From positions 13,154 through 77,153 of the forward strand of contig CADCDA010000003.1 of NCBI GenBank assembly GCA_902800025.1: a DNA stretch of 64,000 nucleotides. Direction: 5' to 3'. The translations under genes and the position numbers were made by a program. The notes below the pieces were generated by a model that worked only from the letters and a program-made list of their open reading frames with translations, was not told the origin of the DNA and ran no database searches. Of the stretch, positions 1 through 64,000 are shown piece by piece (position 1 is the first letter of the stretch; each line of letters begins with the position of its first letter). The stretch comes from an uncultured Erysipelotrichaceae bacterium (GTDB taxonomy: Bacteria; Bacillota_I; Bacilli_A; RFN20; CAG-826).

Positions 1-294
1 GATTCAGAAGTATCTGTGCTGTTGTAATACTTAATTGTTATAACAACGTCTTCATAGAAGGCATAGCTTAAGCACCCAGCAAAATCGTATGTTGTTTGGT
101 TATAGCTTGTTGAAGAACTGATATCAAAATAAGTTTGATAATTTGAGGTGCTTAAAGAAACCTCATGTTTTTCCATGGCTTGGGTTGTCGGTGCTGGAGT
201 ATTATTACCGCCTTCGTTATTGTTGCTGCTGTTATTTGTACAGCCACCAAGACATAAAGCTAAAAATGGAAGTAAGAATAGCATCTTTTTCATA
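1..294 (-). CDS. lipoprotein, N-terminal part only (continues beyond window start)
   Basis: Minus-strand ATG at 294..292. The signal peptide plus lipobox reads MKKMLFLLPFLALCLGGC, followed by an Asn/Ser/Thr-rich region. The ORF runs off the window edge, so it is missing from the ORF track. Confidence 0.55.
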
Positions 295-326
295 ACGTTT
301 TTACCTGCTTTCAAACAATATTTTAC

Positions 327-632
327 TCAATAAGGTATCAGGTTTCCATCGCTATCGAATTGAGGCTCATTTTTCTTGAACCTTTGGTGCTGAGCATTAT
401 GGCAATCTTTGCAAAGGAGAATCAGGTTGCTTTTTCCAAGAGTAATTTCTGGGTTGTTTATGTTTTCAGGAGTTAGCTCAATGATGTGATGCACTTCTTC
501 CCCTATTCCACCACACTTTTCACAACGACCATTAACAGAAGCTATTTTCTCAGCTCTCGCTATCTGCCACTCAGCCGAGCGGTAAAATCGGTTTATTGCT
601 TTGCATTTATTTAGCATCAGATTAAGCCCCAT
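327..632 (-). CDS. HNH endonuclease
   Basis: Cys/His HNH motif CEKCG...VHHIIEL...N...LLCKDCHNAQH. It is small (101 aa) and phage-associated. Confidence 0.8.
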   Translation of the reverse strand: MGLNLMLNKCKAINRFYRSAEWQIARAEKIASVNGRCEKCGGIGEEVHHIIELTPENINNPEITLGKSNLILLCKDCHNAQHQRFKKNEPQFDSDGNLIPY

Positions 633-1405
633 TCTCCCAGCTTTTCAAAACCTCCGATGGAGTTAACATAGTTTCTAGCAATAAGAACAATCTCTCCATA
701 AGGCTTGCCATCAACAAATTCATCACCAATAGCACAGCTAATAGTGACAGGCTTTCCGGTTTCTTGAGCTTTTAAGAAGGCGTAAATATTGACTGAAACA
801 TCAGCTTTACTTAAATCCTTCCCGTGAATGCCTCCTCCAGTAATTCCGTCACCTAAGTCAGAACCAAGCTTTCTATTAGCGGCTCCAGTATCAACTTCTG
901 TGCCTCCGCTCCAATCACCAATCGGATTGACATCAGCTTCTGGATAGATCTCTTTTATACACTTGCCTGGAACATTGCTTTGACAGATAACAAGGCGGTT
1001 TGCTTTTTCGTCAAGTACGCACTTTCCATCGTATTTCCAGTGGCTATAAAGAGAACGGACTATCTTTGATAGCTTCTTTTGTTCTTCAGTAAGCGGACAA
1101 CCTTTGAAGATGCCATTATCACCACACCTGAACTTTCCAGCTTGGTTATCAGCTAAGTGAACATCTTGCGGATATTCCTTGTAGTCAACCTTGAGCTTTC
1201 CAGCGATGCGGTAAACAATCGCTTCCACTTCTTTCTTAGTTAAGTGTGCGGAAGTTTCAGTGATAATGTGAGCGTGTCCATGGCCTATTAATATTTCAAC
1301 CGCGATACGAGGTGCTCTTTCTTTAGAATAAGCTAGGTCTACGAGAGCTCCCGCTATTCTATCCGCTAATTTATCAGGGTGACTTGGATTTACTTTCTCA
1401 AACAT
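617..1405 (-). CDS. miniaturised S-adenosylmethionine synthetase (MetK)-like protein
   Basis: N-terminal SHPDKLADRIAGALVD matches the MetK GHPDKIADQISDAVLD. C-terminal TGGGIHGKDLSKADVS matches the MetK GGGAFSGKDPSKVDRS, and GDWSGGTEVDTGAANRK matches GDCGLTGRKIIVDTYGG. It is only 262 aa, so the central domain is reduced, and it carries extra Cys residues. Confidence 0.6.
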   Translation of the reverse strand: MFEKVNPSHPDKLADRIAGALVDLAYSKERAPRIAVEILIGHGHAHIITETSAHLTKKEVEAIVYRIAGKLKVDYKEYPQDVHLADNQAGKFRCGDNGIFKGCPLTEEQKKLSKIVRSLYSHWKYDGKCVLDEKANRLVICQSNVPGKCIKEIYPEADVNPIGDWSGGTEVDTGAANRKLGSDLGDGITGGGIHGKDLSKADVSVNIYAFLKAQETGKPVTISCAIGDEFVDGKPYGEIVLIARNYVNSIGGFEKLGEWGLI

Positions 1406-1558
1406 GATGTTCTCCTTTGGAGGCTCGCTCCTAATTTAAAAAATGTGTGAAATGCCTTTACTGATTACAAAGTAATGAGTAAAGAAGCAAAAAAGCACCG
1501 AAGTAGGTGCCTTATTGATAGACTCCCTTATTATTAATAGGGAGACTATCTAATAAAC

Positions 1559-1807
1559 CTATTCGATGTCCACTAACCCATGAAGGCTCCCTTCCTCATA
1601 GATTTCTTTGAGTTCATCTGAGGTGTAGATGAGAACCTGGGCTTCAGGCATCGTTTTTGGTTTGTCAGTAGCGAAGACTATGGAGTTATTCCAGAATCCA
1701 ACTGCTACTCTTGGTTTATTGAAGAGGAGCACCGTGCGGTTAAGCTTGATGCCCTTCTTTTCGGTAATCTTAACAATTATTTCTAATCCCATGATTATGC
1801 CTCCCAA
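1559..1807 (-). CDS. hypothetical small phage protein
   Basis: ORF lies in the operon context and overlaps its neighbours by a few nt. No recognisable motif. Confidence 0.3.
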   Translation of the reverse strand: MGGIIMGLEIIVKITEKKGIKLNRTVLLFNKPRVAVGFWNNSIVFATDKPKTMPEAQVLIYTSDELKEIYEEGSLHGLVDIE

Positions 1808-2235
1808 GGTTTATTAAGCCATTCAACAAGCTCTTTAACTGAGTCTGTTTCAAATAAGGCATTGTCTGAATGGAATTGACCATCTGGCGTTCTTCCATAA
1901 ACGGTATATTTCTTTTGGTTCCAGCAGCAGTCTAATTGAATGGTAAATTGAACCTCTCCAGTTTCTAAGTCCGCAAAGCGGAAGTCGTCATATAAAGGTC
2001 CATTCAATGGGCAATTGTTTTTGAACCAAACGTACCAGTTTTTGAAGTTTACTTTTCCACCTTCTCTGAGTTTAGAAATAATGTTGCCCATTCTTTTGGT
2101 TTTTCTACCTAAAGAGCTGTCTTTACAAAACCAGTCGTACCACCCTGCTTTAATTTGGGTTTTAACATCTTCTGAATCGAAGTCTCCAAGAATGAAGCTT
2201 CCTATCCAGGATTGTAAGCAAATTCTGTTTTCCAT
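1795..2235 (-). CDS. hypothetical phage protein (Trp/Cys-rich)
   Basis: 146-aa ORF that is translationally coupled to its neighbours. No recognisable motif. Confidence 0.45.
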   Translation of the reverse strand: MENRICLQSWIGSFILGDFDSEDVKTQIKAGWYDWFCKDSSLGRKTKRMGNIISKLREGGKVNFKNWYVWFKNNCPLNGPLYDDFRFADLETGEVQFTIQLDCCWNQKKYTVYGRTPDGQFHSDNALFETDSVKELVEWLNKPWEA

Positions 2236-2450
2236 TATCTTAACCCCCTCCAGAGTGGTCTGAGTTCAACAGGGGTATTCTCCCAATCTACCTCATCCAT
2301 TGCTAAGCCATCAGCGATGCAGCCTTTGATGCAGCTGATCCATTTGGCTTGGTAAGAATTGTCCTTATCCATTGTTTCGTCCGTAACCCCCGCTTCAAGG
2401 TATCTCTTGAGAAGGGTTTCTAAGCCTTTTTTGGTTTCAATATAGTGCAT
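2235..2450 (-). CDS. hypothetical small phage protein
   Basis: 71-aa ORF. Its start is preceded by a GGAGG-like sequence (aaaaggaggtcagaat ATG). Confidence 0.45.
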   Translation of the reverse strand: MHYIETKKGLETLLKRYLEAGVTDETMDKDNSYQAKWISCIKGCIADGLAMDEVDWENTPVELRPLWRGLR

Positions 2451-2574
2451 ATTCTGACCTCCTTTTGGTCATGTATATACTCTCGTAAACCTTTAGGTTT
2501 ATCAACATATATCGACACTATTTTGATACAATTTTTACCTATGCACGTAAAGGGAATAAAACTGGAAAAACTTG

Positions 2575-3801
2575 TCAATTAAGGAAGTCGCCATCTTCTA
2601 AAACGCGGTAATCGCTGATTTCAGAAAGAGGTGTTTTCTTGCCATCTCTCACGAGGTAGCAGTTATCGTAGCTTTGAACTAATCTGAGGTAGCGTTTAAC
2701 AATGACATCGACATACTTTTCATCAAGCTCAATGAGATAAGCTTTTCTTTTAAGTTGCTCCGCTGCCATCATGGTGCTACCACTACCACCAAATGGATCA
2801 AGAACGATCTCTCCTTTTCTGGAGGAGTTTTCGATGGCTTTACAAATAAGCTCAACAGGCTTCATAGTTGGATGAAGATCATTGTGCTTAGGCTTATCGA
2901 AATCCCAGCGAGTGGTTTGGGTTCTGTCGTTTGTGAAATAATGAGCAGCTCCCTCTTTCCAGCCGTAAGCGATAGGCTCTACTTGAGCGTGATAGTCTTT
3001 TCTTCCTAAAGGAAAGGTATCCTTAACCCAGCAGATAATCTGAGAAAACTTGAATCCCGCTTCTTTGATTGCAAGAAGGAAATTAAGTTCTTCAACATCG
3101 CTATGGAAAATATAGAAAGGACAGCCAGGCTTACACGCATTGAACGCATTCACAAAAGCTGCCTTTAAGAAAGAGAGGAACGATTCGCTATCCATTTTGT
3201 CGTTTTGAATCTTTCCCGCAGTTCCTTCATAGTCCACGTTATATGGCGGATCCGTAAAGAGGAGATCTACTTCTTTTCCTTCAATGAGGATATCGAAGTT
3301 TTCCTTTTTGGTTGAGTCTCCACATAAAAGCTTATGACCGTTTAATAAAAAGAGATCGCCTTTTTGAGAATATGGGTTCTCAGGAAGCTCGTCTTTTATC
3401 TCATCTTGTTCAGGTTCTTTTTCAAACTCTAAGTCGAAACCGAATTGCTCCATGTCCATCTCGATGCTGTCGAGTTCTTCCTGAAGTTTAGAGTCGATCC
3501 AGGTTGCGATAGAACTTACTTGATTATCAGCAAGCCTAAAGGCTTTGATTTGGTCTTCATCTAAATCATCCGCAATGATACAAGGTACTTTGCTAATGCC
3601 TAATTTGTGACAAGCTTTAATTCTGGTGTGTCCGCAAACGATCACGTTATCCTTATCAATAACAATAGGGATTTTGAAACCGAATTCTCTGATGGAGTTT
3701 GCTACTGCTTCCACCGCTTCATCGTTGTTTCTTGGATTGTTTTCATAAGCTTTGAGCTCTGAGACATCCTTAATCACTATCTTCGGAATCTTCACTTCCA
3801 T
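2575..3801 (-). CDS. ParB-like nuclease domain fused to N4/N6 DNA methyltransferase (DPPY)
   Basis: N-terminal ParB/Srx-like motif (GHTRIKA). Methyltransferase catalytic motif FTDPPYNVDY and SAM-binding LDPFGGSGST. The likely true start is the ATG at 3801 with a GGAGG 10 nt upstream; the ORF-track start at 3855 is read-through. Confidence 0.8.
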   Translation of the reverse strand: MEVKIPKIVIKDVSELKAYENNPRNNDEAVEAVANSIREFGFKIPIVIDKDNVIVCGHTRIKACHKLGISKVPCIIADDLDEDQIKAFRLADNQVSSIATWIDSKLQEELDSIEMDMEQFGFDLEFEKEPEQDEIKDELPENPYSQKGDLFLLNGHKLLCGDSTKKENFDILIEGKEVDLLFTDPPYNVDYEGTAGKIQNDKMDSESFLSFLKAAFVNAFNACKPGCPFYIFHSDVEELNFLLAIKEAGFKFSQIICWVKDTFPLGRKDYHAQVEPIAYGWKEGAAHYFTNDRTQTTRWDFDKPKHNDLHPTMKPVELICKAIENSSRKGEIVLDPFGGSGSTMMAAEQLKRKAYLIELDEKYVDVIVKRYLRLVQSYDNCYLVRDGKKTPLSEISDYRVLEDGDFLN

Positions 3802-4270
3802 TGAGCCATACCTCCCCGCCTGCTTCAATTTTTTTCTCAGCAAGTTCGTAGTCAAAAGATCTCTCGGAATACTCTCTTCCGAAGTTGTGACTTAGAAGAT
3901 AAACGATGGCTTTGTAGTCGCCAGGAATATGCTTCTTGTACTTGTGAGCTTTTTTCTTTTTGTTTGCTTTATTGGAGACACCCTCTTCTAAGTACTGGTC
4001 TTCTTCAGTTACTTCGTAACCTATAGCCTTTTTGTACATAGCTCCAATGAGATTTCTTTTGAGATCAAGTCTGGCATCTTGCTTTAGCCTTTCGATCTCT
4101 GGGTGTTTTCTTTTTAACTTTATGAAAGTGGCTTCGTCCATCTGTAGGCGTTCACAGATTTCCTTTTGAGTCACTAGCTTTGAGAAGCAGTCGAATAAGA
4201 AATCTCGAACCTCTGGCCACTTTCCGGTTTCGTTCCACATTTCAAAAAGGTCTTTTCTGGTTTTGCCCAT
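3770..4270 (-). CDS. hypothetical phage DNA-binding protein (HTH-like)
   Basis: Strong RBS AGGAGGAAG 5 nt upstream of ATG 4270 (MGKTRKDLFEMW...). The upstream extension to 4375 in the ORF track is probably not translated. It has an HTH-like segment, ICERLQMDEATF. Confidence 0.5.
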   Translation of the reverse strand: MGKTRKDLFEMWNETGKWPEVRDFLFDCFSKLVTQKEICERLQMDEATFIKLKRKHPEIERLKQDARLDLKRNLIGAMYKKAIGYEVTEEDQYLEEGVSNKANKKKKAHKYKKHIPGDYKAIVYLLSHNFGREYSERSFDYELAEKKIEAGGEVWLNGSEDSEDSD

Positions 4271-4393
4271 AAGACTTCCTCCTAAAATGTGTATGAAAAA
4301 ACCTCTCCTAAGAGAGGCCTTGTTTCTATAGCTTTCGCCTATTTTAACATTATCAGAAGAATGCTGCTTTTTCAATCTTCTAAAAGCTAGCTT

Positions 4394-4828
4394 TTACTGC
4401 CTTTTACTATCTTCTTTTATTTTTACCAGAGATAGAGCTTTTCGATGGAGCTTAAAGACATAAGATTCAGCGTATCCAAGCTTGTCCGCTACTTCATTCC
4501 AATCCCAGCAATTAACATAGCGATAAGTGAGGACTAGTTCCATCACCGCATCATCTACTGTAGCGATCGCTTCTTGGATCTCATCTTTTAGAGTGAGAAG
4601 TTCTTCAATCTTTTCATCGATTTGCTTTCTCTTCTTTTCAAGCTTATCAAGGTAACGTACAAATGGAGCTTTCAAGGAAGGTGACTTTTGCACTCTTGGT
4701 TCATCATAGTTGATGCCCTGTGTTCCATCCGCAAGAAGTTCCAAACAATGAAGTTCTTCTTTTAAGGAGTCCACTTTAAGCGATAAGTAATAGTATCTTG
4801 ATAAATATTCTTTTACGTCATCGTACAT
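4394..4828 (-). CDS. sigma-70 region-4-like phage transcriptional regulator (ArpU/RinA-like)
   Basis: C-terminal HTH WNEVADKLGYAESYVFKLHRKAL resembles sigma region 4. Confidence 0.5.
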   Translation of the reverse strand: MYDDVKEYLSRYYYLSLKVDSLKEELHCLELLADGTQGINYDEPRVQKSPSLKAPFVRYLDKLEKKRKQIDEKIEELLTLKDEIQEAIATVDDAVMELVLTYRYVNCWDWNEVADKLGYAESYVFKLHRKALSLVKIKEDSKRQ

Positions 4829-6197
4829 CTTCCTTTCCTCCTAACTTGACTTTGACTGCTTCAAAGAGAGCATTTTGCATTGTCTCTTTGCCTTCTAATA
4901 CTTTTAGTATTGTTTCATCAACAGTGTCAGCGGCAACTATATGAGTAACCACTACTGTTGAGGATTTTTGACCTTGGCGATAAAGCCTGGCATTTGTTTG
5001 CTGATAAAGTTCTAAAGACCAGGTAAGTCCATACCAGCAAATAGCACTTCCACCATCTTGAAGATTTAGTCCATGCCCTGCTGAAGCCGGATGAATTAAA
5101 CCAACCTCTAGCTCACCAGCATTCCACTTTCTAAAGCTTTCGGCAGTATCTAGTTCCATATAGTTGATCTTTAGCTCATCAAGCCTTCCCTTGATTCTTT
5201 CTAAATCAGATCGATACCAGTAAGCAACTAAGAGAGGCTGACCATTTTGGGCTTCAATAATGTCTTCCAGAGCATCAAGCTTCTTAGAATGGATGATTTC
5301 AGTTTTTCCATCTTCGGTATAAACCGCTCCGTTTGCATATTGAGTAAGCTTTCCAGTAAGAACCGCAGCATTAGCTACTGAGATGTCCTTATCTTCAAGC
5401 GAGAGAACTAGTTCTCTTCTGAAATCTTTATAGGCTTTCATCTCCTTGTCAGAGAGATAAACCTTGTAAGCATTTGAGATAAGCTTTGGCATCTTGATGT
5501 GATCAATGGCTCTCATTGAAATTGTGATATCGCTAATAGAGTCAAAGATTGCTTCTTTAGCTCCTGAGATTGGTCGATAAGAGAACACCACTTCTCCATT
5601 GTGCTTATCTGGTACAAAGTACATGTTGCGGTAATGAGTGATGAATCTTCCTAAGCGTTTCCCGTAATCAAGAAGTCTGAATTCAGCCCAGAGATCCATG
5701 AGCCCATTTCCTGCTGGAGTACCAGTTAATCCAACTATGCGATCAGAATTAGCTCTTACCGCTAATAAGGATTTGAACCTTTTAGCTTTATGGTTTTTGA
5801 AGCTAGAAAGTTCATCAATTACGATCATGTCGAAGTCGAACTTATATCCGCTTTCTTCTATGAGCCAGGAAACGTTTTCCCTATTGATAATGTAGATGTC
5901 AGCTTTGCTGTTTAAAGCTTTAAGTCTAGTTTTTAAGTCGCCAACCACTACTGAAGCTTTGAGAATCTTAAGATGATCCCACTTCTTTAATTCGTTAGGC
6001 CAGGTATCACGAGCAACACGCAAGGGTGCAATTATTAATACTTTCCTTATTTCAAAAGAATCAAAGAGAAGATCATTCAATGCAGAAAGAGTAATAACTG
6101 TCTTTCCTAAACCCATATCGAGCAAAACTGCAGAGATAGGATTTGCTTCTATGAAGTTAGTCGCGAACTTTTGATATTCATGAGCTACGTATTGCAT
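4818..6197 (-). CDS. SNF2-family (SF2) helicase, phage type
   Basis: Walker A LLDMGLGKTVI, DExx box VIDELSSF, motif III LTGTP and motif VI-like QGQKS. Confidence 0.85.
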   Translation of the reverse strand: MQYVAHEYQKFATNFIEANPISAVLLDMGLGKTVITLSALNDLLFDSFEIRKVLIIAPLRVARDTWPNELKKWDHLKILKASVVVGDLKTRLKALNSKADIYIINRENVSWLIEESGYKFDFDMIVIDELSSFKNHKAKRFKSLLAVRANSDRIVGLTGTPAGNGLMDLWAEFRLLDYGKRLGRFITHYRNMYFVPDKHNGEVVFSYRPISGAKEAIFDSISDITISMRAIDHIKMPKLISNAYKVYLSDKEMKAYKDFRRELVLSLEDKDISVANAAVLTGKLTQYANGAVYTEDGKTEIIHSKKLDALEDIIEAQNGQPLLVAYWYRSDLERIKGRLDELKINYMELDTAESFRKWNAGELEVGLIHPASAGHGLNLQDGGSAICWYGLTWSLELYQQTNARLYRQGQKSSTVVVTHIVAADTVDETILKVLEGKETMQNALFEAVKVKLGGKEDVR

Positions 6198-6462
6198 CGA
6201 TTATTCCTCCTATTTGGCTTTCCTTGTCTAACACGTAGACTTGAAAACCCAGTTCTTGTAGCTGTTTGTGTCGGATTTTTTGCAGTTTTCTCGGTTTTTT
6301 CTTGGGAGCTTTTACTTCAACGAAGCCTATTTTGCCAATAGCGATGAGGATGAGGCGGTCAGGCATACCAGCAAGACCAGGAGATACAAATTTAAGAGCT
6401 AGACCACCAAGAGCTTTGATTTCCTTGCAGAGTTTTTTCTCAAGTTCTGACTCTTTTGCCAT
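6178..6462 (-). CDS. VRR-NUC domain nuclease
   Basis: A 94-aa protein with the PD-(D/E)xK-like core GMPDRLIL...VEVK that is typical of VRR-NUC. It is in its usual position, downstream of the SNF2 helicase. Confidence 0.7.
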   Translation of the reverse strand: MAKESELEKKLCKEIKALGGLALKFVSPGLAGMPDRLILIAIGKIGFVEVKAPKKKPRKLQKIRHKQLQELGFQVYVLDKESQIGGIIDAIRSS

Positions 6463-6780
6463 AGCTTGTCCTGCCTTTTCGGGAGGTTGTCCCGGATTTT
6501 TTGTGGTTTTGAGTGTTTTTCATAACAAGTTAATACAAAGTATTACTTCTTTTGGGCGGGACAAGTGGACAGGACAACCCGGATTTTTCCTATAGATTTA
6601 TAAAACATATGATTAGTTTTTTTCTTAACAATGCTTTCACATTATTAGCTAAATCTTGTCCAGGTTGTCCACTTGTCCTTAAGAACCACTTTTACTCTGT
6701 AACTTGTATACTCTTTGGCGGCCATAACCTGGGACAACTTTTCTTTCGCTTGTCCTTGTCCACCCTTCAATGCTCTTCAT
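6463..6780. repeat. iteron/inverted-repeat cluster (GGACAAG/GGACAAC motif), candidate replication origin
   Basis: At least 8 copies of GGACAA[GC] / [GC]TTGTCC lie in both orientations. A 16-21 bp inverted repeat, GGACAAGTGGACA(GGACA)ACC at 6558-6578 and GGTTGTCCACTTGTCC at 6663-6678, flanks an AT-rich 84-bp spacer. CCCGGATTTTT is repeated at 6493 and 6578. The cluster lies in the intergene between the primase and VRR-NUC genes and extends into the primase 3' end. Confidence 0.45.
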
Positions 6781-8772
6781 GATCGCTGAGATCGCATAGG
6801 AGTCGCTGGCTGTGAAATCTTCTTTTCTTTTGCCTAAGCATTCAGTCCAGATTTCAATGTTGCTAACTTCGGTCCTTTTAACAGTCCCTTCTTTATGCAT
6901 TTCATGACCTATATCGCCTAAGAAAGAGATTCGAGCCCCTATGTCCATCTTCCACCAGTCTTCAGGAAGAAGAGTATTAAGGTATTCTCTAACAAGGCCC
7001 TCTCTTTCGTCGTGTTCCATTGCACCATTGGTAGCTTCTTCTGCAGCTTGAGATAATTCTTCGCTATCTAAGAAAAGGTTTTCTCCTTTAGCGGCAATCT
7101 CCACTACTTCGGACCAGATTTGATCTATTATATCGGCAGTAAGCTCCCATGCTTTTTTACTACCGGTACCTGGAGTTCTGACAGGCCAGAAACGTCTGTT
7201 TCCTGTAATGTCTCTAAGAAAGCCGTCCTCAGCATTTGTTGTGGCAAAGAAGATGCATTGTCTAGGGTGAGAATTAACTCTTCTTCCAAAGGAAGCTCTG
7301 TATTTGTCGTCCTGCCTAGAGATAAAAGCTTTAACTTTATCAATGTCGGCCTTTTTCATGCCAGCCAACTCACCGATTTCCAAGATCCAATAACCCTGAA
7401 GCTTTTCTGCTGCGGTTTTATCGTTCATATCAGAAATGTTCAAAGAGTCCGAATACCAATCCATCCCTAGCTTTGCAATAGCTGTTGATTTGCCCACCCC
7501 TTGAGGGCCATTAAGAACCAGGATATAGTCAAACTTAATGCCTGGATTAAATACTCTTTTGTAAGCAGCGACTAGAATTTTCCTAATCACTGCTCTAGTG
7601 TATGGAGTATCTTCGGCACCAAAATAGTCGACAAGGAAGGTTTCAACTCTTGGAGTTCCATCCCATTTAGGAAGTTTTTCAAAATAATTCCTTATTGGAT
7701 GGTAGCTTCTATCATCAACGACTTTTGTTACTGCGTTGTTATAATTCTCTTTAGAGAAATTGGTATAAGTTTTGTTAATGTAGCACACAAGTTGGGCATC
7801 ATCGGCATCTCTCCAGAATCTAGATTTCGCAGGCCATGCTACAGGACCTATTATTTCTATGTCTGTTGCGAGCTCGTTATAAACAATGTTTTTAAGAAGA
7901 GGATCATTGTTAAGAATTAATTCAAGGTTTTCAGTGCAATTCACTATTGCGTGAGTTTTGTCATTCTTGATAAATTCGTCCTGCCAATTCTTATATTGTT
8001 CAGGAGGGACATAACCTTTGGTTAAAATCAAACGATTATAAAAGCTGTTTAAACTCTTCCAAATCGTGTTTTTGATTTCTTCTTCTTCAAGAGGAGGTTC
8101 ACATACCTTTTCATTTCTTTCTAAAATGAGAGAGTAGGCTTTATCTGTGTAACCATATCTTTTAACGACTTTTGCACCAAAGCTAGAAAGATAACCATTT
8201 CTATGGCCTTCGCCAACCTTGAATGAAGCATCTTTTTCATCATCAATCCACTTCATGAAATCATCAACATTGAAAGTACCTTCTATAATCTCAACATTTG
8301 GATTTATAGTCCCATAAAAGAACCTAGCTGCATCCACTGCATTAGAGTCAAAAAACGGGAAATAACTATTAACCTTCAGTTTTAAGTTTTTATAAGTTTC
8401 AATATCTGCTATTTCTTTAATTGGAAAAAGGATGTGAAATTTTGGTCTTGCGGCTTTTCCGTTCTTCGGTTTGTTGTGGCTTTTTGAGTAATGAATCATC
8501 ATTGTGACATTAGGAAACCATTCCTTAACCATTTCTAGGTCAACCCAAGTTGATGGATCATCAGAATGATCGTTATCACAATCAAGCATAAGGCAGTCTG
8601 AAGTAATGAAGTTTTTATTGCTTCTGGTGTTCTTTTCATATTCGGCCCCAACGTAATCGTGAGAAACAACTTCGATCAAATCTTCACGAGTTTTAATCTC
8701 TTTGAAATTTGGATAAAGCTTGTTTTGTTGTTTGCCTACAACATTGGCATAAAAACACTTCATAACAACCAT
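6679..8772 (-). CDS. primase-polymerase / D5(P4)-type SF3 helicase (phage replicative primase-helicase)
   Basis: Walker A VLNGPQGVGKST sits at about aa 430, and a Walker B-like ILEIGEL follows. There is a large N-terminal primase-like domain. This architecture is typical of phage/plasmid primase C-terminal D5 NTPases. Confidence 0.75.
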   Translation of the reverse strand: MVVMKCFYANVVGKQQNKLYPNFKEIKTREDLIEVVSHDYVGAEYEKNTRSNKNFITSDCLMLDCDNDHSDDPSTWVDLEMVKEWFPNVTMMIHYSKSHNKPKNGKAARPKFHILFPIKEIADIETYKNLKLKVNSYFPFFDSNAVDAARFFYGTINPNVEIIEGTFNVDDFMKWIDDEKDASFKVGEGHRNGYLSSFGAKVVKRYGYTDKAYSLILERNEKVCEPPLEEEEIKNTIWKSLNSFYNRLILTKGYVPPEQYKNWQDEFIKNDKTHAIVNCTENLELILNNDPLLKNIVYNELATDIEIIGPVAWPAKSRFWRDADDAQLVCYINKTYTNFSKENYNNAVTKVVDDRSYHPIRNYFEKLPKWDGTPRVETFLVDYFGAEDTPYTRAVIRKILVAAYKRVFNPGIKFDYILVLNGPQGVGKSTAIAKLGMDWYSDSLNISDMNDKTAAEKLQGYWILEIGELAGMKKADIDKVKAFISRQDDKYRASFGRRVNSHPRQCIFFATTNAEDGFLRDITGNRRFWPVRTPGTGSKKAWELTADIIDQIWSEVVEIAAKGENLFLDSEELSQAAEEATNGAMEHDEREGLVREYLNTLLPEDWWKMDIGARISFLGDIGHEMHKEGTVKRTEVSNIEIWTECLGKRKEDFTASDSYAISAIMKSIEGWTRTSERKVVPGYGRQRVYKLQSKSGS

Positions 8773-8819
8773 CCTCCTTTTCTTTATTAATTGTTTTATA
8801 AACTAGGTTCATATTGTGG

Positions 8820-10844
8820 TTACTCCTTCAAATAGAACTTGCAGCTATAGCCTTCAGCATTAAGGATTAATCCAGAAGCCCAATCAGGCAGTTTTGCCAT
8901 GCTTTTCTCCACAAATTCCGGTGATTTACCGCTGAAATCCTCAATAATAAGCTCGTCATGAACGTGCATTACTATGCGAGAATCTTTGAGAGTTCTCATG
9001 GCAAAGCAGAGAATGTCTCTAGCTGTTCCTTGAATGATGTTTTCAACGAATTTGGGACCATAGCTTTCAATCCTGGTCCACTTCTTTTGCTCGCCAATTC
9101 CTTCATAAGAAATGGATTCGTTTCCGTATTCGTTAATGATGATCTTTGGCTTAACGTATGAGAGCTTTCTACCACTTGGAAGAGTGATAAATAGCATTGA
9201 ACTTTTATAGGTGAAGATAAGATTTCCGAGCTTCTTCTCACAAGAGCATTTTGTTTTTGTTCCTTCTTCAATCACATAGCGGACAGCATCGCCAACTTCC
9301 CACCAAAATTTAGTGATGTTTTTGTTAGCATTTCGCCATGATTTAACTAGAGGAACAAGCTCTTCTTCAGTGAGGCCAGAGCCTTCATCTAAAGCACCCA
9401 TTGCAACTAGTGCTCCAGTGCTTCCACCATATCCAAGAGCAAGCTCGGCGATTTTACCCTTCTTTCTGAGTTCTCCATTAATGCCGTTTTTAACAACAGG
9501 AACGCCGAACATCTTACTTGCGGAAGAGCAATAAATATCTTCGTTATTTTTGAAAGCTTCTATTCTCCAAGTCTCACCTGCATACCAGGCAAGAACACGT
9601 GCTTCAATAGCAGAATAATCGCTTACCAAGAACTGCCCATCTCCTTCTGGGATAAAAGCTGTCCTTAATAGTTGTGATAGAATATCTGGAACATCTTCAT
9701 AGAGCATCTTGAGTGCTTCTACATCTTCTTTAAGAACCAGTTCTCTCACTACCGCTAAATCTGGAAGCTTGTTTTGTGGAAGATTATGAAGCTGAACGAT
9801 ATGGCTAGAAAAGCGGCCTGTTCTATTTGCTCCATAGAATTGGAACATTCCCCTAATTCTTCCATCACTGCAGACAGCTTCTTTCATGCGTTCATACTTC
9901 TTAATTGATGTTTTAGCGAGCATCTTTCTTAAAGCCATCGCAAGTCCAATTTCTGAATCTGCGAATTGCTTTTCTAAAGAAGTTACTGTCTTTTTGCCTA
10001 AATCTTCAGGTTCAACACCATATTTAAGTAGCCATTGTTTAAGCTGAGCGACTGAGTTTGGATTATCTAGCTCTGTGATATCTACCATAAGCTTAGAAAG
10101 CTCTTCGTGGATCACTCCATCGATTTTGATGGCTTTCTCTGCTAAAGCAGTATCTAAGTAAACGCCTCTATCATTGATTTCTTGATCGATGGCGTATTCT
10201 TCCCAGAGCCAGTCTGGAAGCGGATAGTTTTTAAGACGTTGTTGGATAGCAAGCTCCACTTCTACGTCTCTTTTGTTATAACGAAGAAATAAATCGCGTT
10301 TCTCTGGATGATTTTTAAATAAGTTTTTTGTTGCGCCACCATTACTTTTGGTTGGTTTGACTGGACTACAGAAGAATTTGATAAGATCTCGTCCTTCTTC
10401 TAACTTCTGATTCTCTAGCTTGAGAACAGCTCCGACACCTTTTAGAGATAAAGGAAGTCCGAGATAGCTCGCAGCAACCATTGTGCATCGCCAACTACGA
10501 GGATTTAAGAACTTGTTCTTAGGTAGCCCAAGATATCGAGATAAGCAGACTCTTTCAAAGGAAGCATTGTAAGCATGTTTTATACAAGAATCATCATTAA
10601 TAAGTCTTAAGATTTCAGAAGGAATAACTCCTCCTTCTTGTAAATTAACAACTTGAACTTCTCCTTCATTAAGAGAATAGCCGAAGCATAAGATTTCAAA
10701 ACTTGGATCTTCTGAATATCTATATGCCCCGGCTTTATTTAAGTTGACGTCTGAATAAGTCTCGATATCTATCGAAAGATGATTAATCAAGGAAATCTTC
10801 GGTGTCGTCAGTTGCGAAGTCTTTTTCAGCCGAGACTTTACCAC
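8820..10844 (-). CDS. family-A DNA polymerase (phage PolA-like, with 3'-5' exo domain)
   Basis: Exo I IDIETYS. Pol motif A DYSAIEARVLAW, motif B RKKGKIAELALGYGGS and motif C VHDELIIE. The start is ambiguous: GTG at 10844 or TTG at 10790. Confidence 0.85.
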   Translation of the reverse strand: MVKSRLKKTSQLTTPKISLINHLSIDIETYSDVNLNKAGAYRYSEDPSFEILCFGYSLNEGEVQVVNLQEGGVIPSEILRLINDDSCIKHAYNASFERVCLSRYLGLPKNKFLNPRSWRCTMVAASYLGLPLSLKGVGAVLKLENQKLEEGRDLIKFFCSPVKPTKSNGGATKNLFKNHPEKRDLFLRYNKRDVEVELAIQQRLKNYPLPDWLWEEYAIDQEINDRGVYLDTALAEKAIKIDGVIHEELSKLMVDITELDNPNSVAQLKQWLLKYGVEPEDLGKKTVTSLEKQFADSEIGLAMALRKMLAKTSIKKYERMKEAVCSDGRIRGMFQFYGANRTGRFSSHIVQLHNLPQNKLPDLAVVRELVLKEDVEALKMLYEDVPDILSQLLRTAFIPEGDGQFLVSDYSAIEARVLAWYAGETWRIEAFKNNEDIYCSSASKMFGVPVVKNGINGELRKKGKIAELALGYGGSTGALVAMGALDEGSGLTEEELVPLVKSWRNANKNITKFWWEVGDAVRYVIEEGTKTKCSCEKKLGNLIFTYKSSMLFITLPSGRKLSYVKPKIIINEYGNESISYEGIGEQKKWTRIESYGPKFVENIIQGTARDILCFAMRTLKDSRIVMHVHDELIIEDFSGKSPEFVEKSMAKLPDWASGLILNAEGYSCKFYLKE

Positions 10845-11346
10845 CTAAGTGGTCACCATCTGCAAGCTTGAGAACGTTATTGAGTCCAACAGCGATTCCC
10901 TTTGCACCATTTTTGTTATAGGCATAGAAGCTGATTGAGACTTTTCCGTACATTCCTGAGTAGATTTCGCTAGGATCAAGAATTGGGTTTAAAGCGGCAT
11001 CGACAATACCGACAGCACTAATGGAAGACGCATTTAAGAAATAGCTATCTTTATAGGCTGGATCGTCTGCTTTTTCAACATCTCCATCTCTTAATGGGAT
11101 ATGGATTGCTGAGAGAGCTGGTACTGTTTTGCCTGTGCCACGAAGCTTTGCTTCGCCTTCGTTATAGGCGGCTTCAATGGCTTTGTTGATCTTCTCTAAA
11201 GTGACAGTATCACTCTTAGGGATGATGATTGATGTTGAGTATTTTTCTTGACCACCCTCAACGGTAGCCTTCGCTTCTAAAATATTGCAATAAGAGAAAC
11301 GAACTTTTCCGGTAATAACCTTTGTTGGATTTACGACTTTTGTCAT
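10783..11346 (-). CDS. DUF2815-family phage protein (putative ssDNA-binding)
   Basis: N-terminal MTKVVNPTKVITGKVRFSYCNILEAKA resembles DUF2815. The PolA-DUF2815-DUF2800 arrangement is conserved in phage replication modules. Confidence 0.6.
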   Translation of the reverse strand: MTKVVNPTKVITGKVRFSYCNILEAKATVEGGQEKYSTSIIIPKSDTVTLEKINKAIEAAYNEGEAKLRGTGKTVPALSAIHIPLRDGDVEKADDPAYKDSYFLNASSISAVGIVDAALNPILDPSEIYSGMYGKVSISFYAYNKNGAKGIAVGLNNVLKLADGDHLGGKVSAEKDFATDDTEDFLD

Positions 11347-11348
11347 AA

Positions 11349-12326
11349 TTAATTTTCTCCTTCTAAATTGTTTAGTTCTTCCGCAAAGTCAGCTGCGGCA
11401 CTGTTGATTTCCTCTCTTTTATCACTGCGAGGAACGAGTGTTGGTTTGCCTTCTGGTTTAATTACATAGGGAGCCACTATCTCATTGAACTTAACTTTTC
11501 CTAATACTTTCTGGATATCGGTTAAGCTGAGAAGGGTTCTCTTGTAAGGATCAATTCCTTCGGCTTGAAGTGAAGCAACCACTGCTTCTTCATCTTTGAT
11601 GACTCTGTTAGATTTACCAGCAACGAGCTTATGGTTTTTCCAGATCTTACCCTTGATTGCTTCATTAAGGGCATAGTCTTTGATTTGATTAGCCCAGCTA
11701 ACGAGGGAGTCGATTCTGTCTAATACATCTTCAACTTCTTCATCAGTTAATAAAGGCGGTTCTTTTTGCTCATACTTTTCAAGTTCAAGAAGAGAATTCG
11801 ACTTAGCCCTACATGTGCTACGAATTCTACAAAAACGACAATTTTCACCTGGGTGGAATTCTCCCTTTCCTTCATAAGCATCAGCAGCGGCTGGTCTTAC
11901 CACTTCTTCGGCCCATTTGAGCAACTCCTCTTTAGAGATTTCACTAGTTTGGACGTTACCCATTCTTGGTTGGAAGATGCTCATCTTTACTGTCTTAAAG
12001 TCATAAAGGCAGTCAAACATTGATATTGCTCCTAAAGCGTACAATTTGGTTTGCGGATTCCCCTCACATTCCACTAAAACGTTCTTTCCGTATTTGAGAT
12101 CAATTACGTGGATCGTGTCTTTAGATAGAATTAGGGCATCTGCGGTACCAAAACTCTCAGGAACGAATTCTGATATGTCTACCTCCTGTTCGATGAATAG
12201 AACTGCATTTTTGTCATGTTTCTCGGCTTCATTAAGCTTTTCTAAGACAAATGCGACGTAGTCATCGGTATAACCATCCATTTCAGCATTGAAGTATTCG
12301 CTTTTTCTAGGATTAAGGTCTTCCAT
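11349..12326 (-). CDS. DUF2800-family PD-(D/E)xK (Cas4-like) nuclease
   Basis: C-terminal Cys cluster CRFCRIRSTC. A D...E.K-like core sits in the N-terminal half. Position matches its conserved partners. Confidence 0.6.
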   Translation of the reverse strand: MEDLNPRKSEYFNAEMDGYTDDYVAFVLEKLNEAEKHDKNAVLFIEQEVDISEFVPESFGTADALILSKDTIHVIDLKYGKNVLVECEGNPQTKLYALGAISMFDCLYDFKTVKMSIFQPRMGNVQTSEISKEELLKWAEEVVRPAAADAYEGKGEFHPGENCRFCRIRSTCRAKSNSLLELEKYEQKEPPLLTDEEVEDVLDRIDSLVSWANQIKDYALNEAIKGKIWKNHKLVAGKSNRVIKDEEAVVASLQAEGIDPYKRTLLSLTDIQKVLGKVKFNEIVAPYVIKPEGKPTLVPRSDKREEINSAAADFAEELNNLEGEN

Positions 12327-12582
12327 GTTTTCTGGCCTCCAAAGCTTTTATAAGCTTCTCTTCTGATAATGCATGAGCTACGGTGCCTTCCGCTGAAGCA
12401 GTACTATCTTGATCCTCGATAAATTCTGCTAACCTGGCGGAAGGTGTGCAAACTAGCCAAATGTGACTAGAACTTGCAGATAGAAGTGCGTGTCCTTTAG
12501 CTGCCATGTCTAATTTCAGCCGCTTCATCAAGGATCGCTTCCCATTCATCTGGATTAACTTCAGATAAGCGAGAGGCACCAT
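12313..12582 (-). CDS. hypothetical small phage protein (true start possibly internal, near 12507)
   Basis: ORF only. It overlaps the upstream ORF by 86 nt. Confidence 0.3.
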   Translation of the reverse strand: MVPLAYLKLIQMNGKRSLMKRLKLDMAAKGHALLSASSSHIWLVCTPSARLAEFIEDQDSTASAEGTVAHALSEEKLIKALEARKHGRP

Positions 12583-12799
12583 GACGTTTAAGGATTGCTT
12601 TCACTTCTTGTGTTTTCCCATCTCTACTTAGTTCAGCAAGAACAGTTCTTACTTCTTCTAAGGTGATAGGGACTAGCTCGCAGGCTTGTTCTGCCTTTGG
12701 CTCTTCCTCGCTATCAAGGGCTTCGATAAAGAGGTTTAATTCTTTAGCTAACTTGATCGCGAGCTCTTTAACGGTTGTGAAGTCTTTACTTTTTGCCAT
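12497..12799 (-). CDS. hypothetical acidic small phage protein
   Basis: 100-aa ORF in the operon context. Confidence 0.4.
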   Translation of the reverse strand: MAKSKDFTTVKELAIKLAKELNLFIEALDSEEEPKAEQACELVPITLEEVRTVLAELSRDGKTQEVKAILKRHGASRLSEVNPDEWEAILDEAAEIRHGS

Positions 12800-13082
12800 T
12801 TTTTCGGCCCTCCTTTTGAGTTGATACGGAGTTCCTAATGATTTGTTTCGCTCTTGAATCTGCTAAGACGGAGATTAGAGCAAGGGTATCCACCACTTGT
12901 TGGTCTTGCTTAGAGAGAGCTACTTTTGATTTGATCATTTTCGTTTTCTCCTTTGAGGATGCTTCTGTCCTCACTTTCCCCTTTCCGGAAAAAGGTGTTT
13001 TGTCCCAGAAAAAATTCATAAAGTTAAAAACCTCGGCATTTTTCTTGTAAAACCTGGATGATTCGTTTGACTTCTCTATCAA
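12786..13082 (-). CDS. hypothetical small phage protein
   Basis: ORF only. The start may be internal. Confidence 0.3.
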   Translation of the reverse strand: MIEKSNESSRFYKKNAEVFNFMNFFWDKTPFSGKGKVRTEASSKEKTKMIKSKVALSKQDQQVVDTLALISVLADSRAKQIIRNSVSTQKEGRKNGKK

Positions 13083-13629
13083 CTGAGCTTTTAGACATTT
13101 TTAATTCATTAGCTATATCGCGGACAGGTACGCCACGTGACCACATGTCTAAAATCGCCTGTTCCTTTTCATTTAATGAATGGATTTCAGACCACATCTT
13201 CTCTTTGCGTTCTTGATAGTAAATATCGGTAACGAAGTCCTCATCTGAAGCAGGTTCAAATTCATTTCCCTCTTCATCAGTGAGTTCTCCGAATGTTAGC
13301 GGTAATCTTTGTTGAAATTGATCATAGTCAAGCGGACTAGGATTCTTTGATAATTCTGGATCATCTGGATCATATCTAAATGGGCACTTCTCGCAGCTAT
13401 GTTCGCAAACGATAAGTTTTCCTTTTTTGCCTGGTATTAGGCATTTGGTAATTTTTTCATGATATTGTTTTTCTTTATCAATGATGTCCTTAAGCTTCAT
13501 TCCTAGCTCGTAGGAAACATAAATTTTGACACCACCGGTCATTTCAAGAGGAAGATAGTAAGTTCTATCGCTACTCTTCTTGGAGTAATCAACTCCATCA
13601 CATACTAAGTTAATTTTGATCTTTGCCAT
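13024..13629 (-). CDS. sigma-70 region-4/LuxR-type HTH regulator with Cys-rich (zinc-finger-like) centre
   Basis: C-terminal ILDMWSRGVPVRDIANELKMSKSSVDREVKRII is a sigma region 4-type HTH. A CEHSCEKC cluster sits in the centre. It is the first gene of the leftward replication operon. Confidence 0.5.
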   Translation of the reverse strand: MAKIKINLVCDGVDYSKKSSDRTYYLPLEMTGGVKIYVSYELGMKLKDIIDKEKQYHEKITKCLIPGKKGKLIVCEHSCEKCPFRYDPDDPELSKNPSPLDYDQFQQRLPLTFGELTDEEGNEFEPASDEDFVTDIYYQERKEKMWSEIHSLNEKEQAILDMWSRGVPVRDIANELKMSKSSVDREVKRIIQVLQEKCRGF

Positions 13630-13839
13630 GTTCTGGTCTCCTTTTTGTTCGGTTTGGAAACCAGTTCTGGCATCGAGGCAGCACTAAAAGAGCTAAATCG
13701 GAATTACAGGAATGGTTTCCTAGTAGTTCGCTTTCAGCTCTTAATTACTGATTGCTATGTTCGGCTCTGAATATTAAGAATTTGTCGACTAAGACAGAGC
13801 CATTTGTTTCATTTCTCTATAGAGGTTCAATTTGAAGCG

Positions 13840-13992
13840 TTACTTGAGGTTTTGTTCACTATCAAGATCCACTTCGGTTAAGAACTTTTTAATTTCTGAA
13901 ATAATGACACCTAATGTGCGTAACAACTTGATGCTGATTTCGACACCCTTTTGGGCATCGCTGCAGCCTTGAATAAGTTCGTTCTTTTTCAT
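13840..13992 (-). CDS. small 50-aa protein (MKKNELIQGCSDAQKGVEISIKLLRTLGVIISEIKKFLTEVDLDSEQNLK)
   Basis: Not in the ORF track because it is under 60 aa. Strong RBS AAGGAGG about 9 nt upstream of ATG 13992. A clean stop TAA lies at 13842..13840. Confidence 0.4.
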   Translation of the reverse strand: MKKNELIQGCSDAQKGVEISIKLLRTLGVIISEIKKFLTEVDLDSEQNLK

Positions 13993-14032
13993 GCTTCTTC
14001 GCCTCCTTTCCGTTTGCATTTGCGGCAGGGAA

Positions 14033-14094
14033 ACAAAAAAGCGCCTAACAAATACAAACTAATAGCTGTTCATCGTTAGGCGTTCCTTCTAGGC
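14033..14094 (-). terminator. terminator-like hairpin (GCGCCTAAC ... GTTAGGCGC followed by T-run on minus strand)
   Basis: Inverted repeat at 14041-14049 / 14085-14092 with a 35-nt loop. The A-run at 14035-14040 on plus gives the T-run on minus. The loop is large, so this is a weak call. Confidence 0.3.
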
Positions 14095-14430
14095 TATTGC
14101 CTATTCTACGTCTGTCATAAATAGTCCTTGTTCTGCCGAGCAGAAGTCTCTATCTGTAGCTTGTTTGTATTTGTTAAACGCTTCACTAATTGTGGATTGT
14201 CCAACAAATCGATATCATAGCTCGATTGCATTTTTTGCATTCAAGCACCGCTATTGTATAGTATTTGTCGTGTTTTTTCTAGTTTTATCGGTTTTAAGTC
14301 ATTTGAGTTTCCTCCGTTTTACCCAGACTTCGCTGAGCTTTTCTGACTACATTGTCGCCCATCGTTTTTATTAAAAATAGGGAAAACAGCACCCCTAATA
14401 ACCGATAATGGGTACCCACTTTTTTGCATT

Positions 14431-14457
14431 AAAAAAAGCCAGATAAAATCTGGCTTT
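14431..14457 (-). terminator. rho-independent terminator of the defence-like operon
   Basis: AAAGCCAGAT-aaa-ATCTGGCTTT is a perfect 10-bp stem. It is followed on the minus strand by TTTTTTT, 20 nt downstream of the stop at 14478. Confidence 0.75.
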
Positions 14458-14477
14458 ATGGCATCATTTTCACGAAC

Positions 14478-16244
14478 CTAATCTTGATAATTTTTCACGA
14501 AACCATAACGTCCGTTGTTAGGATCTTTCGTGAATTCTATTCTATTAACTCCTTCGTAATCTATGTCAGGAATATCGTTTTCGATTGCGATGATTTGCAT
14601 GTCCCTAGCGCACTCCTTCAAATAGGTGAATAAGGCTTTCTTTATTTGATCCGGAAGCTCTTCATTTCTCTTTTCTCTTAGTGACAAGATAGGAGAATCG
14701 ACTAGAAGCAATCCAGGCTTATAGTATCCTCTTTCTATCAAAACCTGCTGAAGAGCCAGTGCAAGTATCGTGTTGTAAAAACCCTTGAAGCCTTCGCCTT
14801 CATATTTCTTTTCGCTGCCGTTGATTTTAATATCAAAGTCACCATAGACGAAATCGATTTCATTTTCCCTGCCATTACATCTATCAATGCCGGCTTTCGC
14901 CTTAGTCACAAGGAAGCCAGAAAGAAGTGATTCAATGTATTCTCTAGGATTGTATTTCGTAATTTCGACCTTTATCTTCTCGACCTTCTTATGCTCTTCG
15001 ATTGCATCATTAAGGTTTTGGACGGCATTATTGTACTCAGCTTCGGAAACAACCGCGGTCTGATAGCTGTTAATCTTACTTTGAAGCTGCTTGACTAACG
15101 GCTTTAACTCATGATTGATCTCGGCATCAATAGCTTTCTTTTTGCCGACCAATTCGGAAACTTTCTCTTTTAGAGAAGCAAGCTCATCTTCGATAGCTTT
15201 TTTCGCTTCTTTCAAATCCTTTATTTGAGGTACAAGCTTCTTGAGCTCTGCTTCTGCAGCTTCTTCGCACGTCTCCTCTTCTTCTTTCTCAAGCTTGCCA
15301 TTGCAGAATGGACATCTTTGAGGCTCTTCGACATCCGAGGAATGAGCCTTTCCATCGACAATAAGCTCCATCCTTCTTAAATCCGATTCGTATTGGCTAA
15401 GGAGCGTGTTGTATTTTTCTATGAAGTTGTTAAGTTCAGCGATTCTATCGTTCAGGCCGATGATTTGGTTGGAGAGGCCTTTGCTCTCTTCGATCTTCTT
15501 GTTAAGCTCTTCATTCACTTCGTTGAGCCTTCTGATAAGCTCATCGATATCCTTTTTGAATTGCTCAGGCTCGCCAATCTTGAACCCTTCGTATGATTTC
15601 AACTTCTCAGTAAGCTTATCAACTTGCTCTTTCAGGTATTTTTCGAGCGCTTTCTTTCTGGCGGCTTTTTCAATAGGATTGCCTTCAGGATCTATGTGAT
15701 TGTCCCTGGACAAAAGGTAGATTAATGCCGATTTGAACGAAGTCGCGCTTGTGTTCTGCTCTGGGGCGAGGATACTTTCTTCTTTGCTTACATCGTTTTC
15801 TTTAATTACAAAAGTATGGGAGAACGTTCTGAAAGTTAGATTGTTCTTTTCCCAATTCTCGTTCTTAAGGATCTCCACTCTCTCGGTAAAGCCGATAAGC
15901 CTTAGCAATACATCGCTGTAGCTCATCCCATTTTCGTCTTTTTGCTTATATTCTCTGCATTCCAAACCTTGGATGTTCGTTTCTACAACCACAAGAGTCT
16001 TCTTGCCTATGGACCTAAGCAAAACAGCATATCCATCGTCGCATTCCACTCTCGCTTTGATCTCTTTTGCGTTGAAGTGCGGATTGACTTCTTTCTTTGC
16101 GCCGAAGATGAAATCGATGCAATCCAAAATGACGGACTTACCAGTATTAGATGGGCCATAAACAACGTTAAATCCATCGTCAAAGCTCACAGCAGACACT
16201 TCATCATTGTTCTGAATAAGCTGTATTTCTTTAATTCTTAACAT
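14478..16244 (-). CDS. SMC/Rad50-like ABC ATPase with central coiled coil and CxxC hook (LmuB / ABC-3C-ATPase-like)
   Basis: N-terminal MLRIKEIQLIQN...VVYGPSNTGKSVILDCIDFIFG is a Walker A. A long K/E/L-rich heptad region holds the CPFCNGK hook. The C-terminal part carries degenerate signature and Walker B sequences: EGEGFKGFYNTIL ... GLLLVDSPILSL ... IIAIEND. Confidence 0.7.
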   Translation of the reverse strand: MLRIKEIQLIQNNDEVSAVSFDDGFNVVYGPSNTGKSVILDCIDFIFGAKKEVNPHFNAKEIKARVECDDGYAVLLRSIGKKTLVVVETNIQGLECREYKQKDENGMSYSDVLLRLIGFTERVEILKNENWEKNNLTFRTFSHTFVIKENDVSKEESILAPEQNTSATSFKSALIYLLSRDNHIDPEGNPIEKAARKKALEKYLKEQVDKLTEKLKSYEGFKIGEPEQFKKDIDELIRRLNEVNEELNKKIEESKGLSNQIIGLNDRIAELNNFIEKYNTLLSQYESDLRRMELIVDGKAHSSDVEEPQRCPFCNGKLEKEEEETCEEAAEAELKKLVPQIKDLKEAKKAIEDELASLKEKVSELVGKKKAIDAEINHELKPLVKQLQSKINSYQTAVVSEAEYNNAVQNLNDAIEEHKKVEKIKVEITKYNPREYIESLLSGFLVTKAKAGIDRCNGRENEIDFVYGDFDIKINGSEKKYEGEGFKGFYNTILALALQQVLIERGYYKPGLLLVDSPILSLREKRNEELPDQIKKALFTYLKECARDMQIIAIENDIPDIDYEGVNRIEFTKDPNNGRYGFVKNYQD

Positions 16245-16686
16245 TGGTAAATCCTCCTCTTTTCACTAAGTCGGCCATGAATTTTCGAACGCTTTCATCT
16301 TTTTGAAGATCGTACTTCTCAAACGCTCCTTCTGCTGTCGACATATAATTTTCGCCGTACACATTGTCGAGCGAATCTATAAAGTTAATGCCATTATCAT
16401 TGATTTGGTACTTGAAACCATTATCTTGCGTCACATCGACAAGTCCTCTAGTAACCAATTCCTTAATCGCCATATCCACAAGTTCTTTTCTTGAGGCAAT
16501 TTCTCCAAACTTATAAGCACTATCGCCATGGAGATTGGACTCAGAAACCCCATAGTCCTTCCCATAACAGCAGATAAAGTCATAGCAGACAAATTGGTAT
16601 TTATCCATCTTGTCGAAAGGGCAATTGATGAGAAGCATCAATATCCTCAGTTGCATTTCAAATGGCGTGTTGAAAAATCTATTCAT
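16231..16686 (-). CDS. small hypothetical protein (candidate middle component / LmuC-like)
   Basis: The ATG at 16686 overlaps the upstream TAG (ATGAATAG), which indicates coupling. The 151-aa protein overlaps the ATPase start by 14 nt. No known motif. Confidence 0.5.
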   Translation of the reverse strand: MNRFFNTPFEMQLRILMLLINCPFDKMDKYQFVCYDFICCYGKDYGVSESNLHGDSAYKFGEIASRKELVDMAIKELVTRGLVDVTQDNGFKYQINDNGINFIDSLDNVYGENYMSTAEGAFEKYDLQKDESVRKFMADLVKRGGFTNVKN

Positions 16687-17695
16687 CCAGTTTCTCCTCC
16701 ACCCATTTGATTTTTTCATCATTAACTAGCATGTGGGTGATTCCTTTTCTCTCTTGGGTTTTGATCCATCCAGGGAGATGCATGAGAACGCTATTAAGAG
16801 GAATAAACGTCACCCTTTCCATTATTGCGTTCATTTTTTCTTTTCCAGAAGCATAGCTTTTGTTGCATGTGTCTTCTAGACCAGTGAAAATTTCGCTCTT
16901 TAGCTCATCGAAAAAATGATAGCCATAGGTTTCAGTGTCCCTAAGGCCAACTCTTATTGATTCGGCAGCGTAATAGTAGCCGCGTTGTTTGTTAAAATCA
17001 TCGAGACACGCGGTATCTGAAACAAGGTCGCTCTTCTTCACGAAGATAACATGTGCGGCCTCAGAGTAAACCTTTAGAAGCTCTTTGACGTAGTTTAATT
17101 CTTCGTCTTTAATATCATCTGGTGTCACGATGGCGACTGGGTGCTCCCTGCTATTGAGAATATCAATGATATCGTTCGTAGTGAGATTGTTATCGCCTAG
17201 TGATCTGTTTGCTTTTTTAGCCACAGGATTTGTTTTGTTGTCTGCGACAATCGCAAGCATGAAAACCTCTCTGAAGAAAAGCTTGTCTTCATTCCCTTTG
17301 TTGGCATTATAAAGCCCATTGACATAGCGCCTCTTTGCTATATCGATTTCTTCATCTGATTGCACCAATTCGTTTAATTCTTTGAAAATATATCGATTTT
17401 GCAGACTATTTGTCACGATTCTGTTCAAAAGCAACATTGAAATGCTTCCGTCTTTGTCGTGGCCGTTGAAGTATCTAGTCATTCCTGCCCTCAACAATGG
17501 ATAAACATCTTCGTTACCCTTATAAAGCGATCCGCACATTTTCGGAGTAAGACGGTATTGCTTATGTGATCTATCCCTGATATCCGCCTTTTTGATAGGA
17601 TCCTCCAATAAACCTTTCACCAAAAAAGTCATTTGCTTCTTTTTAGCAAATTTAGTGATTACCTTTAAAAATGATGAGAAGGTTAAGACGGCCAT
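16679..17695 (-). CDS. hypothetical 338-aa protein (candidate effector of the ATPase triad; no recognisable catalytic motif)
   Basis: The ATG at 17695 is 1 nt after the upstream TAA. No nuclease, SIR2, TIR, HEPN or Cap4 motif could be recognised by eye. Confidence 0.5.
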   Translation of the reverse strand: MAVLTFSSFLKVITKFAKKKQMTFLVKGLLEDPIKKADIRDRSHKQYRLTPKMCGSLYKGNEDVYPLLRAGMTRYFNGHDKDGSISMLLLNRIVTNSLQNRYIFKELNELVQSDEEIDIAKRRYVNGLYNANKGNEDKLFFREVFMLAIVADNKTNPVAKKANRSLGDNNLTTNDIIDILNSREHPVAIVTPDDIKDEELNYVKELLKVYSEAAHVIFVKKSDLVSDTACLDDFNKQRGYYYAAESIRVGLRDTETYGYHFFDELKSEIFTGLEDTCNKSYASGKEKMNAIMERVTFIPLNSVLMHLPGWIKTQERKGITHMLVNDEKIKWVEEKLDE

Positions 17696-17696
17696 A

Positions 17697-18392
17697 TTAT
17701 TCTTCGTTATCCTCTTTTTCCTTCTTGCGATAGACGTTTATTGGATTTCCGTCTTTATCTCTCCAGCAATTCCAGCCGTTGTCATTGTGACCTGAGATCA
17801 TTGCCGCGGCTTGGGAAACGGACGAGCACACAACATCTTCTTGTAAGATTGATCCTTTGAGCGGTAAGGACATCCTAAAAGGGACCCACGAGAATATTGA
17901 TGGAGTTTTTTCAGATAAAGGAGCACAAGTAGAATCTTTTTTAAGTGTTAGAACACCATTAGCAACGGCTAAAACACCAGAATAAGTATTTCTATCTGCC
18001 TTTGATTTAACTTGATAATAATACTCTCCATCAGGAAGCGATGAACTTTCTACCGCTTCTGTGGCTTGCTCAAACACCTCTTTCTTATCTTCTTCTGGAT
18101 ACACCACTCTTCCGTCGAGAGAAGAAAGGAGCTGACGAACCATATTGACGTCCAAAGAGAACATTTCGGTATCGCCTACTCTACTCTTGGAGAAAATTTC
18201 ATGAAGCAGAACTTCTTTTTCATCGTAGTTGTCAAGTTCTATTGCGAAGTTTCTTTTTAATCCGCTGACATTTCTATAACCATTACTTTCAAGGAATCTC
18301 ATTCTTTCCTCGAAATTGTCTGTTTTGGTTTTTCCTATTTTGACTAAGCCGCTAACAACGGTTGTCATCAAATAAATAATTCCTTTCGCCAT
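17697..18392 (-). CDS. T5orf172 (GIY-YIG superfamily) domain protein with C-terminal DUF4357-like region
   Basis: N-terminal GIIYLMTTVVSGLVKIGKTKTDNFEERMRFL matches the T5orf172 pattern (YxL..........KIGxT....R). A conserved E..LH (EVLLHEIF) follows. Confidence 0.55.
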   Translation of the reverse strand: MAKGIIYLMTTVVSGLVKIGKTKTDNFEERMRFLESNGYRNVSGLKRNFAIELDNYDEKEVLLHEIFSKSRVGDTEMFSLDVNMVRQLLSSLDGRVVYPEEDKKEVFEQATEAVESSSLPDGEYYYQVKSKADRNTYSGVLAVANGVLTLKKDSTCAPLSEKTPSIFSWVPFRMSLPLKGSILQEDVVCSSVSQAAAMISGHNDNGWNCWRDKDGNPINVYRKKEKEDNEE

Positions 18393-18406
18393 TCTCTATT
18401 CCTCCT

Positions 18407-21400
18407 TTATTTCAGCTTCCAATTAAAGAAGAAATCAGAAACAAACACATCTCTGTTGGCATACAAGATCTTGTTGATCTCTTTTTTGGAAACACCAAGA
18501 ATGTCTGCGATCTTTCCAGATTTCATTCCTTTGCCCGATTCTCTTAAAACTTTTACTATTTGATCTTTCAAAGAGAGAGGTTCTTCTTCAACTATCGCTT
18601 TTGGCTTAGCTACTACCTTTGGAGAGCTGAATTCAATAGCTTCATCTAGTAGCCTAGAGTCAAAACCAAATGCTTTGTATCCCTCAGAAACTCGTTCAAC
18701 ATATTCATCAGAAGGTCTTCCGAGTTTTCTATCCTCGTGCATAATGTAAACGAATGCTTCGATTTGGCTGAATGATCCATCATCAGCCTTAAGTTCAACT
18801 TTTATATCTTTTTTATAGTAGAAAGCAGGGTATCCTTCGTATCTATCTAGCGATGCTTCGTCATTTTCATTAACGACGAAAACACCAACAGGAACAGCAT
18901 ATCCGTTAGCCCTCTCGATTGTGAGGTAGTTTCCAGAGGAACTTCCCTTAAACATCAAGCGATAGTCATGGATAACTGATGTCCCTACTTTCCTTGCGGT
19001 TGGGCATCTGCTGGACATTTGTTCCAAATTGAGATTGCTGCCATAAGCCAAATAATAGCGAATTGGTTTCTGTGGTTTTTCTTCCACCACTAGTTCTGGT
19101 TCTTCTTCAGCAGGCTTTTCCACAGCATTTACAGGTTCCTCAACAGGTTTGCTTGAAACAAACGTTCTCGAAATTCTTGTTTGTTCTGGAGCTTCAGTAT
19201 GTGTTTCGCCTTCAATTCCAAATTCAAACCAATCAAAGCTGTTTCTATAGTTCTTTCTTACTTCTTCATTTGATAAATCTAAAGTAGATCCAATTGATTC
19301 GTTTTCAAAGAATTCTCTAATGAAGCCATTAAGGATATCTTCTTTGAAGATGTGATACTTGTTGAGAACCTCAAAGTCCTTCTTAGTGATACCGACAGCT
19401 TCTAAGAACCTATCCGGATCTGCATTCTTAAAGATTTCATCAAATGTCGTTTCTCTATAAACAGAAATATATAGGAATTCAAATAAACGAGCCAAGATGT
19501 GCTGCATGACGTTATCTGCATCTTGGATAGAAGTGTCATCGGCGTTTTTGATTACAGGTACCAAGGCTTTCTTTACTGCTTTTCTAAATGAATCACAGTA
19601 CCAGCGCTTGTAGATCTTTCCCCTATATTCCTGAGGAATGTTGTTTATGTCATTAAGATAGGCAACAACAAAGTTCTCTATCTTTTGCTTTGTTTCAGTT
19701 GTATATGTAATTTTTTCGCCGAAATGTTCTCTTACTTTGTCGACAAACTTAAGACCATCGGCTTTGCCGCATTGGAGCTTCTTAATAGGAGCGTTGACGC
19801 CTTGTTCATAGCCTTTCTTGAAGCCATTAATAAAGTATTTCTTATGGAGCTCATCTAAATCTGAAGGAATGTTTTCTTTGATGTGCTTTTCTTCGTTTGC
19901 ATCGTATTGTTCTTGGACTTCATTATCATCTAAATCAAGGTAAAGCTTACTATCAGCCATACCTAAGGCATAGCCTTTATCTCTTCCTTCTAAAGTAACC
20001 TTATCCTTAAAACTTGCATCATCTGGTTTAGGAGGGACGTCTCTATCCTTGGATTTTCCAAATTTTGCATGTGCAAAGACATGTTTAATAATGTCGCTAA
20101 CCTCCTCGTCATTGAGCATAGCGGCGATTGTATCTTCATCTTGGATCCAGGTCGTATTTTTGGTGTCCCTGATTTTCTTTGAAAGCGGCTTTCCTCTGCT
20201 ATCACCAAACTCAGCAAGCTTGAAGAATGTATCTTCGCCAATTGGGTGTTCCATGTCGCCATCCATGAAAATAGGTAAGTACTTAACGATCAGTCTAGCG
20301 ACTTGCATCTTCGTATATGCATTTTCCTTAGATGATTCTTCGGCATATTTTAAAAGAAGCGAAGCTGCTCTATCTATGTTGAAATCATATACATAACCAT
20401 CAGTTTTGAGGATCTTTCCGTTTTCAACCAATGGTGTCTGAATTCTAAATATCGCCTGGAAATATGATTCAGGGCTAGCTAAGTCCTTCAAAACGAAAAC
20501 ACTAAACCACTTCTTAACCGTGACACCTATAGTTAGCTTATTAACAGTGATTGAAATGCTGCCGATTTTACCGGTGTTTTCTCCAGCGGTCATGCTTTCA
20601 TTTAAAAATGTAAGGGCGTTTGTACCACTACCAACGTTCCTATCGGATAGATTGATGATCTGGTATCTAGAGAAATAATCATCTTCTTGAAGCAACTTTG
20701 CCATCGCATAGCATGAGTTGACAGTTGGCATGAGCCAAATCGTATGTTTGCTGTTAGGTGTAAGTTTTGGATTAGAATATGGGAAATTCTTTCCGTGCAT
20801 TGAAGCGCCTTTTATAATTTCAAGCCAAAGTTTAATCTCATCCTCATAAAGGAATTGGTATCCAAAGGCTTCGTCGTAATCTTTCCTCGTCTCAAAGAAT
20901 TTGTTCAAGGAAAAATAACTTCTTCCCAATACCTTATCATCCGAAACCACCGAATTGGCTAGCCCAGGGAACAAAGACTTCATGTCATAACCGAAGATGC
21001 TCATATCTGGGAATTGGGCATAATCTTTATTCGGGGTCCAATCGTCGTTCTCACTATTAGGATATTTCCTCTTTTGCTCATCAAAGTATGAATATGTGCT
21101 TGATGTTTTATCTGTAAATTCGCCTCTTGCTAAAGCTCTGAAAGGAGTTCCTGAGAGACAGATTGTTTTCTTTGTTTTGATTTCGAATTTCTTAACGACA
21201 TCCTTCGTGTCTTTGAGGTTTTTCTGATAGTCCTTATCAAGGTCCTCGAAAGTATCCTGAGTTCTAGCATTCCAGGCTCCAAAATGGTATTCATCGAGAA
21301 CCACCAAATCCCAATCAACATCTTGAAGCTTTTTGATTTTGTCTTTTGTTGTTTGGCTTTGGCTGTCTTTGCCTAAGTAGTTCTGCAACGATAAAAACAC

Positions 21401-22186
21401 AACGAAAGGCTCAGTCTTACCTTTTAAGGTAAAATCATTCCTTCTGATGTTGTCGTCGGTATAGTACTTATATACCTTATTTATATGAAGCAAGTCATCC
21501 TGCCATGATTTCTCAACTGCTGGGATGAATGTCAAAATTAAAATCTTATTGATATTGTTGTCTTCTGCAAACTTATAGGTCGTATAGCATTTTCCGAACC
21601 TCATTTTGCAGTTGAGAAGGAATCTTCCTCCTACTGGATGTTTGTCAAAATATGCAACTAAATCATCTATCGCTTTTTGCTGCTCAGCTCTAGGAGTATA
21701 AACAACTCTGCTGCTTCCGCTTTTTCTGATCTCGTTGAAAATAGAAATCAATTCATCAGGATGGATGTTGACAAACCACTCCTGCTCTTTTTCTTGAATT
21801 CCTGCGTACTTAGCTTTGATCTCGGCATGAACGCGATAATCTTTGAAGGATTCGCTATTGGTGTCTAAGCAGATGCCCCAATAGATGACTTCTCTGATGT
21901 CACCATAGCCTTTAGCAAATTGATCATCGGTCAAAGCTAATTCATGTTGTTGATCCTTAATTCTAGATTTGATTGCATGCCAAAAGGTCTCTCCCATTTT
22001 GCACTTGGTCATGCCTACCTTGACTCCATGATAAACGAAGTTAGGAAGTTGGTACATATAAATCAAGATCAAGTCTTGATCGGTTGTGTTTTTGTCATCC
22101 AGTTGGAAAAGAACGTCCTTTCCACTGAATCTGACTGTATCCTCAGAATTTATATTCTGGCCACGTTGGATTACTACTTCGCTCAT
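18407..22186 (-). CDS. multidomain 1259-aa protein: N-terminal T5orf172/GIY-YIG-like + SF2 (ResIII-type, DEYH) helicase + gamma-glutamylcyclotransferase (GGCT/AIG2)-like domain + C-terminal HTH
   Basis: N-terminal LILIYMYQLPNFVYHGVKVGMTK matches a T5orf172 core. Helicase motif I-like LNCKMRFGKCYT, motif II VVLDEYHF, motif III ICLSGTP and motif VI-like FQAIFRIQT. The GGCT-like segment is IRYYLAYGSNLNLEQM...IEAFVY. The C-terminal HTH is GKIADILGVSKKEINKIL. Confidence 0.7.
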   Translation of the reverse strand: MSEVVIQRGQNINSEDTVRFSGKDVLFQLDDKNTTDQDLILIYMYQLPNFVYHGVKVGMTKCKMGETFWHAIKSRIKDQQHELALTDDQFAKGYGDIREVIYWGICLDTNSESFKDYRVHAEIKAKYAGIQEKEQEWFVNIHPDELISIFNEIRKSGSSRVVYTPRAEQQKAIDDLVAYFDKHPVGGRFLLNCKMRFGKCYTTYKFAEDNNINKILILTFIPAVEKSWQDDLLHINKVYKYYTDDNIRRNDFTLKGKTEPFVVFLSLQNYLGKDSQSQTTKDKIKKLQDVDWDLVVLDEYHFGAWNARTQDTFEDLDKDYQKNLKDTKDVVKKFEIKTKKTICLSGTPFRALARGEFTDKTSSTYSYFDEQKRKYPNSENDDWTPNKDYAQFPDMSIFGYDMKSLFPGLANSVVSDDKVLGRSYFSLNKFFETRKDYDEAFGYQFLYEDEIKLWLEIIKGASMHGKNFPYSNPKLTPNSKHTIWLMPTVNSCYAMAKLLQEDDYFSRYQIINLSDRNVGSGTNALTFLNESMTAGENTGKIGSISITVNKLTIGVTVKKWFSVFVLKDLASPESYFQAIFRIQTPLVENGKILKTDGYVYDFNIDRAASLLLKYAEESSKENAYTKMQVARLIVKYLPIFMDGDMEHPIGEDTFFKLAEFGDSRGKPLSKKIRDTKNTTWIQDEDTIAAMLNDEEVSDIIKHVFAHAKFGKSKDRDVPPKPDDASFKDKVTLEGRDKGYALGMADSKLYLDLDDNEVQEQYDANEEKHIKENIPSDLDELHKKYFINGFKKGYEQGVNAPIKKLQCGKADGLKFVDKVREHFGEKITYTTETKQKIENFVVAYLNDINNIPQEYRGKIYKRWYCDSFRKAVKKALVPVIKNADDTSIQDADNVMQHILARLFEFLYISVYRETTFDEIFKNADPDRFLEAVGITKKDFEVLNKYHIFKEDILNGFIREFFENESIGSTLDLSNEEVRKNYRNSFDWFEFGIEGETHTEAPEQTRISRTFVSSKPVEEPVNAVEKPAEEEPELVVEEKPQKPIRYYLAYGSNLNLEQMSSRCPTARKVGTSVIHDYRLMFKGSSSGNYLTIERANGYAVPVGVFVVNENDEASLDRYEGYPAFYYKKDIKVELKADDGSFSQIEAFVYIMHEDRKLGRPSDEYVERVSEGYKAFGFDSRLLDEAIEFSSPKVVAKPKAIVEEEPLSLKDQIVKVLRESGKGMKSGKIADILGVSKKEINKILYANRDVFVSDFFFNWKLK

Positions 22187-22187
22187 A

Positions 22188-23855
22188 TCAAATCATCTCT
22201 CTAATTAAGGATTCGATATCCTTTATCTCAGTTTCGTCAAGGCCATACATTTCATAGAGTTCCTTGTCGCTCCACGATTTTTCATAAGTCAAATTCGGGA
22301 CAAATTTAAAATTATCTTTTGTAATATGCATAGAACTTAAGGTCAATAAAACTAAATATCTAGCAAATTTTGTCTTAATATACGATGCATAATTATTTGC
22401 CTCTTGTTCCGTGTCAAAAGCACCAAGTAATAAATAAGTAGCTGTAAACGCTTCCCCTGGTTTGTAAATTTTTATTTTTGTTGTGACATTAGACATACCA
22501 TCGCTAGCGTTATTAACACCTCCTCTATCAGGGTTTAACTGACCGATAGAAACTTTATATTTATCGATAATATCTGCTCCTTTTGGGAGGGAATCTTTTT
22601 TAATATAGAATTCGCCAGCACTAGCAATAACCTTTATTGAATTATCAAAAGGTTTTTCTTCACCTCTTGTATTGGTTGGAAGCCCAAATGGGGATATCGG
22701 ATAAACTAGCCTGTCAAGGAATACTTTTGTTTTAGCCCTTATTTTGTCAATAATTCCAATTCCGATATTGCTTCGTATAAATACATCGAAATCATTGAGT
22801 AGTCGATTCTTTGATGTTGTTTTTCCACCGACGCTACTGACGACTTGACATTTTCCTTGATGTTCAGAATCCCACAAGAAATAGCAAACGCCTCCAGCTA
22901 TATCAACGTTTGGAAAGCAGTCTCTGCTCTTTGGAAAATCAACCAATAAAGCCATTCTCTTATCATTCAGCATCTTCTCTCTGAATAAATCCATTCCCAT
23001 TCCGCCAGTAAACCATCTCGAAGGAATAATCATTGAAATATACTTCGGAGATAACGAGATAGCTTGTTCAACAAATTTGTGATAGATAGGCGTTGCCTGA
23101 ATTCCTGAGTCGTTTGTACTCAATTGATATGGTGGGTTGCCTATTATAATGTCGAATTTCATATTCTTATCTCCTTTAAAAAACCTATTTCTTAAATGTC
23201 TTTCTATAACCAAATGGTTAACATGCATAAATTCATAAGCATATTGTTCTCTTTGGTTCGCATCTAAATATTTTGAATCGTGTGCCACGCCACAATACTT
23301 GCATTTCTTTGTTTTCGGATCTATTTCATGGCTTGTATTTGGAGTTTTAATGTTCCCCTCGGTATCTGAAAACCATGTTCCGTTTCCTATGGCATATCCA
23401 TTAACAAAGTGACCGTCTGGAGCTTTTATTCCGTCACATGCTCTATTCGCTTCTGAACAATAATAAACGGTTCTTCTGGCTACATTAGCAGTGAACTTAG
23501 TTAGTCCAATAGAAAAGACCATATTTTGTAAAATGTGTTTTCTTCTTGTTTCTTTATCAGGAATAACATCTTTTAATCCTTCGTCAAGCCTAATAGCAAT
23601 TTCACGTTCAAAAATACCATTTTTTGTTGCAGGATTTAGCCACTTATAATTTGGATTATGCCAAACTTCATCAGGCAAAGAGTCAAGCATCATATCAGCA
23701 GTTTTTCTAGGTGTGAAAACTTCGTCATTGCCGACGTTTGTAATAGTTTCAAGAATGTCGAAGTGCTCTATATAATCGCTAGCTTCTTCTACAGCTGTAT
23801 TGTATTTCTTCTCAGCGCTTAGGCCTTCGCTGGTCTTTTTATCTTCATCTACCAT
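22188..23855 (-). CDS. gamma-class N6-adenine DNA methyltransferase (Eco57I/TaqI-like, NPPY) with Cys4 insertion
   Basis: Motif X DEVFTPRKTADMMLD, motif I-like WLNPATKNGIF and motif IV FDIIIGNPPYQ. It carries a CSEANRACDG...CKYCGVAHD zinc-ribbon-like insert and a long C-terminal putative target-recognition region. Confidence 0.8.
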   Translation of the reverse strand: MVDEDKKTSEGLSAEKKYNTAVEEASDYIEHFDILETITNVGNDEVFTPRKTADMMLDSLPDEVWHNPNYKWLNPATKNGIFEREIAIRLDEGLKDVIPDKETRRKHILQNMVFSIGLTKFTANVARRTVYYCSEANRACDGIKAPDGHFVNGYAIGNGTWFSDTEGNIKTPNTSHEIDPKTKKCKYCGVAHDSKYLDANQREQYAYEFMHVNHLVIERHLRNRFFKGDKNMKFDIIIGNPPYQLSTNDSGIQATPIYHKFVEQAISLSPKYISMIIPSRWFTGGMGMDLFREKMLNDKRMALLVDFPKSRDCFPNVDIAGGVCYFLWDSEHQGKCQVVSSVGGKTTSKNRLLNDFDVFIRSNIGIGIIDKIRAKTKVFLDRLVYPISPFGLPTNTRGEEKPFDNSIKVIASAGEFYIKKDSLPKGADIIDKYKVSIGQLNPDRGGVNNASDGMSNVTTKIKIYKPGEAFTATYLLLGAFDTEQEANNYASYIKTKFARYLVLLTLSSMHITKDNFKFVPNLTYEKSWSDKELYEMYGLDETEIKDIESLIREMI

Positions 23856-24490
23856 AGATCCACTCCTTCCTCGTGAACATTTATTTCATTTTCACTTATT
23901 TCCCATACCGGCATATCAAGCGGCTTCAAATTCCCTTTTTCTGCCTCAGGCATCTTATAGGCCACGTCTATTCCTAAAAGCAATCCTTCATCACTTTGAG
24001 TGTTTGACATTGCCCACATGAAGTTTCTCACAATAATGCATCTAAGAATATCGAAGTAGGAAGTATCGACTTGAATTTTGTTTTCAACAATAAAGTGCTT
24101 CACTAAAGTGAATATATTATTTCTTTGCTTTTCAATTAATTCTTCATCCATTTCTATAGAGTAGATAGTAGATAAAGCTCTGAGTGATTCAATTTCAAAA
24201 TTCTTAGTTATCTTCTCAAGACGCTTTTGGAGAATGTATGTAGTAAACGCACCATCACCAGAGGTTGGTTCGAGGACGGTTTTTGAAGAATCAAAAATAT
24301 CAGGACCTATGGCTTGACACATATCTTTGACAATGAAATCGGGAGTAAAAATTTGATAACCCTCAGTATCATTATGGCCCATAGAGGCAAGTTGAATAGT
24401 TTCAAAAGCTTCAATTAAGTCAAAAGCTTTAATCTGTTCTTTTTTAAATTCAGCCTTTATTTGATTAACATAATTTGAAAAATCAATCAT
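23849..24490 (-). CDS. truncated methyltransferase paralog (SAM-binding motifs X, I, II only; no NPPY)
   Basis: YQIFTPDFIVKDMCQAI plus VLEPTSGDGAF plus IYSIEMDEEL match the N-terminus of TaqI-like methyltransferases. Neither NPPY nor DPPY is present. It is translationally coupled on both sides. Confidence 0.5.
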   Translation of the reverse strand: MIDFSNYVNQIKAEFKKEQIKAFDLIEAFETIQLASMGHNDTEGYQIFTPDFIVKDMCQAIGPDIFDSSKTVLEPTSGDGAFTTYILQKRLEKITKNFEIESLRALSTIYSIEMDEELIEKQRNNIFTLVKHFIVENKIQVDTSYFDILRCIIVRNFMWAMSNTQSDEGLLLGIDVAYKMPEAEKGNLKPLDMPVWEISENEINVHEEGVDLW

Positions 24491-24678
24491 TCTTCCACCT
24501 CTATTCCATATTCTTTAAATAAAGGAGCGAGTTTCCTTTTAACTTTCATCGTTGGTTCACAATGACCATTCTCCCAGCGATTGATGCTTATAAAAGCAAC
24601 ACCCACTTTCTGGGCAAGTTCAGTCTGCGTTAAAAGCATTCTTTTCCTTAATAATTTTATTGCTTGAGCGTAATTCAT
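24487..24678 (-). CDS. Xre-family HTH regulator (controller/C-protein-like)
   Basis: A 63-aa protein: LTQTELAQKVGVAFISINRWENG is a classic Xre HTH. RBS GAGGTG lies 7 nt upstream. It is the first gene of the operon and overlaps the next gene by 4 nt. Confidence 0.8.
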   Translation of the reverse strand: MNYAQAIKLLRKRMLLTQTELAQKVGVAFISINRWENGHCEPTMKVKRKLAPLFKEYGIEVEE

Positions 24679-24699
24679 TATTGCACCTCAACGAATTTC

Positions 24700-24750
24700 A
24701 AAATTGATTATATCACTTTTATATCTTTTCCGCTATCCCTTATAAAGGGA
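24700..24750 (-). promoter_or_regulatory. operon promoter with extended -10 (TGATATAAT) and 6-3-6 inverted repeat TCCCTTATAAAGGGA at the -35 position
   Basis: On the minus strand, GTGATATAAT lies at 24717..24708. The palindrome at 24736..24750 sits exactly where the -35 and operator would be. Confidence 0.5.
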
Positions 24751-24797
24751 AAACTACAGATACTCCTGGAAAACAACCTAAATGCCCAATTCGCAAT

Positions 24798-24836
24798 CGT
24801 ATGTGATATAGGTAAAGCGTATGTGCGATAGGTAAG
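24798..24836. repeat. tandem direct repeat CGTATGTGATATAGGTAAAG / CGTATGTGCGATAGGTAAG
   Basis: Two adjacent ~20-bp units with 17/19 identity lie about 80 bp upstream of the operon promoter. They may be regulator-binding sites. Confidence 0.4.
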
Positions 24837-24974
24837 AAATCACCCGGCAAATGACCTCCAAAAATAAGGCAAATCAAATGAAAAGCGGTTAATAAATAAG
24901 AAAAAATGCCCATTTCTGAGCATTTTTGCGGTTTTTCGCATATTTCACTTTGTATCAAAGTATGTATACGATTA

Positions 24975-25051
<77 letters not shown>

Positions 25052-25139
25052 ATGTATCTATAGTGTTGGTAAGACATTTATGGTGCCTTTTCCAACACGC
25101 TTATATATTATTACAAAATCTCGAAGTTTTTTTCAAGCA

Positions 25140-26891
25140 CTAATTGTGCAACTTATTATATAAACTTTCCGCTACTTCACTTGGAAGGATTTGACTGAGC
25201 TCTTCTAAGCTTGCTTCTTTTAATGAATTAATGTCTGGATATAATCTTGTAATAACTTCTTTTCTTTTATTTCCTAGACCTTTTACTTCATCAAAGATTG
25301 AAACAGTCATCGCTTTGTTTCTTTTTTCTTTATGGAACGAAATAGCGAATCGGTGGACTTCATCTTGCATTCTTGTTAATAGGAAAAATAATTTCTTGTT
25401 TTCAATAGGGTAAGTATTACTATCAATATCGATTAGTCCACTTGTGGAATGTTTATCATCTTTATATAAGCCAAAAACTGGAATCTCAACTTCAATTTCT
25501 TTTAAGGCTTTAGAAGCACTTTCAACTTGAGGAAGTCCACCATCGACTAAAATTAAATCTGGATACTTTTTGTTTTCATTTTTTAATCTTAAATAATGTC
25601 GAGTAATAACTTCTTCCATACTCTTAAAATCATCACGAGCTTCTTCGTGTTCGATTTTAAATTTTCGATATAACTTTTTAGCGGGTTCACCGTTAATATA
25701 AGCAACCATCGCTCCAACTGGAGAAGATCCTTGTAGATGAGAATTATCGAATAGTTCGATATGGTATGGGGTTTTAATATTTAAGAGTGTTCCTAATTCT
25801 TCTAAAAGTGCGATTTTATCAGTGTCTAATTTTGAAGATAAGAAATATTCATCTAAAGCGTTATCAGCGTTACTTTTTGCCGACATCACTAAATCATAGA
25901 GCTTTCCTTTTGTGACACTTAAAACATTCGCATCTAGATAAACGCTTAATTCATCCACTACATAAGTAGAGTTAACAATTATTTCAGTTGGAAGAGGGCA
26001 TCTTTCATATAATTGAGTGATGAGTTCCACGACTTGTTCCTCTTCTTCTCCAAAAGCTTCAACAACATGCGTTTCTTTTCCTAATAACATGCCATTTCGA
26101 TAAATGAGAAAAGCGATTGATAAATAGCCGTTTCGACTAGAAAAGGCGAAGATATCACGACTTGTCTTATCTTTACTTTCAACAGTCATCGAAGTATTGA
26201 TATGCTCAATCGAATCGATGATATCTTTATATTCTTTAGCGAGTTCGTAATTCATTTCATTACTCGCTTCAATCATTTTTTGTTTTAATAAGCGTATTTC
26301 TTCAGAGTTATTTCCATTGAGGAAGTTTTTAATTTTGACTCTGAGTTCATCATAAACACTTTCTTCTATTTTATTAACACAAGGGGCTAAGCATTGCCCG
26401 AGGTGATAATAAAGGCACACTGAAGAAGGGATGCTGCGACATTTTCTAATTGGATAAACTTTGTTTATAAGGTCCACCATTTTGTAGGCTGCTCCACTAT
26501 TAGGGAATGGACCATAATAATCATAGTTTTTATCCTTGTTATTTCTTTTTATTTGAAGAGTGACATCGCCTTTTTTCTTAATCGCAATATACGGATAATG
26601 GCTGCCGTCTTTAAGAAGAATATTAAATCTTGGATAGTATTGATGAATAAGGTTCATTTCTAAGACGAGTGCTTCTTTTTCGTTTTGCACGATAATCGTT
26701 TCAAAATGATCGACGTTTTGAACCATTCTAAAAACCTTGCCAGCTTGTGGTCTTAAGAAATATTGGCTCACTCTTTTTTGAAGGTCTTTGGCTTTGCCAA
26801 CATATATTACAACATTATCTTTATCGTACATTAAATACACTCCTGGAGAGTGCTTTAAATTCGATATTAATACTTTTATCTTTTCAGTCAT
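25140..26891 (-). CDS. uvrC: excinuclease ABC subunit C
   Basis: N-terminal GIY-YIG (PGVYLMYDKDNVVIYVGKAKDLQKRVSQYF) and a C-terminal HhH. The likely start is the ATG at 26891, overlapping the mutS2 stop. Confidence 0.85.
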   Translation of the reverse strand: MTEKIKVLISNLKHSPGVYLMYDKDNVVIYVGKAKDLQKRVSQYFLRPQAGKVFRMVQNVDHFETIIVQNEKEALVLEMNLIHQYYPRFNILLKDGSHYPYIAIKKKGDVTLQIKRNNKDKNYDYYGPFPNSGAAYKMVDLINKVYPIRKCRSIPSSVCLYYHLGQCLAPCVNKIEESVYDELRVKIKNFLNGNNSEEIRLLKQKMIEASNEMNYELAKEYKDIIDSIEHINTSMTVESKDKTSRDIFAFSSRNGYLSIAFLIYRNGMLLGKETHVVEAFGEEEEQVVELITQLYERCPLPTEIIVNSTYVVDELSVYLDANVLSVTKGKLYDLVMSAKSNADNALDEYFLSSKLDTDKIALLEELGTLLNIKTPYHIELFDNSHLQGSSPVGAMVAYINGEPAKKLYRKFKIEHEEARDDFKSMEEVITRHYLRLKNENKKYPDLILVDGGLPQVESASKALKEIEVEIPVFGLYKDDKHSTSGLIDIDSNTYPIENKKLFFLLTRMQDEVHRFAISFHKEKRNKAMTVSIFDEVKGLGNKRKEVITRLYPDINSLKEASLEELSQILPSEVAESLYNKLHN

Positions 26892-29190
26892 GAAGAATGA
26901 CGACGGTTGCCCCGCCTCCTCCTTCGTTGATATCACCTAAACGATATTTAACACCTTTGAGAGTGGATAAATATTCGTGGACCATTTTACGGAGAACACC
27001 ATTACCGAATCCATGGATGATTCTGACTTGTTTGATGTTTTTGATTTTGACATTATCAAGATATTTTTCTAAGGCTTCTTTAGCCTCGTCTCTTCTCATT
27101 CCGATGATATTGAGTTCAAGCCCGACATTCGTGTTAATTTTGTTTTCAAAATAGTTTTCACTCTTTTTAACTTTGTTAACATTATTTGGAGCTATTTTAT
27201 GAAGTTTATTGATTTCGATATCATAAGAAAGACCGTCTGCACTTAAGATGTGGGCTTTCTTTCCATTAATCCTAACGACTCGACCTTCTAAAGATAGAGA
27301 TGGGTAAAGGACATAATCGTTTTCTTTTATCTCTTCATCATAGATGATTACAGTTTCGACTTCTTTTAAATCCTCAACTTGTTTCTTTAAATTGATAGCC
27401 TCATGAAGCTTGATATCACTCTTATTAAGAGATTTGATTACTTGATCAATTTCTTCATTAACATCCTTAAGGATTTGTTCTTTTTCTAACTTAACTGACT
27501 CAAGGAGGTGTTCTTTTTGATTTTTCAGGTTCTCTTGGGCTTTCTCAAGCTCTTTTCTTTCTCTTTCAAGATTTTGTCTAACGAGTTGATTTTCTCTTTT
27601 TAAACGTTCTGTTTCATCGATTTGTTTATTAAGTCTAGAAATTAAGGTTTCAAAGTCATTACTGTCTTCGTTAAGATATTCTTTTTTTACTTCTTCAATC
27701 GAATTGCGATTAATTCCATATCTCGTTGCAACTTCAAAACCATAACTCTTTCCTGGAGCTTGATATTTATAAATATAAGTAGGAAGCAATTTGTCTTCAT
27801 CGAAAAGCATTGAACTATTTTCAATGTTATTAGATAAATAAGCATACTCTTTGATTTTTGAATAATGGGATGAAATCATCGCAAGCGAATGTCTTTTTTC
27901 AATCTCTTTAAGAACCACCAAAGCGATAATTTCTCCTTCTTTTGGATCGGTTCCAGTTCCTAATTCATCAAGTAACACTAGATCTTTTCCTTTGGTGACA
28001 TCGATGATTTCAGCGATATTTTTCATATGTCCAGAGAACGTAGAAAGATTATCATTAAGTGATTGATTATCACCGATATCAAGATAGATATGTTCGAATA
28101 TTCCTAGTGTTGCTTTACTAACAGGAATAGCTAAGCCACATTGATTCATTAAAGTTAATAATCCCACGACTTTTAAAGAAACAGTTTTTCCTCCAGCATT
28201 AGGTCCACTTATAACAACGATTCTTTTCTCTTCATCGAGATGATAATCATTTCCTACAACTTTATTTTTATCAATTAAAGGATGTTTAGCGTTTTCTAAA
28301 AGAATTTCTTGCTTATTTGATAAAGCCGCTATTCTCATCTCGTTATTAAGAGCGTAATTCGCTTTAGCGGAAATAAAATCTATGTAACCTATAACATTAT
28401 TGTTATGGATAACTTCCTCTTCTTGAAGTAACACTAAAGCGGTGAGTTCTTTTAAAATTTTTCTCACTTCTTCGTTTTCTTCGATTTTCTTGCTTGCTAT
28501 ATCGTTATTTAATTGAACAAGTTCAAGAGGTTCGATAAATGTTGTATTACCACTATCAGAGATATCATAAATAATTCCAAGAACCTTATTCTTATTAGCG
28601 GTTTTCACTGGTAAAACAAAATGACCATCTCGAATTGTGACATTGCTATCGCTAAGATATGAAGAATATCGATACGCTAGAGAAGATACTTTGCTATTCA
28701 AACTCGCTTCTAAAGTTTTGATTTTATGTCTAATTTCTTTAAGTGTTGGAGAAGCGTTATCACTTACTGTGAGGCTTGGTGTTATTACTCTTTTAATTGA
28801 ATTCTTCAAAGAGGAAAGTTCTTTCATTGAGTTGATATATTCTCCAATAATCGGATAATCACCACCATGCTTTTGATAATGGGCGATTAATTTATCACTT
28901 AGTTCAATATCATTTAAAACATGATTTAAATCACTTGGTGTCATCATCGCTGTCTTTTTAGCGATATCAATCAAAGTCAAAATAGCAACACTACTAGAAA
29001 TTGGAAGAGGGCCATATCGCGAAATAAGGTTCATCATTTCATCGAGTTCATCTAAAGATTTTTTAACAGCATTAAAGTTAGAATTCATTTTCATTTCAAA
29101 AATGAGTTCCTTTCCTTTTTCAGTTTTTGCAAACTCGAGAATACCCTCTTGGATTCTTTTAAATTCTAATGTGTTATATACGTCTAACAT
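26884..29190 (-). CDS. mutS2: endonuclease MutS2 (MutS domains + C-terminal Smr)
   Basis: Walker A GPNAGGKT, DELGTGTD, and a C-terminal Smr-like LDNVKIKNIKQVRIIHGFGNGVLR. The true start is likely the ATG at 29190 (MLDVYNTLEFKRIQ). Confidence 0.85.
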   Translation of the reverse strand: MLDVYNTLEFKRIQEGILEFAKTEKGKELIFEMKMNSNFNAVKKSLDELDEMMNLISRYGPLPISSSVAILTLIDIAKKTAMMTPSDLNHVLNDIELSDKLIAHYQKHGGDYPIIGEYINSMKELSSLKNSIKRVITPSLTVSDNASPTLKEIRHKIKTLEASLNSKVSSLAYRYSSYLSDSNVTIRDGHFVLPVKTANKNKVLGIIYDISDSGNTTFIEPLELVQLNNDIASKKIEENEEVRKILKELTALVLLQEEEVIHNNNVIGYIDFISAKANYALNNEMRIAALSNKQEILLENAKHPLIDKNKVVGNDYHLDEEKRIVVISGPNAGGKTVSLKVVGLLTLMNQCGLAIPVSKATLGIFEHIYLDIGDNQSLNDNLSTFSGHMKNIAEIIDVTKGKDLVLLDELGTGTDPKEGEIIALVVLKEIEKRHSLAMISSHYSKIKEYAYLSNNIENSSMLFDEDKLLPTYIYKYQAPGKSYGFEVATRYGINRNSIEEVKKEYLNEDSNDFETLISRLNKQIDETERLKRENQLVRQNLERERKELEKAQENLKNQKEHLLESVKLEKEQILKDVNEEIDQVIKSLNKSDIKLHEAINLKKQVEDLKEVETVIIYDEEIKENDYVLYPSLSLEGRVVRINGKKAHILSADGLSYDIEINKLHKIAPNNVNKVKKSENYFENKINTNVGLELNIIGMRRDEAKEALEKYLDNVKIKNIKQVRIIHGFGNGVLRKMVHEYLSTLKGVKYRLGDINEGGGGATVVILHD

Positions 29191-29264
29191 GATTCTTTTA
29201 TTCCAACCAGATACATTAAGTATATCAAAACAATACAAAAACTCATAATGAATAGATATGACAA

Positions 29265-29552
29265 ATGATGGTAAGAAAAGCAAAAGAAACTGTGAAGACC
29301 ACAATCAATGTAGCGATGGTCTATACCTACTATGAGATAGGTAGAAGAATAGTTGAAGAAGAACAAAAAGGGCAAAGTAGAGCAGATTATGGAAAAGAAA
29401 TACTTCAGCAGCTTTCGAATTCTTTGACTAAGGAGTTTGGAAAAGGCTATTCAATTTCAAACATTAGAGCCATACGACAATTCTTTATCACTTATAAAAG
29501 TGATCAAATTCAACAAACAGTGTTTAGCGAATTCAAAAACTGGTGTAGTTAA
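29265..29552 (+). pseudogene. remnant of a DUF1016 (YhcG-like PDDEXK nuclease) N-terminal domain
   Basis: YEIGRRIVEEEQKGQSRADYGKEILQQLSNSLTKEFGKGYSISNIRAIRQFFITY matches the DUF1016 N-terminal region. Only 95 aa remain out of roughly 340. Confidence 0.45.
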
Positions 29553-29597
29553 GATGTGATTTGAAGTATCATTATTAATGAGTAAAATAATATTGAT

Positions 29598-30488
29598 ATG
29601 ATTTCCATCAAAGTTACGCCTGAACAGTATCAAGAAATTAAGGATCACTATTCCTCATATTTTGTTAACGCAGCCGGAGACTATATCGACTTTGTCGCTA
29701 ATGTCGAAGGATGTGTTATTACTGGATATACTTCTAAGAAAACAAAAAAGTCCATCATTTTTAATGGTGAAAACGAATATGAAGAAGCTAGTAAATGGGT
29801 AGAAGTAGAAACACCAGTTAAAAAAGAAGAAGAGAAACTCCACTTTGTGGACTATGGCGAACAAATCGGTTCAGATGAAGTTGGAGTTGGAGATTTCCTC
29901 CTCCCAATGATTGTGGTCGCTGTTTATATGAGAAAAGACCAATATCAAAGGCTTAAAGAACTCGGTGTAACCGATTCTAAAAAAATGAGCGATCAAAAAA
30001 TTAGAGAAATCGGTCCAACATTAGTCAAAGAATTTGAATATAGTAAACTCACTCTTCCAAATAGCAAATATAATGAGATGTATCTAAAGGAAGAAAATCT
30101 TAATAGCCTTAAGGCTAAAATGCATAATCGCGCTTTATATAATCTCCATAAAAAATATGAGGATGTTATCGCTATTTATGTCGACCAATTTGTCGATGAG
30201 AAAACTTATTATAAATATCTTAATGATGAAAACGAACCAATCGTCAAAGGAATCTCATTTAAAACCAAAGGTGAACAAAGATTCCCAAGTGTCGCTGCCG
30301 CTAGTGTTATTGCTAGATATGCATTCTTATTAGAAAAAGATCGTTTAGAAGCTAAATACGGTATCGAGTTCCCTTGTGGAGCTGGTCCAAAAGTCGACAA
30401 AATTAAAAAAATCCTTCTTGAGAAAGTCGGACAGGAAGAATTTGATAGCTTAGTTAAGAAGAATTTTAAGAATTATTCTTCTAATTGA
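29598..30488 (+). CDS. rnhC: ribonuclease HIII
   Basis: Catalytic GSDEVGVGD. The ~300-aa length with an N-terminal extension is typical of RNase HIII. It is adjacent to mutS2, as in Firmicutes. Confidence 0.75.
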   Translation: MISIKVTPEQYQEIKDHYSSYFVNAAGDYIDFVANVEGCVITGYTSKKTKKSIIFNGENEYEEASKWVEVETPVKKEEEKLHFVDYGEQIGSDEVGVGDFLLPMIVVAVYMRKDQYQRLKELGVTDSKKMSDQKIREIGPTLVKEFEYSKLTLPNSKYNEMYLKEENLNSLKAKMHNRALYNLHKKYEDVIAIYVDQFVDEKTYYKYLNDENEPIVKGISFKTKGEQRFPSVAAASVIARYAFLLEKDRLEAKYGIEFPCGAGPKVDKIKKILLEKVGQEEFDSLVKKNFKNYSSN

Positions 30489-31381
30489 TGTAAAACATCA
30501 ACAAAGTAATCAGGTAAATCGATATTAAAGGTCATCTCTTCGTTAGTGGAAGGATGAATTAAAGTTAAAGAGGTCGCTACTAAAAGCTGACCTTTTTTAT
30601 ATAAAGAATCATATTTCCTTCCAGCGTATAAAGGATCGCCTTCAACAGGATAACCAATATAAGAAAGATGGACTCTAATTTGATGAGTTCTTCCAGTTTT
30701 AAGATGACATTCCACTAAAGTGTGTTCTTTATATCTTTTCAAAACTTTGAAATATGTAATTGCCTCTTTAGAGTTAGTTCTTGTTACCCCCATCTTTTGA
30801 CGGTTATTTGGATCTCTTCCGATTGGAAGATTAATTTCTCCACTATTTTCTGGGATGATTCCTTTAACTAAAGCGGTATAAGTTCTTGCCATTGTATGAT
30901 CTTTTAGTTGCTCAGCAAGTTTAAGATGAGCATTATCATTTTTAGCGACACATATTAACCCACTTGTATCTTTATCAATACGGTGGACTATTCCAGGACG
31001 ATTCACCCCGTTAATGCCACTCAAATCTTTACAGTGATATAAGATTGCGTTTACTAAAGTGTGTTCATTATGTCCATTAGAAGGATGGACCACCATTCCT
31101 TGTGGTTTATTGATAATCAAAATATCTTTATCTTCATAAACAATATCTAAAGGAATATCTTCTTTGTTTACTTCAAGTTCTTTATTTTCTGGAATAGTCA
31201 AAGATATAACATCATTCTCTTTTAATTTTAAAGAACTTTTTGCTTCTTTGTCGTTTACAAACACTTCACCTTCATCAATAATCTTAGCGATATGAGTTCT
31301 AGAGAAGTTAGTCAAAACACTAGATAAGAATTTATCTAGACGATATCCATTATATTCATTTGTAACGACAAATTTATTCAT
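30473..31381 (-). CDS. rluD: RluA/RluD-family 23S rRNA pseudouridine synthase
   Basis: S4-like N-terminus and catalytic HRIDKDTSGLICVAKN. Confidence 0.8.
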   Translation of the reverse strand: MNKFVVTNEYNGYRLDKFLSSVLTNFSRTHIAKIIDEGEVFVNDKEAKSSLKLKENDVISLTIPENKELEVNKEDIPLDIVYEDKDILIINKPQGMVVHPSNGHNEHTLVNAILYHCKDLSGINGVNRPGIVHRIDKDTSGLICVAKNDNAHLKLAEQLKDHTMARTYTALVKGIIPENSGEINLPIGRDPNNRQKMGVTRTNSKEAITYFKVLKRYKEHTLVECHLKTGRTHQIRVHLSYIGYPVEGDPLYAGRKYDSLYKKGQLLVATSLTLIHPSTNEEMTFNIDLPDYFVDVLHQLEE

Positions 31382-32039
31382 CTTTATTTTCTTGTTTTTG
31401 AGCTTCTAAATATTTGTTCTTTTCTTGCTCGGTTTTAGAAACAAGTTTCACTGTTTCTTCTTTTTTACTATCCTCTTTTGGAGTGTTTTTTGCTTTAATT
31501 CTCGCTTCGATAACATCAGTGATAATCATAAAGATAATTAGCATAAAGGCAGCGACAACAACACTGCTATCAGCGATATTGAAGTTGAACTTCCAAACTC
31601 CATAAAAATCGATCCAGTCAACAACACCTTGAACGGTTGAATTTAAGAATTCAGGGGTATAGAAAATACGGTCAATAACATTACCAAGAGCCCCGGCAAT
31701 AACCATCATGAAACATGCACGATAATATTTGCCGATATTACCCCACTTTTTTATAAGGAAAAAGATGATAATACTGACGATAACTAAAGCGACAATGCAG
31801 AAAATAATGCGGTTAGTTAAATCATTTCCGGTTGATAAACCAAAGACAAAATTATTGTTGATAACATAGTTAATTCTTAAAAATCCAGGAATTAGCACGA
31901 TTCCGCCTTCAGAGATAATATGGCGGCTATTAGCGACGACAACTTGTTTAGTGACAAAATCAATAATAAGTAAAAGCACTCCAAGCCAAATAAATGACTC
32001 AAAAACCCATTTACCAGTTTTTAAAAATTTCTCTTTCAT
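31374..32039 (-). CDS. lspA: lipoprotein signal peptidase II with K/E-rich C-terminal tail
   Basis: Four TM helices and conserved GALGNVIDR. Its position next to rluD and ileS is the conserved synteny. Confidence 0.8.
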   Translation of the reverse strand: MKEKFLKTGKWVFESFIWLGVLLLIIDFVTKQVVVANSRHIISEGGIVLIPGFLRINYVINNNFVFGLSTGNDLTNRIIFCIVALVIVSIIIFFLIKKWGNIGKYYRACFMMVIAGALGNVIDRIFYTPEFLNSTVQGVVDWIDFYGVWKFNFNIADSSVVVAAFMLIIFMIITDVIEARIKAKNTPKEDSKKEETVKLVSKTEQEKNKYLEAQKQENKDE

Positions 32040-34783
32040 TATTTATGTATCACTTTCTGGCATCTTGGGCAGAGATAATCGCCATCATCTTGAATTAATG
32101 CAAGTTTAGAATAGTTCCAACATCTTGAACATTTTTGTCCTTCATGATGTCTAATTGCCACTTTACTAACTTCGTAATCTTTACTATCTTCATTAGTGCC
32201 AAATTCGACTTCAGAAACAACAAATAAAGTTGCAAGTTCTTCTTTAGTAAATTTATTTACTAAATCTTGATGATCTTTATCAGTGGATAAGTACACCATC
32301 GCTTCTTGAGCAGAACCGATAATTTTATTATTTCTTGCTTCTTCTAAAGCTTTTAAGACATCTTTACGAAGGTCGATAACCTTTTCATATTCTTCAAATA
32401 ATTTTGTGTCATCTCTTTCTTCGTAAGTTGGATAATCTAATAATTGGACATTTTTCTTTCTCTCACCTGGAAGATTACGATTAAATTCATCCATTGTAAA
32501 TGGAAGGATTGGGTTTAACACTCTTAAAAGTGTTTCACTTACTATATAGAAGACTGTTTGAATTTGTTTTCTTCTTAAAGAATCTTTTGCATCGCAGTAA
32601 AGACTATCTTTAGATATATCTAAATAGAAGGCACTTAATTCGCTTGAGCAGAAATTAAGGATTTCCATTGTTGCACTACTGAAATCATATTTATCAAAGC
32701 TGTTTTTACAAATTTTTACGAGTCTATTTAGCTTTGCTAAAATATATTCGTCTACTTTAGAGAATTCTTTGACTTCATCTTTTTTAGGATCATAGTCCAC
32801 TAAATTCCAAGATAAGAATTTTAAAGTATTTCTAATCTTACGATATTGTTCAGCAACTTGTTTGATAAGGTTTTCACCGATTCTCACATCTTGTTGATAA
32901 TCAATACTTGCTGTCCATAAACGGAGAATATCCGCGCCATAAACATTAGCGATTTTAACTGGATCAACACCATTTCCTTTAGACTTATGCATTTGTTCAC
33001 CGTGTTCATCTAAAACCCAACCATGTGAGGTAACAGTTTTATAAGGAGCAACATGGTTACATGCTACAGAAACGATTAAAGAAGAGTTAAACCAACCACG
33101 ATATTGGTCGCTTCCTTCTAAATATAAATCACTTGGATATCTAATTCCTCGATTGACTAAGACTCCATTCCAAGAAGATCCACTATCAAACCAGACATCC
33201 ATGATGTCGTTTTCTTTAGTGAATTCTCCATTAGGAGAATGTTCATTTTTGTATCCTTCAGGCAATAACTCTTTAGCGTTCTTTTCATACCAAATATTAC
33301 TACCATATTTCCTAAATAATTCTTCAATGTGTTTGAAGACTTTTTCTTCAATAATTGGAGTTCCATCTTCGGCATAGAAGATTGGGATAGGAACGCCCCA
33401 GGCTCTTTGACGGGAAATACACCAGTCACCACGGTCTTTAATCATGTTGACCATTCGATTTTCTCCCCAGGCTGGATACCATGTTGTCTCATGGATAATT
33501 TTGATTAATTCATCTCTAATTGGCTCAATTGAACAGAACCATTGAGAAGTCGCTCTAAAGATTAATGGTTTACCAGTTCTCCAATCGTGAGGATAGGAGT
33601 GAGTAAAGGTTGTGTGCTTAAGTAAGCTACCATTTTCTTCAATAATTTTTAAAACAGCGTCATTCGCCTTTTCATAGAAAAGACCTTCAATTCCTTCACC
33701 AGTTCCAGGCATCATAAAACCTTTTTCATCAACTGGGCAATATGGTTCTAATCCTCTTCCAGGATATTTTAAACACACTTGATAGTCTTCGACACCATGT
33801 CCTGGAGCGGTATGGACTAAACCAGTACCAGCGTCATTAGTGACGTGTGTGCCAACAATCACTAAAGAATCACGATCATAGAATGGGTGCTTACAGACGA
33901 CATATTCGAGTTCACTACCTCTAATTTCTTTTAATAAAGAAACATCTTCTAATTCAAGTTCTTTAGTTAAAGCTTCTTCAAATTCTTTTAAGAAGACAAG
34001 CTTTCCTCTATTAGAAGTTTGATATTCACCATAAATAAAGTCTGGATGAGCAGAGATTGCTAAGTTAGCAGGTAAGGTCCAAGGTGTAGTTGTCCAAATG
34101 ACAAGTCGAGCGTCTTGATCAACAACACCTTTTCCGTCTTTAACAGGGAAAGCAACATAAATTGAATGAGAAAGAACATCTGCGTATTCAATTTCTGCTT
34201 CTGCTAAAGCAGATTCAGAGCTTGGTGACCAATAAACTGGTTTTAAACCTTTATAAATAAGGCCAGAGAGCGCCATTTTAGAGAAGGCGTTAATCTGCAT
34301 CGCTTCATATTCTTTTAAAAGCGTTAAGTATGGATGATCAAAATCTCCAACTAAACCAAGTCTTCTAATTTGTTCCTTTTGATTAGCAACTTGTTTAAGA
34401 GCGTATTCTTCACATTTTTGCCTAAATTCAACAATTGGAGTTGTTTTACGATTAACACCACTTTTGGTTACTTGGTTTTCAATTGGTAAACCATGTGTGT
34501 CCCAGCCAAAAACAAAAGGAGTGTTAAATCCGTTCATATTCTTATAACGAACAACAAAATCTTTAAGAATACGATTTAACATATGTCCACAGTGCATGTT
34601 TCCATTTGCGTAAGGTGGACCATCGTGAAGAACGAATTCTTTCGCGTCTTTGCGATTTAAATTCATCTCTTCGTAGAGATTTTCATTTTTCCATTTTTCA
34701 ACTAAAACAGGTTCTTTTTGGTTGAGATTACCTCTCATTTCAAAGTCTGTTTTAAACATTAGTAACGTATCTTTATATTCCAT
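32039..34783 (-). CDS. ileS: isoleucyl-tRNA synthetase
   Basis: HIGH-type PPYANGNMHCGH, KMSKS-type MHKSKGN, and a C-terminal Zn finger CSRCW...CPRC. No T-box leader: only a 42-bp upstream intergene. Confidence 0.9.
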   Translation of the reverse strand: MEYKDTLLMFKTDFEMRGNLNQKEPVLVEKWKNENLYEEMNLNRKDAKEFVLHDGPPYANGNMHCGHMLNRILKDFVVRYKNMNGFNTPFVFGWDTHGLPIENQVTKSGVNRKTTPIVEFRQKCEEYALKQVANQKEQIRRLGLVGDFDHPYLTLLKEYEAMQINAFSKMALSGLIYKGLKPVYWSPSSESALAEAEIEYADVLSHSIYVAFPVKDGKGVVDQDARLVIWTTTPWTLPANLAISAHPDFIYGEYQTSNRGKLVFLKEFEEALTKELELEDVSLLKEIRGSELEYVVCKHPFYDRDSLVIVGTHVTNDAGTGLVHTAPGHGVEDYQVCLKYPGRGLEPYCPVDEKGFMMPGTGEGIEGLFYEKANDAVLKIIEENGSLLKHTTFTHSYPHDWRTGKPLIFRATSQWFCSIEPIRDELIKIIHETTWYPAWGENRMVNMIKDRGDWCISRQRAWGVPIPIFYAEDGTPIIEEKVFKHIEELFRKYGSNIWYEKNAKELLPEGYKNEHSPNGEFTKENDIMDVWFDSGSSWNGVLVNRGIRYPSDLYLEGSDQYRGWFNSSLIVSVACNHVAPYKTVTSHGWVLDEHGEQMHKSKGNGVDPVKIANVYGADILRLWTASIDYQQDVRIGENLIKQVAEQYRKIRNTLKFLSWNLVDYDPKKDEVKEFSKVDEYILAKLNRLVKICKNSFDKYDFSSATMEILNFCSSELSAFYLDISKDSLYCDAKDSLRRKQIQTVFYIVSETLLRVLNPILPFTMDEFNRNLPGERKKNVQLLDYPTYEERDDTKLFEEYEKVIDLRKDVLKALEEARNNKIIGSAQEAMVYLSTDKDHQDLVNKFTKEELATLFVVSEVEFGTNEDSKDYEVSKVAIRHHEGQKCSRCWNYSKLALIQDDGDYLCPRCQKVIHK

Positions 34784-34825
34784 ATTTACGTTCCTTTCTA
34801 TGAAGTTAAATTATGAATAATTTAG

Positions 34826-37800
34826 TTATGCGATTGCGTTAATCGCAAATCCTTTGACGTCAATGTATGAAAGAACATCTTTAAATACGATTGACACTTT
34901 TCCAGTTAGAGCGTCTTCATCATCAAGAATGACACTATAATCGGTAAATGAACCACTACAAGTTCCACTATCAATTTCTTTTTCACCAACTGAGATTGTG
35001 TACTTAAATGTTTTGCTACTACCACATGCAACATTGAAGAACACTGCGTTGACTTTTGTCTTTCCTGAGAAATTGATTTCACTTTTTGTGGTGAATGATA
35101 ATGTTCCACAGTAGACCGATGTTGTGCCGAATCGGCAAGCTTTATCGGTGTTTCTATTGCCTAAAGTAATTGATGTATTGCTACTAACAACATCAAATGT
35201 GAGTCCGTTTAAATCTCCAACGAAGACACCATTAGAGCCAGAATATGCATCTTTAGCGTTGCTACCAGGAGCAGAATAGTTCCAGGTTGCGCTATCAAAT
35301 GTAATCGCGCTGCCACCAACAACTTTCGCTTTAATGCTTAAAGTATTCTTATCAGTTGTGACTTCGATGGTCTTACCGTTAATAACGTCATCATCAACGA
35401 ATGTATAATCAGGAACACTAATCTTTGTATAATCAACAGTCCCTTCACTTAAATCATTCTTAATAGCCTTAATTCCAAGAGTTTGAGCAGTTGGTTTATC
35501 TCCAACATTGAAGACAGGTGGATTAGTGCTATCAGAGGCATAATGATGAATTTCATCTTTATTCATCTTTAAAGAGATGTAAGAAGGAATTAGTTTAACT
35601 AATGATCCTGGTTGGTCTTTTAAATCACCAAAGATATAGTCAACAAGTTGAGGATAGTCAACAAATGGATTTCTATTTCCTTGAGTTCCTCTACCTTGAG
35701 AAGAATTGTGGGTGTAAACAGAATCATTATGTTGCATTTCAAGTAAATCAACAGAGTAGCTATTCCACTTTAATAAATTAGATAAGTAGCCGATTGAATA
35801 TGGCATCGCAGAATTAAGATAAATCTCGTATGCTTTTTGACGATATAAATCATAATCATCATCTTTTAACTCTGAATCTTCTAAATCCACTAAAGAACGA
35901 TAATAATTTACAATCGCGGTGTTTTCAGTCTTAGTTGGATACATAAACTCATTTAATGAGATACGATTATAATCAACATTTGGTTCCACTATTTGAAGTG
36001 GTAATTCTTTAGAATTAATGTGTAATGATTTTGTACTTGTTGAATGAGTATCGATATCATCGCCTCTAAATGTCCAGGTTTCAGAAATATCGGTTTCTTC
36101 GATTTCGTTATACATCACACTCATGTAGAAAATCGCTCTAGCTAATCGACCTTTATCGTTATCGCCAGGTTCGAATGATTTCCTAACATAAGAACATTCT
36201 TCTTTTGTTGCATAATCAGCGTTATCTGGATTTGCATAGCCAAGGTTCTTATTACCTCTACTACCATTTGTTCCAGCGTGAGAAGCGAATAAGTTATGGA
36301 AGTCTGTCGCTCTTCCTAAATTCTTAACTGCAGAACCAGTTGAGAATCCAGTCATCAATGATGCAGCAAATCCATGTTCTCTTTGCCAAGAACTATTTGT
36401 TTCGGTTTTTAGAATTGGACTATCAGTATAAACAGCATCTAAATACGCAAAATCGTATAAGTCTTGATCAGCGTATTGGTTGGTTTCCCAGTTAGGTGCG
36501 TCATATTTTAAAGGAGTGACATCTTTAGAAATAATCGCATGTAACTTAGCTTTAAGATCTTCACCGTTTTCCCAGGTGAGATTTCCATAGTAGTTGTTAT
36601 AACAACTATCGTATGTTTCTGTTTCATCTTTAACAGTCACTAAAATACGATTAGCCTTGTCGTTTTCAGTTGTTAAGGTAATGATGGCACTACCACCTTT
36701 AAGAGCAGTTAATTGTCCGTTATTATCAACAGTTACCGCTTCTTCGTTATTGCTAACAAAAGTTTTGATTTTATCAACAGCACCTTCTGGAAGGATTGAA
36801 TATGAGATGTTTTTGTTTTGACCTTTGGTCATAACGATTGATTCATCTTCAAATCTAATTCCGCTAGCGCGTAAACCTTTTTCATCAATTAAATCACTAA
36901 CAGTAATCTCAACAGTGTCTCTATAGCCTTGCCAAGTTACTGAAATGTTTGCTTTTCCAGCTTTATGAGCTTTTACGTTACCAGCAGAAACAGTACAAAC
37001 TTCTTCGTTATCACTATAGAAACCATAATCTAAACCACTTGGAGTTGCTCCTATAACGTTATAAGTAAGCCTTTTGGTATCTCCAACTTTCATCGATAAG
37101 TCTGAATCATCAATTTCTAGATTAATGGATGGATCACCGTCTTTAATTGAGAAGGCCATAACTCCAAAAGCTTCATCAGTGTCTCTTTTATCGTTATTGT
37201 TTTCATCGTTATAAGCGTAGACAAGTGTTGTTCCTTGTTTTAATCCGGTTGCCACACTATTTTCGACTGAAACAACTGTCGAATCTTTCACTTCATATTT
37301 GACATTATGATAGGCTTCTTCAGGAATAACTACAGGATTAATAGTAAAACTATTACCAGTGAAGATTTCTGTTGCAGAAGTCGCTAAATAGACTCTTTCA
37401 GCAGCAACACTTGGAACATATGGGAAGGTTTCACTAATTGTGTAACCACACTTTTCACAAGATGAATGTCTTAAGCCTTCTTGAGTTGGAGAGGCTTCTC
37501 TATCATTAACCCAATCACCAAATGTATGTTCTTCATCATCGATTTTTAAAGTTTCATAGCCTTCATCAGTACAAGCATGCCAGTGATTTGTTTCATCATG
37601 GCTCCAATCAGAAGAATAATGATGTTCTAATTTATCAGCGTTCTTTTCTGTGTAGAAATATCCACAAACACTGCAGGTATATTTTATATAGCCATCAGAT
37701 TCATATGTTGGACTGATAGTTGTTTGAGTGTATGTATGTTCTTCCTTATCGGATGTTACATCATGTCCACAAGTAGAATTATGCCAGTGATATGTTTCGT

Positions 37801-37918
37801 CATGACTCCACTCAGTTGAGAAGGTATGAACATGTTCAGGAGCACTTGGAGCACACGAAAACAAAAGAATTGAAGTAATTAATGATGATATAACTTTAAT
37901 CGTCTTTCCTTTTTTCAT
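34826..37918 (-). CDS. large surface lipoprotein with endonuclease-I (EndA-like) domain, Ig-like domains and N-terminal His/Cys-rich tandem repeat
   Basis: Signal plus lipobox ILLFSC. The endonuclease I-like motif is GRLARAIFYMSVMY, preceded by RGNKN. The N-terminus carries two ~60-aa repeats (WSHDETxHWH...EEHT...CxxCGY). Confidence 0.7.
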   Translation of the reverse strand: MKKGKTIKVISSLITSILLFSCAPSAPEHVHTFSTEWSHDETYHWHNSTCGHDVTSDKEEHTYTQTTISPTYESDGYIKYTCSVCGYFYTEKNADKLEHHYSSDWSHDETNHWHACTDEGYETLKIDDEEHTFGDWVNDREASPTQEGLRHSSCEKCGYTISETFPYVPSVAAERVYLATSATEIFTGNSFTINPVVIPEEAYHNVKYEVKDSTVVSVENSVATGLKQGTTLVYAYNDENNNDKRDTDEAFGVMAFSIKDGDPSINLEIDDSDLSMKVGDTKRLTYNVIGATPSGLDYGFYSDNEEVCTVSAGNVKAHKAGKANISVTWQGYRDTVEITVSDLIDEKGLRASGIRFEDESIVMTKGQNKNISYSILPEGAVDKIKTFVSNNEEAVTVDNNGQLTALKGGSAIITLTTENDKANRILVTVKDETETYDSCYNNYYGNLTWENGEDLKAKLHAIISKDVTPLKYDAPNWETNQYADQDLYDFAYLDAVYTDSPILKTETNSSWQREHGFAASLMTGFSTGSAVKNLGRATDFHNLFASHAGTNGSRGNKNLGYANPDNADYATKEECSYVRKSFEPGDNDKGRLARAIFYMSVMYNEIEETDISETWTFRGDDIDTHSTSTKSLHINSKELPLQIVEPNVDYNRISLNEFMYPTKTENTAIVNYYRSLVDLEDSELKDDDYDLYRQKAYEIYLNSAMPYSIGYLSNLLKWNSYSVDLLEMQHNDSVYTHNSSQGRGTQGNRNPFVDYPQLVDYIFGDLKDQPGSLVKLIPSYISLKMNKDEIHHYASDSTNPPVFNVGDKPTAQTLGIKAIKNDLSEGTVDYTKISVPDYTFVDDDVINGKTIEVTTDKNTLSIKAKVVGGSAITFDSATWNYSAPGSNAKDAYSGSNGVFVGDLNGLTFDVVSSNTSITLGNRNTDKACRFGTTSVYCGTLSFTTKSEINFSGKTKVNAVFFNVACGSSKTFKYTISVGEKEIDSGTCSGSFTDYSVILDDEDALTGKVSIVFKDVLSYIDVKGFAINAIA

Positions 37919-37971
37919 ATTAATTGCCCCCTAAACAAATATCCTTTTGATATTATCACATACATGAGCAC

Positions 37972-38000
37972 AAAAAAAGAGCGAAAATCGCTCTTTTTAG
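37972..38000 (-). terminator. rho-independent (bidirectional) terminator after ftsZ
   Basis: AAAGAGCGA-aaa-TCGCTCTTT stem flanked by an A-run and a T-run. Confidence 0.75.
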
Positions 38001-38012
38001 AAAGTACTATGA

Positions 38013-39119
38013 TTATTTAGTGTCTTTGAGGAAGTTAGGAATGATACTATCTTCTTCAAGATATCTCTCTTGTTCACGTTTTGCGGTTTCAGAAAGTTCG
38101 CTAACTTTTTCATCTTCAGGAACAGTATTAATTGGAGTAGCAAATGTTTGAGCGGTGAAATCAACATCGTTTTCAAAGTCACTTGCGATAACTGACACTA
38201 AGATTTCATCAGTTAATTGATCATTAATTGTGATACCAAATTTAATATCAATATTGTTGCCTGCTGCATCAATAAGAAGGTTAACACATTCTTGAGCTTC
38301 AAATAAGTTAACTTGAGTGCCACAAGTAATAGCAACGATTGCTCTTCTAGCACCGATCATACTCGCTTCAAGTAATGGTGAATTAACAGCGTTATTAGCA
38401 GCGTCTTTTGCTCTATTTGGTCCACTACCAACACCAAATCCGATTAAGCCAACACCACTATCTTTTAAGGTATTTCTTACATCAGCGAAGTCGAGATTGA
38501 TAATTGCTGGTAGTAAAATTAAGTCAACAACTGTTTTAACTGATCTCGCCAAAACTTTATCAGATTCATTAAAGGCTTGGCTAATTGGTGTATTACCATT
38601 TGTAATCAATAATTTATCATTAGAAACAACGATTAAGGAGTCGACTGATGACTTTAATTTATTTAAGCCATCAATAGAGTTAACAGTTCTCTTTTTTCCT
38701 TCAAAGGAAAATGGTCTAGTAACAATCGCAACGACTAACGCTCCTGCTTCTTTAGCAATACGAGCGACGACTGGAGCCGCACCTGTACCTGTGCCTCCGC
38801 CCATACCTGCAGCGATAAAGACCATATTGGCATCTTTAACAATTTCACGAATATCATCAGCGCTTGCTTCAGCAGCTTGTTCACCCATTTCTGGTTCTCC
38901 ACCTGCACCTAAACCACCAGTTAAAGATTCTCCAAGAATAATTCTGTTAGAAGATTTGCTTGTTGCTAAAGCTTGTTTATCGGTATTTGCAACATAAAAA
39001 TCAACATTGGAAATTTCTTCATCAATCATACGATTGACAGCGTTATTTCCTGCCCCACCGACACCGATAACTACAATTTTAGCGGCGGGTTCAAAATTGT
39101 CTAAATCATAATTTTGCAT
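38013..39119 (-). CDS. ftsZ: cell division GTPase FtsZ
   Basis: Tubulin signature GGGTGTGAAPVVA, GVGGAGNNAV at the N-terminus, and an acidic C-terminal tail. Confidence 0.95.
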   Translation of the reverse strand: MQNYDLDNFEPAAKIVVIGVGGAGNNAVNRMIDEEISNVDFYVANTDKQALATSKSSNRIILGESLTGGLGAGGEPEMGEQAAEASADDIREIVKDANMVFIAAGMGGGTGTGAAPVVARIAKEAGALVVAIVTRPFSFEGKKRTVNSIDGLNKLKSSVDSLIVVSNDKLLITNGNTPISQAFNESDKVLARSVKTVVDLILLPAIINLDFADVRNTLKDSGVGLIGFGVGSGPNRAKDAANNAVNSPLLEASMIGARRAIVAITCGTQVNLFEAQECVNLLIDAAGNNIDIKFGITINDQLTDEILVSVIASDFENDVDFTAQTFATPINTVPEDEKVSELSETAKREQERYLEEDSIIPNFLKDTK

Positions 39120-39135
39120 AATTCTTTTCTCCTAA

Positions 39136-40332
39136 CTAATCTTCTCGAAAAACAGCGACCGTTGGTTTCTTTTCATCGCTTGATGTATTTGGATATTTGT
39201 AATCAATATATAACGCTCCAAGTAAAGCGAATAAACTTGGATCTCTTGCTCCTATTGTCTTAGGAGAAGCAGTTTTGATATTTGTGAAGACTTCTTTTTT
39301 AAGCAAATGATTCACAATACCTTTGAGTTTACTACCTCCTCCTATGAGGATAATTGGCATCGATTGATATTCGATAACATTATATGATTGAGCTAATTGC
39401 TCAATAGCGTTAGTCATTAGTCTAAAAAGTTCGTCTAAATCTTTTTCAATTAATTCATTGAGTTCTTCAACATAATGTTTGCTTTCGCCTTCATCAGTGT
39501 CGACATTGCACACTGAATAAGCAAATTTCATTTCTCTTTTATCTAATCCATAAAGGATCTTAATCTTTTCAGCTTCTAGTTCAGAAATATTGAATTTAGA
39601 AACGATATGATCGGTGATATTATCTCCACCCCAAGAGAATGAACGCGAGGCAAATAGTTGTTTCTTTCCTATTAAGGAAACAGACGTTGAGGCTGCTCCT
39701 ATATCAACTAAGAAATAATTGTCAGGAGTGTCATTATAAGAGGAAAGGAGTTCACTAGCCGCAAAAGTCGATACCACTCTTCTATTTATTTGAATATTGG
39801 CGTTTCTCAAGATATCTGAATATTCTTGATTAATACGCTTTGGAAGGGTGTGCACTTTAGTGAAGGCGGTAACTGAACTACTAGTTTTTCCTATTGGTGC
39901 GTGAGCGTATACATTATTATTTTCAATAACGAATGCTTCAGGAACGATATCGATTAATTCATTATCGACTGGAAGTCTTTTATTTCTAATAATGCTATAA
40001 ATATTTTTAATATCTAATTCTCCGATGACTTTCTCTGGAGAAATAACAGATGTTATCTGCTTAGTTTGATAAACCTCTAATCCATAAGGAGGTAACACTA
40101 AAGAGACATTATTAATAAGTTCATTAAAACGGTAATCATCATCGATAACTGGATTAACCTTTTGTAACTCTTTTACTAATAATGCTTTTTCTTTAACAAC
40201 ACCATTTTCTAAAAAATGATTAATTGGTACTTTTTTCACATAATTAATCAAAACTTGATCGTTTTCAGTGGTGCCAAAAGCCACTTTTATATACCTATGC
40301 GAGATTTCTAAAGCGATAACATTATTCTTCAT
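39136..40332 (-). CDS. ftsA: cell division protein FtsA (actin-like ATPase)
   Basis: Position immediately upstream of ftsZ, ~400 aa, and actin-fold Gly-rich segments (LIGGGSKLKG). Confidence 0.8.
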   Translation of the reverse strand: MKNNVIALEISHRYIKVAFGTTENDQVLINYVKKVPINHFLENGVVKEKALLVKELQKVNPVIDDDYRFNELINNVSLVLPPYGLEVYQTKQITSVISPEKVIGELDIKNIYSIIRNKRLPVDNELIDIVPEAFVIENNNVYAHAPIGKTSSSVTAFTKVHTLPKRINQEYSDILRNANIQINRRVVSTFAASELLSSYNDTPDNYFLVDIGAASTSVSLIGKKQLFASRSFSWGGDNITDHIVSKFNISELEAEKIKILYGLDKREMKFAYSVCNVDTDEGESKHYVEELNELIEKDLDELFRLMTNAIEQLAQSYNVIEYQSMPIILIGGGSKLKGIVNHLLKKEVFTNIKTASPKTIGARDPSLFALLGALYIDYKYPNTSSDEKKPTVAVFRED

Positions 40333-40447
40333 ATCAGGATTATTTTACCTCACATGTTATTTATTAACAATAATTTGTTAATTTAAATAAAAAGAAAGTC
40401 TAGGCGAACCTAGACCCAATTAACAAGAGGGGGAATCTTGTTTAATC

Positions 40448-40681
40448 CTAATTGTAAGTCTCCAATTCTGGAGTTTCTTCATCAGTTGGCGAATCCGCTA
40501 CTTCAGAAGTATTGTTCTCTTTTTTCGCTTCCGCTTCAGAGACATTTCTTTCAGTAATGTAGGTTGGAATTGCAACGATGGCAACTAGAGCCACTAAGCT
40601 AGAGAAAACGATGGAGAAATTACGCATCACTAAAACAAACTTGCTTCTATGATGCTTATAGAGTTTGTTTTTGATTTGCAT
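40448..40681 (-). CDS. small single-TM division-cluster protein (FtsL-like)
   Basis: Strong RBS AAAGGAG 8 nt before ATG 40681. One TM helix (FSIVFSSLVALVAIVAI). It is located between rsmH and ftsA. Confidence 0.55.
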   Translation of the reverse strand: MQIKNKLYKHHRSKFVLVMRNFSIVFSSLVALVAIVAIPTYITERNVSEAEAKKENNTSEVADSPTDEETPELETYN

Positions 40682-40697
40682 AACTTTTTCTCCTTTC

Positions 40698-41627
40698 TTA
40701 GATTTTCTCAATAATCCTTAGAACACTACTGACTGAACGATGGTTGTATTCTTTTTCCTCTTCACTTGGTTTAATGCCTTTTCTTGTGATGAGGCGATAT
40801 TCTTTTTGATCGTTTGTTAATGGAAGATCGTATCGATTTCCTTCCACTACTGTGAGCTCTTTAAATAGTGATTTCACTATCTTATCTTCACCAGAATGGA
40901 AGGTGATGACTGCGAGTCTACCACCTTTATTAAGGTGAGATAGAGCTTTAGTCAATGTTCTTTTAAGAACATTAATTTCATCATTTACTTCAATTCTTAG
41001 AGCTTGGAAGATTTGTTTTGCTGGGTGTCCAACCTTCGCTAATTCTTTAGCAGGCTTACTTCTTTTGATAATGTCCACTAATTCGAATGTTGTGCTAATA
41101 GGTTTTGACTCTCTTTGCTTGACGATATTTTTGGCGATGGAGTATGAATATTTTTCTTCGCCATATTCGTTAAATATTCTGACTAAATCATTTAGTGAAT
41201 ATTCGTTAACAATTTTTTTAGCGGTTAATGGATTCCTCTTATCCATTCTCATATCGAGCTCACTATCATATCGATAGGAGAATCCACGACTTTGATCATC
41301 AAACTGAGGGGAACTTACTCCTAAGTCCATTAAGATTCCATCGACTTTATCAATATTTAATCCTTTTAGGATTTCATCGATATTGACGAAGTTATCTCTG
41401 ACAAGAGTGAAGTTATTTCCAATCTTTGACAATCTTTCTTTTGATGCGAGGATGGCTTCATCGTCTTGGTCAACCCCGATTAGCCGGCCTTTGTTAGACA
41501 AGGAGGAGAGGATAACACTACTATGGCCGGCTCTTCCTAGGGTTAGATCGAGATAAATTCCATCTCTTCTAATATTTAGACCTTCGATTACTTCTTTAAG
41601 AAGTACAGGGATATGTGTCTCATTCAT
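40698..41627 (-). CDS. rsmH: 16S rRNA (cytosine1402-N4)-methyltransferase RsmH/MraW
   Basis: SAM-binding DLTLGRAGHS. The mraZ-rsmH synteny is conserved. Confidence 0.9.
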   Translation of the reverse strand: MNETHIPVLLKEVIEGLNIRRDGIYLDLTLGRAGHSSVILSSLSNKGRLIGVDQDDEAILASKERLSKIGNNFTLVRDNFVNIDEILKGLNIDKVDGILMDLGVSSPQFDDQSRGFSYRYDSELDMRMDKRNPLTAKKIVNEYSLNDLVRIFNEYGEEKYSYSIAKNIVKQRESKPISTTFELVDIIKRSKPAKELAKVGHPAKQIFQALRIEVNDEINVLKRTLTKALSHLNKGGRLAVITFHSGEDKIVKSLFKELTVVEGNRYDLPLTNDQKEYRLITRKGIKPSEEEKEYNHRSVSSVLRIIEKI

Positions 41628-42057
41628 CTTGACTATCTAATGATTCAGCGATTGCCTCGAAGTTCTCATTAGCCTCATCTTGATATTTGTTAAATCTATT
41701 TAAGTCCCAGATTTCAAAGTGGTCACCCACTCCGATAATCATCACTTGTTTTCCAATTTGATATTTGCTTAATGTCGCAGAAGGAATTTGGATTCTTCCA
41801 ACCTTATCAACATTTAACTCTGTAACACTTGAGAGCATGATACGTAAATATGTTCTGGAGTTTTTCTTATTAAATGAGATTTGTGAACATTCTTTAGTGA
41901 GCTTTTCGAATTCTGATTCGTTATAAACAGCGATACATCCTTCAAAGCCTTTCATGATATATAACGCTGACCCTTCAGAAAGACCTTCTTTGAGTCGACG
42001 AGGAATCATTAATCTTCCTTTATCATCTAAAGTGTGTTCGTAACTGCCAAAATACAT
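41620..42057 (-). CDS. mraZ: transcriptional regulator MraZ
   Basis: Duplicated MraZ motif HTLDDKGRLMIPRRL ... VDKVGRIQIP. Confidence 0.9.
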   Translation of the reverse strand: MYFGSYEHTLDDKGRLMIPRRLKEGLSEGSALYIMKGFEGCIAVYNESEFEKLTKECSQISFNKKNSRTYLRIMLSSVTELNVDKVGRIQIPSATLSKYQIGKQVMIIGVGDHFEIWDLNRFNKYQDEANENFEAIAESLDSQDE

Positions 42058-42207
42058 TTACCACTTTCTCCCACTTTTTACCACGTACCTATATTTTAAG
42101 GGAACATTCCAAATAACGCAACACATTTTTAAAGAAAAAATAAGATAAAAGAAAAAATCCCGAAATACTCGAGATTTCTTACTTTTAATTGCAGAGCAAT
42201 TAATATG

Positions 42208-42699
42208 CTAATTATCGTCTAGCTCAATATTATCTAAAGCGCTCCAACGAGAGTCGACTTTATTTTTTTGTTCTTCTTCATATTGATCTTCACTTAAAAC
42301 TCTATAGCCTTCTCCACTACTTGGGAGTTTAGCCCCTTTTTTAACTAGAGTTAAAGGAACTTCAGAAACAATTAATCCTAAGATATAAGGATCTAGTTCG
42401 AATATTGGGTTATCAATATGAATTACATCTTCATCTTCATCTAAGAAAGAGAATGTCAAAGATGTATCGATTTTAACTTTTAATGGAATATCTTCTAATG
42501 TATAAGAACACACTCCAATAACATCACTATTTATTTTGACATTCAAAATAAGATAATCGTCATAATCAGTACCAGTCACCTTCACATGAGTGTTACTTAT
42601 CCCCCTAATATGGGTAGGATCAAAAGAAGTGTCAGAAAAGTCGACATCTTCTTCAAGTACATAATCTTTATTTTGAAAGAAATAGCGATTAATTTTCAT
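42208..42699 (-). CDS. DUF177 / YceD-family protein
   Basis: C-terminal DSRWSALDNI matches the YceD DPRW..L motif. Acidic. ~160 aa. Confidence 0.6.
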   Translation of the reverse strand: MKINRYFFQNKDYVLEEDVDFSDTSFDPTHIRGISNTHVKVTGTDYDDYLILNVKINSDVIGVCSYTLEDIPLKVKIDTSLTFSFLDEDEDVIHIDNPIFELDPYILGLIVSEVPLTLVKKGAKLPSSGEGYRVLSEDQYEEEQKNKVDSRWSALDNIELDDN

Positions 42700-45089
42700 T
42701 ACATTCTAAGCTCAGCGTTTACCTGTTTTGCTAATTCGAATTTAATTTTGTCTAAAGTATCAGTGATTTCTTTATCGGTTAAGGTTCCTTCTTTACCCAT
42801 GGTAATAGAGATAGCAACACTCTTTGCGCCATGGAAAATTCCTTCACCTTCATAAACATCAAAGATCTTAGCGTCTTTGACAATACCATTGCCGTTCTTT
42901 TTAATGACTTTAATGATATCAGAAGCACTCACCTCTTTAGCGACCACTAAAGCGAGGTCGCGGTTAACAGATGGGAATCTAGATATAGGAGCCATTTTTG
43001 TAATCGAAACTTTAGATTCTAATAATTGTTCAAGATTCATTTCTAAAACAACAACACTGGTTTTTGATAAACCAAATTCTTTTTTTGCATTTGGATGGAG
43101 TTCACCAAGAACACCGATAACTTGGTTTTGGAAAACGATAGTTGCGGATTTTCCTGGATGTAATTCTTCTTTATCAGAAGAATAACGATCAAATCTATAT
43201 CTTGAATTTTCAATTCCAAGTAAAGCAAAGATGTTTTCAACAATTCCTTTCATATGGAAGAAATCATATGGCTCTTTACTCATTAAATCACGATTAAGTG
43301 AATTACCAACGAGCACGACTGCTAAATGTTCGTTTCTACTACTCTTACTCATCATGTTCGCGGTTTCAAATAAAGCGAGATCTTTATTTTGACGATTCAC
43401 ATTATAAGAGGCAGCTTCTAATAAAGAATAGAGAATATGTGTTCTAAAGACTTCTCTTTCATCAGTGAGAGGATTAAGAAGTGAATAATGCTCTTCATCA
43501 TTTAATAAATTAAACTTAGTGGAGTTATCTTTAGATAAAAGTGAATAAGTTAAGCATTCATCTAATCCTTTATTTAATAAGGATTCTCTTATTTTTCTAA
43601 GTCTTGATTGTCTTAAGGTAAGACCGCCAACTTTGACATCTAAGGTTGGAAGAACACTCTTAACGTTATCAAATCCTAATAAGCGGATGACTTCTTCAGA
43701 GATATCAGCTTCACAGGTGACATCAAGTCTAAAGGTAGGAACTTCGACTTCAAATTCATCTTTATTAATTGATTTGACACCGAAATGTAATCTCTTAAGA
43801 ACACTTAAGGTTTGTTCTTCGTTGAATTCAGTTCCTAAACGATTATTAATACGTTTAACTGAGCAGTTAAGTTTTTTAACTTTCTTCTCCTCGCTTTGAT
43901 AAGTAACAATGTTAGAGAATTCTTTTCCTTCGCAGTGTTCTTTAATCAAATAGGAAGCAAAGTTAATCACATCTTCAGCTTGGAAATGATTTGTTCCTTT
44001 AACAAATCGAGATGATGATTCACTTGCTAAACCAAGTCGAGAAGATGTATGACGAATACTTGCTCCATCAAAAGAAGCAGCTTCGATATAAATGTTTTTA
44101 GTTTTATTATCAACTGCACATTCAAGTGATCCCATGACGCCACCTAAACACATCGCTTTTTTATTGCTTGTAATGACGATATCTTGAGGAATGACCTTAT
44201 AGGTCTTTTCATCTAAAGCGACAAAGTCGACATCTAAATCATCACGGGCAATGAGCTCATGTTTTGGAAGCTTGTCCATATCGTACATGTGGAGTGGTTG
44301 ACCAGTGAGTAACATCACATAGTTACCAATATCAACAATGTTATTAATGCTTCTAACACCCATAGAACGAAGGGCTTCTTGCATATATTTTGGTGATTCT
44401 TTAGTAACAATGTTTCTGATTTCTCTACCAGAGAATTGAGTGCATCTATTTGTTTCAGAGCCCACTACTAAGTCGGTTTTAAAATCATCTTTAACTTCAA
44501 AAGAAGGAATATTCACTTCTCTAGAGAAAATAGCACCAACTTCTTTAGCGACATTATATAAAGATAATAAGTCAGGACGATTAGCTAAAATCTTAAGATT
44601 TAAAACAGCATCATCTAAACCTAAATAACCTAAAACATTTTCTTCTCCAACTGGAGCGTCATTAGGTAATTCTTCAATACCTTTTGTTTGTTCTTCGTTT
44701 AAATATTTGGAATCAACACCTAATTCAAGTAAAGAACAGCACATTCCTTGAGATTCAACTCCTCTAATAACAGAAGGTTTAATTTCTCCACCAGGAAGTT
44801 TTGCGCCAATTTGAGCAACGATGACTTTAAGTCCTTTTCTCGCATTAGGAGCACCACAAACGATTTGTTTCACTTCTTTTCCTAAATCAACTTTAAGAAC
44901 ATGGAGGTGATCACTATCTGGGTGAGCTTCACATTCTAAAATGTGACCAATGACTAAATTTGTGCCACTAGCTAAAGAAGCAACTTCTTCAACTTCGATA
45001 CCTGCAAAAGTTAATCCGTTAGCGATTTCTTCTGGGGTAAGTCCATCGAGATTCACATACTTTTTTAATTCATTAATACTGACTAACAT
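42699..45089 (-). CDS. pheT: phenylalanyl-tRNA synthetase beta subunit
   Basis: 796-aa protein with tRNA-binding, B3/B4, B5 and class-II-like C-terminal domains. It is adjacent to pheS. Confidence 0.9.
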   Translation of the reverse strand: MLVSINELKKYVNLDGLTPEEIANGLTFAGIEVEEVASLASGTNLVIGHILECEAHPDSDHLHVLKVDLGKEVKQIVCGAPNARKGLKVIVAQIGAKLPGGEIKPSVIRGVESQGMCCSLLELGVDSKYLNEEQTKGIEELPNDAPVGEENVLGYLGLDDAVLNLKILANRPDLLSLYNVAKEVGAIFSREVNIPSFEVKDDFKTDLVVGSETNRCTQFSGREIRNIVTKESPKYMQEALRSMGVRSINNIVDIGNYVMLLTGQPLHMYDMDKLPKHELIARDDLDVDFVALDEKTYKVIPQDIVITSNKKAMCLGGVMGSLECAVDNKTKNIYIEAASFDGASIRHTSSRLGLASESSSRFVKGTNHFQAEDVINFASYLIKEHCEGKEFSNIVTYQSEEKKVKKLNCSVKRINNRLGTEFNEEQTLSVLKRLHFGVKSINKDEFEVEVPTFRLDVTCEADISEEVIRLLGFDNVKSVLPTLDVKVGGLTLRQSRLRKIRESLLNKGLDECLTYSLLSKDNSTKFNLLNDEEHYSLLNPLTDEREVFRTHILYSLLEAASYNVNRQNKDLALFETANMMSKSSRNEHLAVVLVGNSLNRDLMSKEPYDFFHMKGIVENIFALLGIENSRYRFDRYSSDKEELHPGKSATIVFQNQVIGVLGELHPNAKKEFGLSKTSVVVLEMNLEQLLESKVSITKMAPISRFPSVNRDLALVVAKEVSASDIIKVIKKNGNGIVKDAKIFDVYEGEGIFHGAKSVAISITMGKEGTLTDKEITDTLDKIKFELAKQVNAELRM

Positions 45090-45100
45090 GACGATACCTC

Positions 45101-46138
45101 CTAAGCTTTTTTACGATATTGTCTAAGAAAACGAATATCGTTTTGATAGAACTTACGAATATCGTCAATACCATATCTAAGAATAGCGACTCTTTCTATA
45201 CCAATGCCAAAGGCAAATCCGCTATAGACATCAGGATCATAGCCGTTCATCTTCAAAACATTTGGATGGACCATTCCACCACCTAAAATTTCAATATAGC
45301 CTGTGCCTTTACACATCGAACAGCCTTTACCGTTACAGTTAGCACATGTAATATCAACTTCAACGCTTGGTTCAGTGAATGGGAAATATGATGGGCGAAG
45401 TCTGATTTCTCTTTTTTCGCCAAACATCTTTTTCGCAAATAACTCTAAAGTTGCTTTTAAATGACCGATATTAATATCTTTATCGATAACTAATCCTTCA
45501 ATTTGAGCGAATTGATGTGAATGTGTCGCATCATCATCATCTCTACGATAGGTTTTTCCAGGACAAATAATTCTAATTGGTTTTCCTTCTGCTGCTTGCA
45601 TTGTATGAGCTTGAACAGGAGAAGTATGTGTTCTTAAAAGAACAGAATCAGAAATATAGAAAGTATCTTGCATATCTCTAGCAGGATGATCTTTTGGAAT
45701 ATTAAGTAATTCAAAGTTATATAAGTCGGTTTCAACTTCTGGTCCATCAGCGACTTCAAATCCCATATTTAAGAAGATGTCTGTGATTTCATCTTTAACA
45801 ACATAGAATGGGTTTTGACCACCGAGTTCCACTCTTTTACTTGGAAGTGAAATATCGATTGTTTCACTTTTGAGTTTCTTCTCAAGTTCTTCTTTACGAA
45901 GTTGATTTTCTTTTTCTTCGATTGCGGAAGCGATTTTCGCTTTCACTTCATTGAGTTTTTGTCCCATTTCTTTTCTTTCTTCAGGTGGTAAAGAACCTAA
46001 AGTAGAAAGTAAGGACATTAAAACACTTTTTTTGGCGAGGAATTTGATTTTGAGTTCTTGTAGCTTTTCAGAAGTACTAGACTCACCAATTTCATCCATC
46101 GCACTTTGATAAATTTCATTGATGTTTTGATTTTCCAT
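45101..46138 (-). CDS. pheS: phenylalanyl-tRNA synthetase alpha subunit
   Basis: Class II motifs: FRLRPSYFPFTEPS, GIGIERVAIL and a zinc knuckle CANCNGKGCSMC. No T-box leader: the upstream intergene is only 112 bp. Confidence 0.9.
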   Translation of the reverse strand: MENQNINEIYQSAMDEIGESSTSEKLQELKIKFLAKKSVLMSLLSTLGSLPPEERKEMGQKLNEVKAKIASAIEEKENQLRKEELEKKLKSETIDISLPSKRVELGGQNPFYVVKDEITDIFLNMGFEVADGPEVETDLYNFELLNIPKDHPARDMQDTFYISDSVLLRTHTSPVQAHTMQAAEGKPIRIICPGKTYRRDDDDATHSHQFAQIEGLVIDKDINIGHLKATLELFAKKMFGEKREIRLRPSYFPFTEPSVEVDITCANCNGKGCSMCKGTGYIEILGGGMVHPNVLKMNGYDPDVYSGFAFGIGIERVAILRYGIDDIRKFYQNDIRFLRQYRKKA

Positions 46139-46250
46139 TGTGCTATTTCCTTTAAATCGATAAAAAGTATATCATAAAAAAAGAGATTTGAAATATTATT
46201 TCATTTCCCTTTTTATCTAAATACTAATCGGAACACTTAAGTGTTCTTTT

Positions 46251-46967
46251 TTAATGAATTACATTCATTAATATTCCACCCGCTACCGAGACATTGAGAG
46301 AATCGATATTGGAGATAGGGATAATAACTTCAAGATCCGCTAATTTTCTTATTTCAGAAGAAACTCCTCGAGATTCATTTCCTAAAACAAGTACAAAACT
46401 ATCTTTGAACTTAACTTGGTCTAGAGGAAGAGAATTCTTTGAGAGGTTACTAACTATAATTTGATGTGTTCCTTTAAAAGAAGAAAGCTTTCCAATTCTA
46501 GTAGGAATCATAAAAATAGCGCCTTTAGAAGAATTGACAACTTTTTCATTATAGAAAGAAACCGATTTTTCACTAGCCACTACTAAGTCATAAGAGAACG
46601 CAAGAGCGGTTCTAATTAATGTTCCCATATTACCTGGATCAGTGATTTCATCAAGATATAAAACCTTCTTTGGTTCTTTAACCTCTTTTTCCACCATTTT
46701 CGCAATGAAAACAACGCCTTCTGGATTGACGTTATTAGAAATCTTTTTAAGGAGATCTTCTTTAACTAAGTATTGAGGTATTTCTTCAGGAATTTCTAAA
46801 TATTCAGTCGTGAATACTTCAACGACAACATTCGCTAAAAGGGCCATTTCAAGGGCTTTCTTTGTCTCAGCGAGGAACATTTTATGTTCTTCACGATACT
46901 TTTTCTCTTTTAAAGAAGCAGCAAACTTGATATGTTGATTATCTTTGCTTGTAATGACTTGAATCAT
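46251..46967 (-). CDS. TrmH/SpoU-family RNA 2'-O-methyltransferase
   Basis: SpoU methylase fold motifs: LDEITDPGNMGTLIRTA, LGNESRGVS and VAGGILM. Confidence 0.75.
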   Translation of the reverse strand: MIQVITSKDNQHIKFAASLKEKKYREEHKMFLAETKKALEMALLANVVVEVFTTEYLEIPEEIPQYLVKEDLLKKISNNVNPEGVVFIAKMVEKEVKEPKKVLYLDEITDPGNMGTLIRTALAFSYDLVVASEKSVSFYNEKVVNSSKGAIFMIPTRIGKLSSFKGTHQIIVSNLSKNSLPLDQVKFKDSFVLVLGNESRGVSSEIRKLADLEVIIPISNIDSLNVSVAGGILMNVIH

Positions 46968-47599
46968 TTGAATTCTCCTTTCCTAAGCTTATTATGTAAC
47001 GCGTCATAATCTGGGCAATACTTGTACACTACATCATAGAATGCTTTTGAGTGATTATAGACCTTAATATGAGCGAGTTCATGAACGATTACTGAATCTA
47101 ATATTGGTGTTGAATAATGAATTAATTGAAAAGCGAAAGTTAAATGTTTTGATTGTTTAGAATTGCTCCCATATCTTGACGTCATCTTTCTAATGGTGAC
47201 GCGATATGAAGGAAGATTCATTACTTTCTCATAATAGCGAACTCTTTTAGTGACAATATCAAGAAATATTTTCTTGAGTTTAGTTAATAGCTCTTCTTGA
47301 TTTTTATAATTGATTTGAGGATATCCTTCAATTCTTACCATTCCACTTTTAGCGATTTCAAATCTATCCCCAAAAAGATAAATATAATCATCACCAATCG
47401 CTTTGGTTTTATCACCTTTTTCAATAAGCTTAGCGGCAAATCTATCTAATCCACTCACCACTGTTCTTTTTAATGTTAATGGATGACAAGAAACATAAAA
47501 CTTCTCATCTTTATAACGATAATGGATGTTTTTAATTCTTTTATGAGTGACAATCACTTCATAGTCTTTATCATTTACTTTGTAAAAGAAATTATTCAT
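46964..47599 (-). CDS. DUF45/YgjP-like zinc metallopeptidase (HExxH)
   Basis: HELAHIKVYNHSKAF. Confidence 0.65.
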   Translation of the reverse strand: MNNFFYKVNDKDYEVIVTHKRIKNIHYRYKDEKFYVSCHPLTLKRTVVSGLDRFAAKLIEKGDKTKAIGDDYIYLFGDRFEIAKSGMVRIEGYPQINYKNQEELLTKLKKIFLDIVTKRVRYYEKVMNLPSYRVTIRKMTSRYGSNSKQSKHLTFAFQLIHYSTPILDSVIVHELAHIKVYNHSKAFYDVVYKYCPDYDALHNKLRKGEFK

Positions 47600-47656
47600 A
47601 TTCTCGCTTATTATATATTGATTAACTTTCTTTAGAAATATAAAATAACTGAGGTT

Positions 47657-48091
47657 ATGGAAAAAATATTAATCAGTGCGTGCTTAGTGGGCGATAAAGT
47701 GAGATATGACGGAAAGAGTCAATATCATCCTTTAGTTAAAGAATTACTTCAAAAATATGAATTAGTTCCTTTCTGTCCAGAAGTTGAAGGAGGTCTAACT
47801 ACTCCTAGAGTTCCTTCAGAAATTTCCAAAGGAAAAGTTCTTAATAAGGAAGGAAGAGATGTCACTAGACAATTTCAAACTGGTGCTGAACTTGCGCTTA
47901 ATATTTGTAAATATCTTCAAATTAAAATAGCGATCTTAAAAGATGGTTCTCCAAGCTGTGGAAGTTCTGAAATCCATGACGGTCGATTCACTGGAAGAAT
48001 GATTAAAGGAAAAGGAATCACCACCACTTTGTTGGAACAAAACGGGATTAAAATTTATAACGAAAACGAAATAGAGGAGTTACTTAAGTAA
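47657..48091 (+). CDS. DUF523-family protein (TudS-like)
   Basis: N-terminal MEKILISACLVGDKVRYDG with conserved Cys. Confidence 0.6.
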   Translation: MEKILISACLVGDKVRYDGKSQYHPLVKELLQKYELVPFCPEVEGGLTTPRVPSEISKGKVLNKEGRDVTRQFQTGAELALNICKYLQIKIAILKDGSPSCGSSEIHDGRFTGRMIKGKGITTTLLEQNGIKIYNENEIEELLK

Positions 48092-48102
48092 CCCCTCTTT
48101 TT

Positions 48103-48837
48103 TTATGCTAACTTATTAATCGCAACATTACTTGAAACTGTATCAGCTTCAATTAAATATTTACTTAACGATGGGTTTTCTGGTGTTCCAAAGTTATTTC
48201 TTAATGTTCCACTGATAGAATCAAAATTTACATCAAATCCTCTTTGTGGGTCTAATAGAAATGTGATATTTCCACTAACGGAATTTATTACGATTTTTTC
48301 TTCTATAGAAGTATTTCTAATTTCCATCGTAACTGTTCCACTAACTGTGTCAATGGTTGCTCTTTTATTACTTCCTAATTCAATTTGTCCATTTCCTGAA
48401 ACAACATTGATATCTAATTCCTTAACACTATCAAGATCAATCTCATAATTCCCAGAAACGATATCAAGGTTTAAGTAATCTAATTCATAGGGAACCGTAA
48501 TTGTTAAATTTTTCTTTGAAAAATCAATTTTATTTGTGTCGGTTCCACTTTTCAAACATTGAATAGTGAAAACTCCTCCTGATTCTGGGTCGTCAAATTG
48601 GTTCCAATAATATAAAGGATTATCGGTCTTTTCTTCTTCGATGATAAATTTTTCACCTTGAAGTACTTTAACTGACCCACCGATCCAGTTGACATTTAAA
48701 GTGCTGATTTTGTTTTCGACTTCAAAAGATTCGGAATATTCGGTGTATTTATCCGCATCTTGATAACTATAGTCCGCACTTATAGTGCAACCCACTAATG
48801 ATGGTAAAATTAATAACAATAATAATTTGTTTTTCAT
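48103..48837 (-). CDS. lipoprotein with DUF4097-like beta-helical repeats
   Basis: Lipobox LVGC, and a repeated VSGN..I motif. Confidence 0.6.
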   Translation of the reverse strand: MKNKLLLLLILPSLVGCTISADYSYQDADKYTEYSESFEVENKISTLNVNWIGGSVKVLQGEKFIIEEEKTDNPLYYWNQFDDPESGGVFTIQCLKSGTDTNKIDFSKKNLTITVPYELDYLNLDIVSGNYEIDLDSVKELDINVVSGNGQIELGSNKRATIDTVSGTVTMEIRNTSIEEKIVINSVSGNITFLLDPQRGFDVNFDSISGTLRNNFGTPENPSLSKYLIEADTVSSNVAINKLA

Positions 48838-48846
48838 ATTCGTTAA

Positions 48847-49629
48847 TTACTCCAAATAAATCTTTCTTAGTTTTTCAACATCAACTTCTAGTATATCTTT
48901 AATATAATTCATAATCGAACCATATTTATGATTAGCTTCTTTAACCGCACTATTAAGATAATCAACTTCAACTGCGAAAACTTCATCCATTGCTTTTGAA
49001 TATTCTTCATTGAAGAATGGTCTGTTTTTCACTTGTTTTTTCATATTTTCTAATCGCGGTATCATCGCTTCATTTGTTAATAAATAATCATTAAGAGCGT
49101 CTTCATGAGATACTCCTAATGCAATTTCTAGTAAATACGCCGCAATTCCTGCTCGATCTTTCCCCTGAGAACAATGGAAATACACCACTCTTTTATCATC
49201 TTTTAATAATACTTTAAAAAATTCTTTATACGCTTTTGTCCCAGCTTTAGTAGCAAGTGATTCTTTATAAATTCGACACATATGACCATATCCATCCGTG
49301 GAACCTCCAAGAAACCATAAAAGATTACTATCATCAAATTCGTTTGATCCTTTTAAATCGTTATCCATAGAATCGTCGAGAACTGGAAAATTATGATATG
49401 TCACACCTTTGAACTTATGGTCTGGTCGATCAGTGAATTCTGCAGGAGAACGAAAATCAACAATATCAGTGAGATTTAAAGATTTGATTTTTGCGATATC
49501 TTTTCTAGAAACATGGCCTAAAAAACCACCACGAAAAATTCTTCCTTCTTTAACCTTCTTTCCGTTAAATCCAGTTAGTCCACCGATATCACGAACGTTT
49601 TTTTGATAATCTAGTTCAATTTTTCTCAT
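48847..49629 (-). CDS. protein-tyrosine/dual-specificity phosphatase (CX5R)
   Basis: Active site FHCSQGKDRAG. Confidence 0.75.
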   Translation of the reverse strand: MRKIELDYQKNVRDIGGLTGFNGKKVKEGRIFRGGFLGHVSRKDIAKIKSLNLTDIVDFRSPAEFTDRPDHKFKGVTYHNFPVLDDSMDNDLKGSNEFDDSNLLWFLGGSTDGYGHMCRIYKESLATKAGTKAYKEFFKVLLKDDKRVVYFHCSQGKDRAGIAAYLLEIALGVSHEDALNDYLLTNEAMIPRLENMKKQVKNRPFFNEEYSKAMDEVFAVEVDYLNSAVKEANHKYGSIMNYIKDILEVDVEKLRKIYLE

Positions 49630-49691
49630 ATTTATAAATATAGCACCAGCCGAATATGAATTGTCTATATAATTTGATATAATCAGACATT

Positions 49692-50216
49692 ATGAAGAAC
49701 TATGTTTATATAATTTATTTTTCTATTATGCTTCTGATGCATATATTTATTATTTTGCTTGCTTTGCTTTGGAGAAAAAATAGATTTCGTAAATGCATTC
49801 ATAAAACTTCAGCCGGAATAGGTTTATTCATCGGCTCTATCTTGCTTGTAATTGGCGAATCAATAGGTTTGTATTTTGATAACGATATAAATGGCATTTT
49901 ATATTCCGTGATAGGATATGCTTTTTTGAGCATTACGTTTTTTGTGATTATTTGCTATTTTATGACATTTTGTATCTACATTGATGGAAATTATGTTGTC
50001 AAAAGGTCTTTGCTCAGAAAATCGAAAATTTATTTAAAAGAAAAAAGGTGCATAATTAAGTTAGATGGGTTAACTGTGAGGGTTATTTCTCAAAAAAATG
50101 GCATTAATATTTCGTTTTACACAAAAAGAATAGAAGGGGATTGGGAATATTTTATATATAAATGCAAAGAAATAGCATATACAGATTACGACAACAAAGA
50201 TAATAATATAAATTAA
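49692..50216 (+). CDS. hypothetical membrane protein
   Basis: Three or four predicted TM helices. No motif. Confidence 0.5.
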   Translation: MKNYVYIIYFSIMLLMHIFIILLALLWRKNRFRKCIHKTSAGIGLFIGSILLVIGESIGLYFDNDINGILYSVIGYAFLSITFFVIICYFMTFCIYIDGNYVVKRSLLRKSKIYLKEKRCIIKLDGLTVRVISQKNGINISFYTKRIEGDWEYFIYKCKEIAYTDYDNKDNNIN

Positions 50217-50282
50217 CTACTTTTATATATTTAAAAATCTAAATTCTATATAACATTTTTTATTCTTCTCTTTTTCATTTCA

Positions 50283-50318
50283 ATATAATTGAAGTTGTGC
50301 GATAATTAACTAGGTAAA
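50283..50318 (+). promoter_or_regulatory. ackA promoter (TTTCAA -17- TGcGATAAT extended -10)
   Basis: Sigma-A-like hexamers at correct spacing, followed by RBS AAGGAG. Confidence 0.45.
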
Positions 50319-50334
50319 TTAAGGAGATAAAATA

Positions 50335-51531
50335 ATGGCAAAAGTATTAACAATCAACTCCGGTAGTTCAAGTTTGAAATTCAAACTCTATGAAATGCCT
50401 GAAGAGAAAGTTTTATGTTCAGGTAACTGCGAGAAAATTAAATTAGAAAAAGGTATTTTTACTATTAAGTATGGTGATAAAAAAGAAGTCAGTGAACCTG
50501 CTTTCCCAGATCATCAAGTCGCCGCTCAAAAAGTCGTCGACGAACTCTTAGCAAAAAAGATCATCTCAAGCTATGATGAAATCAAAGCTGTTGGTCATAG
50601 AATCGTTCAAGGTGGAAAATACTTCTCACATAGTGAAATGTTTAACGCCGATACAGAAGCAAAAATCGAATCTTTGATTCCTCTTGCTCCACTTCATAAC
50701 GCTGCTCACTTAACATGCTTTAGAGCATTTAAAAAAGTTCTTCCAAATTGTCCAATGGTGGCTGTCTTTGACACCGCATACCATCAAACAATGGAGCCAG
50801 AAGACTATGTCTTCCCAATCCCACATGAATTAACTGAAAAATATGATATCCGCCGTTATGGTGCGCACGGTACATCACACAACTATTTAGCGCTTGAAGG
50901 TGAGAAATATCTTAAAGACACTGAAGGCAAGAGAATCATTTCTTGCCATATCGGTTCTGGTGCTTCTATTACCGCGATTAAAGACGGTAAATGTGTAGCA
51001 ACATCTATGGGCCTTACACCTTTAGGTGGAATTATGATGGGAACAAGAACTGGCGATATGGATCCAAGTGTTTTCAACTATGTTGTTAAAGTCACTGGTA
51101 AATCTGCTGAAGAAGTTTATCAAATGTTTAATAAACAAAGTGGTTTTGCAGGTATGTCCACTGTCGGTCCAGATAGCCGTGATGTTTTAAAGGCAGTTGA
51201 AGAAGGAAATGAACACGCCATCTTAGCAAACAAAGTTTTCAATAGAAGAATTGCGGATTTCATCGGTCAATATTATGTCCGTTTAGGTGGAGCAGACCTC
51301 ATTATCTTCTCTGCTGGTATCGGCGAAAACGAGCCAAGAACTAGAAGAGATGTTTGTAAACTCATCAAAGATGCTTTAGGTGTTGAAATCGATGAAGAAC
51401 TCAATAACACAATCCATGGAAAAGAATGTTTAATTTCTACTCCAAATAGTAAGATCAAAGTCGCTGTCATCCCAACCGACGAAGAAGTGATGATTGCACG
51501 TGATGCTTACAATATGACAGTTGGAAAATAA
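50335..51531 (+). CDS. ackA: acetate kinase
   Basis: N-terminal VLTINSGSSSLKF and HLGSGAS-type motifs (HIGSGASI). Confidence 0.9.
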   Translation: MAKVLTINSGSSSLKFKLYEMPEEKVLCSGNCEKIKLEKGIFTIKYGDKKEVSEPAFPDHQVAAQKVVDELLAKKIISSYDEIKAVGHRIVQGGKYFSHSEMFNADTEAKIESLIPLAPLHNAAHLTCFRAFKKVLPNCPMVAVFDTAYHQTMEPEDYVFPIPHELTEKYDIRRYGAHGTSHNYLALEGEKYLKDTEGKRIISCHIGSGASITAIKDGKCVATSMGLTPLGGIMMGTRTGDMDPSVFNYVVKVTGKSAEEVYQMFNKQSGFAGMSTVGPDSRDVLKAVEEGNEHAILANKVFNRRIADFIGQYYVRLGGADLIIFSAGIGENEPRTRRDVCKLIKDALGVEIDEELNNTIHGKECLISTPNSKIKVAVIPTDEEVMIARDAYNMTVGK

Positions 51532-52531
51532 TATGAAATTAGAAAAAGAAATCGCTGAACTTGGAAAAAAGTTCAAAAAAGAAAATCTCGAATTTGAAAA
51601 GCTCGTACGCGAATATGACCGCATCGCTATTTTTAGACACATCATGCCTGATTATGATGCGCTAGGTACTCAGCTTGGTTTATATCACTTTATCAAAGAT
51701 AACTTCCCACAAAAAGAAGTCATTGTTTTAGGTGATAACCACGTGACATTCACTCCACGACTTTTCCAAGAAATGGATAAACCAACTGATGATTGGTTTA
51801 ATAAACCATTCCTCGCCATTATTTGTGATGTTGGTGCGAAAAAAAGAATCGCTGATCCTCGTTTTGAAAAAGCAGAAAAGATTATTATTGTTGACCACCA
51901 TCCAAAAGTGGAAGAACTCGCTAATGTCGATATGGTTGATACCACTAAGTCTGCAGCAGCAGAATTCATGGTCTCTCTTTTACTTAACTGGAAACATAAA
52001 TATGTTTGGGGAAAAGATGCTGCTAGCAATTTCTATATTGGTATGGTAGGAGACAATGGAAGATTCCAATATAGCTCCACTAACGCGCATACATTTAAAA
52101 TTGCCTCTCATCTTATCGGATGTGGCATTTGCTTAAATGATATTTATGGAGCGATGTATCTCAAACAAATCGATGACCTTAATGTCACCGCTTATATTCT
52201 TAACAATTTCAAAATCTCTCCAAAAGGTGTTGCCTATTATATCCTAGACGATAAGATTCAACGCGACTTAAAAATCACCACTGAGAGAGGAAAAGAAAAT
52301 GTTAACCTATTCTCAAATATCAAAGGAATTAACATTTGGTGCTCTATTACTCAAGACACAGATCCAAAAGAACCATGCTGGAGAATTTCCATCCGTTCGC
52401 GTGATTATGTGATTAATGGAGTTGCAACACAGTTCGGTGGAGGCGGACACGCTCAAGCAAGTGGCGCAAAAATCACCACTCTTGAAGAACTTCCAGAATT
52501 CATCGCTGCTCTTGATGCACTTATTAAATAG
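51521..52531 (+). CDS. DHH/DHHA1-family phosphoesterase (NrnA-like nanoRNase/pAp phosphatase)
   Basis: IIIVDHHP DHH motif and GGGGHAQASG DHHA1 motif. Confidence 0.75.
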   Translation: MENNMKLEKEIAELGKKFKKENLEFEKLVREYDRIAIFRHIMPDYDALGTQLGLYHFIKDNFPQKEVIVLGDNHVTFTPRLFQEMDKPTDDWFNKPFLAIICDVGAKKRIADPRFEKAEKIIIVDHHPKVEELANVDMVDTTKSAAAEFMVSLLLNWKHKYVWGKDAASNFYIGMVGDNGRFQYSSTNAHTFKIASHLIGCGICLNDIYGAMYLKQIDDLNVTAYILNNFKISPKGVAYYILDDKIQRDLKITTERGKENVNLFSNIKGINIWCSITQDTDPKEPCWRISIRSRDYVINGVATQFGGGGHAQASGAKITTLEELPEFIAALDALIK

Positions 52532-52658
52532 TTAAATTGAGTCACTTCATTGTGGCTCTTTTTTTATTCTCAAATACTTTATCCTATTTCTCGAATTTAT
52601 ATATAAAAGTCGCCAATAACTTATTTTATTTAGCGCGCATTTAGACTATAATGTCTAT

Positions 52659-55600
52659 ATGTTTGCTCCACTTAGAATCATTTCTGGATATTCCTTCTTA
52701 AAAAGCGGCTTAACAATTGAAAAAATCGCTGAATCAGTCGCTAAAGAAGGCTTTTCCGGTGCTGGACTAGCGGACTCTAATTATTTATATGGGGTTCCTA
52801 GTTTTATTGAAGCAATGGAAAAAATCAAAAAGGGTTATCTTATCGGATTAGAACTAAATATCGAAGATAACTTTTATGTCTTTTATTGTTACTCCGAAGA
52901 GGGATATCGTAATTTGCTTAAAATAACTTCTTTAGTGAGCAAAGATGAATTCTCCTTAAATGTTTTAAAAGATAACCACCAGGGACTTATTGGAGTGCTA
53001 GAAACAAATTATGGGAAATTCAAAGAAGAATTCTCAAAAGAAGCAACTGTTGAATTCTCAAAATATTACGCGAAAATATCTACTTTAGTAGATAAATTCT
53101 ATCTAGGACTTGAAGTTACTAATAAAAAAGAATTCAAAAGAGCACAAGAAATTAGAGAGTTCGCTACCGAACATGTTTATGACACGATTGCTTTCCCACG
53201 GATCAAATATCAAAAGAAAAACGATGCGATTATTCTCACGATTGTTAATGCGATTGATAAAGATGAAAAGATTGATGTTAAGGAAGACACTGGTGAACAA
53301 TATTTCCACGATATAAATTATTATTCAAAACTTTACACAAAAGTCGAACTCGATAGAACTGAAGAATTCATCAAAATGTCTTCGTTTAATTATCATCAAA
53401 AAAGAGGCGGTATCGCCCACTACCCTGTTAAAGATTCAATCCAAGCATTAAAGGAAAACGTTTATCAAGGTTTAAAAGATAGAAATATCGCTGATGATAA
53501 ACATATTCAAAGAGCGAAATATGAATTAGAAGTTATTACTTCTATGGGATATGCAGACTATTTCTTAATTGTCGCCGATTATGTAAATTACGCTAAAACA
53601 CACGATATCTTAGTTGGCCCAGGTAGAGGTAGCGCTGCTGGCTCTTTAGTGTCTTACGCTTTAGGAATCACCGAAGTTGATCCTTTAGATTATGATTTAC
53701 AATTTGAAAGATTCTTAAACAAAGCTCGTAAGAGCATGCCTGATATCGATATCGACTTTATGGATATCTCTAGAGATCAAGTTATTAACTATGTTAAAGA
53801 TAAATATGGAGCGGATAAAGTCGCTAATATTGCTACTTTCCAAACCATTCAAGCCAAACAAGCCTTAAGAGATATTGGAAGAATCTATAAAATTCCTACT
53901 CGACATATCGATTTATTAAGTAAATCAATTACTGATAAAACTACATTAAGAGAAGCTTATAAGAAACTTCCTGCTTTTAAAAACCTCGTTGATAGCGATA
54001 AGTATTTCTTAGAAATCGTCTCTTTAGCAAATAAGATTGAAGGTCTTCCTCGTCAAGCCGGACTACACGCTGCTGGTGTTGTTTTAAATGACACCCCAAT
54101 TGAAAGCGTTTTACCAGTCACATATGACTATGATGGAAACATTTCTTCTCAATATGAAAAAGATTATCTTGAATCACAAGGTTTCTTAAAAATGGACTTC
54201 CTTTCCTTAAGAAACTTAACCACTATTGATTATTGTTTGAAGTTAATTAAAGAAAACACAGGAAAATCATTATCTTTTTATGACATTCCGCACAATGAAA
54301 AAGAAATCTTTGATTTAATTAGAACTGGTCAAACTATCGGTTTATTCCAAATCGAAAGTGCGGGTATGAAAAATGCGATCAAAATCATTCAGCCAAAAGT
54401 CTTTGATGATATTGTCACTTTGCTCGCTATTTTTAGACCTGGTCCAATGGATAACATTAAAGATTATCAAGCAAGAAAAACTGGGAAAGTTAAAGTCCAA
54501 TATTTGAGTGAATCTCTTAAAGAGATTTTATTACCAACTTATGGTGTTCTTATCTATCAAGAGCAAATCAATAAAATCGCTCAAGTCATGGCGGGATATG
54601 CTCCAGAAGACGCTGATTTATTTAGAAGAGCAATTTCTCATAAAGAAAAAGATGTTCTTGCTAGCAATAAGAAGAACTTTATTGAAGGTTCTATTAAAAA
54701 CGGATACAAAGAAAAAGATGCCGAAAAGATGTTTAACGATATCTTGAAGTTTGCGGACTATGGCTTTAATAAATCACACGCCGTTGTCTATGCGATTATC
54801 GCTTGTCGAATGGCGTATCTAAAATATCACTATCCATTAGAATTCTATGCTTCAATTCTCACCATCAGTAGCGGTACAACCGATCATAAATTCTCAGACT
54901 ATGTCGCTGAAATAAAAGCGAGAAAATATCATGTTTATCTTCCAAATATCAATGTGAGTGATAAGAATTTTGTTATTCATAACAACGGATTACTATTCCC
55001 ACTTAATATGATTAAAGGAATTAATGAAGGAACGGTTAATAAAATCATCGACGAAAGAATTGAAAACGGCAAGTATAAAGACTTCTTTGATTTCGTTTCA
55101 AGAATGTATCATCTCGGATTAAAAGAAGATGCCATTTTGAAGTTTATTGATTCTGGAGCTTTAGATACTTTGCATTCTTCTAGAGCTAGTATGAGAAACA
55201 CTTTACATTACGCTCATCAACTCGCCGAGCTTTCCTATGATAACAACGGTCAACTCATTTTGGATGCAACGTTAGAAAATCAAAAGCAATTCCTTCCTGA
55301 TGTTGATATTCCTCTAGTGAATCTCAATTTAGAATATGATTCCTTAGGAATTATGCTTTCTGATAATCCATTAAGATATAAAAAAGACTTATTAAATTCT
55401 CATCATGTTATTAGTTTAATCGATGTGAAAGAAAGAACTGATAAAGTTACTGTCGCTGGAATCATTTCTAATGTTAAAACCATCAAAGTAAGAAAGAATA
55501 ACTCCACTATGGCGTTTATCAAAATCTTTGATGAAAGCGACGAATTAGAAGTGACTATTTTCCCTAGAGTCTATGAAAATAGCTTTGCTATATTAAATAA

Positions 55601-55691
55601 AAACAATATCGTCCTTGTTAAAGGAAGATACGAAAAGAAGGATGAAAAAGAAAGTTTCATCGCTGACGAAATAAAACTATTAGAGGAGTAA
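52659..55691 (+). CDS. dnaE: DNA polymerase III alpha subunit (DnaE-type, PHP domain)
   Basis: N-terminal PHP domain (MFAPLRIISGYSFLKSG), catalytic PDIDIDF, and 1010 aa. Confidence 0.9.
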   Translation: MFAPLRIISGYSFLKSGLTIEKIAESVAKEGFSGAGLADSNYLYGVPSFIEAMEKIKKGYLIGLELNIEDNFYVFYCYSEEGYRNLLKITSLVSKDEFSLNVLKDNHQGLIGVLETNYGKFKEEFSKEATVEFSKYYAKISTLVDKFYLGLEVTNKKEFKRAQEIREFATEHVYDTIAFPRIKYQKKNDAIILTIVNAIDKDEKIDVKEDTGEQYFHDINYYSKLYTKVELDRTEEFIKMSSFNYHQKRGGIAHYPVKDSIQALKENVYQGLKDRNIADDKHIQRAKYELEVITSMGYADYFLIVADYVNYAKTHDILVGPGRGSAAGSLVSYALGITEVDPLDYDLQFERFLNKARKSMPDIDIDFMDISRDQVINYVKDKYGADKVANIATFQTIQAKQALRDIGRIYKIPTRHIDLLSKSITDKTTLREAYKKLPAFKNLVDSDKYFLEIVSLANKIEGLPRQAGLHAAGVVLNDTPIESVLPVTYDYDGNISSQYEKDYLESQGFLKMDFLSLRNLTTIDYCLKLIKENTGKSLSFYDIPHNEKEIFDLIRTGQTIGLFQIESAGMKNAIKIIQPKVFDDIVTLLAIFRPGPMDNIKDYQARKTGKVKVQYLSESLKEILLPTYGVLIYQEQINKIAQVMAGYAPEDADLFRRAISHKEKDVLASNKKNFIEGSIKNGYKEKDAEKMFNDILKFADYGFNKSHAVVYAIIACRMAYLKYHYPLEFYASILTISSGTTDHKFSDYVAEIKARKYHVYLPNINVSDKNFVIHNNGLLFPLNMIKGINEGTVNKIIDERIENGKYKDFFDFVSRMYHLGLKEDAILKFIDSGALDTLHSSRASMRNTLHYAHQLAELSYDNNGQLILDATLENQKQFLPDVDIPLVNLNLEYDSLGIMLSDNPLRYKKDLLNSHHVISLIDVKERTDKVTVAGIISNVKTIKVRKNNSTMAFIKIFDESDELEVTIFPRVYENSFAILNKNNIVLVKGRYEKKDEKESFIADEIKLLEE

Positions 55692-55695
55692 CATC

Positions 55696-58299
55696 ATGGC
55701 AAAATTAACGATTATTGATGGAAATTCACTTTTGTTTAGATCCTATTACGCAACCGCATATCCAGGCGCAGAAATTATGCGTACTCAATCAGGAATTCCG
55801 ACAAATGCGATTTTCGCATTCTCTAATATGATGAATAAAATCATTAACGGCCTTAAAGAGGGCGAAGGAATCATCGTCGCTTTTGATGCAGCTAAGCACA
55901 ATTTTAGACATGACGCTTTAGAAACTTATAAAGCGAATAGAAAGCCTGCCCCTACCGAATTAGTGGAACAATTCCCAATCGTTAGAGAATTCCTCCGTTC
56001 CTTTGGAATTTTTCAATTTGAAGAAGAAGGATTTGAAGGTGATGATATCGCTGGAACAATCGCTAAAAAAGCCGAAAAAGAAGGATATGAAGTTGAAATC
56101 TATACTTCAGATAAAGATTTCCTCCAACTAGTAAGTGATAAAGTCTCAGTGCAAATTATTAGAAAAGGTCTTTCTGATGTCGTTAAAATGACTCCAGAAG
56201 TCGTAAAAGAAACATATGGATTTGAACCAATTCAAATCATCGATTATAAAGGGTTAAGAGGAGATTCTTCTGATAATCTTCCTGGTATACCAGGAATCGG
56301 TGAAAAGACCGCAGTTAAACTCATTGAAGAATATGGCAGTTTTGATAATATCATTGCTCACGCTAGTGAGATTAAAGGCAAATTAGGAGAAATGATTACC
56401 GCTAATGCGGATAAAGGCACTATTTCTCGTGATTTAGCAATTATTAAAACAGATGTTAATCTTCCATTTGATATCGATGACACTACTTATCACGGCTATT
56501 CATTTAAAGTCATTAATGAGTTCTGTCAAAAATACGAATTAAAACAATTTTTAACTAAGATTTCTCCAAAATGGAAACAAGTTAATGAAGATACAGCGGC
56601 AATTGAAGTAGAAACAATCTCTTCTTTTAAAGGTGTTGATTTAGGAAATGAATTTGGAATCGCTCTTGATTATGAAGATGAAGATGATTATTTCAATTCC
56701 GAAGTTTTTGGCCTTGCTCTTTCTAGTAAGAACAAACACTACTACATTAGCGTTGATAATGCCTTAAAAGATAAAGCATTATTAGATATCTTATCTAATA
56801 AAGAGGTTCACAAATACTGTTACGACTATAAAGCAATTAAAGTAGCCTTAGCAAAAAGAGGGGTCGAGATTAATGGATTAGCCTTTGATTTATTAATCGC
56901 TACATATTTAATCGACACTACTGTCAAAGGTAAAATCGAACCAGTTTTAAATGTCTATGGAGTTGATATTAGTGAAAAGAAAGAAGAAGTATCATTATTC
57001 ACGAATGAAAACCCAGATAAAACTGCGAAGATTGCCTATTTCTCATACGCACTAGCGGGTAAAGTAAAAGCGGAACTCGTTAAAATTAACGCTCTTGAAT
57101 TATTTGAAAATCTTGAATTACCACTAGTTAATATTTTAGCGGATATGGAAATTGAAGGATTCCCAATTGATATTAAAGTGTTAGATGGTTTTGGAAACGA
57201 ATGGAAAAACAAACTCAAAGAGTTAGAGCAAGATATTTACTCTTTAGCAGGTGAAGAATTTAATGTTGCTTCTCCAAAACAATTAGGGGATATCTTATTT
57301 AATAAGTTAGGTTTGCCTGCTAATAAAAAAGGATCAACATCTGCTGGTAACTTAAATGACCTCATTGAATATCATCCAATCATCGCTAAAATCATTGAAT
57401 ATCGTAAATACGCTAAACTCATTTCTACTTATGTAGAAGGATTAAAGAATCACGTCTATAAAGACAATAAGATTCATGCGACATTTAACCAAGCCTTAAC
57501 TCAAACAGGTCGATTAAGTTCATCGAATCCAAATCTACAAAATATATCTGTTAGAGACGAAGAAGGTAAACTAATAAGAAAAGCGTTCTATTATCCAGAA
57601 GATGAATATGAAATTCTTTCCTTAGACTATTCTCAAATTGAATTAAGAATCCTCGCTCATCTCTCTAATTGTCCAAATCTTAAAAATATCTTTATGGACC
57701 CTGATAGCGATATTCATACCGCGACCGCTAAAAGAATCTTTAAACTTGAAGGCGAACCAACTTCACTTCAAAGAAGAAAAGCTAAAGCTGTTAACTTTGG
57801 AATCATCTACGGAATCTCTGATTGGGGTTTAGCAGATCAATTAGAAATCTCCGTTAAAGAGAGTAAAGAAATCATCTCAAGTTTCTATGAAACTTTCCCA
57901 GAAGTTAATGACTTCTTTAAAAACATCGTTGATAACGCTCTTAAGGATGGTTATGTTTCAACAATGATGGGAAGAAGAAGATATCTTAGAGAACTTCATG
58001 ATTCTAACTATCAAGTCAGAGAGTTCGCTAAAAGAGCAGCGATGAACGCTCCTATTCAAGGAAGTGCTGCTGATTTAATTAAAGTAGCGATGATTGAAGT
58101 TGATAAAGCTCTAAAAGAAGGAAAATTTAAAACTAAGCTAGTTTTACAAATACATGACGAACTTATTTTCAAAGTTCCAAAAGAAGAAAAGGAGACAGTT
58201 TATAACGTGATTCGCGATAAAATGATTCACGCTTTAGATTTATCAATTCCTCTCGAAGTTGATGGAGGATTTGGAAAATCTTGGTATGACTGTAAATAA
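55696..58299 (+). CDS. polA: DNA polymerase I
   Basis: 5'-3' exo N-terminus. Pol motifs DYSQIELRILAH, RRKAKAVNFGIIYG and QIHDELIF. Confidence 0.9.
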   Translation: MAKLTIIDGNSLLFRSYYATAYPGAEIMRTQSGIPTNAIFAFSNMMNKIINGLKEGEGIIVAFDAAKHNFRHDALETYKANRKPAPTELVEQFPIVREFLRSFGIFQFEEEGFEGDDIAGTIAKKAEKEGYEVEIYTSDKDFLQLVSDKVSVQIIRKGLSDVVKMTPEVVKETYGFEPIQIIDYKGLRGDSSDNLPGIPGIGEKTAVKLIEEYGSFDNIIAHASEIKGKLGEMITANADKGTISRDLAIIKTDVNLPFDIDDTTYHGYSFKVINEFCQKYELKQFLTKISPKWKQVNEDTAAIEVETISSFKGVDLGNEFGIALDYEDEDDYFNSEVFGLALSSKNKHYYISVDNALKDKALLDILSNKEVHKYCYDYKAIKVALAKRGVEINGLAFDLLIATYLIDTTVKGKIEPVLNVYGVDISEKKEEVSLFTNENPDKTAKIAYFSYALAGKVKAELVKINALELFENLELPLVNILADMEIEGFPIDIKVLDGFGNEWKNKLKELEQDIYSLAGEEFNVASPKQLGDILFNKLGLPANKKGSTSAGNLNDLIEYHPIIAKIIEYRKYAKLISTYVEGLKNHVYKDNKIHATFNQALTQTGRLSSSNPNLQNISVRDEEGKLIRKAFYYPEDEYEILSLDYSQIELRILAHLSNCPNLKNIFMDPDSDIHTATAKRIFKLEGEPTSLQRRKAKAVNFGIIYGISDWGLADQLEISVKESKEIISSFYETFPEVNDFFKNIVDNALKDGYVSTMMGRRRYLRELHDSNYQVREFAKRAAMNAPIQGSAADLIKVAMIEVDKALKEGKFKTKLVLQIHDELIFKVPKEEKETVYNVIRDKMIHALDLSIPLEVDGGFGKSWYDCK

Positions 58300-58301
58300 A
58301 T

Positions 58302-59711
58302 ATGCCTGAGTTACCAGAAGTCGAAACGATTAAAAATGTTCTTGTTAAGATAGTGAATGGACATAAAATCAATAAGATTGATGTCTATAGAAAAGGCACT
58401 ATCGAAGGTGATGCCAATGAGTTTATTAAAGGACTCACTGGTGAAACGTTTTTAAGCATGTCTCGAATCGGGAAATATTTAATCTTCCATCTAACAAACG
58501 ACAAAGTGATCGTTTCTCACCTCAGAATGGAAGGCAAATATTATGAATTTGACGAAAGTGAAAACGATAGTAAATACGCGAAAGTCGTCTTCCATTTAGA
58601 TAACGGGAAGAAATTATGTTATGACGACTCTCGTTGCTTTGGAATATTAAAGCTTTCTAATGAAAAAGAATATCAAAATTTAGAGATGATTTCTAAGCTT
58701 GGTCCTGAACCATTCTTGGTCAAAGATGTAACGCCAATAATGAAACAAGTTTCAAAGGTAAAAAAGCCGATTAAAACTACACTACTAGACCAAACCATTA
58801 TCACAGGATTAGGAAATATATATGTCGATGAAACACTATATGCAAGTCATATTCATCCATTAACCCCAGCTTCTCTTATTACCAAGAAGGAATGGGAAGA
58901 AATAATCAAGAACTCAGTTGAAATATTAAATATCGCCATTCAAATGGGTGGATCTACAATTAAGAGTTATCATCCAGGAAAGGATATTGACGGTAACTTC
59001 CAAACTAGAATTAAGATTTATGGTAAAGAAGGAGAATCTTGTCCTACATGTGGACACACATATCGATTCATTAAAGTCGGCGGGAGAGGCACTACTTTCT
59101 GCCCTATTTGTCAACGTAAAAAAGGTGCTCCTCATAATATCGGATTAACTGGAAAAATCGCATCCGGAAAAAGCACTGTTTTAGATATCTATAAAAATTT
59201 AGGAGCAGCTACTTTATCTAGCGATGAAATCGTCAAAGATTTATATCAAAAAGAAGAAGTTGCTTCTTTAATTGAAAAGACTTTGAAAATAATGTTCTCC
59301 ACTAAAGTGGTTAACAAAGATGAATTAAGAAATCATCTACTCATTAATCCTAAAGATAAGAGAAAACTTGAAAAAATCATTCATCCCTTAGTCGAAAAAG
59401 AAATAGTGAGATTTTTAAGTGAAGAAAAAAATCCAATTAGAGTGGTTGAAGTTCCACTTCTCTTCGAATCGAAGATGGACCACTACTTTGATTCCATTGT
59501 AGTTATTGATGTTGATGAAAAAACTCAATTAGAAAGACTTAATCAAAGAAATCAAAAGACCGCTTTATACTTAAAAGAGATTAATAAAACTAATAAAATT
59601 GATGAAAATAAAAATAAGGCAACGTACCTTATTTATAATAACGGAACGCTTTCCGATTTAGAAAAAGTAGTTAAGAAATCACTTAACGAAGTGACGGATC
59701 TAATAAAATAA
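58302..59711 (+). CDS. mutM: fusion: formamidopyrimidine-DNA glycosylase (Fpg/MutM) + dephospho-CoA kinase (CoaE)
   Basis: N-terminal MPELPEVETI. Zinc finger CPTCGH...CPICQ at about aa 245-270. It is immediately followed in the same frame by the CoaE P-loop IGLTGKIASGKSTV. No intervening stop. Confidence 0.8.
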   Translation: MPELPEVETIKNVLVKIVNGHKINKIDVYRKGTIEGDANEFIKGLTGETFLSMSRIGKYLIFHLTNDKVIVSHLRMEGKYYEFDESENDSKYAKVVFHLDNGKKLCYDDSRCFGILKLSNEKEYQNLEMISKLGPEPFLVKDVTPIMKQVSKVKKPIKTTLLDQTIITGLGNIYVDETLYASHIHPLTPASLITKKEWEEIIKNSVEILNIAIQMGGSTIKSYHPGKDIDGNFQTRIKIYGKEGESCPTCGHTYRFIKVGGRGTTFCPICQRKKGAPHNIGLTGKIASGKSTVLDIYKNLGAATLSSDEIVKDLYQKEEVASLIEKTLKIMFSTKVVNKDELRNHLLINPKDKRKLEKIIHPLVEKEIVRFLSEEKNPIRVVEVPLLFESKMDHYFDSIVVIDVDEKTQLERLNQRNQKTALYLKEINKTNKIDENKNKATYLIYNNGTLSDLEKVVKKSLNEVTDLIK

Positions 59712-60585
59712 ATTCCTTAGAACACATTAAATTGAGCATTTGACGAATTTGCTCAATTTTTGGTTTGCTCGCATTTGTGGTTTGATACATACTCGCACAA
59801 TCTTCGATAGAATAATTACTAGTAATTATTGTGAATAATTTATTCTTCACTCTATAAGAAAGAATTGGGAAGAGAATATTATCTCTTACAAAGTCGCTTT
59901 TAAATTCATTTCCAAAATCATCAAGTACTAAAAAGTCTGAAGTTTTATATTTTTCAATATCGTCATCAAACATTGGACTTTTCGCAAATGCTAAAGTTGA
60001 GAGTTCTTTAAATCTTTCTGGAACATTAATGAAAGCAATTTTATCAAAATATCCTTTTCTAGCGGCTTCAACTGCTAAAGTTGCTGCAAAGAAAGATTTA
60101 CCACTAGCGATATTTCCTTTCATGAAAACCCATTTAGTTGCTCCATTTTCGGCAGCGTCTTTAAATTGTTTAACAATTTGAATCTTCGCCATACTTCTAA
60201 TATTACTTACATCTTTATATAAAGAATTATTGAGCCAGTCTTCTTCAAAGTCATAAGTCACTAATCTCTTTTTAAAATTTGCGAACTCTAAATATTTCTT
60301 ACATGGAATTAAGTTACGATCAACAATTCCGTTTTTAAAAGTTACTGAATTCACTAGATGTTTCGGTTCTTTATTACAATACTTTAAACCCTTGCAGTCT
60401 TTACAATTATTCATGTCGACTGCAAAGTCATATATTTTAGCGATATTATTTCTAATCATTTCATCACTTAATCCTAATTCTCTTAAATATTTAAGAGTTT
60501 TGAGATTAGAAAAGACCACATCTTCCATTTCTTTTAAGGTAGATGTGTCGATTGTTAAGTCTTGATTAGTTTTAAATCTTTCCAT
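59683..60585 (-). CDS. dnaI: primosomal helicase loader DnaI
   Basis: N-terminal zinc-binding CKDCKGLKYC, Walker A MKGNIASGKSF and Walker B LVLDDFG. Confidence 0.8.
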   Translation of the reverse strand: MERFKTNQDLTIDTSTLKEMEDVVFSNLKTLKYLRELGLSDEMIRNNIAKIYDFAVDMNNCKDCKGLKYCNKEPKHLVNSVTFKNGIVDRNLIPCKKYLEFANFKKRLVTYDFEEDWLNNSLYKDVSNIRSMAKIQIVKQFKDAAENGATKWVFMKGNIASGKSFFAATLAVEAARKGYFDKIAFINVPERFKELSTLAFAKSPMFDDDIEKYKTSDFLVLDDFGNEFKSDFVRDNILFPILSYRVKNKLFTIITSNYSIEDCASMYQTTNASKPKIEQIRQMLNLMCSKEFILLDPSLR

Positions 60586-61871
60586 TATTCGTCCTTAAAT
60601 GAATCAAGCAAAGCATCAATCTCTTCCTCAGAAAGATTAGCTTCCTCATTAATAATAGCATTTGATTCCGTTTTAGATTCTTCTTTATTGTATTTTTTAT
60701 TAGACTTTGTCTCATTTCTACGACTATTACTCACGTAACTATTATTTAAATAATTCATCGCATCAATCGCAGTTTCTAAATTTTCTCTGCTAATGGAAGA
60801 AGCAATCTTTTCAACAGAGTATTTAGAAAGAACATTGTTATTCATCTGTAACACAAAATCGATTACAACATTAATAACTGCGTTTGGTAATTTATAATCT
60901 TCGGCAAGAGAATAAATGATATTCAAGTCTGCTTGAGCAGGCTTTGTTCCGTTTTGTAGCATTGATAAAACAGTCTTTGGATTATTAGTTTCAAAGAATT
61001 TGATTTTTGCCGCTAAACCTTCTTCACCGATAACAACATTTCTTGCGGTCTTTTTCTTTTTCAGTGTACGAACTCCATAATTGACTTCATTGATGAAATC
61101 ACTATTTAATTGACTAAAGTCAATTCTATTTCCTTTAGTCTTAGTTGGATCATAACAATTAGCGACCTTTTCAGCAGCGATTTCTTCACTAATACCATAT
61201 AAAGTTGCAATTCTTTCAATTTCTTTTAAGTCACCTTTTGTGAGTGCCTTTTCATTGATTTGACTAATTTCTTTTAAAGAATTAAAGAATTTCTCATATG
61301 AGAATTCAGTGTCAATCTTGCTCTTCTTTCTTCCTAAAGTTTTCTCATCAACATTAGCAGCTTTTAAGAAAGCAGAATCAGAGAAGTCTGGATGGAAGAT
61401 ATCATTAAAACTCGCCGAAATATCTTCGCCAGTAGGAAGCTGTTCATTAACTTGATACACTCTTTTAATTCTATTAGCTTCAGTCTCTCCAAGATTTTGA
61501 ATTAATAAACCATATAAAAGAGTGTCGTTAAAGAACTTCATCGGTGTTTTTGGTGCAAATAATTCGTAATGATAAATGGAGAATTCTCTAACTTTTTCTA
61601 ATCTTGTTTTTAATAGTCCAACAGCTTCAAGTTGCTTTCTAGCGTCAATAAATTGACCAGTCGCAATTTTCATTCTTAAAAGTAATTGTTCATGGCTACT
61701 TAAAGACACGACTTGTTGATTGTGAGATTCGCTCCAAAAAGTAAAATAAATCGCTAACGCAGTATAGCCAATAATTGGTTGATAAAGATTAGCGATTGTG
61801 TCTCGATCATAGTCCGCTAATAAAGAGGAAACTTTGATATCGAACATATCATTTGTAGATAAAATAACCAT
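60585..61871 (-). CDS. dnaB: replication initiation/membrane attachment protein DnaB (DnaD/DnaB-like, Firmicutes)
   Basis: Position upstream of dnaI with an overlapping stop/start. ~430 aa. DDBH2-like C-terminal region. RBS AGGAGG. Confidence 0.65.
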   Translation of the reverse strand: MVILSTNDMFDIKVSSLLADYDRDTIANLYQPIIGYTALAIYFTFWSESHNQQVVSLSSHEQLLLRMKIATGQFIDARKQLEAVGLLKTRLEKVREFSIYHYELFAPKTPMKFFNDTLLYGLLIQNLGETEANRIKRVYQVNEQLPTGEDISASFNDIFHPDFSDSAFLKAANVDEKTLGRKKSKIDTEFSYEKFFNSLKEISQINEKALTKGDLKEIERIATLYGISEEIAAEKVANCYDPTKTKGNRIDFSQLNSDFINEVNYGVRTLKKKKTARNVVIGEEGLAAKIKFFETNNPKTVLSMLQNGTKPAQADLNIIYSLAEDYKLPNAVINVVIDFVLQMNNNVLSKYSVEKIASSISRENLETAIDAMNYLNNSYVSNSRRNETKSNKKYNKEESKTESNAIINEEANLSEEEIDALLDSFKDE

Positions 61872-61959
61872 CGTTTTCCCCTCCTAACGTTGCCAAAATT
61901 ATGCGACAAAAAATTATGAGTTTCAACGACAAAAAATTATGTTTTTTTACTTGACAAAG

Positions 61960-62040
61960 TTATCCACATTCGCCAAACAAATGATTTATACAATGTATAA
62001 ATCTTTAAATTTATTATCCAAATATTAAAAGTTATCCACA
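61960..62040. promoter_or_regulatory. cluster of DnaA boxes (2 x perfect TTATCCACA, 1 x TTATCCAAA) upstream of dnaB-dnaI
   Basis: AAGTTATCCACATT occurs at 61957-61970 and 62029-62042, and TTATCCAAA at 62014-62022. All three share one orientation. They lie upstream of a minus-strand promoter TTGAAA-17-CATAAT (61901-61935) that carries a tandem 15-mer CGACAAAAAATTATG x2. Confidence 0.5.
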
Positions 62041-62323
62041 TTGCATTTTGTGGAAAATCTTACCATTTGCCATCAAAAATATCGATGTAGGAATGTAAAT
62101 AATAGTAAAGCCTTTTTAACAATTAAATAATGTCCTAAAATATTATTATGATTAAAATCATTTCAAACAAAAACACAGGATCAAGAGTGTCTGTAGATTG
62201 TAAGGCAATAAATGCTTTTTCATTGTATCAAACATTTTATACCCCTATTTTTTTGGTTTTATAATGTGAGGATTTCATGTTAGAAAAAAAGTTTTTTTAA
62301 GAACTAGTCTATCAAGCATAATT

Positions 62324-62905
62324 ATGTATATTGTGGCCAGTATAGTAGTTTTGGCCGTAATTGCATTTACAATAAACAGTATTATATTTTTAACAATTAA
62401 TTGGGGCACGCTAAGTTTCAACAAACAAACATTTGCATACTTTGGTAGTATAATAATCCTTCCGGTTTTAATATACTATTTTTTAGCACTTTTTTCTGGA
62501 CACAATTATGTGACAAATGATTCATTATGCAATTCTGGAGAATTTCCTTATTCAGGAAAGATGCAATATAAAACAAAAGTTTTATTCAGTAATATAAAAA
62601 TGATAGAGTTAATTTACTCACAAAAAAATTCTAAAATGAAATGGCCAAAAGGAATAGTGTCTGGACCAAGACAATACTTGGTTGTGTATGATTATAATGG
62701 GAAAAAGCACTGCTTTAGTGTTTCCGGTTATTCTAAGAAAACATTGGTAAAATTCTTAACCACTATAAAAGTAAGATGCGAATTTTTAGGAAATCATATT
62801 GATATAAATATCAATTCGTTAGTTAATATCTATGCTCACCCAACAAAAAAAGAATTTGATAAAATGGATGAGAATGATGAATACGATGAGAATGCTGTAG
62901 AATAA
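62324..62905 (+). CDS. hypothetical membrane protein (2 TM + soluble domain)
   Basis: ORF with N-terminal TM helices. Confidence 0.5.
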   Translation: MYIVASIVVLAVIAFTINSIIFLTINWGTLSFNKQTFAYFGSIIILPVLIYYFLALFSGHNYVTNDSLCNSGEFPYSGKMQYKTKVLFSNIKMIELIYSQKNSKMKWPKGIVSGPRQYLVVYDYNGKKHCFSVSGYSKKTLVKFLTTIKVRCEFLGNHIDININSLVNIYAHPTKKEFDKMDENDEYDENAVE

Positions 62906-62949
62906 ATATAATTTAAATAAGTGATAAATAACTATTTTATATCAAAAAT

Positions 62950-63948
62950 GTGAGTGCTATTATAATAGCAAAGGAATTTTATTTTATGATTAGAAGAATT
63001 GCAGTCTTAACAAGTGGCGGAGACGCCCCAGGAATGAACGCTTGTCTTAGAGCAGTTATTAGAGCGGGATTGTTCCACGGAATTAGTATGTATGTCATTT
63101 ACGAAGGATTAAGAGGCTTAGTCGAAGGAAAAATCGAACAAGTCGATAAAGACTTCACACAAGACATCATCAACCGTGGCGGTACAATCATTAGAAGCGC
63201 TCGTTTACCTGAATTTAAAGATCCAAAAATCGTTAAAAGAGCCGCTAATATTCTTCAAGACTTCGAAATCGATGCTCTCGTTGGTATCGGTGGAGATGGT
63301 ACATTTAGAGGCTTAAACGATTTATCAAAATATGGAATCAAAGTCGTTGGTATTCCAGGAACAATTGATAACGATGTTGGAAGCACAGAACAAACCATCG
63401 GTTTCTCCACTGCTTTAAACACCATTTGTAGTTGTATCGATAAACTTAAAGATACATGTGGATCTCATCAACGTTGTTCTTTAATTGAAGTTATGGGTCG
63501 TCATTGTGGTGACCTCGCAATGTATGCTGCTTTAGCAGAAGGTGCTGAAGGTGTCATCTGTGTCGAACATCCACTTAAGGAAGATCAATTATTTAGAAAA
63601 TTAAGAAAAATGAAAGCTCAAAACAAGAGCCACGCTATTATTGTCGTTTCTGAAAACTTACTCGATATCAATGAACTCGCCAAAAAGATCGAAGAGGAAA
63701 CAGGATTTGATACCAGAACAGAAGTTCTTGGACGTTTACAAAGAGGTGGTTCCCCATCTGCTGAAGATAGAATTTTAGCAGCGAGAATGGGTGCTAGAAG
63801 TATCGATATCGTTTTAGATAAAGATTCAGGAAGCAGAATCATTGGTATGAGAGGCGGACAAATCGTCGACTTACCAATTGAAGAAGCAGTCGAAATGAAA
63901 CACGAGCATACACACGGATTAAGACAATTAATCGATATGCTCCAATAA
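62950..63948 (+). CDS. pfkA: ATP-dependent 6-phosphofructokinase
   Basis: RIAVLTSGGDAPGMNA, GIGGDGTFRG and MGRHCGDLA are classic PfkA motifs. Confidence 0.9.
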   Translation: MSAIIIAKEFYFMIRRIAVLTSGGDAPGMNACLRAVIRAGLFHGISMYVIYEGLRGLVEGKIEQVDKDFTQDIINRGGTIIRSARLPEFKDPKIVKRAANILQDFEIDALVGIGGDGTFRGLNDLSKYGIKVVGIPGTIDNDVGSTEQTIGFSTALNTICSCIDKLKDTCGSHQRCSLIEVMGRHCGDLAMYAALAEGAEGVICVEHPLKEDQLFRKLRKMKAQNKSHAIIVVSENLLDINELAKKIEEETGFDTRTEVLGRLQRGGSPSAEDRILAARMGARSIDIVLDKDSGSRIIGMRGGQIVDLPIEEAVEMKHEHTHGLRQLIDMLQ

Positions 63949-64000
63949 TCAAGTTTATTAATATTTATATTAATAGAAATTACATCATTTAGCCCACTAT

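Follow-up and report, generated by a model that had tools for sequence, protein, structure and literature searches.

Lamassu, Thoeris and STAND chassis act by induced oligomerisation (bioRxiv 10.1101/2025.03.14.643221; PMC11204291). The closest described systems to the locus reported here are the short, type II LmuACB complexes of Vibrio cholerae (DdmABC) and Salmonella enterica (PDB 9hqu/9hqx/9hr5, 9ny5, 9uxl), and in solved structures the LmuA linker rearranges on activation (bioRxiv 10.1101/2025.04.02.646746). Short Lamassu ATPases have the Walker B consensus hhhhD[Q/S/T/E] and carry 0–2 zinc hooks per LmuB protein (bioRxiv 10.1101/2025.04.02.646746). The ThsA variants described for Thoeris are SIR2-SLOG and TM-macro only, and in the TM-macro form the N-terminal part is a transmembrane module (PMC11204291).

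The window, by which we mean the whole 64-kb stretch of DNA analysed, contains three confirmed open reading frames on the minus strand (338 aa, 16679–17695; 163 aa, 16231–16722; 588 aa, 14478–16244) whose profile matches identify them as lmuA-lmuC-lmuB, a defence operon of the Lamassu (ABC-3C) system in its short, type II form (14478–17695; Table 1). In the CTD/MC naming of Li et al. the operon falls in sub-family 'N-dom / CTD6 / MC2', where N-dom denotes the N-terminal domain of LmuA. The triad arrangement is judged to be far beyond chance on the basis of its matches to the PADLOC models for LmuB (PDLC03867; E 6.8e-149, 495 bits, residues 4–587), LmuC (PDLC03875; E 4.2e-43) and LmuA (PDLC03857; E 2.8e-45, residues 4–334 against model positions 1–325 of 327), together with a recurrent A-C-B gene order. 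Of the ~30 genome-derived loci surveyed, nearly all have this order, as do 31/31 viral (IMG/VR) loci; L001–L008 and L012–L040 show it apart from a few truncated contigs, which are the exceptions. The overlapping stop/start codons that had been reported to couple the partner genes are real, although the start of the middle gene had to be corrected from 16722 to 16686: lmuA and lmuC overlap by 8 nt (ATGAATAG), as they do in homologous loci, and lmuC and lmuB by 14 nt. ATG 16686 is the most likely lmuC start, giving a product of 151 and not 163 aa, because it creates the 8-nt overlap, is preceded 7 nt upstream by a ribosome-binding site (GGAGGAG) and is the start used, for a 151-aa product, in independent public gene calls on identical contigs (L044–L046).

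Table 1. Features of the Lamassu operon and their positions in the window.
Feature	Position	Strand	Basis
lmuA, 338 aa, N-terminal helical domain + linker + CTD6	16679..17695	-	ORF, PADLOC LmuA PDLC03857, AF2
LmuA N-terminal domain ('N-dom', residues 1-155), predicted 8-helix bundle, putative effector slot	17231..17695	-	
LmuA inter-domain linker (residues 156-196), low model confidence	17108..17230	-	pLDDT
LmuA CTD6 (residues 197-331), presumed sequestration/oligomerisation domain	16703..17107	-	Pfam PF20282
lmuC, 151 aa (corrected start), ABC-3C middle component MC2	16231..16686	-	Pfam PF20288, PADLOC PDLC03875
lmuB, 588 aa, short SMC/Rad50-like ABC ATPase	14478..16244	-	PADLOC LmuB PDLC03867
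LmuB Walker A GPSNTGKS (residues 30-37; catalytic Lys K36)	16134..16157	-	sequence; aligned to 9hqu
LmuB CxxC zinc-hook motif CPFC (residues 311-314), coiled-coil apex	15303..15314	-	sequence; aligned to 9hqu
LmuB Walker B LLLVDSP (residues 512-518; D516-S517)	14691..14711	-	sequence; aligned to 9hqu
Terminator-like hairpin, 10-bp stem then T-run, 21 nt past lmuB stop	14435..14457	-	consensus scan only

The motifs that the first-pass annotation had noted in the 588-aa ATPase were found at residues 30–37 (Walker A GPSNTGKS), 311–314 (CxxC) and 512–518 (LLLVDSP), the CPFC lying mid-way in a long helical, charged stretch. The protein thus combines the features used to define short LmuB (bioRxiv 10.1101/2025.04.02.646746), namely a Walker A of the form Gx4GK[ST], a long coiled coil, an optional CxxC hook, a Walker B of the form hhhhD[Q/S/T/E] and a length of ~600 aa. 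Its alignment to Salmonella LmuB (9hqu) is weak (E 0.0067) but colinear, and sets GPSNTGKS, CPFC and LLLVDSP against GASRTGKS, CPMC and FLILDQP; the Walker B, earlier called degenerate, is of the hhhhD-S type that is the family norm.

LmuC matches Pfam MC2 (PF20288; E 8.6e-36) and is the small middle component (MC family) of the system. The 338-aa protein had been described as unrecognisable, but the PADLOC LmuA model aligns along its full length, in agreement with the suggestion that the first gene occupies the LmuA position, and its C-terminal half is the family-specific CTD, Pfam CTD6 (PF20282; E 3.4e-34, residues 199–331). That the two upstream partners lacked motifs is true to the naked eye only, as both have clear family matches (CTD6/LmuA and MC2/LmuC), and on these matches the LmuA family of the window is already in the defence catalogue of PADLOC. 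The AF2 model of full-length LmuA has a pLDDT of 83, falling to 61–71 over residues ~151–190. Foldseek comparison of the full-length protein with the PDB returned the solved LmuA chains 9hr5/9hqx/9ny5/9uxl as best matches, through the CTD and weakly (E 0.24–4), and the PDB yielded nothing or chance matches (E 0.1 or more) when searched with profiles of the full-length LmuA and N-dom alignments. Support for a structural likeness between CTD6 and the CTD of solved LmuA is weak (Foldseek E 0.24–1.6) and no sequence match accompanies it; a sequestration-and-tetramerisation mechanism is therefore extrapolated for this operon.

The operon is cargo at a conserved site of Heliusvirales-like temperate gut phages. 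It adjoins a module of DUF2800 exonuclease, Enc34 SSB, PolA and primase in the window and in loci L001, L004, L011 and L044, and its relatives occur in the complete Ca. Heliusvirales phage genomes PV036421 and PV036419; Megablast of positions 8800–22200 against phage GenBank records gave no match. The location of the operon is evidence that Heliusvirales-like gut prophages have a conserved site for defence cargo.

N-dom is confidently predicted as an 8-helix bundle (pLDDT 94). It matched no Pfam family, SMEK and EAD families included, and its fold had no convincing match in the PDB or in viral structure sets (BFVD). None of the effectors known at the LmuA N-terminus (Cap4, Mrr, PDDEXK, Sir2, lipase, protease/hydrolase, FMO, HNH, SMEK and amidase) was recognised; SMEK, which is grouped with nuclease domains in the short-pAgo literature (PMC10810196), was rejected as the effector type on the Pfam result. 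The conserved positions of the family are mostly hydrophobic and none looks catalytic: N153 (93%) is the only polar position conserved above 90%, D114 and K/R122 are semi-conserved, and the predicted model places all of these at helix ends. The family has an acidic median pI (5.3) and the window copy a basic one (9.6), and no transmembrane-like segment was found in the family (median best 19-residue Kyte-Doolittle score 0.94). General nucleic-acid binding, suggested by the pI of the window copy, was rejected since the family as a whole is acidic, and membrane activity, suggested by the replacement of the ThsA transmembrane module described below, was rejected for want of a hydrophobic segment and on the acidic median pI. 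On these sequence features N-dom is probably not an enzyme. The proposal of a new effector class thus survives in part: N-dom appears to occupy the effector slot and has no known effector signature, but the LmuA family that carries it is already catalogued and the domain does not look like an enzyme.

A search for homologues by word index, with the N-dom profile as query, gave 4 fragments only, and the informative, exhaustive profile search found relatives in 256 cluster representatives; among the 150 of these that were listed, N-dom is N-terminal in 149. Scanning of 123 proteins revealed fusions to CTD6 (73), CTD11 (23), CTD10 (3), ThsA_Macro (6), DUF2806 (4) and NACHT/NB-ARC/nSTAND regions (~8). 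Two of the Macro fusions, P0141 and P0129 (PF20016, E 3.9e-34 and 2.7e-29; PADLOC ThsA, E 8.1e-59 and 1.4e-49), have a ThsB TIR gene directly downstream (loci L009 and L010) and form two-gene Thoeris-like operons; the pairing of a Macro sensor with an adjacent ThsB TIR that characterises type II Thoeris ThsA is found for these proteins and not for the window protein. PADLOC ThsA models align to the N-dom-Macro proteins from model position ~45–65 onward only, and N-dom therefore replaces the N-terminal part of ThsA. The relatives with CTD11 contain an extra HNH-like zinc finger, which could be the active part of those proteins rather than N-dom. When the unannotated N-termini of other CTD6 LmuAs (L008, L022, L027, L035 and others) were compared with N-dom, the hhalign probability was 16%. 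From its N-terminal place and these architectures, we infer that N-dom is in the effector slot of oligomerising sensors.

We assign a probability of roughly 55% to the interpretation that the locus is a short type II Lamassu abortive-infection operon, carried as cargo by Heliusvirales-like phages, in which N-dom is a proximity-switched and probably non-enzymatic effector. Going by homology to the systems solved from Salmonella and Vibrio, a pair of LmuB protomers and LmuC would grip one LmuA by its CTD6, recognition by LmuB of DNA ends or of aberrant DNA from an incoming element would lead to ATP-driven head engagement and release of LmuA, and the freed LmuA would oligomerise through its CTD and bring the N-terminal domains together. 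The 155-residue N-terminal bundle would then be the effector, switched on by induced proximity, as its architectural distribution suggests, and would more likely bind or sequester a cellular or phage target, or assemble into a toxic oligomer. We caution that a soluble acidic helical bundle without conserved catalytic residues is an unusual 'weapon', which counts against the effector reading. More tentatively, and at somewhat less than even odds, N-dom may represent a new class of non-enzymatic, oligomerisation-triggered effector, a cassette exchanged among Lamassu (three CTD families), Thoeris (ThsA-Macro), NLR-like STAND and DUF2806 proteins that would halt the growth of cell or phage by binding or sequestering a conserved target and not by degradation.

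An alternative interpretation is that N-dom is an EAD or Death-like adaptor recruiting a separately encoded effector such as the neighbouring T5orf172/GIY-YIG-like PDC-S57 protein. In the window and in L001–L003, lmuA has the T5orf172 gene as its direct neighbour, and N-dom, with 8 helices over ~150 aa and hydrophobic-dominated conservation, is small, all-helical and devoid of enzymatic features, like most EADs (PMC7159879). The pairing that marks EADs, in which another copy close by is fused to an enzymatic effector, is nevertheless absent: the window and every fetched locus contained exactly one N-dom ORF (an apparent second ORF in L047 proved to be one frameshifted gene), and the single copy argues against an adaptor role. 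An adaptor is also unlikely given that no strong enzymatic fusion occurs among the 123 scanned proteins, the two weak HNH Pfam matches (E about 2e-4) being ascribed to a degenerate zinc finger, that the T5orf172 gene is not beside the triad in L004–L006, L007 and L011, and that the two-gene TIR and N-dom-Macro operons have no conserved third gene as effector candidate. Structure comparison did not detect a six-helix Death fold in N-dom. Alternatively, the operon could be a Lamassu that dispenses with an effector, in which the LmuB/LmuC/LmuA complex itself acts on invader DNA by end capping, clamping or replication block, and N-dom is a regulatory or structural appendage. Such an arrangement would suit an LmuA without a catalytic signature, and has precedents in a short-Lamassu clade that 'seemingly lost the effector domain' (bioRxiv 10.1101/2025.04.02.646746) and in the binding of DNA ends by LmuACB complexes (bioRxiv 10.1101/2025.04.02.646746; bioRxiv 10.1101/2025.03.14.643221). 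We consider it quite unlikely, as N-dom is also N-terminal on ThsA Macro, NACHT/NB-ARC and DUF2806 sensors that have no SMC component, so that a Lamassu-specific regulatory role is hard to explain, and as the LmuA N-terminal domain has no visible LmuB or LmuC contacts in solved complexes (bioRxiv 10.1101/2025.03.14.643221).

It is very unlikely, in our view, that N-dom is a cryptic enzyme, such as a nuclease or nucleotide-degrading enzyme, whose non-canonical active site forms only in the oligomer. The active site of the solved LmuA Cap4 nuclease does arise only between tetramer protomers (bioRxiv 10.1101/2025.03.14.643221), and the near-invariance of N153 and semi-conservation of D114 and K/R122 could be read in this way; against it, only one of the polar positions is more than 90% conserved, those that are conserved sit at helix termini in a manner consistent with capping, and N-dom has no sequence similarity to any Pfam family. 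That the ATPase is a housekeeping SMC, RecN or SbcC paralog with ordinary partners is next to impossible and is refuted by the Pfam, PADLOC and NCBIfam scores. Weak matches to SMC, Rad50 and RecN models exist, but their 19–55 bits compare with NCBIfam cut-offs of 300–1000 and with 495 bits for the LmuB model, and the equivalog cut-offs are not reached (recN, 25.9 versus 407.85; Rad50, 27.2 versus 700; SMC, 29.4 versus 729.4); the partner proteins are MC2 and CTD6, and the genes lie in prophage cargo adjoining methyltransferases and another defence candidate. The scores bear out the initial placing of the ATPase in Lamassu/ABC-3C.

The operon is, then, an unremarkable representative of a system already known, its effector module being biochemically uncharacterised and probably non-enzymatic. 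It adds no new concept for Lamassu by itself, the peculiarities of its ATPase are family norms, and it is detectable with existing tools. DefenseFinder has a 'Lamassu-Hypothetical' subtype, a term for which our literature search returned no text. The proposed N-dom effector stands where the weapon is placed in at least four oligomerisation-driven immune chassis that differ in mechanism; learning how it acts would fill a 'hypothetical effector' gap in Lamassu and would also account for several NLR-like proteins and for a Thoeris variant that is not membrane-based.

Like EADs and the Death-like domains of bacteria (Kaur et al. 2020, PMC7159879), N-dom is small, helical, non-enzymatic in appearance and located at the terminus of immune core components, but it lacks a paired second copy on an enzymatic effector in the fetched loci, matches no EAD in Pfam and has 8 helices over ~150 residues, whereas Death folds have six over ~90. 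In bacterial NLR-like STAND proteins (bNACHT/Avs), N-dom precedes NACHT/NB-ARC and TPR, WD40, pentapeptide or SNaCT14 sensor regions; unlike the window operon, these are single-protein systems without an SMC component, and PADLOC models do not match them. Relatives of N-dom, though not the window protein, are fused to Macro beside a ThsB TIR gene in place of the cell-killing transmembrane module of type II Thoeris ThsA (TM + Macro), and in contrast to that module the domain is soluble, acidic and without a transmembrane-like segment. The ABC-3C Pfam families MC2 (PF20288) and CTD6 (PF20282) give strong direct matches to LmuC and the LmuA C-terminal domain, and the set has no model for N-dom. 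The solved LmuACB systems are Cap4-nuclease / CTD7 / MC3 and the window operon CTD6 / MC2, with a helical bundle at the LmuA N-terminus that lacks a nuclease or other known effector signature, and similarity between their sequences is marginal (LmuB, E 0.0067; LmuA and LmuC, no match). The two have three genes with the same functions, among them a small LmuC and an LmuA made up of N-terminal module, linker and C-terminal domain, and are carried by mobile elements or prophages; the LmuB of each is ~600 aa long and has a coiled coil, a CxxC hook, a Walker A and a Walker B of the D-[Q/S] form.

All three open reading frames of the first-pass annotation were found on the minus strand exactly where it had placed them, and the motifs it had claimed for the 588-aa ATPase, LmuB, were confirmed in the sequence: Walker A GPSNTGKS (residues 30–37), CPFC (residues 311–314, mid-way along a lengthy charged helical stretch) and LLLVDSP (residues 512–518). 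Its partners, both described there as motif-less and the 338-aa one as unrecognisable, each have an existing family model. PADLOC models matched LmuB (E = 6.8e-149, residues 4–587), LmuC (4.2e-43) and LmuA (2.8e-45, residues 4–334 on positions 1–325 of a 327-position model), while Pfam assigned the small protein, LmuC, to ABC-3C middle component MC2 (8.6e-36) and residues 199–331 of the 338-aa LmuA to ABC-3C CTD6 (3.4e-34). The alignment of LmuB to its solved Salmonella counterpart (9hqu) was weak but colinear, with Walker A, CxxC and Walker B all in register; Walker B reads FLILDQP in the latter and LLLVDSP here, and what had been called degenerate is the norm of short Lamassu (hhhhD[Q/S/T/E]), in which LmuB averages ~600 aa with 0–2 zinc hooks (bioRxiv 10.1101/2025.04.02.646746). 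There is very little doubt that the triad is Lamassu; these matches, the alignment and the short-Lamassu norms class it as short and type II, and by the CTD/MC nomenclature of Lamassu sub-families of Li et al. (bioRxiv 10.1101/2025.03.14.643221) it belongs to CTD6/MC2, whereas the solved systems are Cap4/CTD7/MC3. A housekeeping identity of the ATPase, raised earlier as the competing assignment, was rejected, the recN, Rad50 and SMC models scoring far under their thresholds (25.9 bits against 407.85, 27 against 700 and 29 against 729, respectively).

The true lmuC start is probably, if not almost certainly, ATG 16686 rather than the 16722 of the mechanical ORF, because a strong ribosome-binding site (GGAGGAG) lies 7 nt 5' of it, public gene calls on contigs with the identical protein (151 aa) choose it, and the resulting overlap, in which ATGAATAG shares 8 nt with the lmuA stop, is also present in homologous loci. 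As lmuC and lmuB overlap by 14 nt, both junctions bear out the stop/start coupling that had been claimed.

Coordinates of the triad, its neighbours and features of comparison loci (L-numbers; positions within each locus)
Sequence	Feature	Position	Strand	Basis or remark
Window	terminator-like hairpin	14457-14435		3' of lmuB; consensus match only
Window	lmuB, 588 aa	14478-16244	minus	ORF
Window	middle ORF (lmuC, uncorrected), 163 aa	16231-16722	minus	ORF
Window	lmuA, 338 aa	16679-17695	minus	ORF
Window	PDC-S57 candidate, 231 aa	17697-18392	minus	PADLOC PDC-S57, 8.7e-89
Window	fusion protein, 1259 aa	18407-22186	minus	PADLOC, Pfam, phrog, PDB matches
Window	Eco57I-type methyltransferase, 555 aa	22188-23855		precedes fusion gene
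Window	methyltransferase-like gene, 213 aa	23849-24490		precedes fusion gene
Window	DnaE-like and PolA-like polymerase genes	52659-58299	plus	
L001	EF-G-like GTPase gene, 639 aa	1-1312		GTP_EFTU, EFG_III/IV/C
L009	N-dom-Macro + ThsB-like TIR operon	3178-4843		
L010	N-dom-Macro + ThsB-like TIR operon	4001-5647		
L011	CTD11 relative	5001-6263		
L030	CTD6 LmuA	4300-5376		

The operon lies upstream of a phage replication module (window 1–24.5 kb, GC ~0.40; ParB-methyltransferase, SNF2-type helicase, primase-helicase, family A polymerase, Enc34-type SSB and DUF2800 exonuclease), accompanied by two methyltransferase genes, the 1259-aa fusion protein and the PDC-S57 candidate defence gene. Since GC drops to ~0.33 past 24.5 kb and the DnaE-like and PolA-like genes beyond look chromosomal, the prophage/host boundary is probably near 24.5–25.1 kb, which would put the defence cargo at the end of the prophage. 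Across diverse Bacillota, genomic as well as metagenomic loci place the triad next to this same replication module. Complete Ca. Heliusvirales phage genomes recovered from human faeces carry it too, as do 31 viral contigs of IMG/VR (full A-C-B in 31/31); on these grounds the operon is defence cargo that phages carry at a conserved site.

The PDC-S57 protein joins a T5orf172/MUG113 GIY-YIG-like N-terminus to a C-terminal DUF4357, and its stop codon is one base ahead of the lmuA start. In the 1259-aa fusion, a T5orf172-like N-terminal motif is followed by a type IIG REase/MTase region (residues 180–587; PADLOC, 7e-26), a C-terminal gamma-glutamyl cyclotransferase domain (Pfam GGACT 3.4e-11; phrog_2520 4.8e-47; PDB 2pn7 1e-3) and, after it, a weak Z-alpha-like wHTH. 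With the methyltransferases it makes up an unusual, predicted restriction-like module that includes a GGACT domain, and the block recurs in L001 and L044. The element in L001, a Bacilli MAG, is flanked by the EF-G-like GTPase gene, whose product matches Tet(M)/Tet(W)-type ribosomal protection proteins in size and architecture.

The operon is ordinary, every component being covered by an existing family model. The earlier proposal of a new effector family fails for LmuA as a whole, whose family is already in PADLOC, and survives more narrowly for residues 1–155 (N-dom), absent from Pfam (2025 copy) and PDB and a well-defined, testable part of the operon. LmuA residues 1–195 matched nothing in Pfam up to E = 10, N-dom had no meaningful match in the PDB sequence library, and no description of it was found in the Lamassu, Thoeris and STAND (NLR-like) literature searched. 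AlphaFold2, given a 42-sequence alignment, produced a confident eight-helix bundle (pLDDT 94.2, pTM 0.88) with no fold match in BFVD; Foldseek with the full-length LmuA model ranked solved LmuA chains on top, weakly (E 0.24–4), a signal that evidently stems from the C-terminal domain. Conserved positions among 127 family members are overwhelmingly hydrophobic: N153, directly past the last helix, is the sole polar position conserved >90%, and D114 (76%) and K/R122 (83%) have a capping-like placement where a helix begins. With a median pI of 5.3 the family is acidic, and no transmembrane-like segment was found in it.

An exhaustive profile search over 1.84 billion cluster representatives matched N-dom in 256 proteins at E ≤ 1e-3 (83 of them at E ≤ 1e-10), and it starts within the first ~25 residues in 149 of the 150 matches listed, the exception (P0078) being repetitive. 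No Pfam family lay over it among proteins with matches listed or among the 25 most frequent families. When 123 full-length proteins were scanned against Pfam, the fusion partners were CTD6 (73), CTD11 (23), CTD10 (3), the Thoeris ThsA Macro domain (6), DUF2806/Abi_alpha (4) and NACHT, NB-ARC or nSTAND NTPases (~8), the last with TPR, WD40, pentapeptide or SNaCT14 C-termini. One CTD11 form (P0050) belongs to a separate ABC-3C operon, together with MC7 and a DUF2326 ATPase, which likewise adjoins the sigma/DUF2800/SSB/PolA module. N-dom behaves as a mobile effector-slot module.

CTD11 relatives of ~400 aa (P0045, P0050, P0068 and others) carry a middle HNH-like zinc finger, CxxC...N..LCxxC, which the window LmuA lacks, and may constitute the 'HNH' short-Lamassu class; most members have K, N, Q or R in place of the first catalytic His, a few (for example, P0148) are canonical-looking, and the class is possibly largely inactive as a nuclease. 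The CTD6 LmuA of L030 has an N-terminal 'GDKGRD...YYQCK', reminiscent of Mrr/PD-(D/E)xK nucleases, with no Pfam match at E 0.01; if the motif is real, CTD6 can pair with a nuclease in N-dom's slot. Those of L008, L022, L027 and L035 have unannotated ~170-aa N-termini with a common 'IYNG(K/S)..(I/L)P', similar to the N-dom segment 'G..DIP..IK.A'; hhalign against N-dom gave a probability of only 16%, which leaves two readings, very divergent N-doms or unrelated sequences.

The N-termini of LmuA, ThsA and STAND proteins are all effector positions, and all three chassis are activated by induced oligomerisation (bioRxiv 10.1101/2025.03.14.643221; PMC11204291); mainly for this reason, we favour N-dom as a proximity-activated effector, giving the effector role a probability of roughly 0.6. 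By homology, LmuB2–LmuC would hold the LmuA C-terminal domain sequestered, recognition of DNA ends or aberrant DNA with ATP engagement would free LmuA, and freed LmuA would oligomerise; from the architecture, the clustered N-doms would then produce the effect. That the SMC complex acts without any effector, N-dom being regulatory, we consider improbable beside these shared positions. Nothing in the sequence or model suggests an active site, and a cryptic enzyme seems slightly less probable still. Because N-dom looks non-enzymatic, target binding or sequestration, or assembly of a toxic oligomer, are the modes considered most likely, a specification we offer tentatively.

N-dom might instead be an adaptor that recruits a trans-encoded effector. 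Effector-associated domains are defined by a further copy of the domain on an enzymatic effector, mostly in an adjacent gene (PMC7159879). However, a search of six-frame ORFs with the N-dom profile, in the window and in all fetched loci, found exactly one copy per locus (an apparent second copy in L047 is a single frameshifted gene), and the scanned proteins contained no strong enzymatic fusion, with two weak HNH as the only enzyme-type Pfam matches. The T5orf172/PDC-S57 gene beside lmuA has a homologue in the same position in L001–L003 but is absent in L004–L006, L007 and L011, and is therefore no obligate partner; we regard the adaptor role as unlikely, and retain N-dom as the probable effector.

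Of the Macro fusions, P0141 and P0129 each have a ThsB TIR gene directly after them, with which they make up Thoeris-like operons of two genes. Both operons adjoin DUF4417 and toxin-domain genes (Ntox50 or YwqJ-deaminase), and the one in L010 is also beside a T4SS coupling protein. In the Macro fusions, the match to PADLOC ThsA models sets in only at model position ~45–65; N-dom therefore replaces the N-terminal part of these models, which in described TM-macro ThsA is a transmembrane module (PMC11204291). The N-dom-Macro operons are a variant resembling type II Thoeris, with a soluble helical domain instead of a transmembrane effector.

What the first reader, a model, noticed from the sequence alone, without database searches (positions are those of the whole stretch)
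23849..24490. Catalytically incomplete methyltransferase paralog inserted between controller HTH and the active methyltransferase
The 213-aa product carries the TaqI-like motifs X (FTPDFIVKDM), I (VLEPTSGDGAF) and II (IYSIEMDEEL), but neither NPPY nor DPPY. It is translationally coupled on both sides, so it is probably expressed.

It could be a SAM-binding regulatory or specificity subunit, a decoy, or a decayed duplicate.
Basis: seen in the sequence. Interest (0 to 1): 0.5.

Follow-up and report, generated by a model that had tools for sequence, protein, structure and literature searches.

The report
Detached SAM-binding half of a methyltransferase
The 213-aa gene is a conserved stand-alone copy of only the cofactor-binding half of an adenine DNA methyltransferase, always encoded just ahead of a methyltransferase-plus-helicase restriction system, and it most likely supplies that half in trans as a naturally split enzyme.

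Summary
ORF213 (23849-24490, minus strand) has intact motifs X, I and II and a motif-III-like strand. It has no (N/D/S)PP(Y/F/W/H) motif, and it overlaps both neighbouring genes (ATGA; ATGGTAG).

It is not a decayed duplicate or a frameshift artefact. More than 300 homologs keep a length of about 211-229 aa. Its nearest relative shows 40 synonymous against 14 non-synonymous codon differences. In 86 of 86 informative loci, the 555-aa methyltransferase family is directly preceded by such an "N-half-only" gene, of the 213-aa type or a distant ~330-aa type.

Relatives show what it is:
- P0215 fuses the N-half directly to the NPPY half.
- P0204 (1470 aa) fuses helicase, pseudo-N-half, ORF213-like N-half and NPPY half in one chain.
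- Several viral loci pair an N-half gene with a gene that starts at "MKFD..GNPPYQ" and has no SAM-binding motifs at all, so these are truly split methyltransferases.

The 555-aa protein's own N-terminal module lacks the canonical motif-II acidic residue. That module occurs only where the helicase is present.

An unexpected extra is a strongly conserved internal Shine-Dalgarno plus ATG at Met232 of the 555-aa gene. It predicts a C-half-only isoform.

Best reading: ORF213 is the trans-acting SAM-binding subunit (confidence about 0.6). All of this is inferred from sequence comparison; nothing was tested biochemically.

The parts
23849..24490 (-). ORF213: a stand-alone SAM-binding half ('N-half') of a gamma-class (TaqI/Eco57I-like) N6-adenine DNA methyltransferase. 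It has motifs X, I and II, a motif-III-like strand and a beta-hairpin, but no motifs IV-VIII and no target-recognition domain.
24320..24355 (-). Motif X, QIFTPDFIVKDM. F48, T49 and P50 are invariant in the family.
24245..24277 (-). Motif I, VLEPTSGDGAF. LEPTSGDGAFT is invariant. This is strand beta-1 plus the glycine loop.
24146..24166 (-). Motif II, IYSIEMD. This is strand beta-2 and it carries the invariant acidic residue E113.
24002..24025 (-). Motif-III-like strand, NFMWAMSN. N156, W159, M161 and N163 are invariant. It aligns with 'NIICADFL' of the single-chain relative P0215 and with 'SWNIWQMDG' of the ~330-aa partner type.
23867..23914 (-). C-terminal beta-hairpin, MPVWEISENEINVHEE. The equivalent hairpin lies between motif III and NPPY in the single-chain relatives P0215 and P0204.
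22188..23855 (-). MT555: an Eco57I-family methyltransferase made of four parts:
- a pseudo-N-half module
- a Cys-rich insert
- the NPPY catalytic half
- a variable target-recognition region
23463..23816 (-). MT555 N-module (residues 14-131).
- It keeps FTP and 'LNPATKNGIF'.
- It has an invariant Gly117 where the motif-II acidic residue should be.
- It is homologous to a module fused to the helicase C-terminus in L146, and to a module lying between the helicase and the true N-half in P0204.
23190..23462 (-). MT555 Cys-rich insert (residues 132-222). C133, C185 and C188 are invariant and C140 is nearly so. Model confidence is low here. It occupies the position that the ORF213-like domain holds in P0204.
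23160..23180 (-). Internal Shine-Dalgarno plus in-frame ATG (TTTAAAGGAGATAAGAATATG) at Met232 of MT555. It predicts a 324-aa isoform, 'MKFDIIIGNPPYQ...', consisting only of the C-half and recognition region.
18407..22186 (-). HEL1259: the putative restriction subunit. From N- to C-terminus it has:
- a weak T5orf172-like N-terminus
- an SF2 helicase
- a long linker
- a GGACT/AIG2-like domain
- a small winged-helix domain

Its start lies 1 nt after the MT555 stop.
24487..24678 (-). A 63-aa HTH_3 protein, a possible controller. It is an optional member of the cassette.
24795..24834 (.). Two tandem 20-nt direct repeats upstream of the HTH gene, a candidate operator.

Best explanation
ORF213 is the detached SAM-binding subdomain (motifs X, I, II, III and a hairpin) of a gamma-class N6-adenine DNA methyltransferase.

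**Proposed mechanism.**
- It is made from the same transcript as MT555, by translational coupling.
- It binds S-adenosyl-methionine.
- It docks onto the catalytic half (NPPY, motifs IV-VIII) and recognition region encoded in MT555, completing the Rossmann fold in trans. The result is a two-polypeptide modification enzyme.
- The N-terminal module of MT555 is a degenerate duplicate of such an N-half. It most likely acts as the adaptor to the helicase-nuclease HEL1259 rather than as the SAM site.
- A conserved internal Shine-Dalgarno plus ATG at Met232 of MT555 probably also yields a C-half-only isoform. That isoform would be the natural docking partner of ORF213.

**Shown here:**
- the motif content
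- the fold class
- the obligate synteny
- the fused and fully split relatives
- the conserved internal start signal

**Inferred, not shown:**
- physical pairing of ORF213 with the catalytic half
- SAM binding
- use of the internal start
- the adaptor role of the N-module
For: 1. **A conserved, real gene.** More than 300 homologs are about 211-229 aa long (one truncated entry of 186 aa), and none has a Pfam domain. Motifs X, I and II are invariant. Comparison with a 92%-identical homolog shows 40 synonymous against 14 non-synonymous codon differences.
3. **Obligate pairing.**
   - All 22 genome loci keep the order ORF213 then MT555; HEL1259 follows in 19, with two contigs ending first and L022 fragmentary.
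   - Of 87 loci holding the 5' end of an MT555 gene, 47 have a 213-type gene directly upstream and overlapping. Another 39 have a distant ~330-aa N-half-like gene there, and 1 has too little upstream DNA to judge.
4. **A whole superfamily lacks the catalytic motif.** Of the 150 best 50%-identity representatives, 148 have no [NDS]PP[YFWH], yet almost all keep LEPxxGxGxF.
5. **Fusion proteins.**
   - P0215 joins an ORF213-like N-half directly to an MT555-like NPPY half.
   - P0204 has the order helicase, N-module, ORF213-like N-half, NPPY half. Its pairwise E-values to the window proteins are 6e-56, 1e-8, 8e-12 and 2e-24.
6. **True splits.**
   - In L107, L119, L157, L159-161 and L167, an N-half gene is followed within 0-20 nt by a gene that has its own ribosome-binding site. 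That gene starts at 'M(x)KFDxxIGNPPYQ' and has no SAM-binding motifs.
   - In L146 the N-module is fused to the helicase, and the C-half is a separate, coupled gene.
   - A 348-position PADLOC 'MTase_II' model covers only the NPPY-to-C-terminus part of MT555.
7. **Complementary degeneracy.** ORF213 keeps E113 in motif II. MT555 has an invariant G117 at that position, N74 in place of D/E in motif I, and no motif III.
8. **The N-module tracks the helicase.** Viral loci whose MT555-type gene carries the N-module have the helicase wherever the locus extends far enough. The split pairs in L107, L119 and L167 have neither N-module nor helicase.
9. **Internal start.** 79 of 95 unique MT555-type genes have GGAGG or AGGAG 4-18 nt before the conserved internal Met, against 1.6-2.0% at control positions. 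The signal persists where the encoded amino acids differ.
Against: - **ORF213 models as self-contained.** It folds as a compact domain (pTM 0.85), not as an obviously open half-sheet.
- **An exception to the pairing.** The closest homolog, P0001 (92% identity), sits with the HTH gene but is followed by a GmrSD gene and no methyltransferase.
- **Orphan N-halves in viral contigs.** About 30 viral loci carry very short N-half-only proteins with no adjacent C-half gene detected. Some family members may therefore act independently.
- **No direct data.** There is no interaction, SAM-binding, methylation or translation-start evidence, and no multimer structure prediction could be run.
Confidence: 0.6

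Rival explanations
1. ORF213 is an accessory or regulatory SAM-binding subunit. MT555 is a self-sufficient methyltransferase that uses its own N-module. ORF213 binds SAM and attaches to the complex as a cofactor sensor or allosteric licence for methylation or restriction, much as SAM controls Type I, III and ISP enzymes.
For: - The MT555 model has a complete Rossmann fold built from its own residues.
- ORF213 models as a compact domain.
- ORF213 persists with the HTH gene next to a GmrSD gene in L171.
- N-half-only proteins with no detected partner gene nearby exist in viral contigs.
Against: - It does not explain the relatives whose partner gene lacks every SAM-binding motif.
- It does not explain why the intact N-half sits directly before NPPY in the single-chain forms.
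- It does not explain the invariant loss of the motif-II acidic residue in MT555.
Confidence: 0.25
2. ORF213 has an independent function unrelated to completing MT555. It could be a SAM-sequestering protein or decoy, or a dominant-negative partner that binds the catalytic halves of other methyltransferases. It might act together with the HTH protein.
For: - L171 and L172 keep HTH plus ORF213 without MT555 or the helicase, and ORF213 there overlaps the GmrSD start.
- About 30 viral loci carry short N-half-only genes with unrelated neighbours.
Against: - 86 of 86 informative MT555 loci have an N-half gene directly upstream and overlapping.
- The HTH gene is present in only about 9 of 22 loci.
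- Homology between L171 and the window stops exactly at the ORF213 stop codon. This looks like a recent cassette swap that left ORF213 behind.
Confidence: 0.1
3. ORF213 is a decayed duplicate or pseudogene, or an artefact of a frameshift or sequencing error that split a longer methyltransferase gene.
For: - It lacks motif IV and everything after it.
- It overlaps the next gene in a different reading frame.
Against: - Length and motifs are conserved across more than 300 homologs of 41-92% identity.
- The same overlapping two-gene layout occurs in 47 loci.
- It is under purifying selection, with 40 synonymous against 14 non-synonymous differences.
- It has its own Shine-Dalgarno sequence.
- A fusion would give a domain order seen in none of the natural single-chain relatives found here.
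Confidence: 0.02

Closest known systems
Naturally two-polypeptide DNA methyltransferases M.AquI and M.EcoHK31I (cited in PMC3404938)
   Same: The conserved motifs of one methyltransferase fold are divided between two adjacent gene products, and both are needed to build one active site.
   Different: - Those are cytosine-5 enzymes, split late in the fold: motifs I-VIII against IX-X, or motif IX alone.
- Here the enzyme is a gamma-class N6-adenine type, split between motif III and motif IV, so that the SAM-binding and catalytic subdomains are separated.
- The larger partner here also carries a degenerate extra copy of the N-half.
- No biochemistry exists for this family.
[quoted passage not shown]
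   Same: - They combine nuclease, SF2 helicase, coupler, gamma-class adenine methyltransferase and recognition domain.
- LlaBIII is the best structural match for ORF213.
- A single-chain relative of this cassette exists (P0204).
   Different: - In the window the system is three genes, not one chain.
- The N-terminal nuclease candidate is T5orf172-like rather than Mrr, and the match is weak.
- The SAM-binding half is a separate polypeptide.
- The candidate 'coupler' is a pseudo-N-half.
Single-chain TaqI/Eco57I/Alw26I-family gamma methyltransferases (Pfam PF07669, NCBIfam TIGR02987; e.g. P0215)
   Same: ORF213 is homologous to their first ~100-190 residues, and MT555 residues 231-555 to the rest.
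   Different: ORF213 stops before motif IV. It does not reach any family's score threshold.
Heteromeric methyltransferases with one degenerate subunit (METTL3-METTL14, PMC5023411; MTA1c, PMC9174199)
   Same: SAM binding, catalysis and substrate binding are shared out between two related polypeptides.
   Different: In those complexes both subunits have a full methyltransferase fold, and one has lost SAM binding. Here one partner is only half a fold with a pristine SAM site, and the other has the catalytic motif with a degenerate SAM half.

Membership tests
Complete gamma-class N6-adenine DNA methyltransferase (TaqI/Eco57I-like) | Motif X (FxTP) and motif I ((D/E)PxxGxGxF) | tested here: met
   QIFTP and LEPTSGDGAF are present and invariant in the family.
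Complete gamma-class N6-adenine DNA methyltransferase (TaqI/Eco57I-like) | Motif II acidic residue after strand beta-2 | tested here: met
   IYSIEMD has an invariant E113, and strand beta-2 is modelled at residues 109-113.
Complete gamma-class N6-adenine DNA methyltransferase (TaqI/Eco57I-like) | Motif IV catalytic tetrapeptide (N/D/S)PP(Y/F/W/H) | tested here: not met
   A pattern search of ORF213 finds none. It is also absent from 148 of 150 superfamily representatives.
Complete gamma-class N6-adenine DNA methyltransferase (TaqI/Eco57I-like) | Motifs V-VIII and a target-recognition domain after motif IV | tested here: not met
   The protein ends at residue 213, after the hairpin that precedes strand beta-4 in P0215 and P0204.
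Complete gamma-class N6-adenine DNA methyltransferase (TaqI/Eco57I-like) | Match to a curated family HMM above its threshold | tested here: not met
   Pfam gives no hit. NCBIfam TIGR02987 scores 23.4 bits against a cut-off of 353.5, matching model positions 7-99 only.
Natural split (two-polypeptide) DNA methyltransferase | Two adjacent, co-oriented, coupled genes whose products carry complementary motif sets | tested here: inconclusive
   - Adjacency and coupling are met.
- Motif sets are fully complementary in the relatives L107, L119, L157, L159-161, L167 and L146.
- In the window, MT555 also has a degenerate N-half-like module, which models as part of a complete fold.
- A conserved internal start would produce a strictly complementary isoform.
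Natural split (two-polypeptide) DNA methyltransferase | Both polypeptides are required for methylation | not testable with these tools
   This needs expression and methylation assays.
Type ISP restriction-modification enzyme | A single polypeptide holding nuclease, SF2 helicase, coupler, methyltransferase and recognition domain | tested here: not met
   The window has three genes. A single-chain relative, P0204, exists. A PADLOC 'REase_MTase_IIG' model matches HEL1259 at model positions 169-593 and MT555 at positions 1001-1359.
Type ISP restriction-modification enzyme | Mrr-family N-terminal nuclease | tested here: not met
   No Mrr hit was found. There is a weak T5orf172 match (E 0.054) in HEL1259 and a stronger one (E 3e-8) in P0204.
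C-protein-controlled restriction-modification operon | A small HTH controller gene with an operator upstream, conserved with the system | tested here: inconclusive
   - HTH_3 matches at E 2.9e-9.
- The PADLOC 'Control_protein' model matches only at E 0.0077.
- Tandem 20-nt repeats lie upstream.
- An HTH gene precedes ORF213 in only about 9 of 22 loci.
Catalytically inactive partner of a heterodimeric methyltransferase (METTL14/MTA9-like) | A full methyltransferase fold with a degenerate SAM site | tested here: not met
   ORF213 is the reverse case: intact SAM-binding motifs on a truncated fold.

The most novel reading that the evidence does not exclude
The MT555 gene encodes two proteins from two conserved start sites, and the cell uses a 'real versus dummy' SAM-binding half to separate modification from restriction.

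- **Short isoform.** This is Met232-555, the catalytic half plus recognition region. It pairs with ORF213 to form the active, SAM-binding methyltransferase.
- **Full-length isoform.** Its built-in pseudo-N-half cannot hold SAM in the canonical way. It occupies the same docking surface and instead couples the recognition module to the T5orf172-helicase for restriction.
- **A mobile half-enzyme.** On this view the N-half-only superfamily is a mobile, exchangeable half-enzyme. It includes the ~330-aa type and the orphan viral versions, and some phage copies could act as partners or poisons of host C-halves.
Probability: 0.2. Interest if true: 0.8.

Novelty: new variant of a known kind. Interest (0 to 1): 0.6.

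Why it matters
**Why it would matter if true.**
- It would define a large natural family of amino-methyltransferases split at the junction between the SAM-binding and catalytic subdomains. The profile search found over 1000 cluster representatives. The natural two-polypeptide DNA methyltransferases cited in the paper I read (M.AquI, M.EcoHK31I; PMC3404938) are cytosine-5 enzymes cut elsewhere in the fold.
- It would show how a Type ISP-like restriction-modification enzyme can be broken into exchangeable modules.
- It would explain thousands of 'hypothetical' 150-330-aa genes found next to Eco57I-family methylases.
- It would warn annotators that the adjacent 'methyltransferase' may not be active alone.
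- It would offer natural scaffolds for split-enzyme targeted adenine methylation.
- The conserved internal start suggests a testable way of partitioning modification and restriction between isoforms.

**Literature.** I found no description of this arrangement in five full-text searches. REBASE could not be consulted.

Tried and rejected
**Tried without a useful result.**
- Sequence search of ORF213 against PDB chains gave only chance hits.
- A profile of MT555 against PDB matched only the region around NPPY.
- The afdb50 fold library was unavailable.
- A protein search of the phage collection gave four weak partial hits in unannotated records.
- A viral-contig scan with the MT555 profile found only one locus. 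Scanning with a profile of distant N-half proteins was far more productive.
- Five literature searches found no paper on this arrangement.

**Considered and rejected.**
- NFMW as a variant motif IV. The model puts these residues in a strand that follows a helix, and they align with motif III of P0215 and of the ~330-aa type.
- A specificity subunit. ORF213 has no recognition domain and is highly conserved, while the MT555 C-terminus varies.
- Frameshift or pseudogene.

**Not attempted.**
- Residue co-variation between ORF213 and MT555, because there are too few paired sequences.
Full report
**1.

On the minus strand the window carries a tightly packed operon:

| Gene | Coordinates | Size |
|---|---|---|
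| HTH | 24678-24487 | 63 aa |
| ORF213 | 24490-23849 | 213 aa |
| MT555 | 23855-22188 | 555 aa |
| HEL1259 | 22186-18407 | 1259 aa |

- The HTH stop and the ORF213 start overlap as ATGA, behind GAGGTGGAAGA.
- The ORF213 stop and the MT555 start overlap as ATGGTAG, behind AAGGAG.
- HEL1259 starts 1 nt after the MT555 stop.
- ORF213 contains QIFTPDFIVKDM, VLEPTSGDGAF and IYSIEMD, and no [NDS]PP[YFWH].
- Pfam finds nothing in ORF213. It finds Eco57I (PF07669, E 6e-30) in MT555, HTH_3 in the small protein, and a GGACT domain near the end of HEL1259.
- NCBIfam, PADLOC and PHROGs give weak methyltransferase hits confined to ORF213 residues ~5-164. These match only the first ~100 positions of the full-length methyltransferase models.

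**2. It is a real, conserved gene**

- The protein search returns 300 homologs at E ≤ 1e-3. The 120 listed are 59-92% identical and about 211-229 aa long apart from one truncated entry. None has a Pfam domain and almost none has a name.
- In an alignment of 27 homologs, these blocks are invariant or nearly so: NDxEGxQxFTP, LEPTSGDGAFT, YSxEMD, QRNN, NFxWxMxN, MP and PxW.
- Against the 92%-identical homolog in L171, ORF213 differs at 40 synonymous and 14 non-synonymous codons out of 205. This indicates purifying selection.
- The AlphaFold model is confident (pLDDT 84.6, pTM 0.85).
  - Strand beta-1 lies at residues 72-74 and beta-2 at 109-113.
  - After two helices a strand follows at 157-164.
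  - Three short strands follow that one.
- ORF213 is therefore the N-terminal, SAM-binding part of such a domain and nothing more.

**3. Synteny**

- A scan of one genome per species found 22 loci. They come from Erysipelotrichaceae, Bacilli, Clostridia, Ruminococcus, Gemmiger and Cloacimonadota assemblies.
  - In all of them ORF213 is followed by an MT555 homolog.
  - A HEL1259 homolog follows in 19; two contigs end within MT555 and L022 is fragmentary.
  - An HTH gene directly precedes ORF213 in only about nine.
- I then sampled from the other side, using MT555 as the query. Of 87 loci that include the 5' end of an MT555 homolog:
  - 47 have a 213-type gene immediately upstream, typically overlapping by 3-28 nt.
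  - 39 have a different 312-361-aa gene in the same position, overlapping by ~10 nt.
  - 1 has only 168 nt of upstream sequence.
- The ~330-aa type has AEVFTPxW, LExCCGEAPY, YGY[ED]xQGDN, SWNIWQMDG, a Cys cluster and a '..MDW' hairpin, and no NPPY.
- A profile comparison aligns it with ORF213 from motif X to motif III (E 0.0018).
- Every informative MT555-family gene is thus preceded by an N-half-only gene.

**4. A large superfamily of N-half-only proteins**

- A profile of ORF213, searched against 1.84 billion cluster representatives, gives 1018 hits at E ≤ 1e-3.
- Most of the best 150 are 140-280 aa long and match profile positions ~45-160.
- 148 of those 150 lack [NDS]PP[YFWH], yet nearly all have LEPxxGxGxF.

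**5. Fused and fully split relatives**

The only two NPPY-containing hits among those 150 are informative.

- **P0215 (516 aa).** It is an ordinary single-chain enzyme with this order:
  - ORF213-like N-half
  - hairpin
  - 'FDVVMGNPPYQ'
  - MT555-like C-terminus
- **P0204 (1470 aa).** It strings together homologs of all three window genes in this order:

| Segment of P0204 | P0204 residues | Matches in window | E-value |
|---|---|---|---|
| T5orf172 + helicase | 61-564 | HEL1259 107-644 | 6e-56 |
| N-module | 798-949 | MT555 18-140 | 1e-8 |
| Intact N-half | 981-1063 | ORF213 46-130 (35% identity) | 8e-12 |
| NPPY half + recognition region | 1130-1469 | MT555 236-554 | 2e-24 |

  The intact N-half sits directly before NPPY, where MT555 has a Cys-rich, low-confidence insert.

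- **Viral contigs.** I scanned these with a profile of 40 distant N-half proteins.
  - About 33 loci repeat the window's layout. An N-half gene precedes an MT555-type gene carrying the N-module. The helicase follows wherever the locus extends far enough.
  - Seven loci, five of them distinct, are different. These are L107, L119, L157, L159-161 and L167.
    - The N-half gene (138-247 aa) is followed after 0-20 nt by a 279-358-aa gene with its own ribosome-binding site.
    - That gene begins 'MQFDVVIGNPPYQ', 'MKFDIIIGNPPYQ' or 'MKFDVVVGNPPYL'.
    - It aligns only with MT555 positions 226/230-551.
    - These C-half proteins have no SAM-binding motifs, so the N-half protein must supply them.
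  - In L146 the order is an N-half gene, then a helicase with the N-module fused to its C-terminus. A C-half gene follows, and its GTG start overlaps the helicase stop.
- **PADLOC.** It contains a 348-position 'MTase_II' model that covers only NPPY to the C-terminus of MT555.
- **Association with the helicase.**
  - The N-module accompanies the helicase wherever it was found.
  - The split pairs in L107, L119 and L167 have neither.
  - L157 and L159-161 have C-half-only genes followed by an L146-type helicase. Its C-terminus is cut off by the end of the locus.

**6. MT555 itself**

- The family is very large, with at least 7979 hits.
- Residues 1-245 are almost invariant, while the C-terminal recognition region varies.
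- The N-module keeps FTP and 'LNPATKNGIF'. However, the position of the motif-II acidic residue is an invariant Gly117, the motif-I acid is Asn74, and no motif III is evident.
- The N-module and ORF213 share an extra 'FDxL....GND..FTP' signature (hhalign E 0.004). The module therefore looks like a degenerate duplicate of an N-half of this same lineage.
- Against a simple 'split' reading, the AlphaFold monomer model of MT555 (pLDDT 78, pTM 0.76) has a complete Rossmann fold.
  - It also matches small complete methyltransferases such as METTL5 (170 of 201 residues aligned).
  - With a shallow alignment and no partner present, this placement may be forced, but it cannot be dismissed.

**7. A conserved internal start**

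- Just before NPPY, MT555 reads ...FFKGDKN-MKFDIIIGNPPYQ. The DNA is TTTAAAGGAGATAAGAATATG, a good Shine-Dalgarno sequence 8 nt before an in-frame ATG at Met232.
- In 95 unique MT555-type genes, 79 have GGAGG or AGGAG, and 87 have some Shine-Dalgarno core, 4-18 nt before this Met.
- The control rates for the strict cores are 1.6% over 49,270 other codon positions and 2.0% over 988 other in-frame ATGs.
- The motif persists where the encoded residues differ. Examples are PAEE = GCGGAGGAA, TED = ACGGAGGAT, SEG = TCGGAGGGA and PED = CCGGAGGAT.
- Gly codons in this stretch are GGA in 81 of 115 cases, against 37.5% elsewhere.
- This points to selection on the nucleotides. It predicts a 324-aa isoform whose N-terminus is the same as that of the stand-alone C-half proteins.
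- Whether the site is used is untested.

**8. Mechanism proposed**

- ORF213 binds SAM and completes the catalytic half of MT555 in trans. The likely partner is the short isoform, and possibly also the full-length protein by displacing the N-module.
- The N-module links the methyltransferase and recognition unit to HEL1259.
- HEL1259 is the restriction motor. It has a weak T5orf172 match (E 0.054), and a PADLOC Type IIG model matches its helicase region.
- The motif content, fold class, synteny, fusions, splits and start signal are shown. Docking, SAM binding, isoform production and the adaptor role are inferred.

**9. Evidence that cuts the other way**

- MT555 models as a complete enzyme (see section 6).
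- The closest homolog of ORF213 is P0001 in L171 and L172, carried on eight contigs. It sits behind the same HTH gene but is followed, with a 16-nt overlap, by an 824-aa GmrSD gene.
  - Nucleotide homology to the window (~91%) runs from the tRNA gene to the ORF213 stop codon and ends there.
  - This looks like a cassette swap that left ORF213 behind. It also leaves room for an independent role.
- About 30 viral loci carry very short N-half-only proteins (121-205 aa). In those examined the protein ends right after motif III and the neighbouring genes are unrelated. The split-enzyme model does not explain them.

**10. Comparison and novelty**

- Natural two-polypeptide DNA methyltransferases are known, but M.AquI and M.EcoHK31I are C5 enzymes cut after motif VIII or around motif IX (PMC3404938).
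- Type ISP enzymes have the same overall module set in one chain (PMC4666363).
- METTL3-METTL14-type pairs have two complete folds (PMC5023411).
- I found no paper describing an N6-adenine methyltransferase split between motifs III and IV, with a pseudo-N-half and an internal start. REBASE was not available.
- I class this as a new variant of a known kind.

**11. Context**

- The cassette lies next to tRNA-Arg(TCT) at 24975-25051.
- It is at the edge of a phage- or ICE-like element with primase, PolA-like and nuclease genes at 6.7-12.3 kb.
- The host is probably a low-GC Firmicute, inferred from the best-matching loci.

Noticed in passing
window 23160-23180 (minus strand), inside the 555-aa gene: An in-frame Shine-Dalgarno plus ATG (AAAGGAG, 8 nt, then ATG at Met232) lies just before NPPY.
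- It is conserved at the nucleotide level in 79-87 of 95 unique homologs, against ~2% at control positions.
- It persists even where the encoded residues differ.
- It predicts a 324-aa C-half-only isoform.
   Followed up: yes
L023, L025, L029 and 36 further loci, immediately upstream of MT555 homologs: A second, distant class of N-half-only partner, 312-361 aa long.
- It has AEVFTPxW, LExCCGEAPY, YGY[ED]xQGDN, SWNIWQMDG and a Cys cluster.
- It has no Pfam or NCBIfam match.
- It replaces the 213-aa type in 39 of 86 loci.
   Followed up: partly
L171 8001-11110 and L172: A 92%-identical ORF213 homolog, with the same HTH gene, is followed by a GmrSD (Type IV restriction) gene instead of the methyltransferase and helicase. 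Homology to the window ends exactly at the ORF213 stop codon, which looks like a cassette swap.
   Followed up: partly
viral loci such as L124 3986-4441, L143 4001-4444, L134 1170-1613, L151 3893-4432: Very short phage-encoded N-half-only proteins (121-205 aa across ~30 loci). Those examined end right after motif III and have unrelated neighbouring genes, with no catalytic-half gene adjacent. Their function is unexplained.
   Followed up: partly
window 18461-19075 (minus strand), C-terminus of the 1259-aa gene: A GGACT/AIG2-like gamma-glutamyl cyclotransferase domain (Pfam E 3e-11, PHROG E 5e-47) and a small winged-helix domain are fused to the restriction helicase. Only two of the genome-locus homologs (L002, L007) keep this segment.
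   Followed up: no
window 17697-18392 (minus strand): A 231-aa protein with a weak MUG113/T5orf172-like N-terminus and a DUF4357/RAMA ('restriction enzyme adenine methylase associated') C-terminus lies directly downstream of the helicase gene.
   Followed up: no
window 14478-17695 (minus strand): Three consecutive genes of 338, 163 and 588 aa, partly overlapping. They lie between the restriction cassette and the replication module and may be another defence system. They were not examined.
   Followed up: no
window 6679-12326 (minus strand): A phage- or ICE-like replication module with four genes:
- a 697-aa primase/VirE-like gene
- a 674-aa PolA-like gene
- a 187-aa gene
- a 325-aa nuclease-like gene

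These identifications come from reading the sequences, not from a search. They suggest the restriction cassette sits on a mobile element beside tRNA-Arg.
   Followed up: no
window 24795-24834 and 24902-24927: Two tandem 20-nt direct repeats (AATCGTATGTGATATAGGTA / AAGCGTATGTGCGATAGGTA) lie upstream of the HTH gene and are a candidate operator. A terminator-like hairpin follows tRNA-Arg.
   Followed up: no
L146 3872-8429: In a high-GC viral contig the pseudo-N-half module is fused to the C-terminus of the helicase (1096 aa). The catalytic half starts at a GTG that overlaps the helicase stop. This is a third way of partitioning the same modules.
   Followed up: yes
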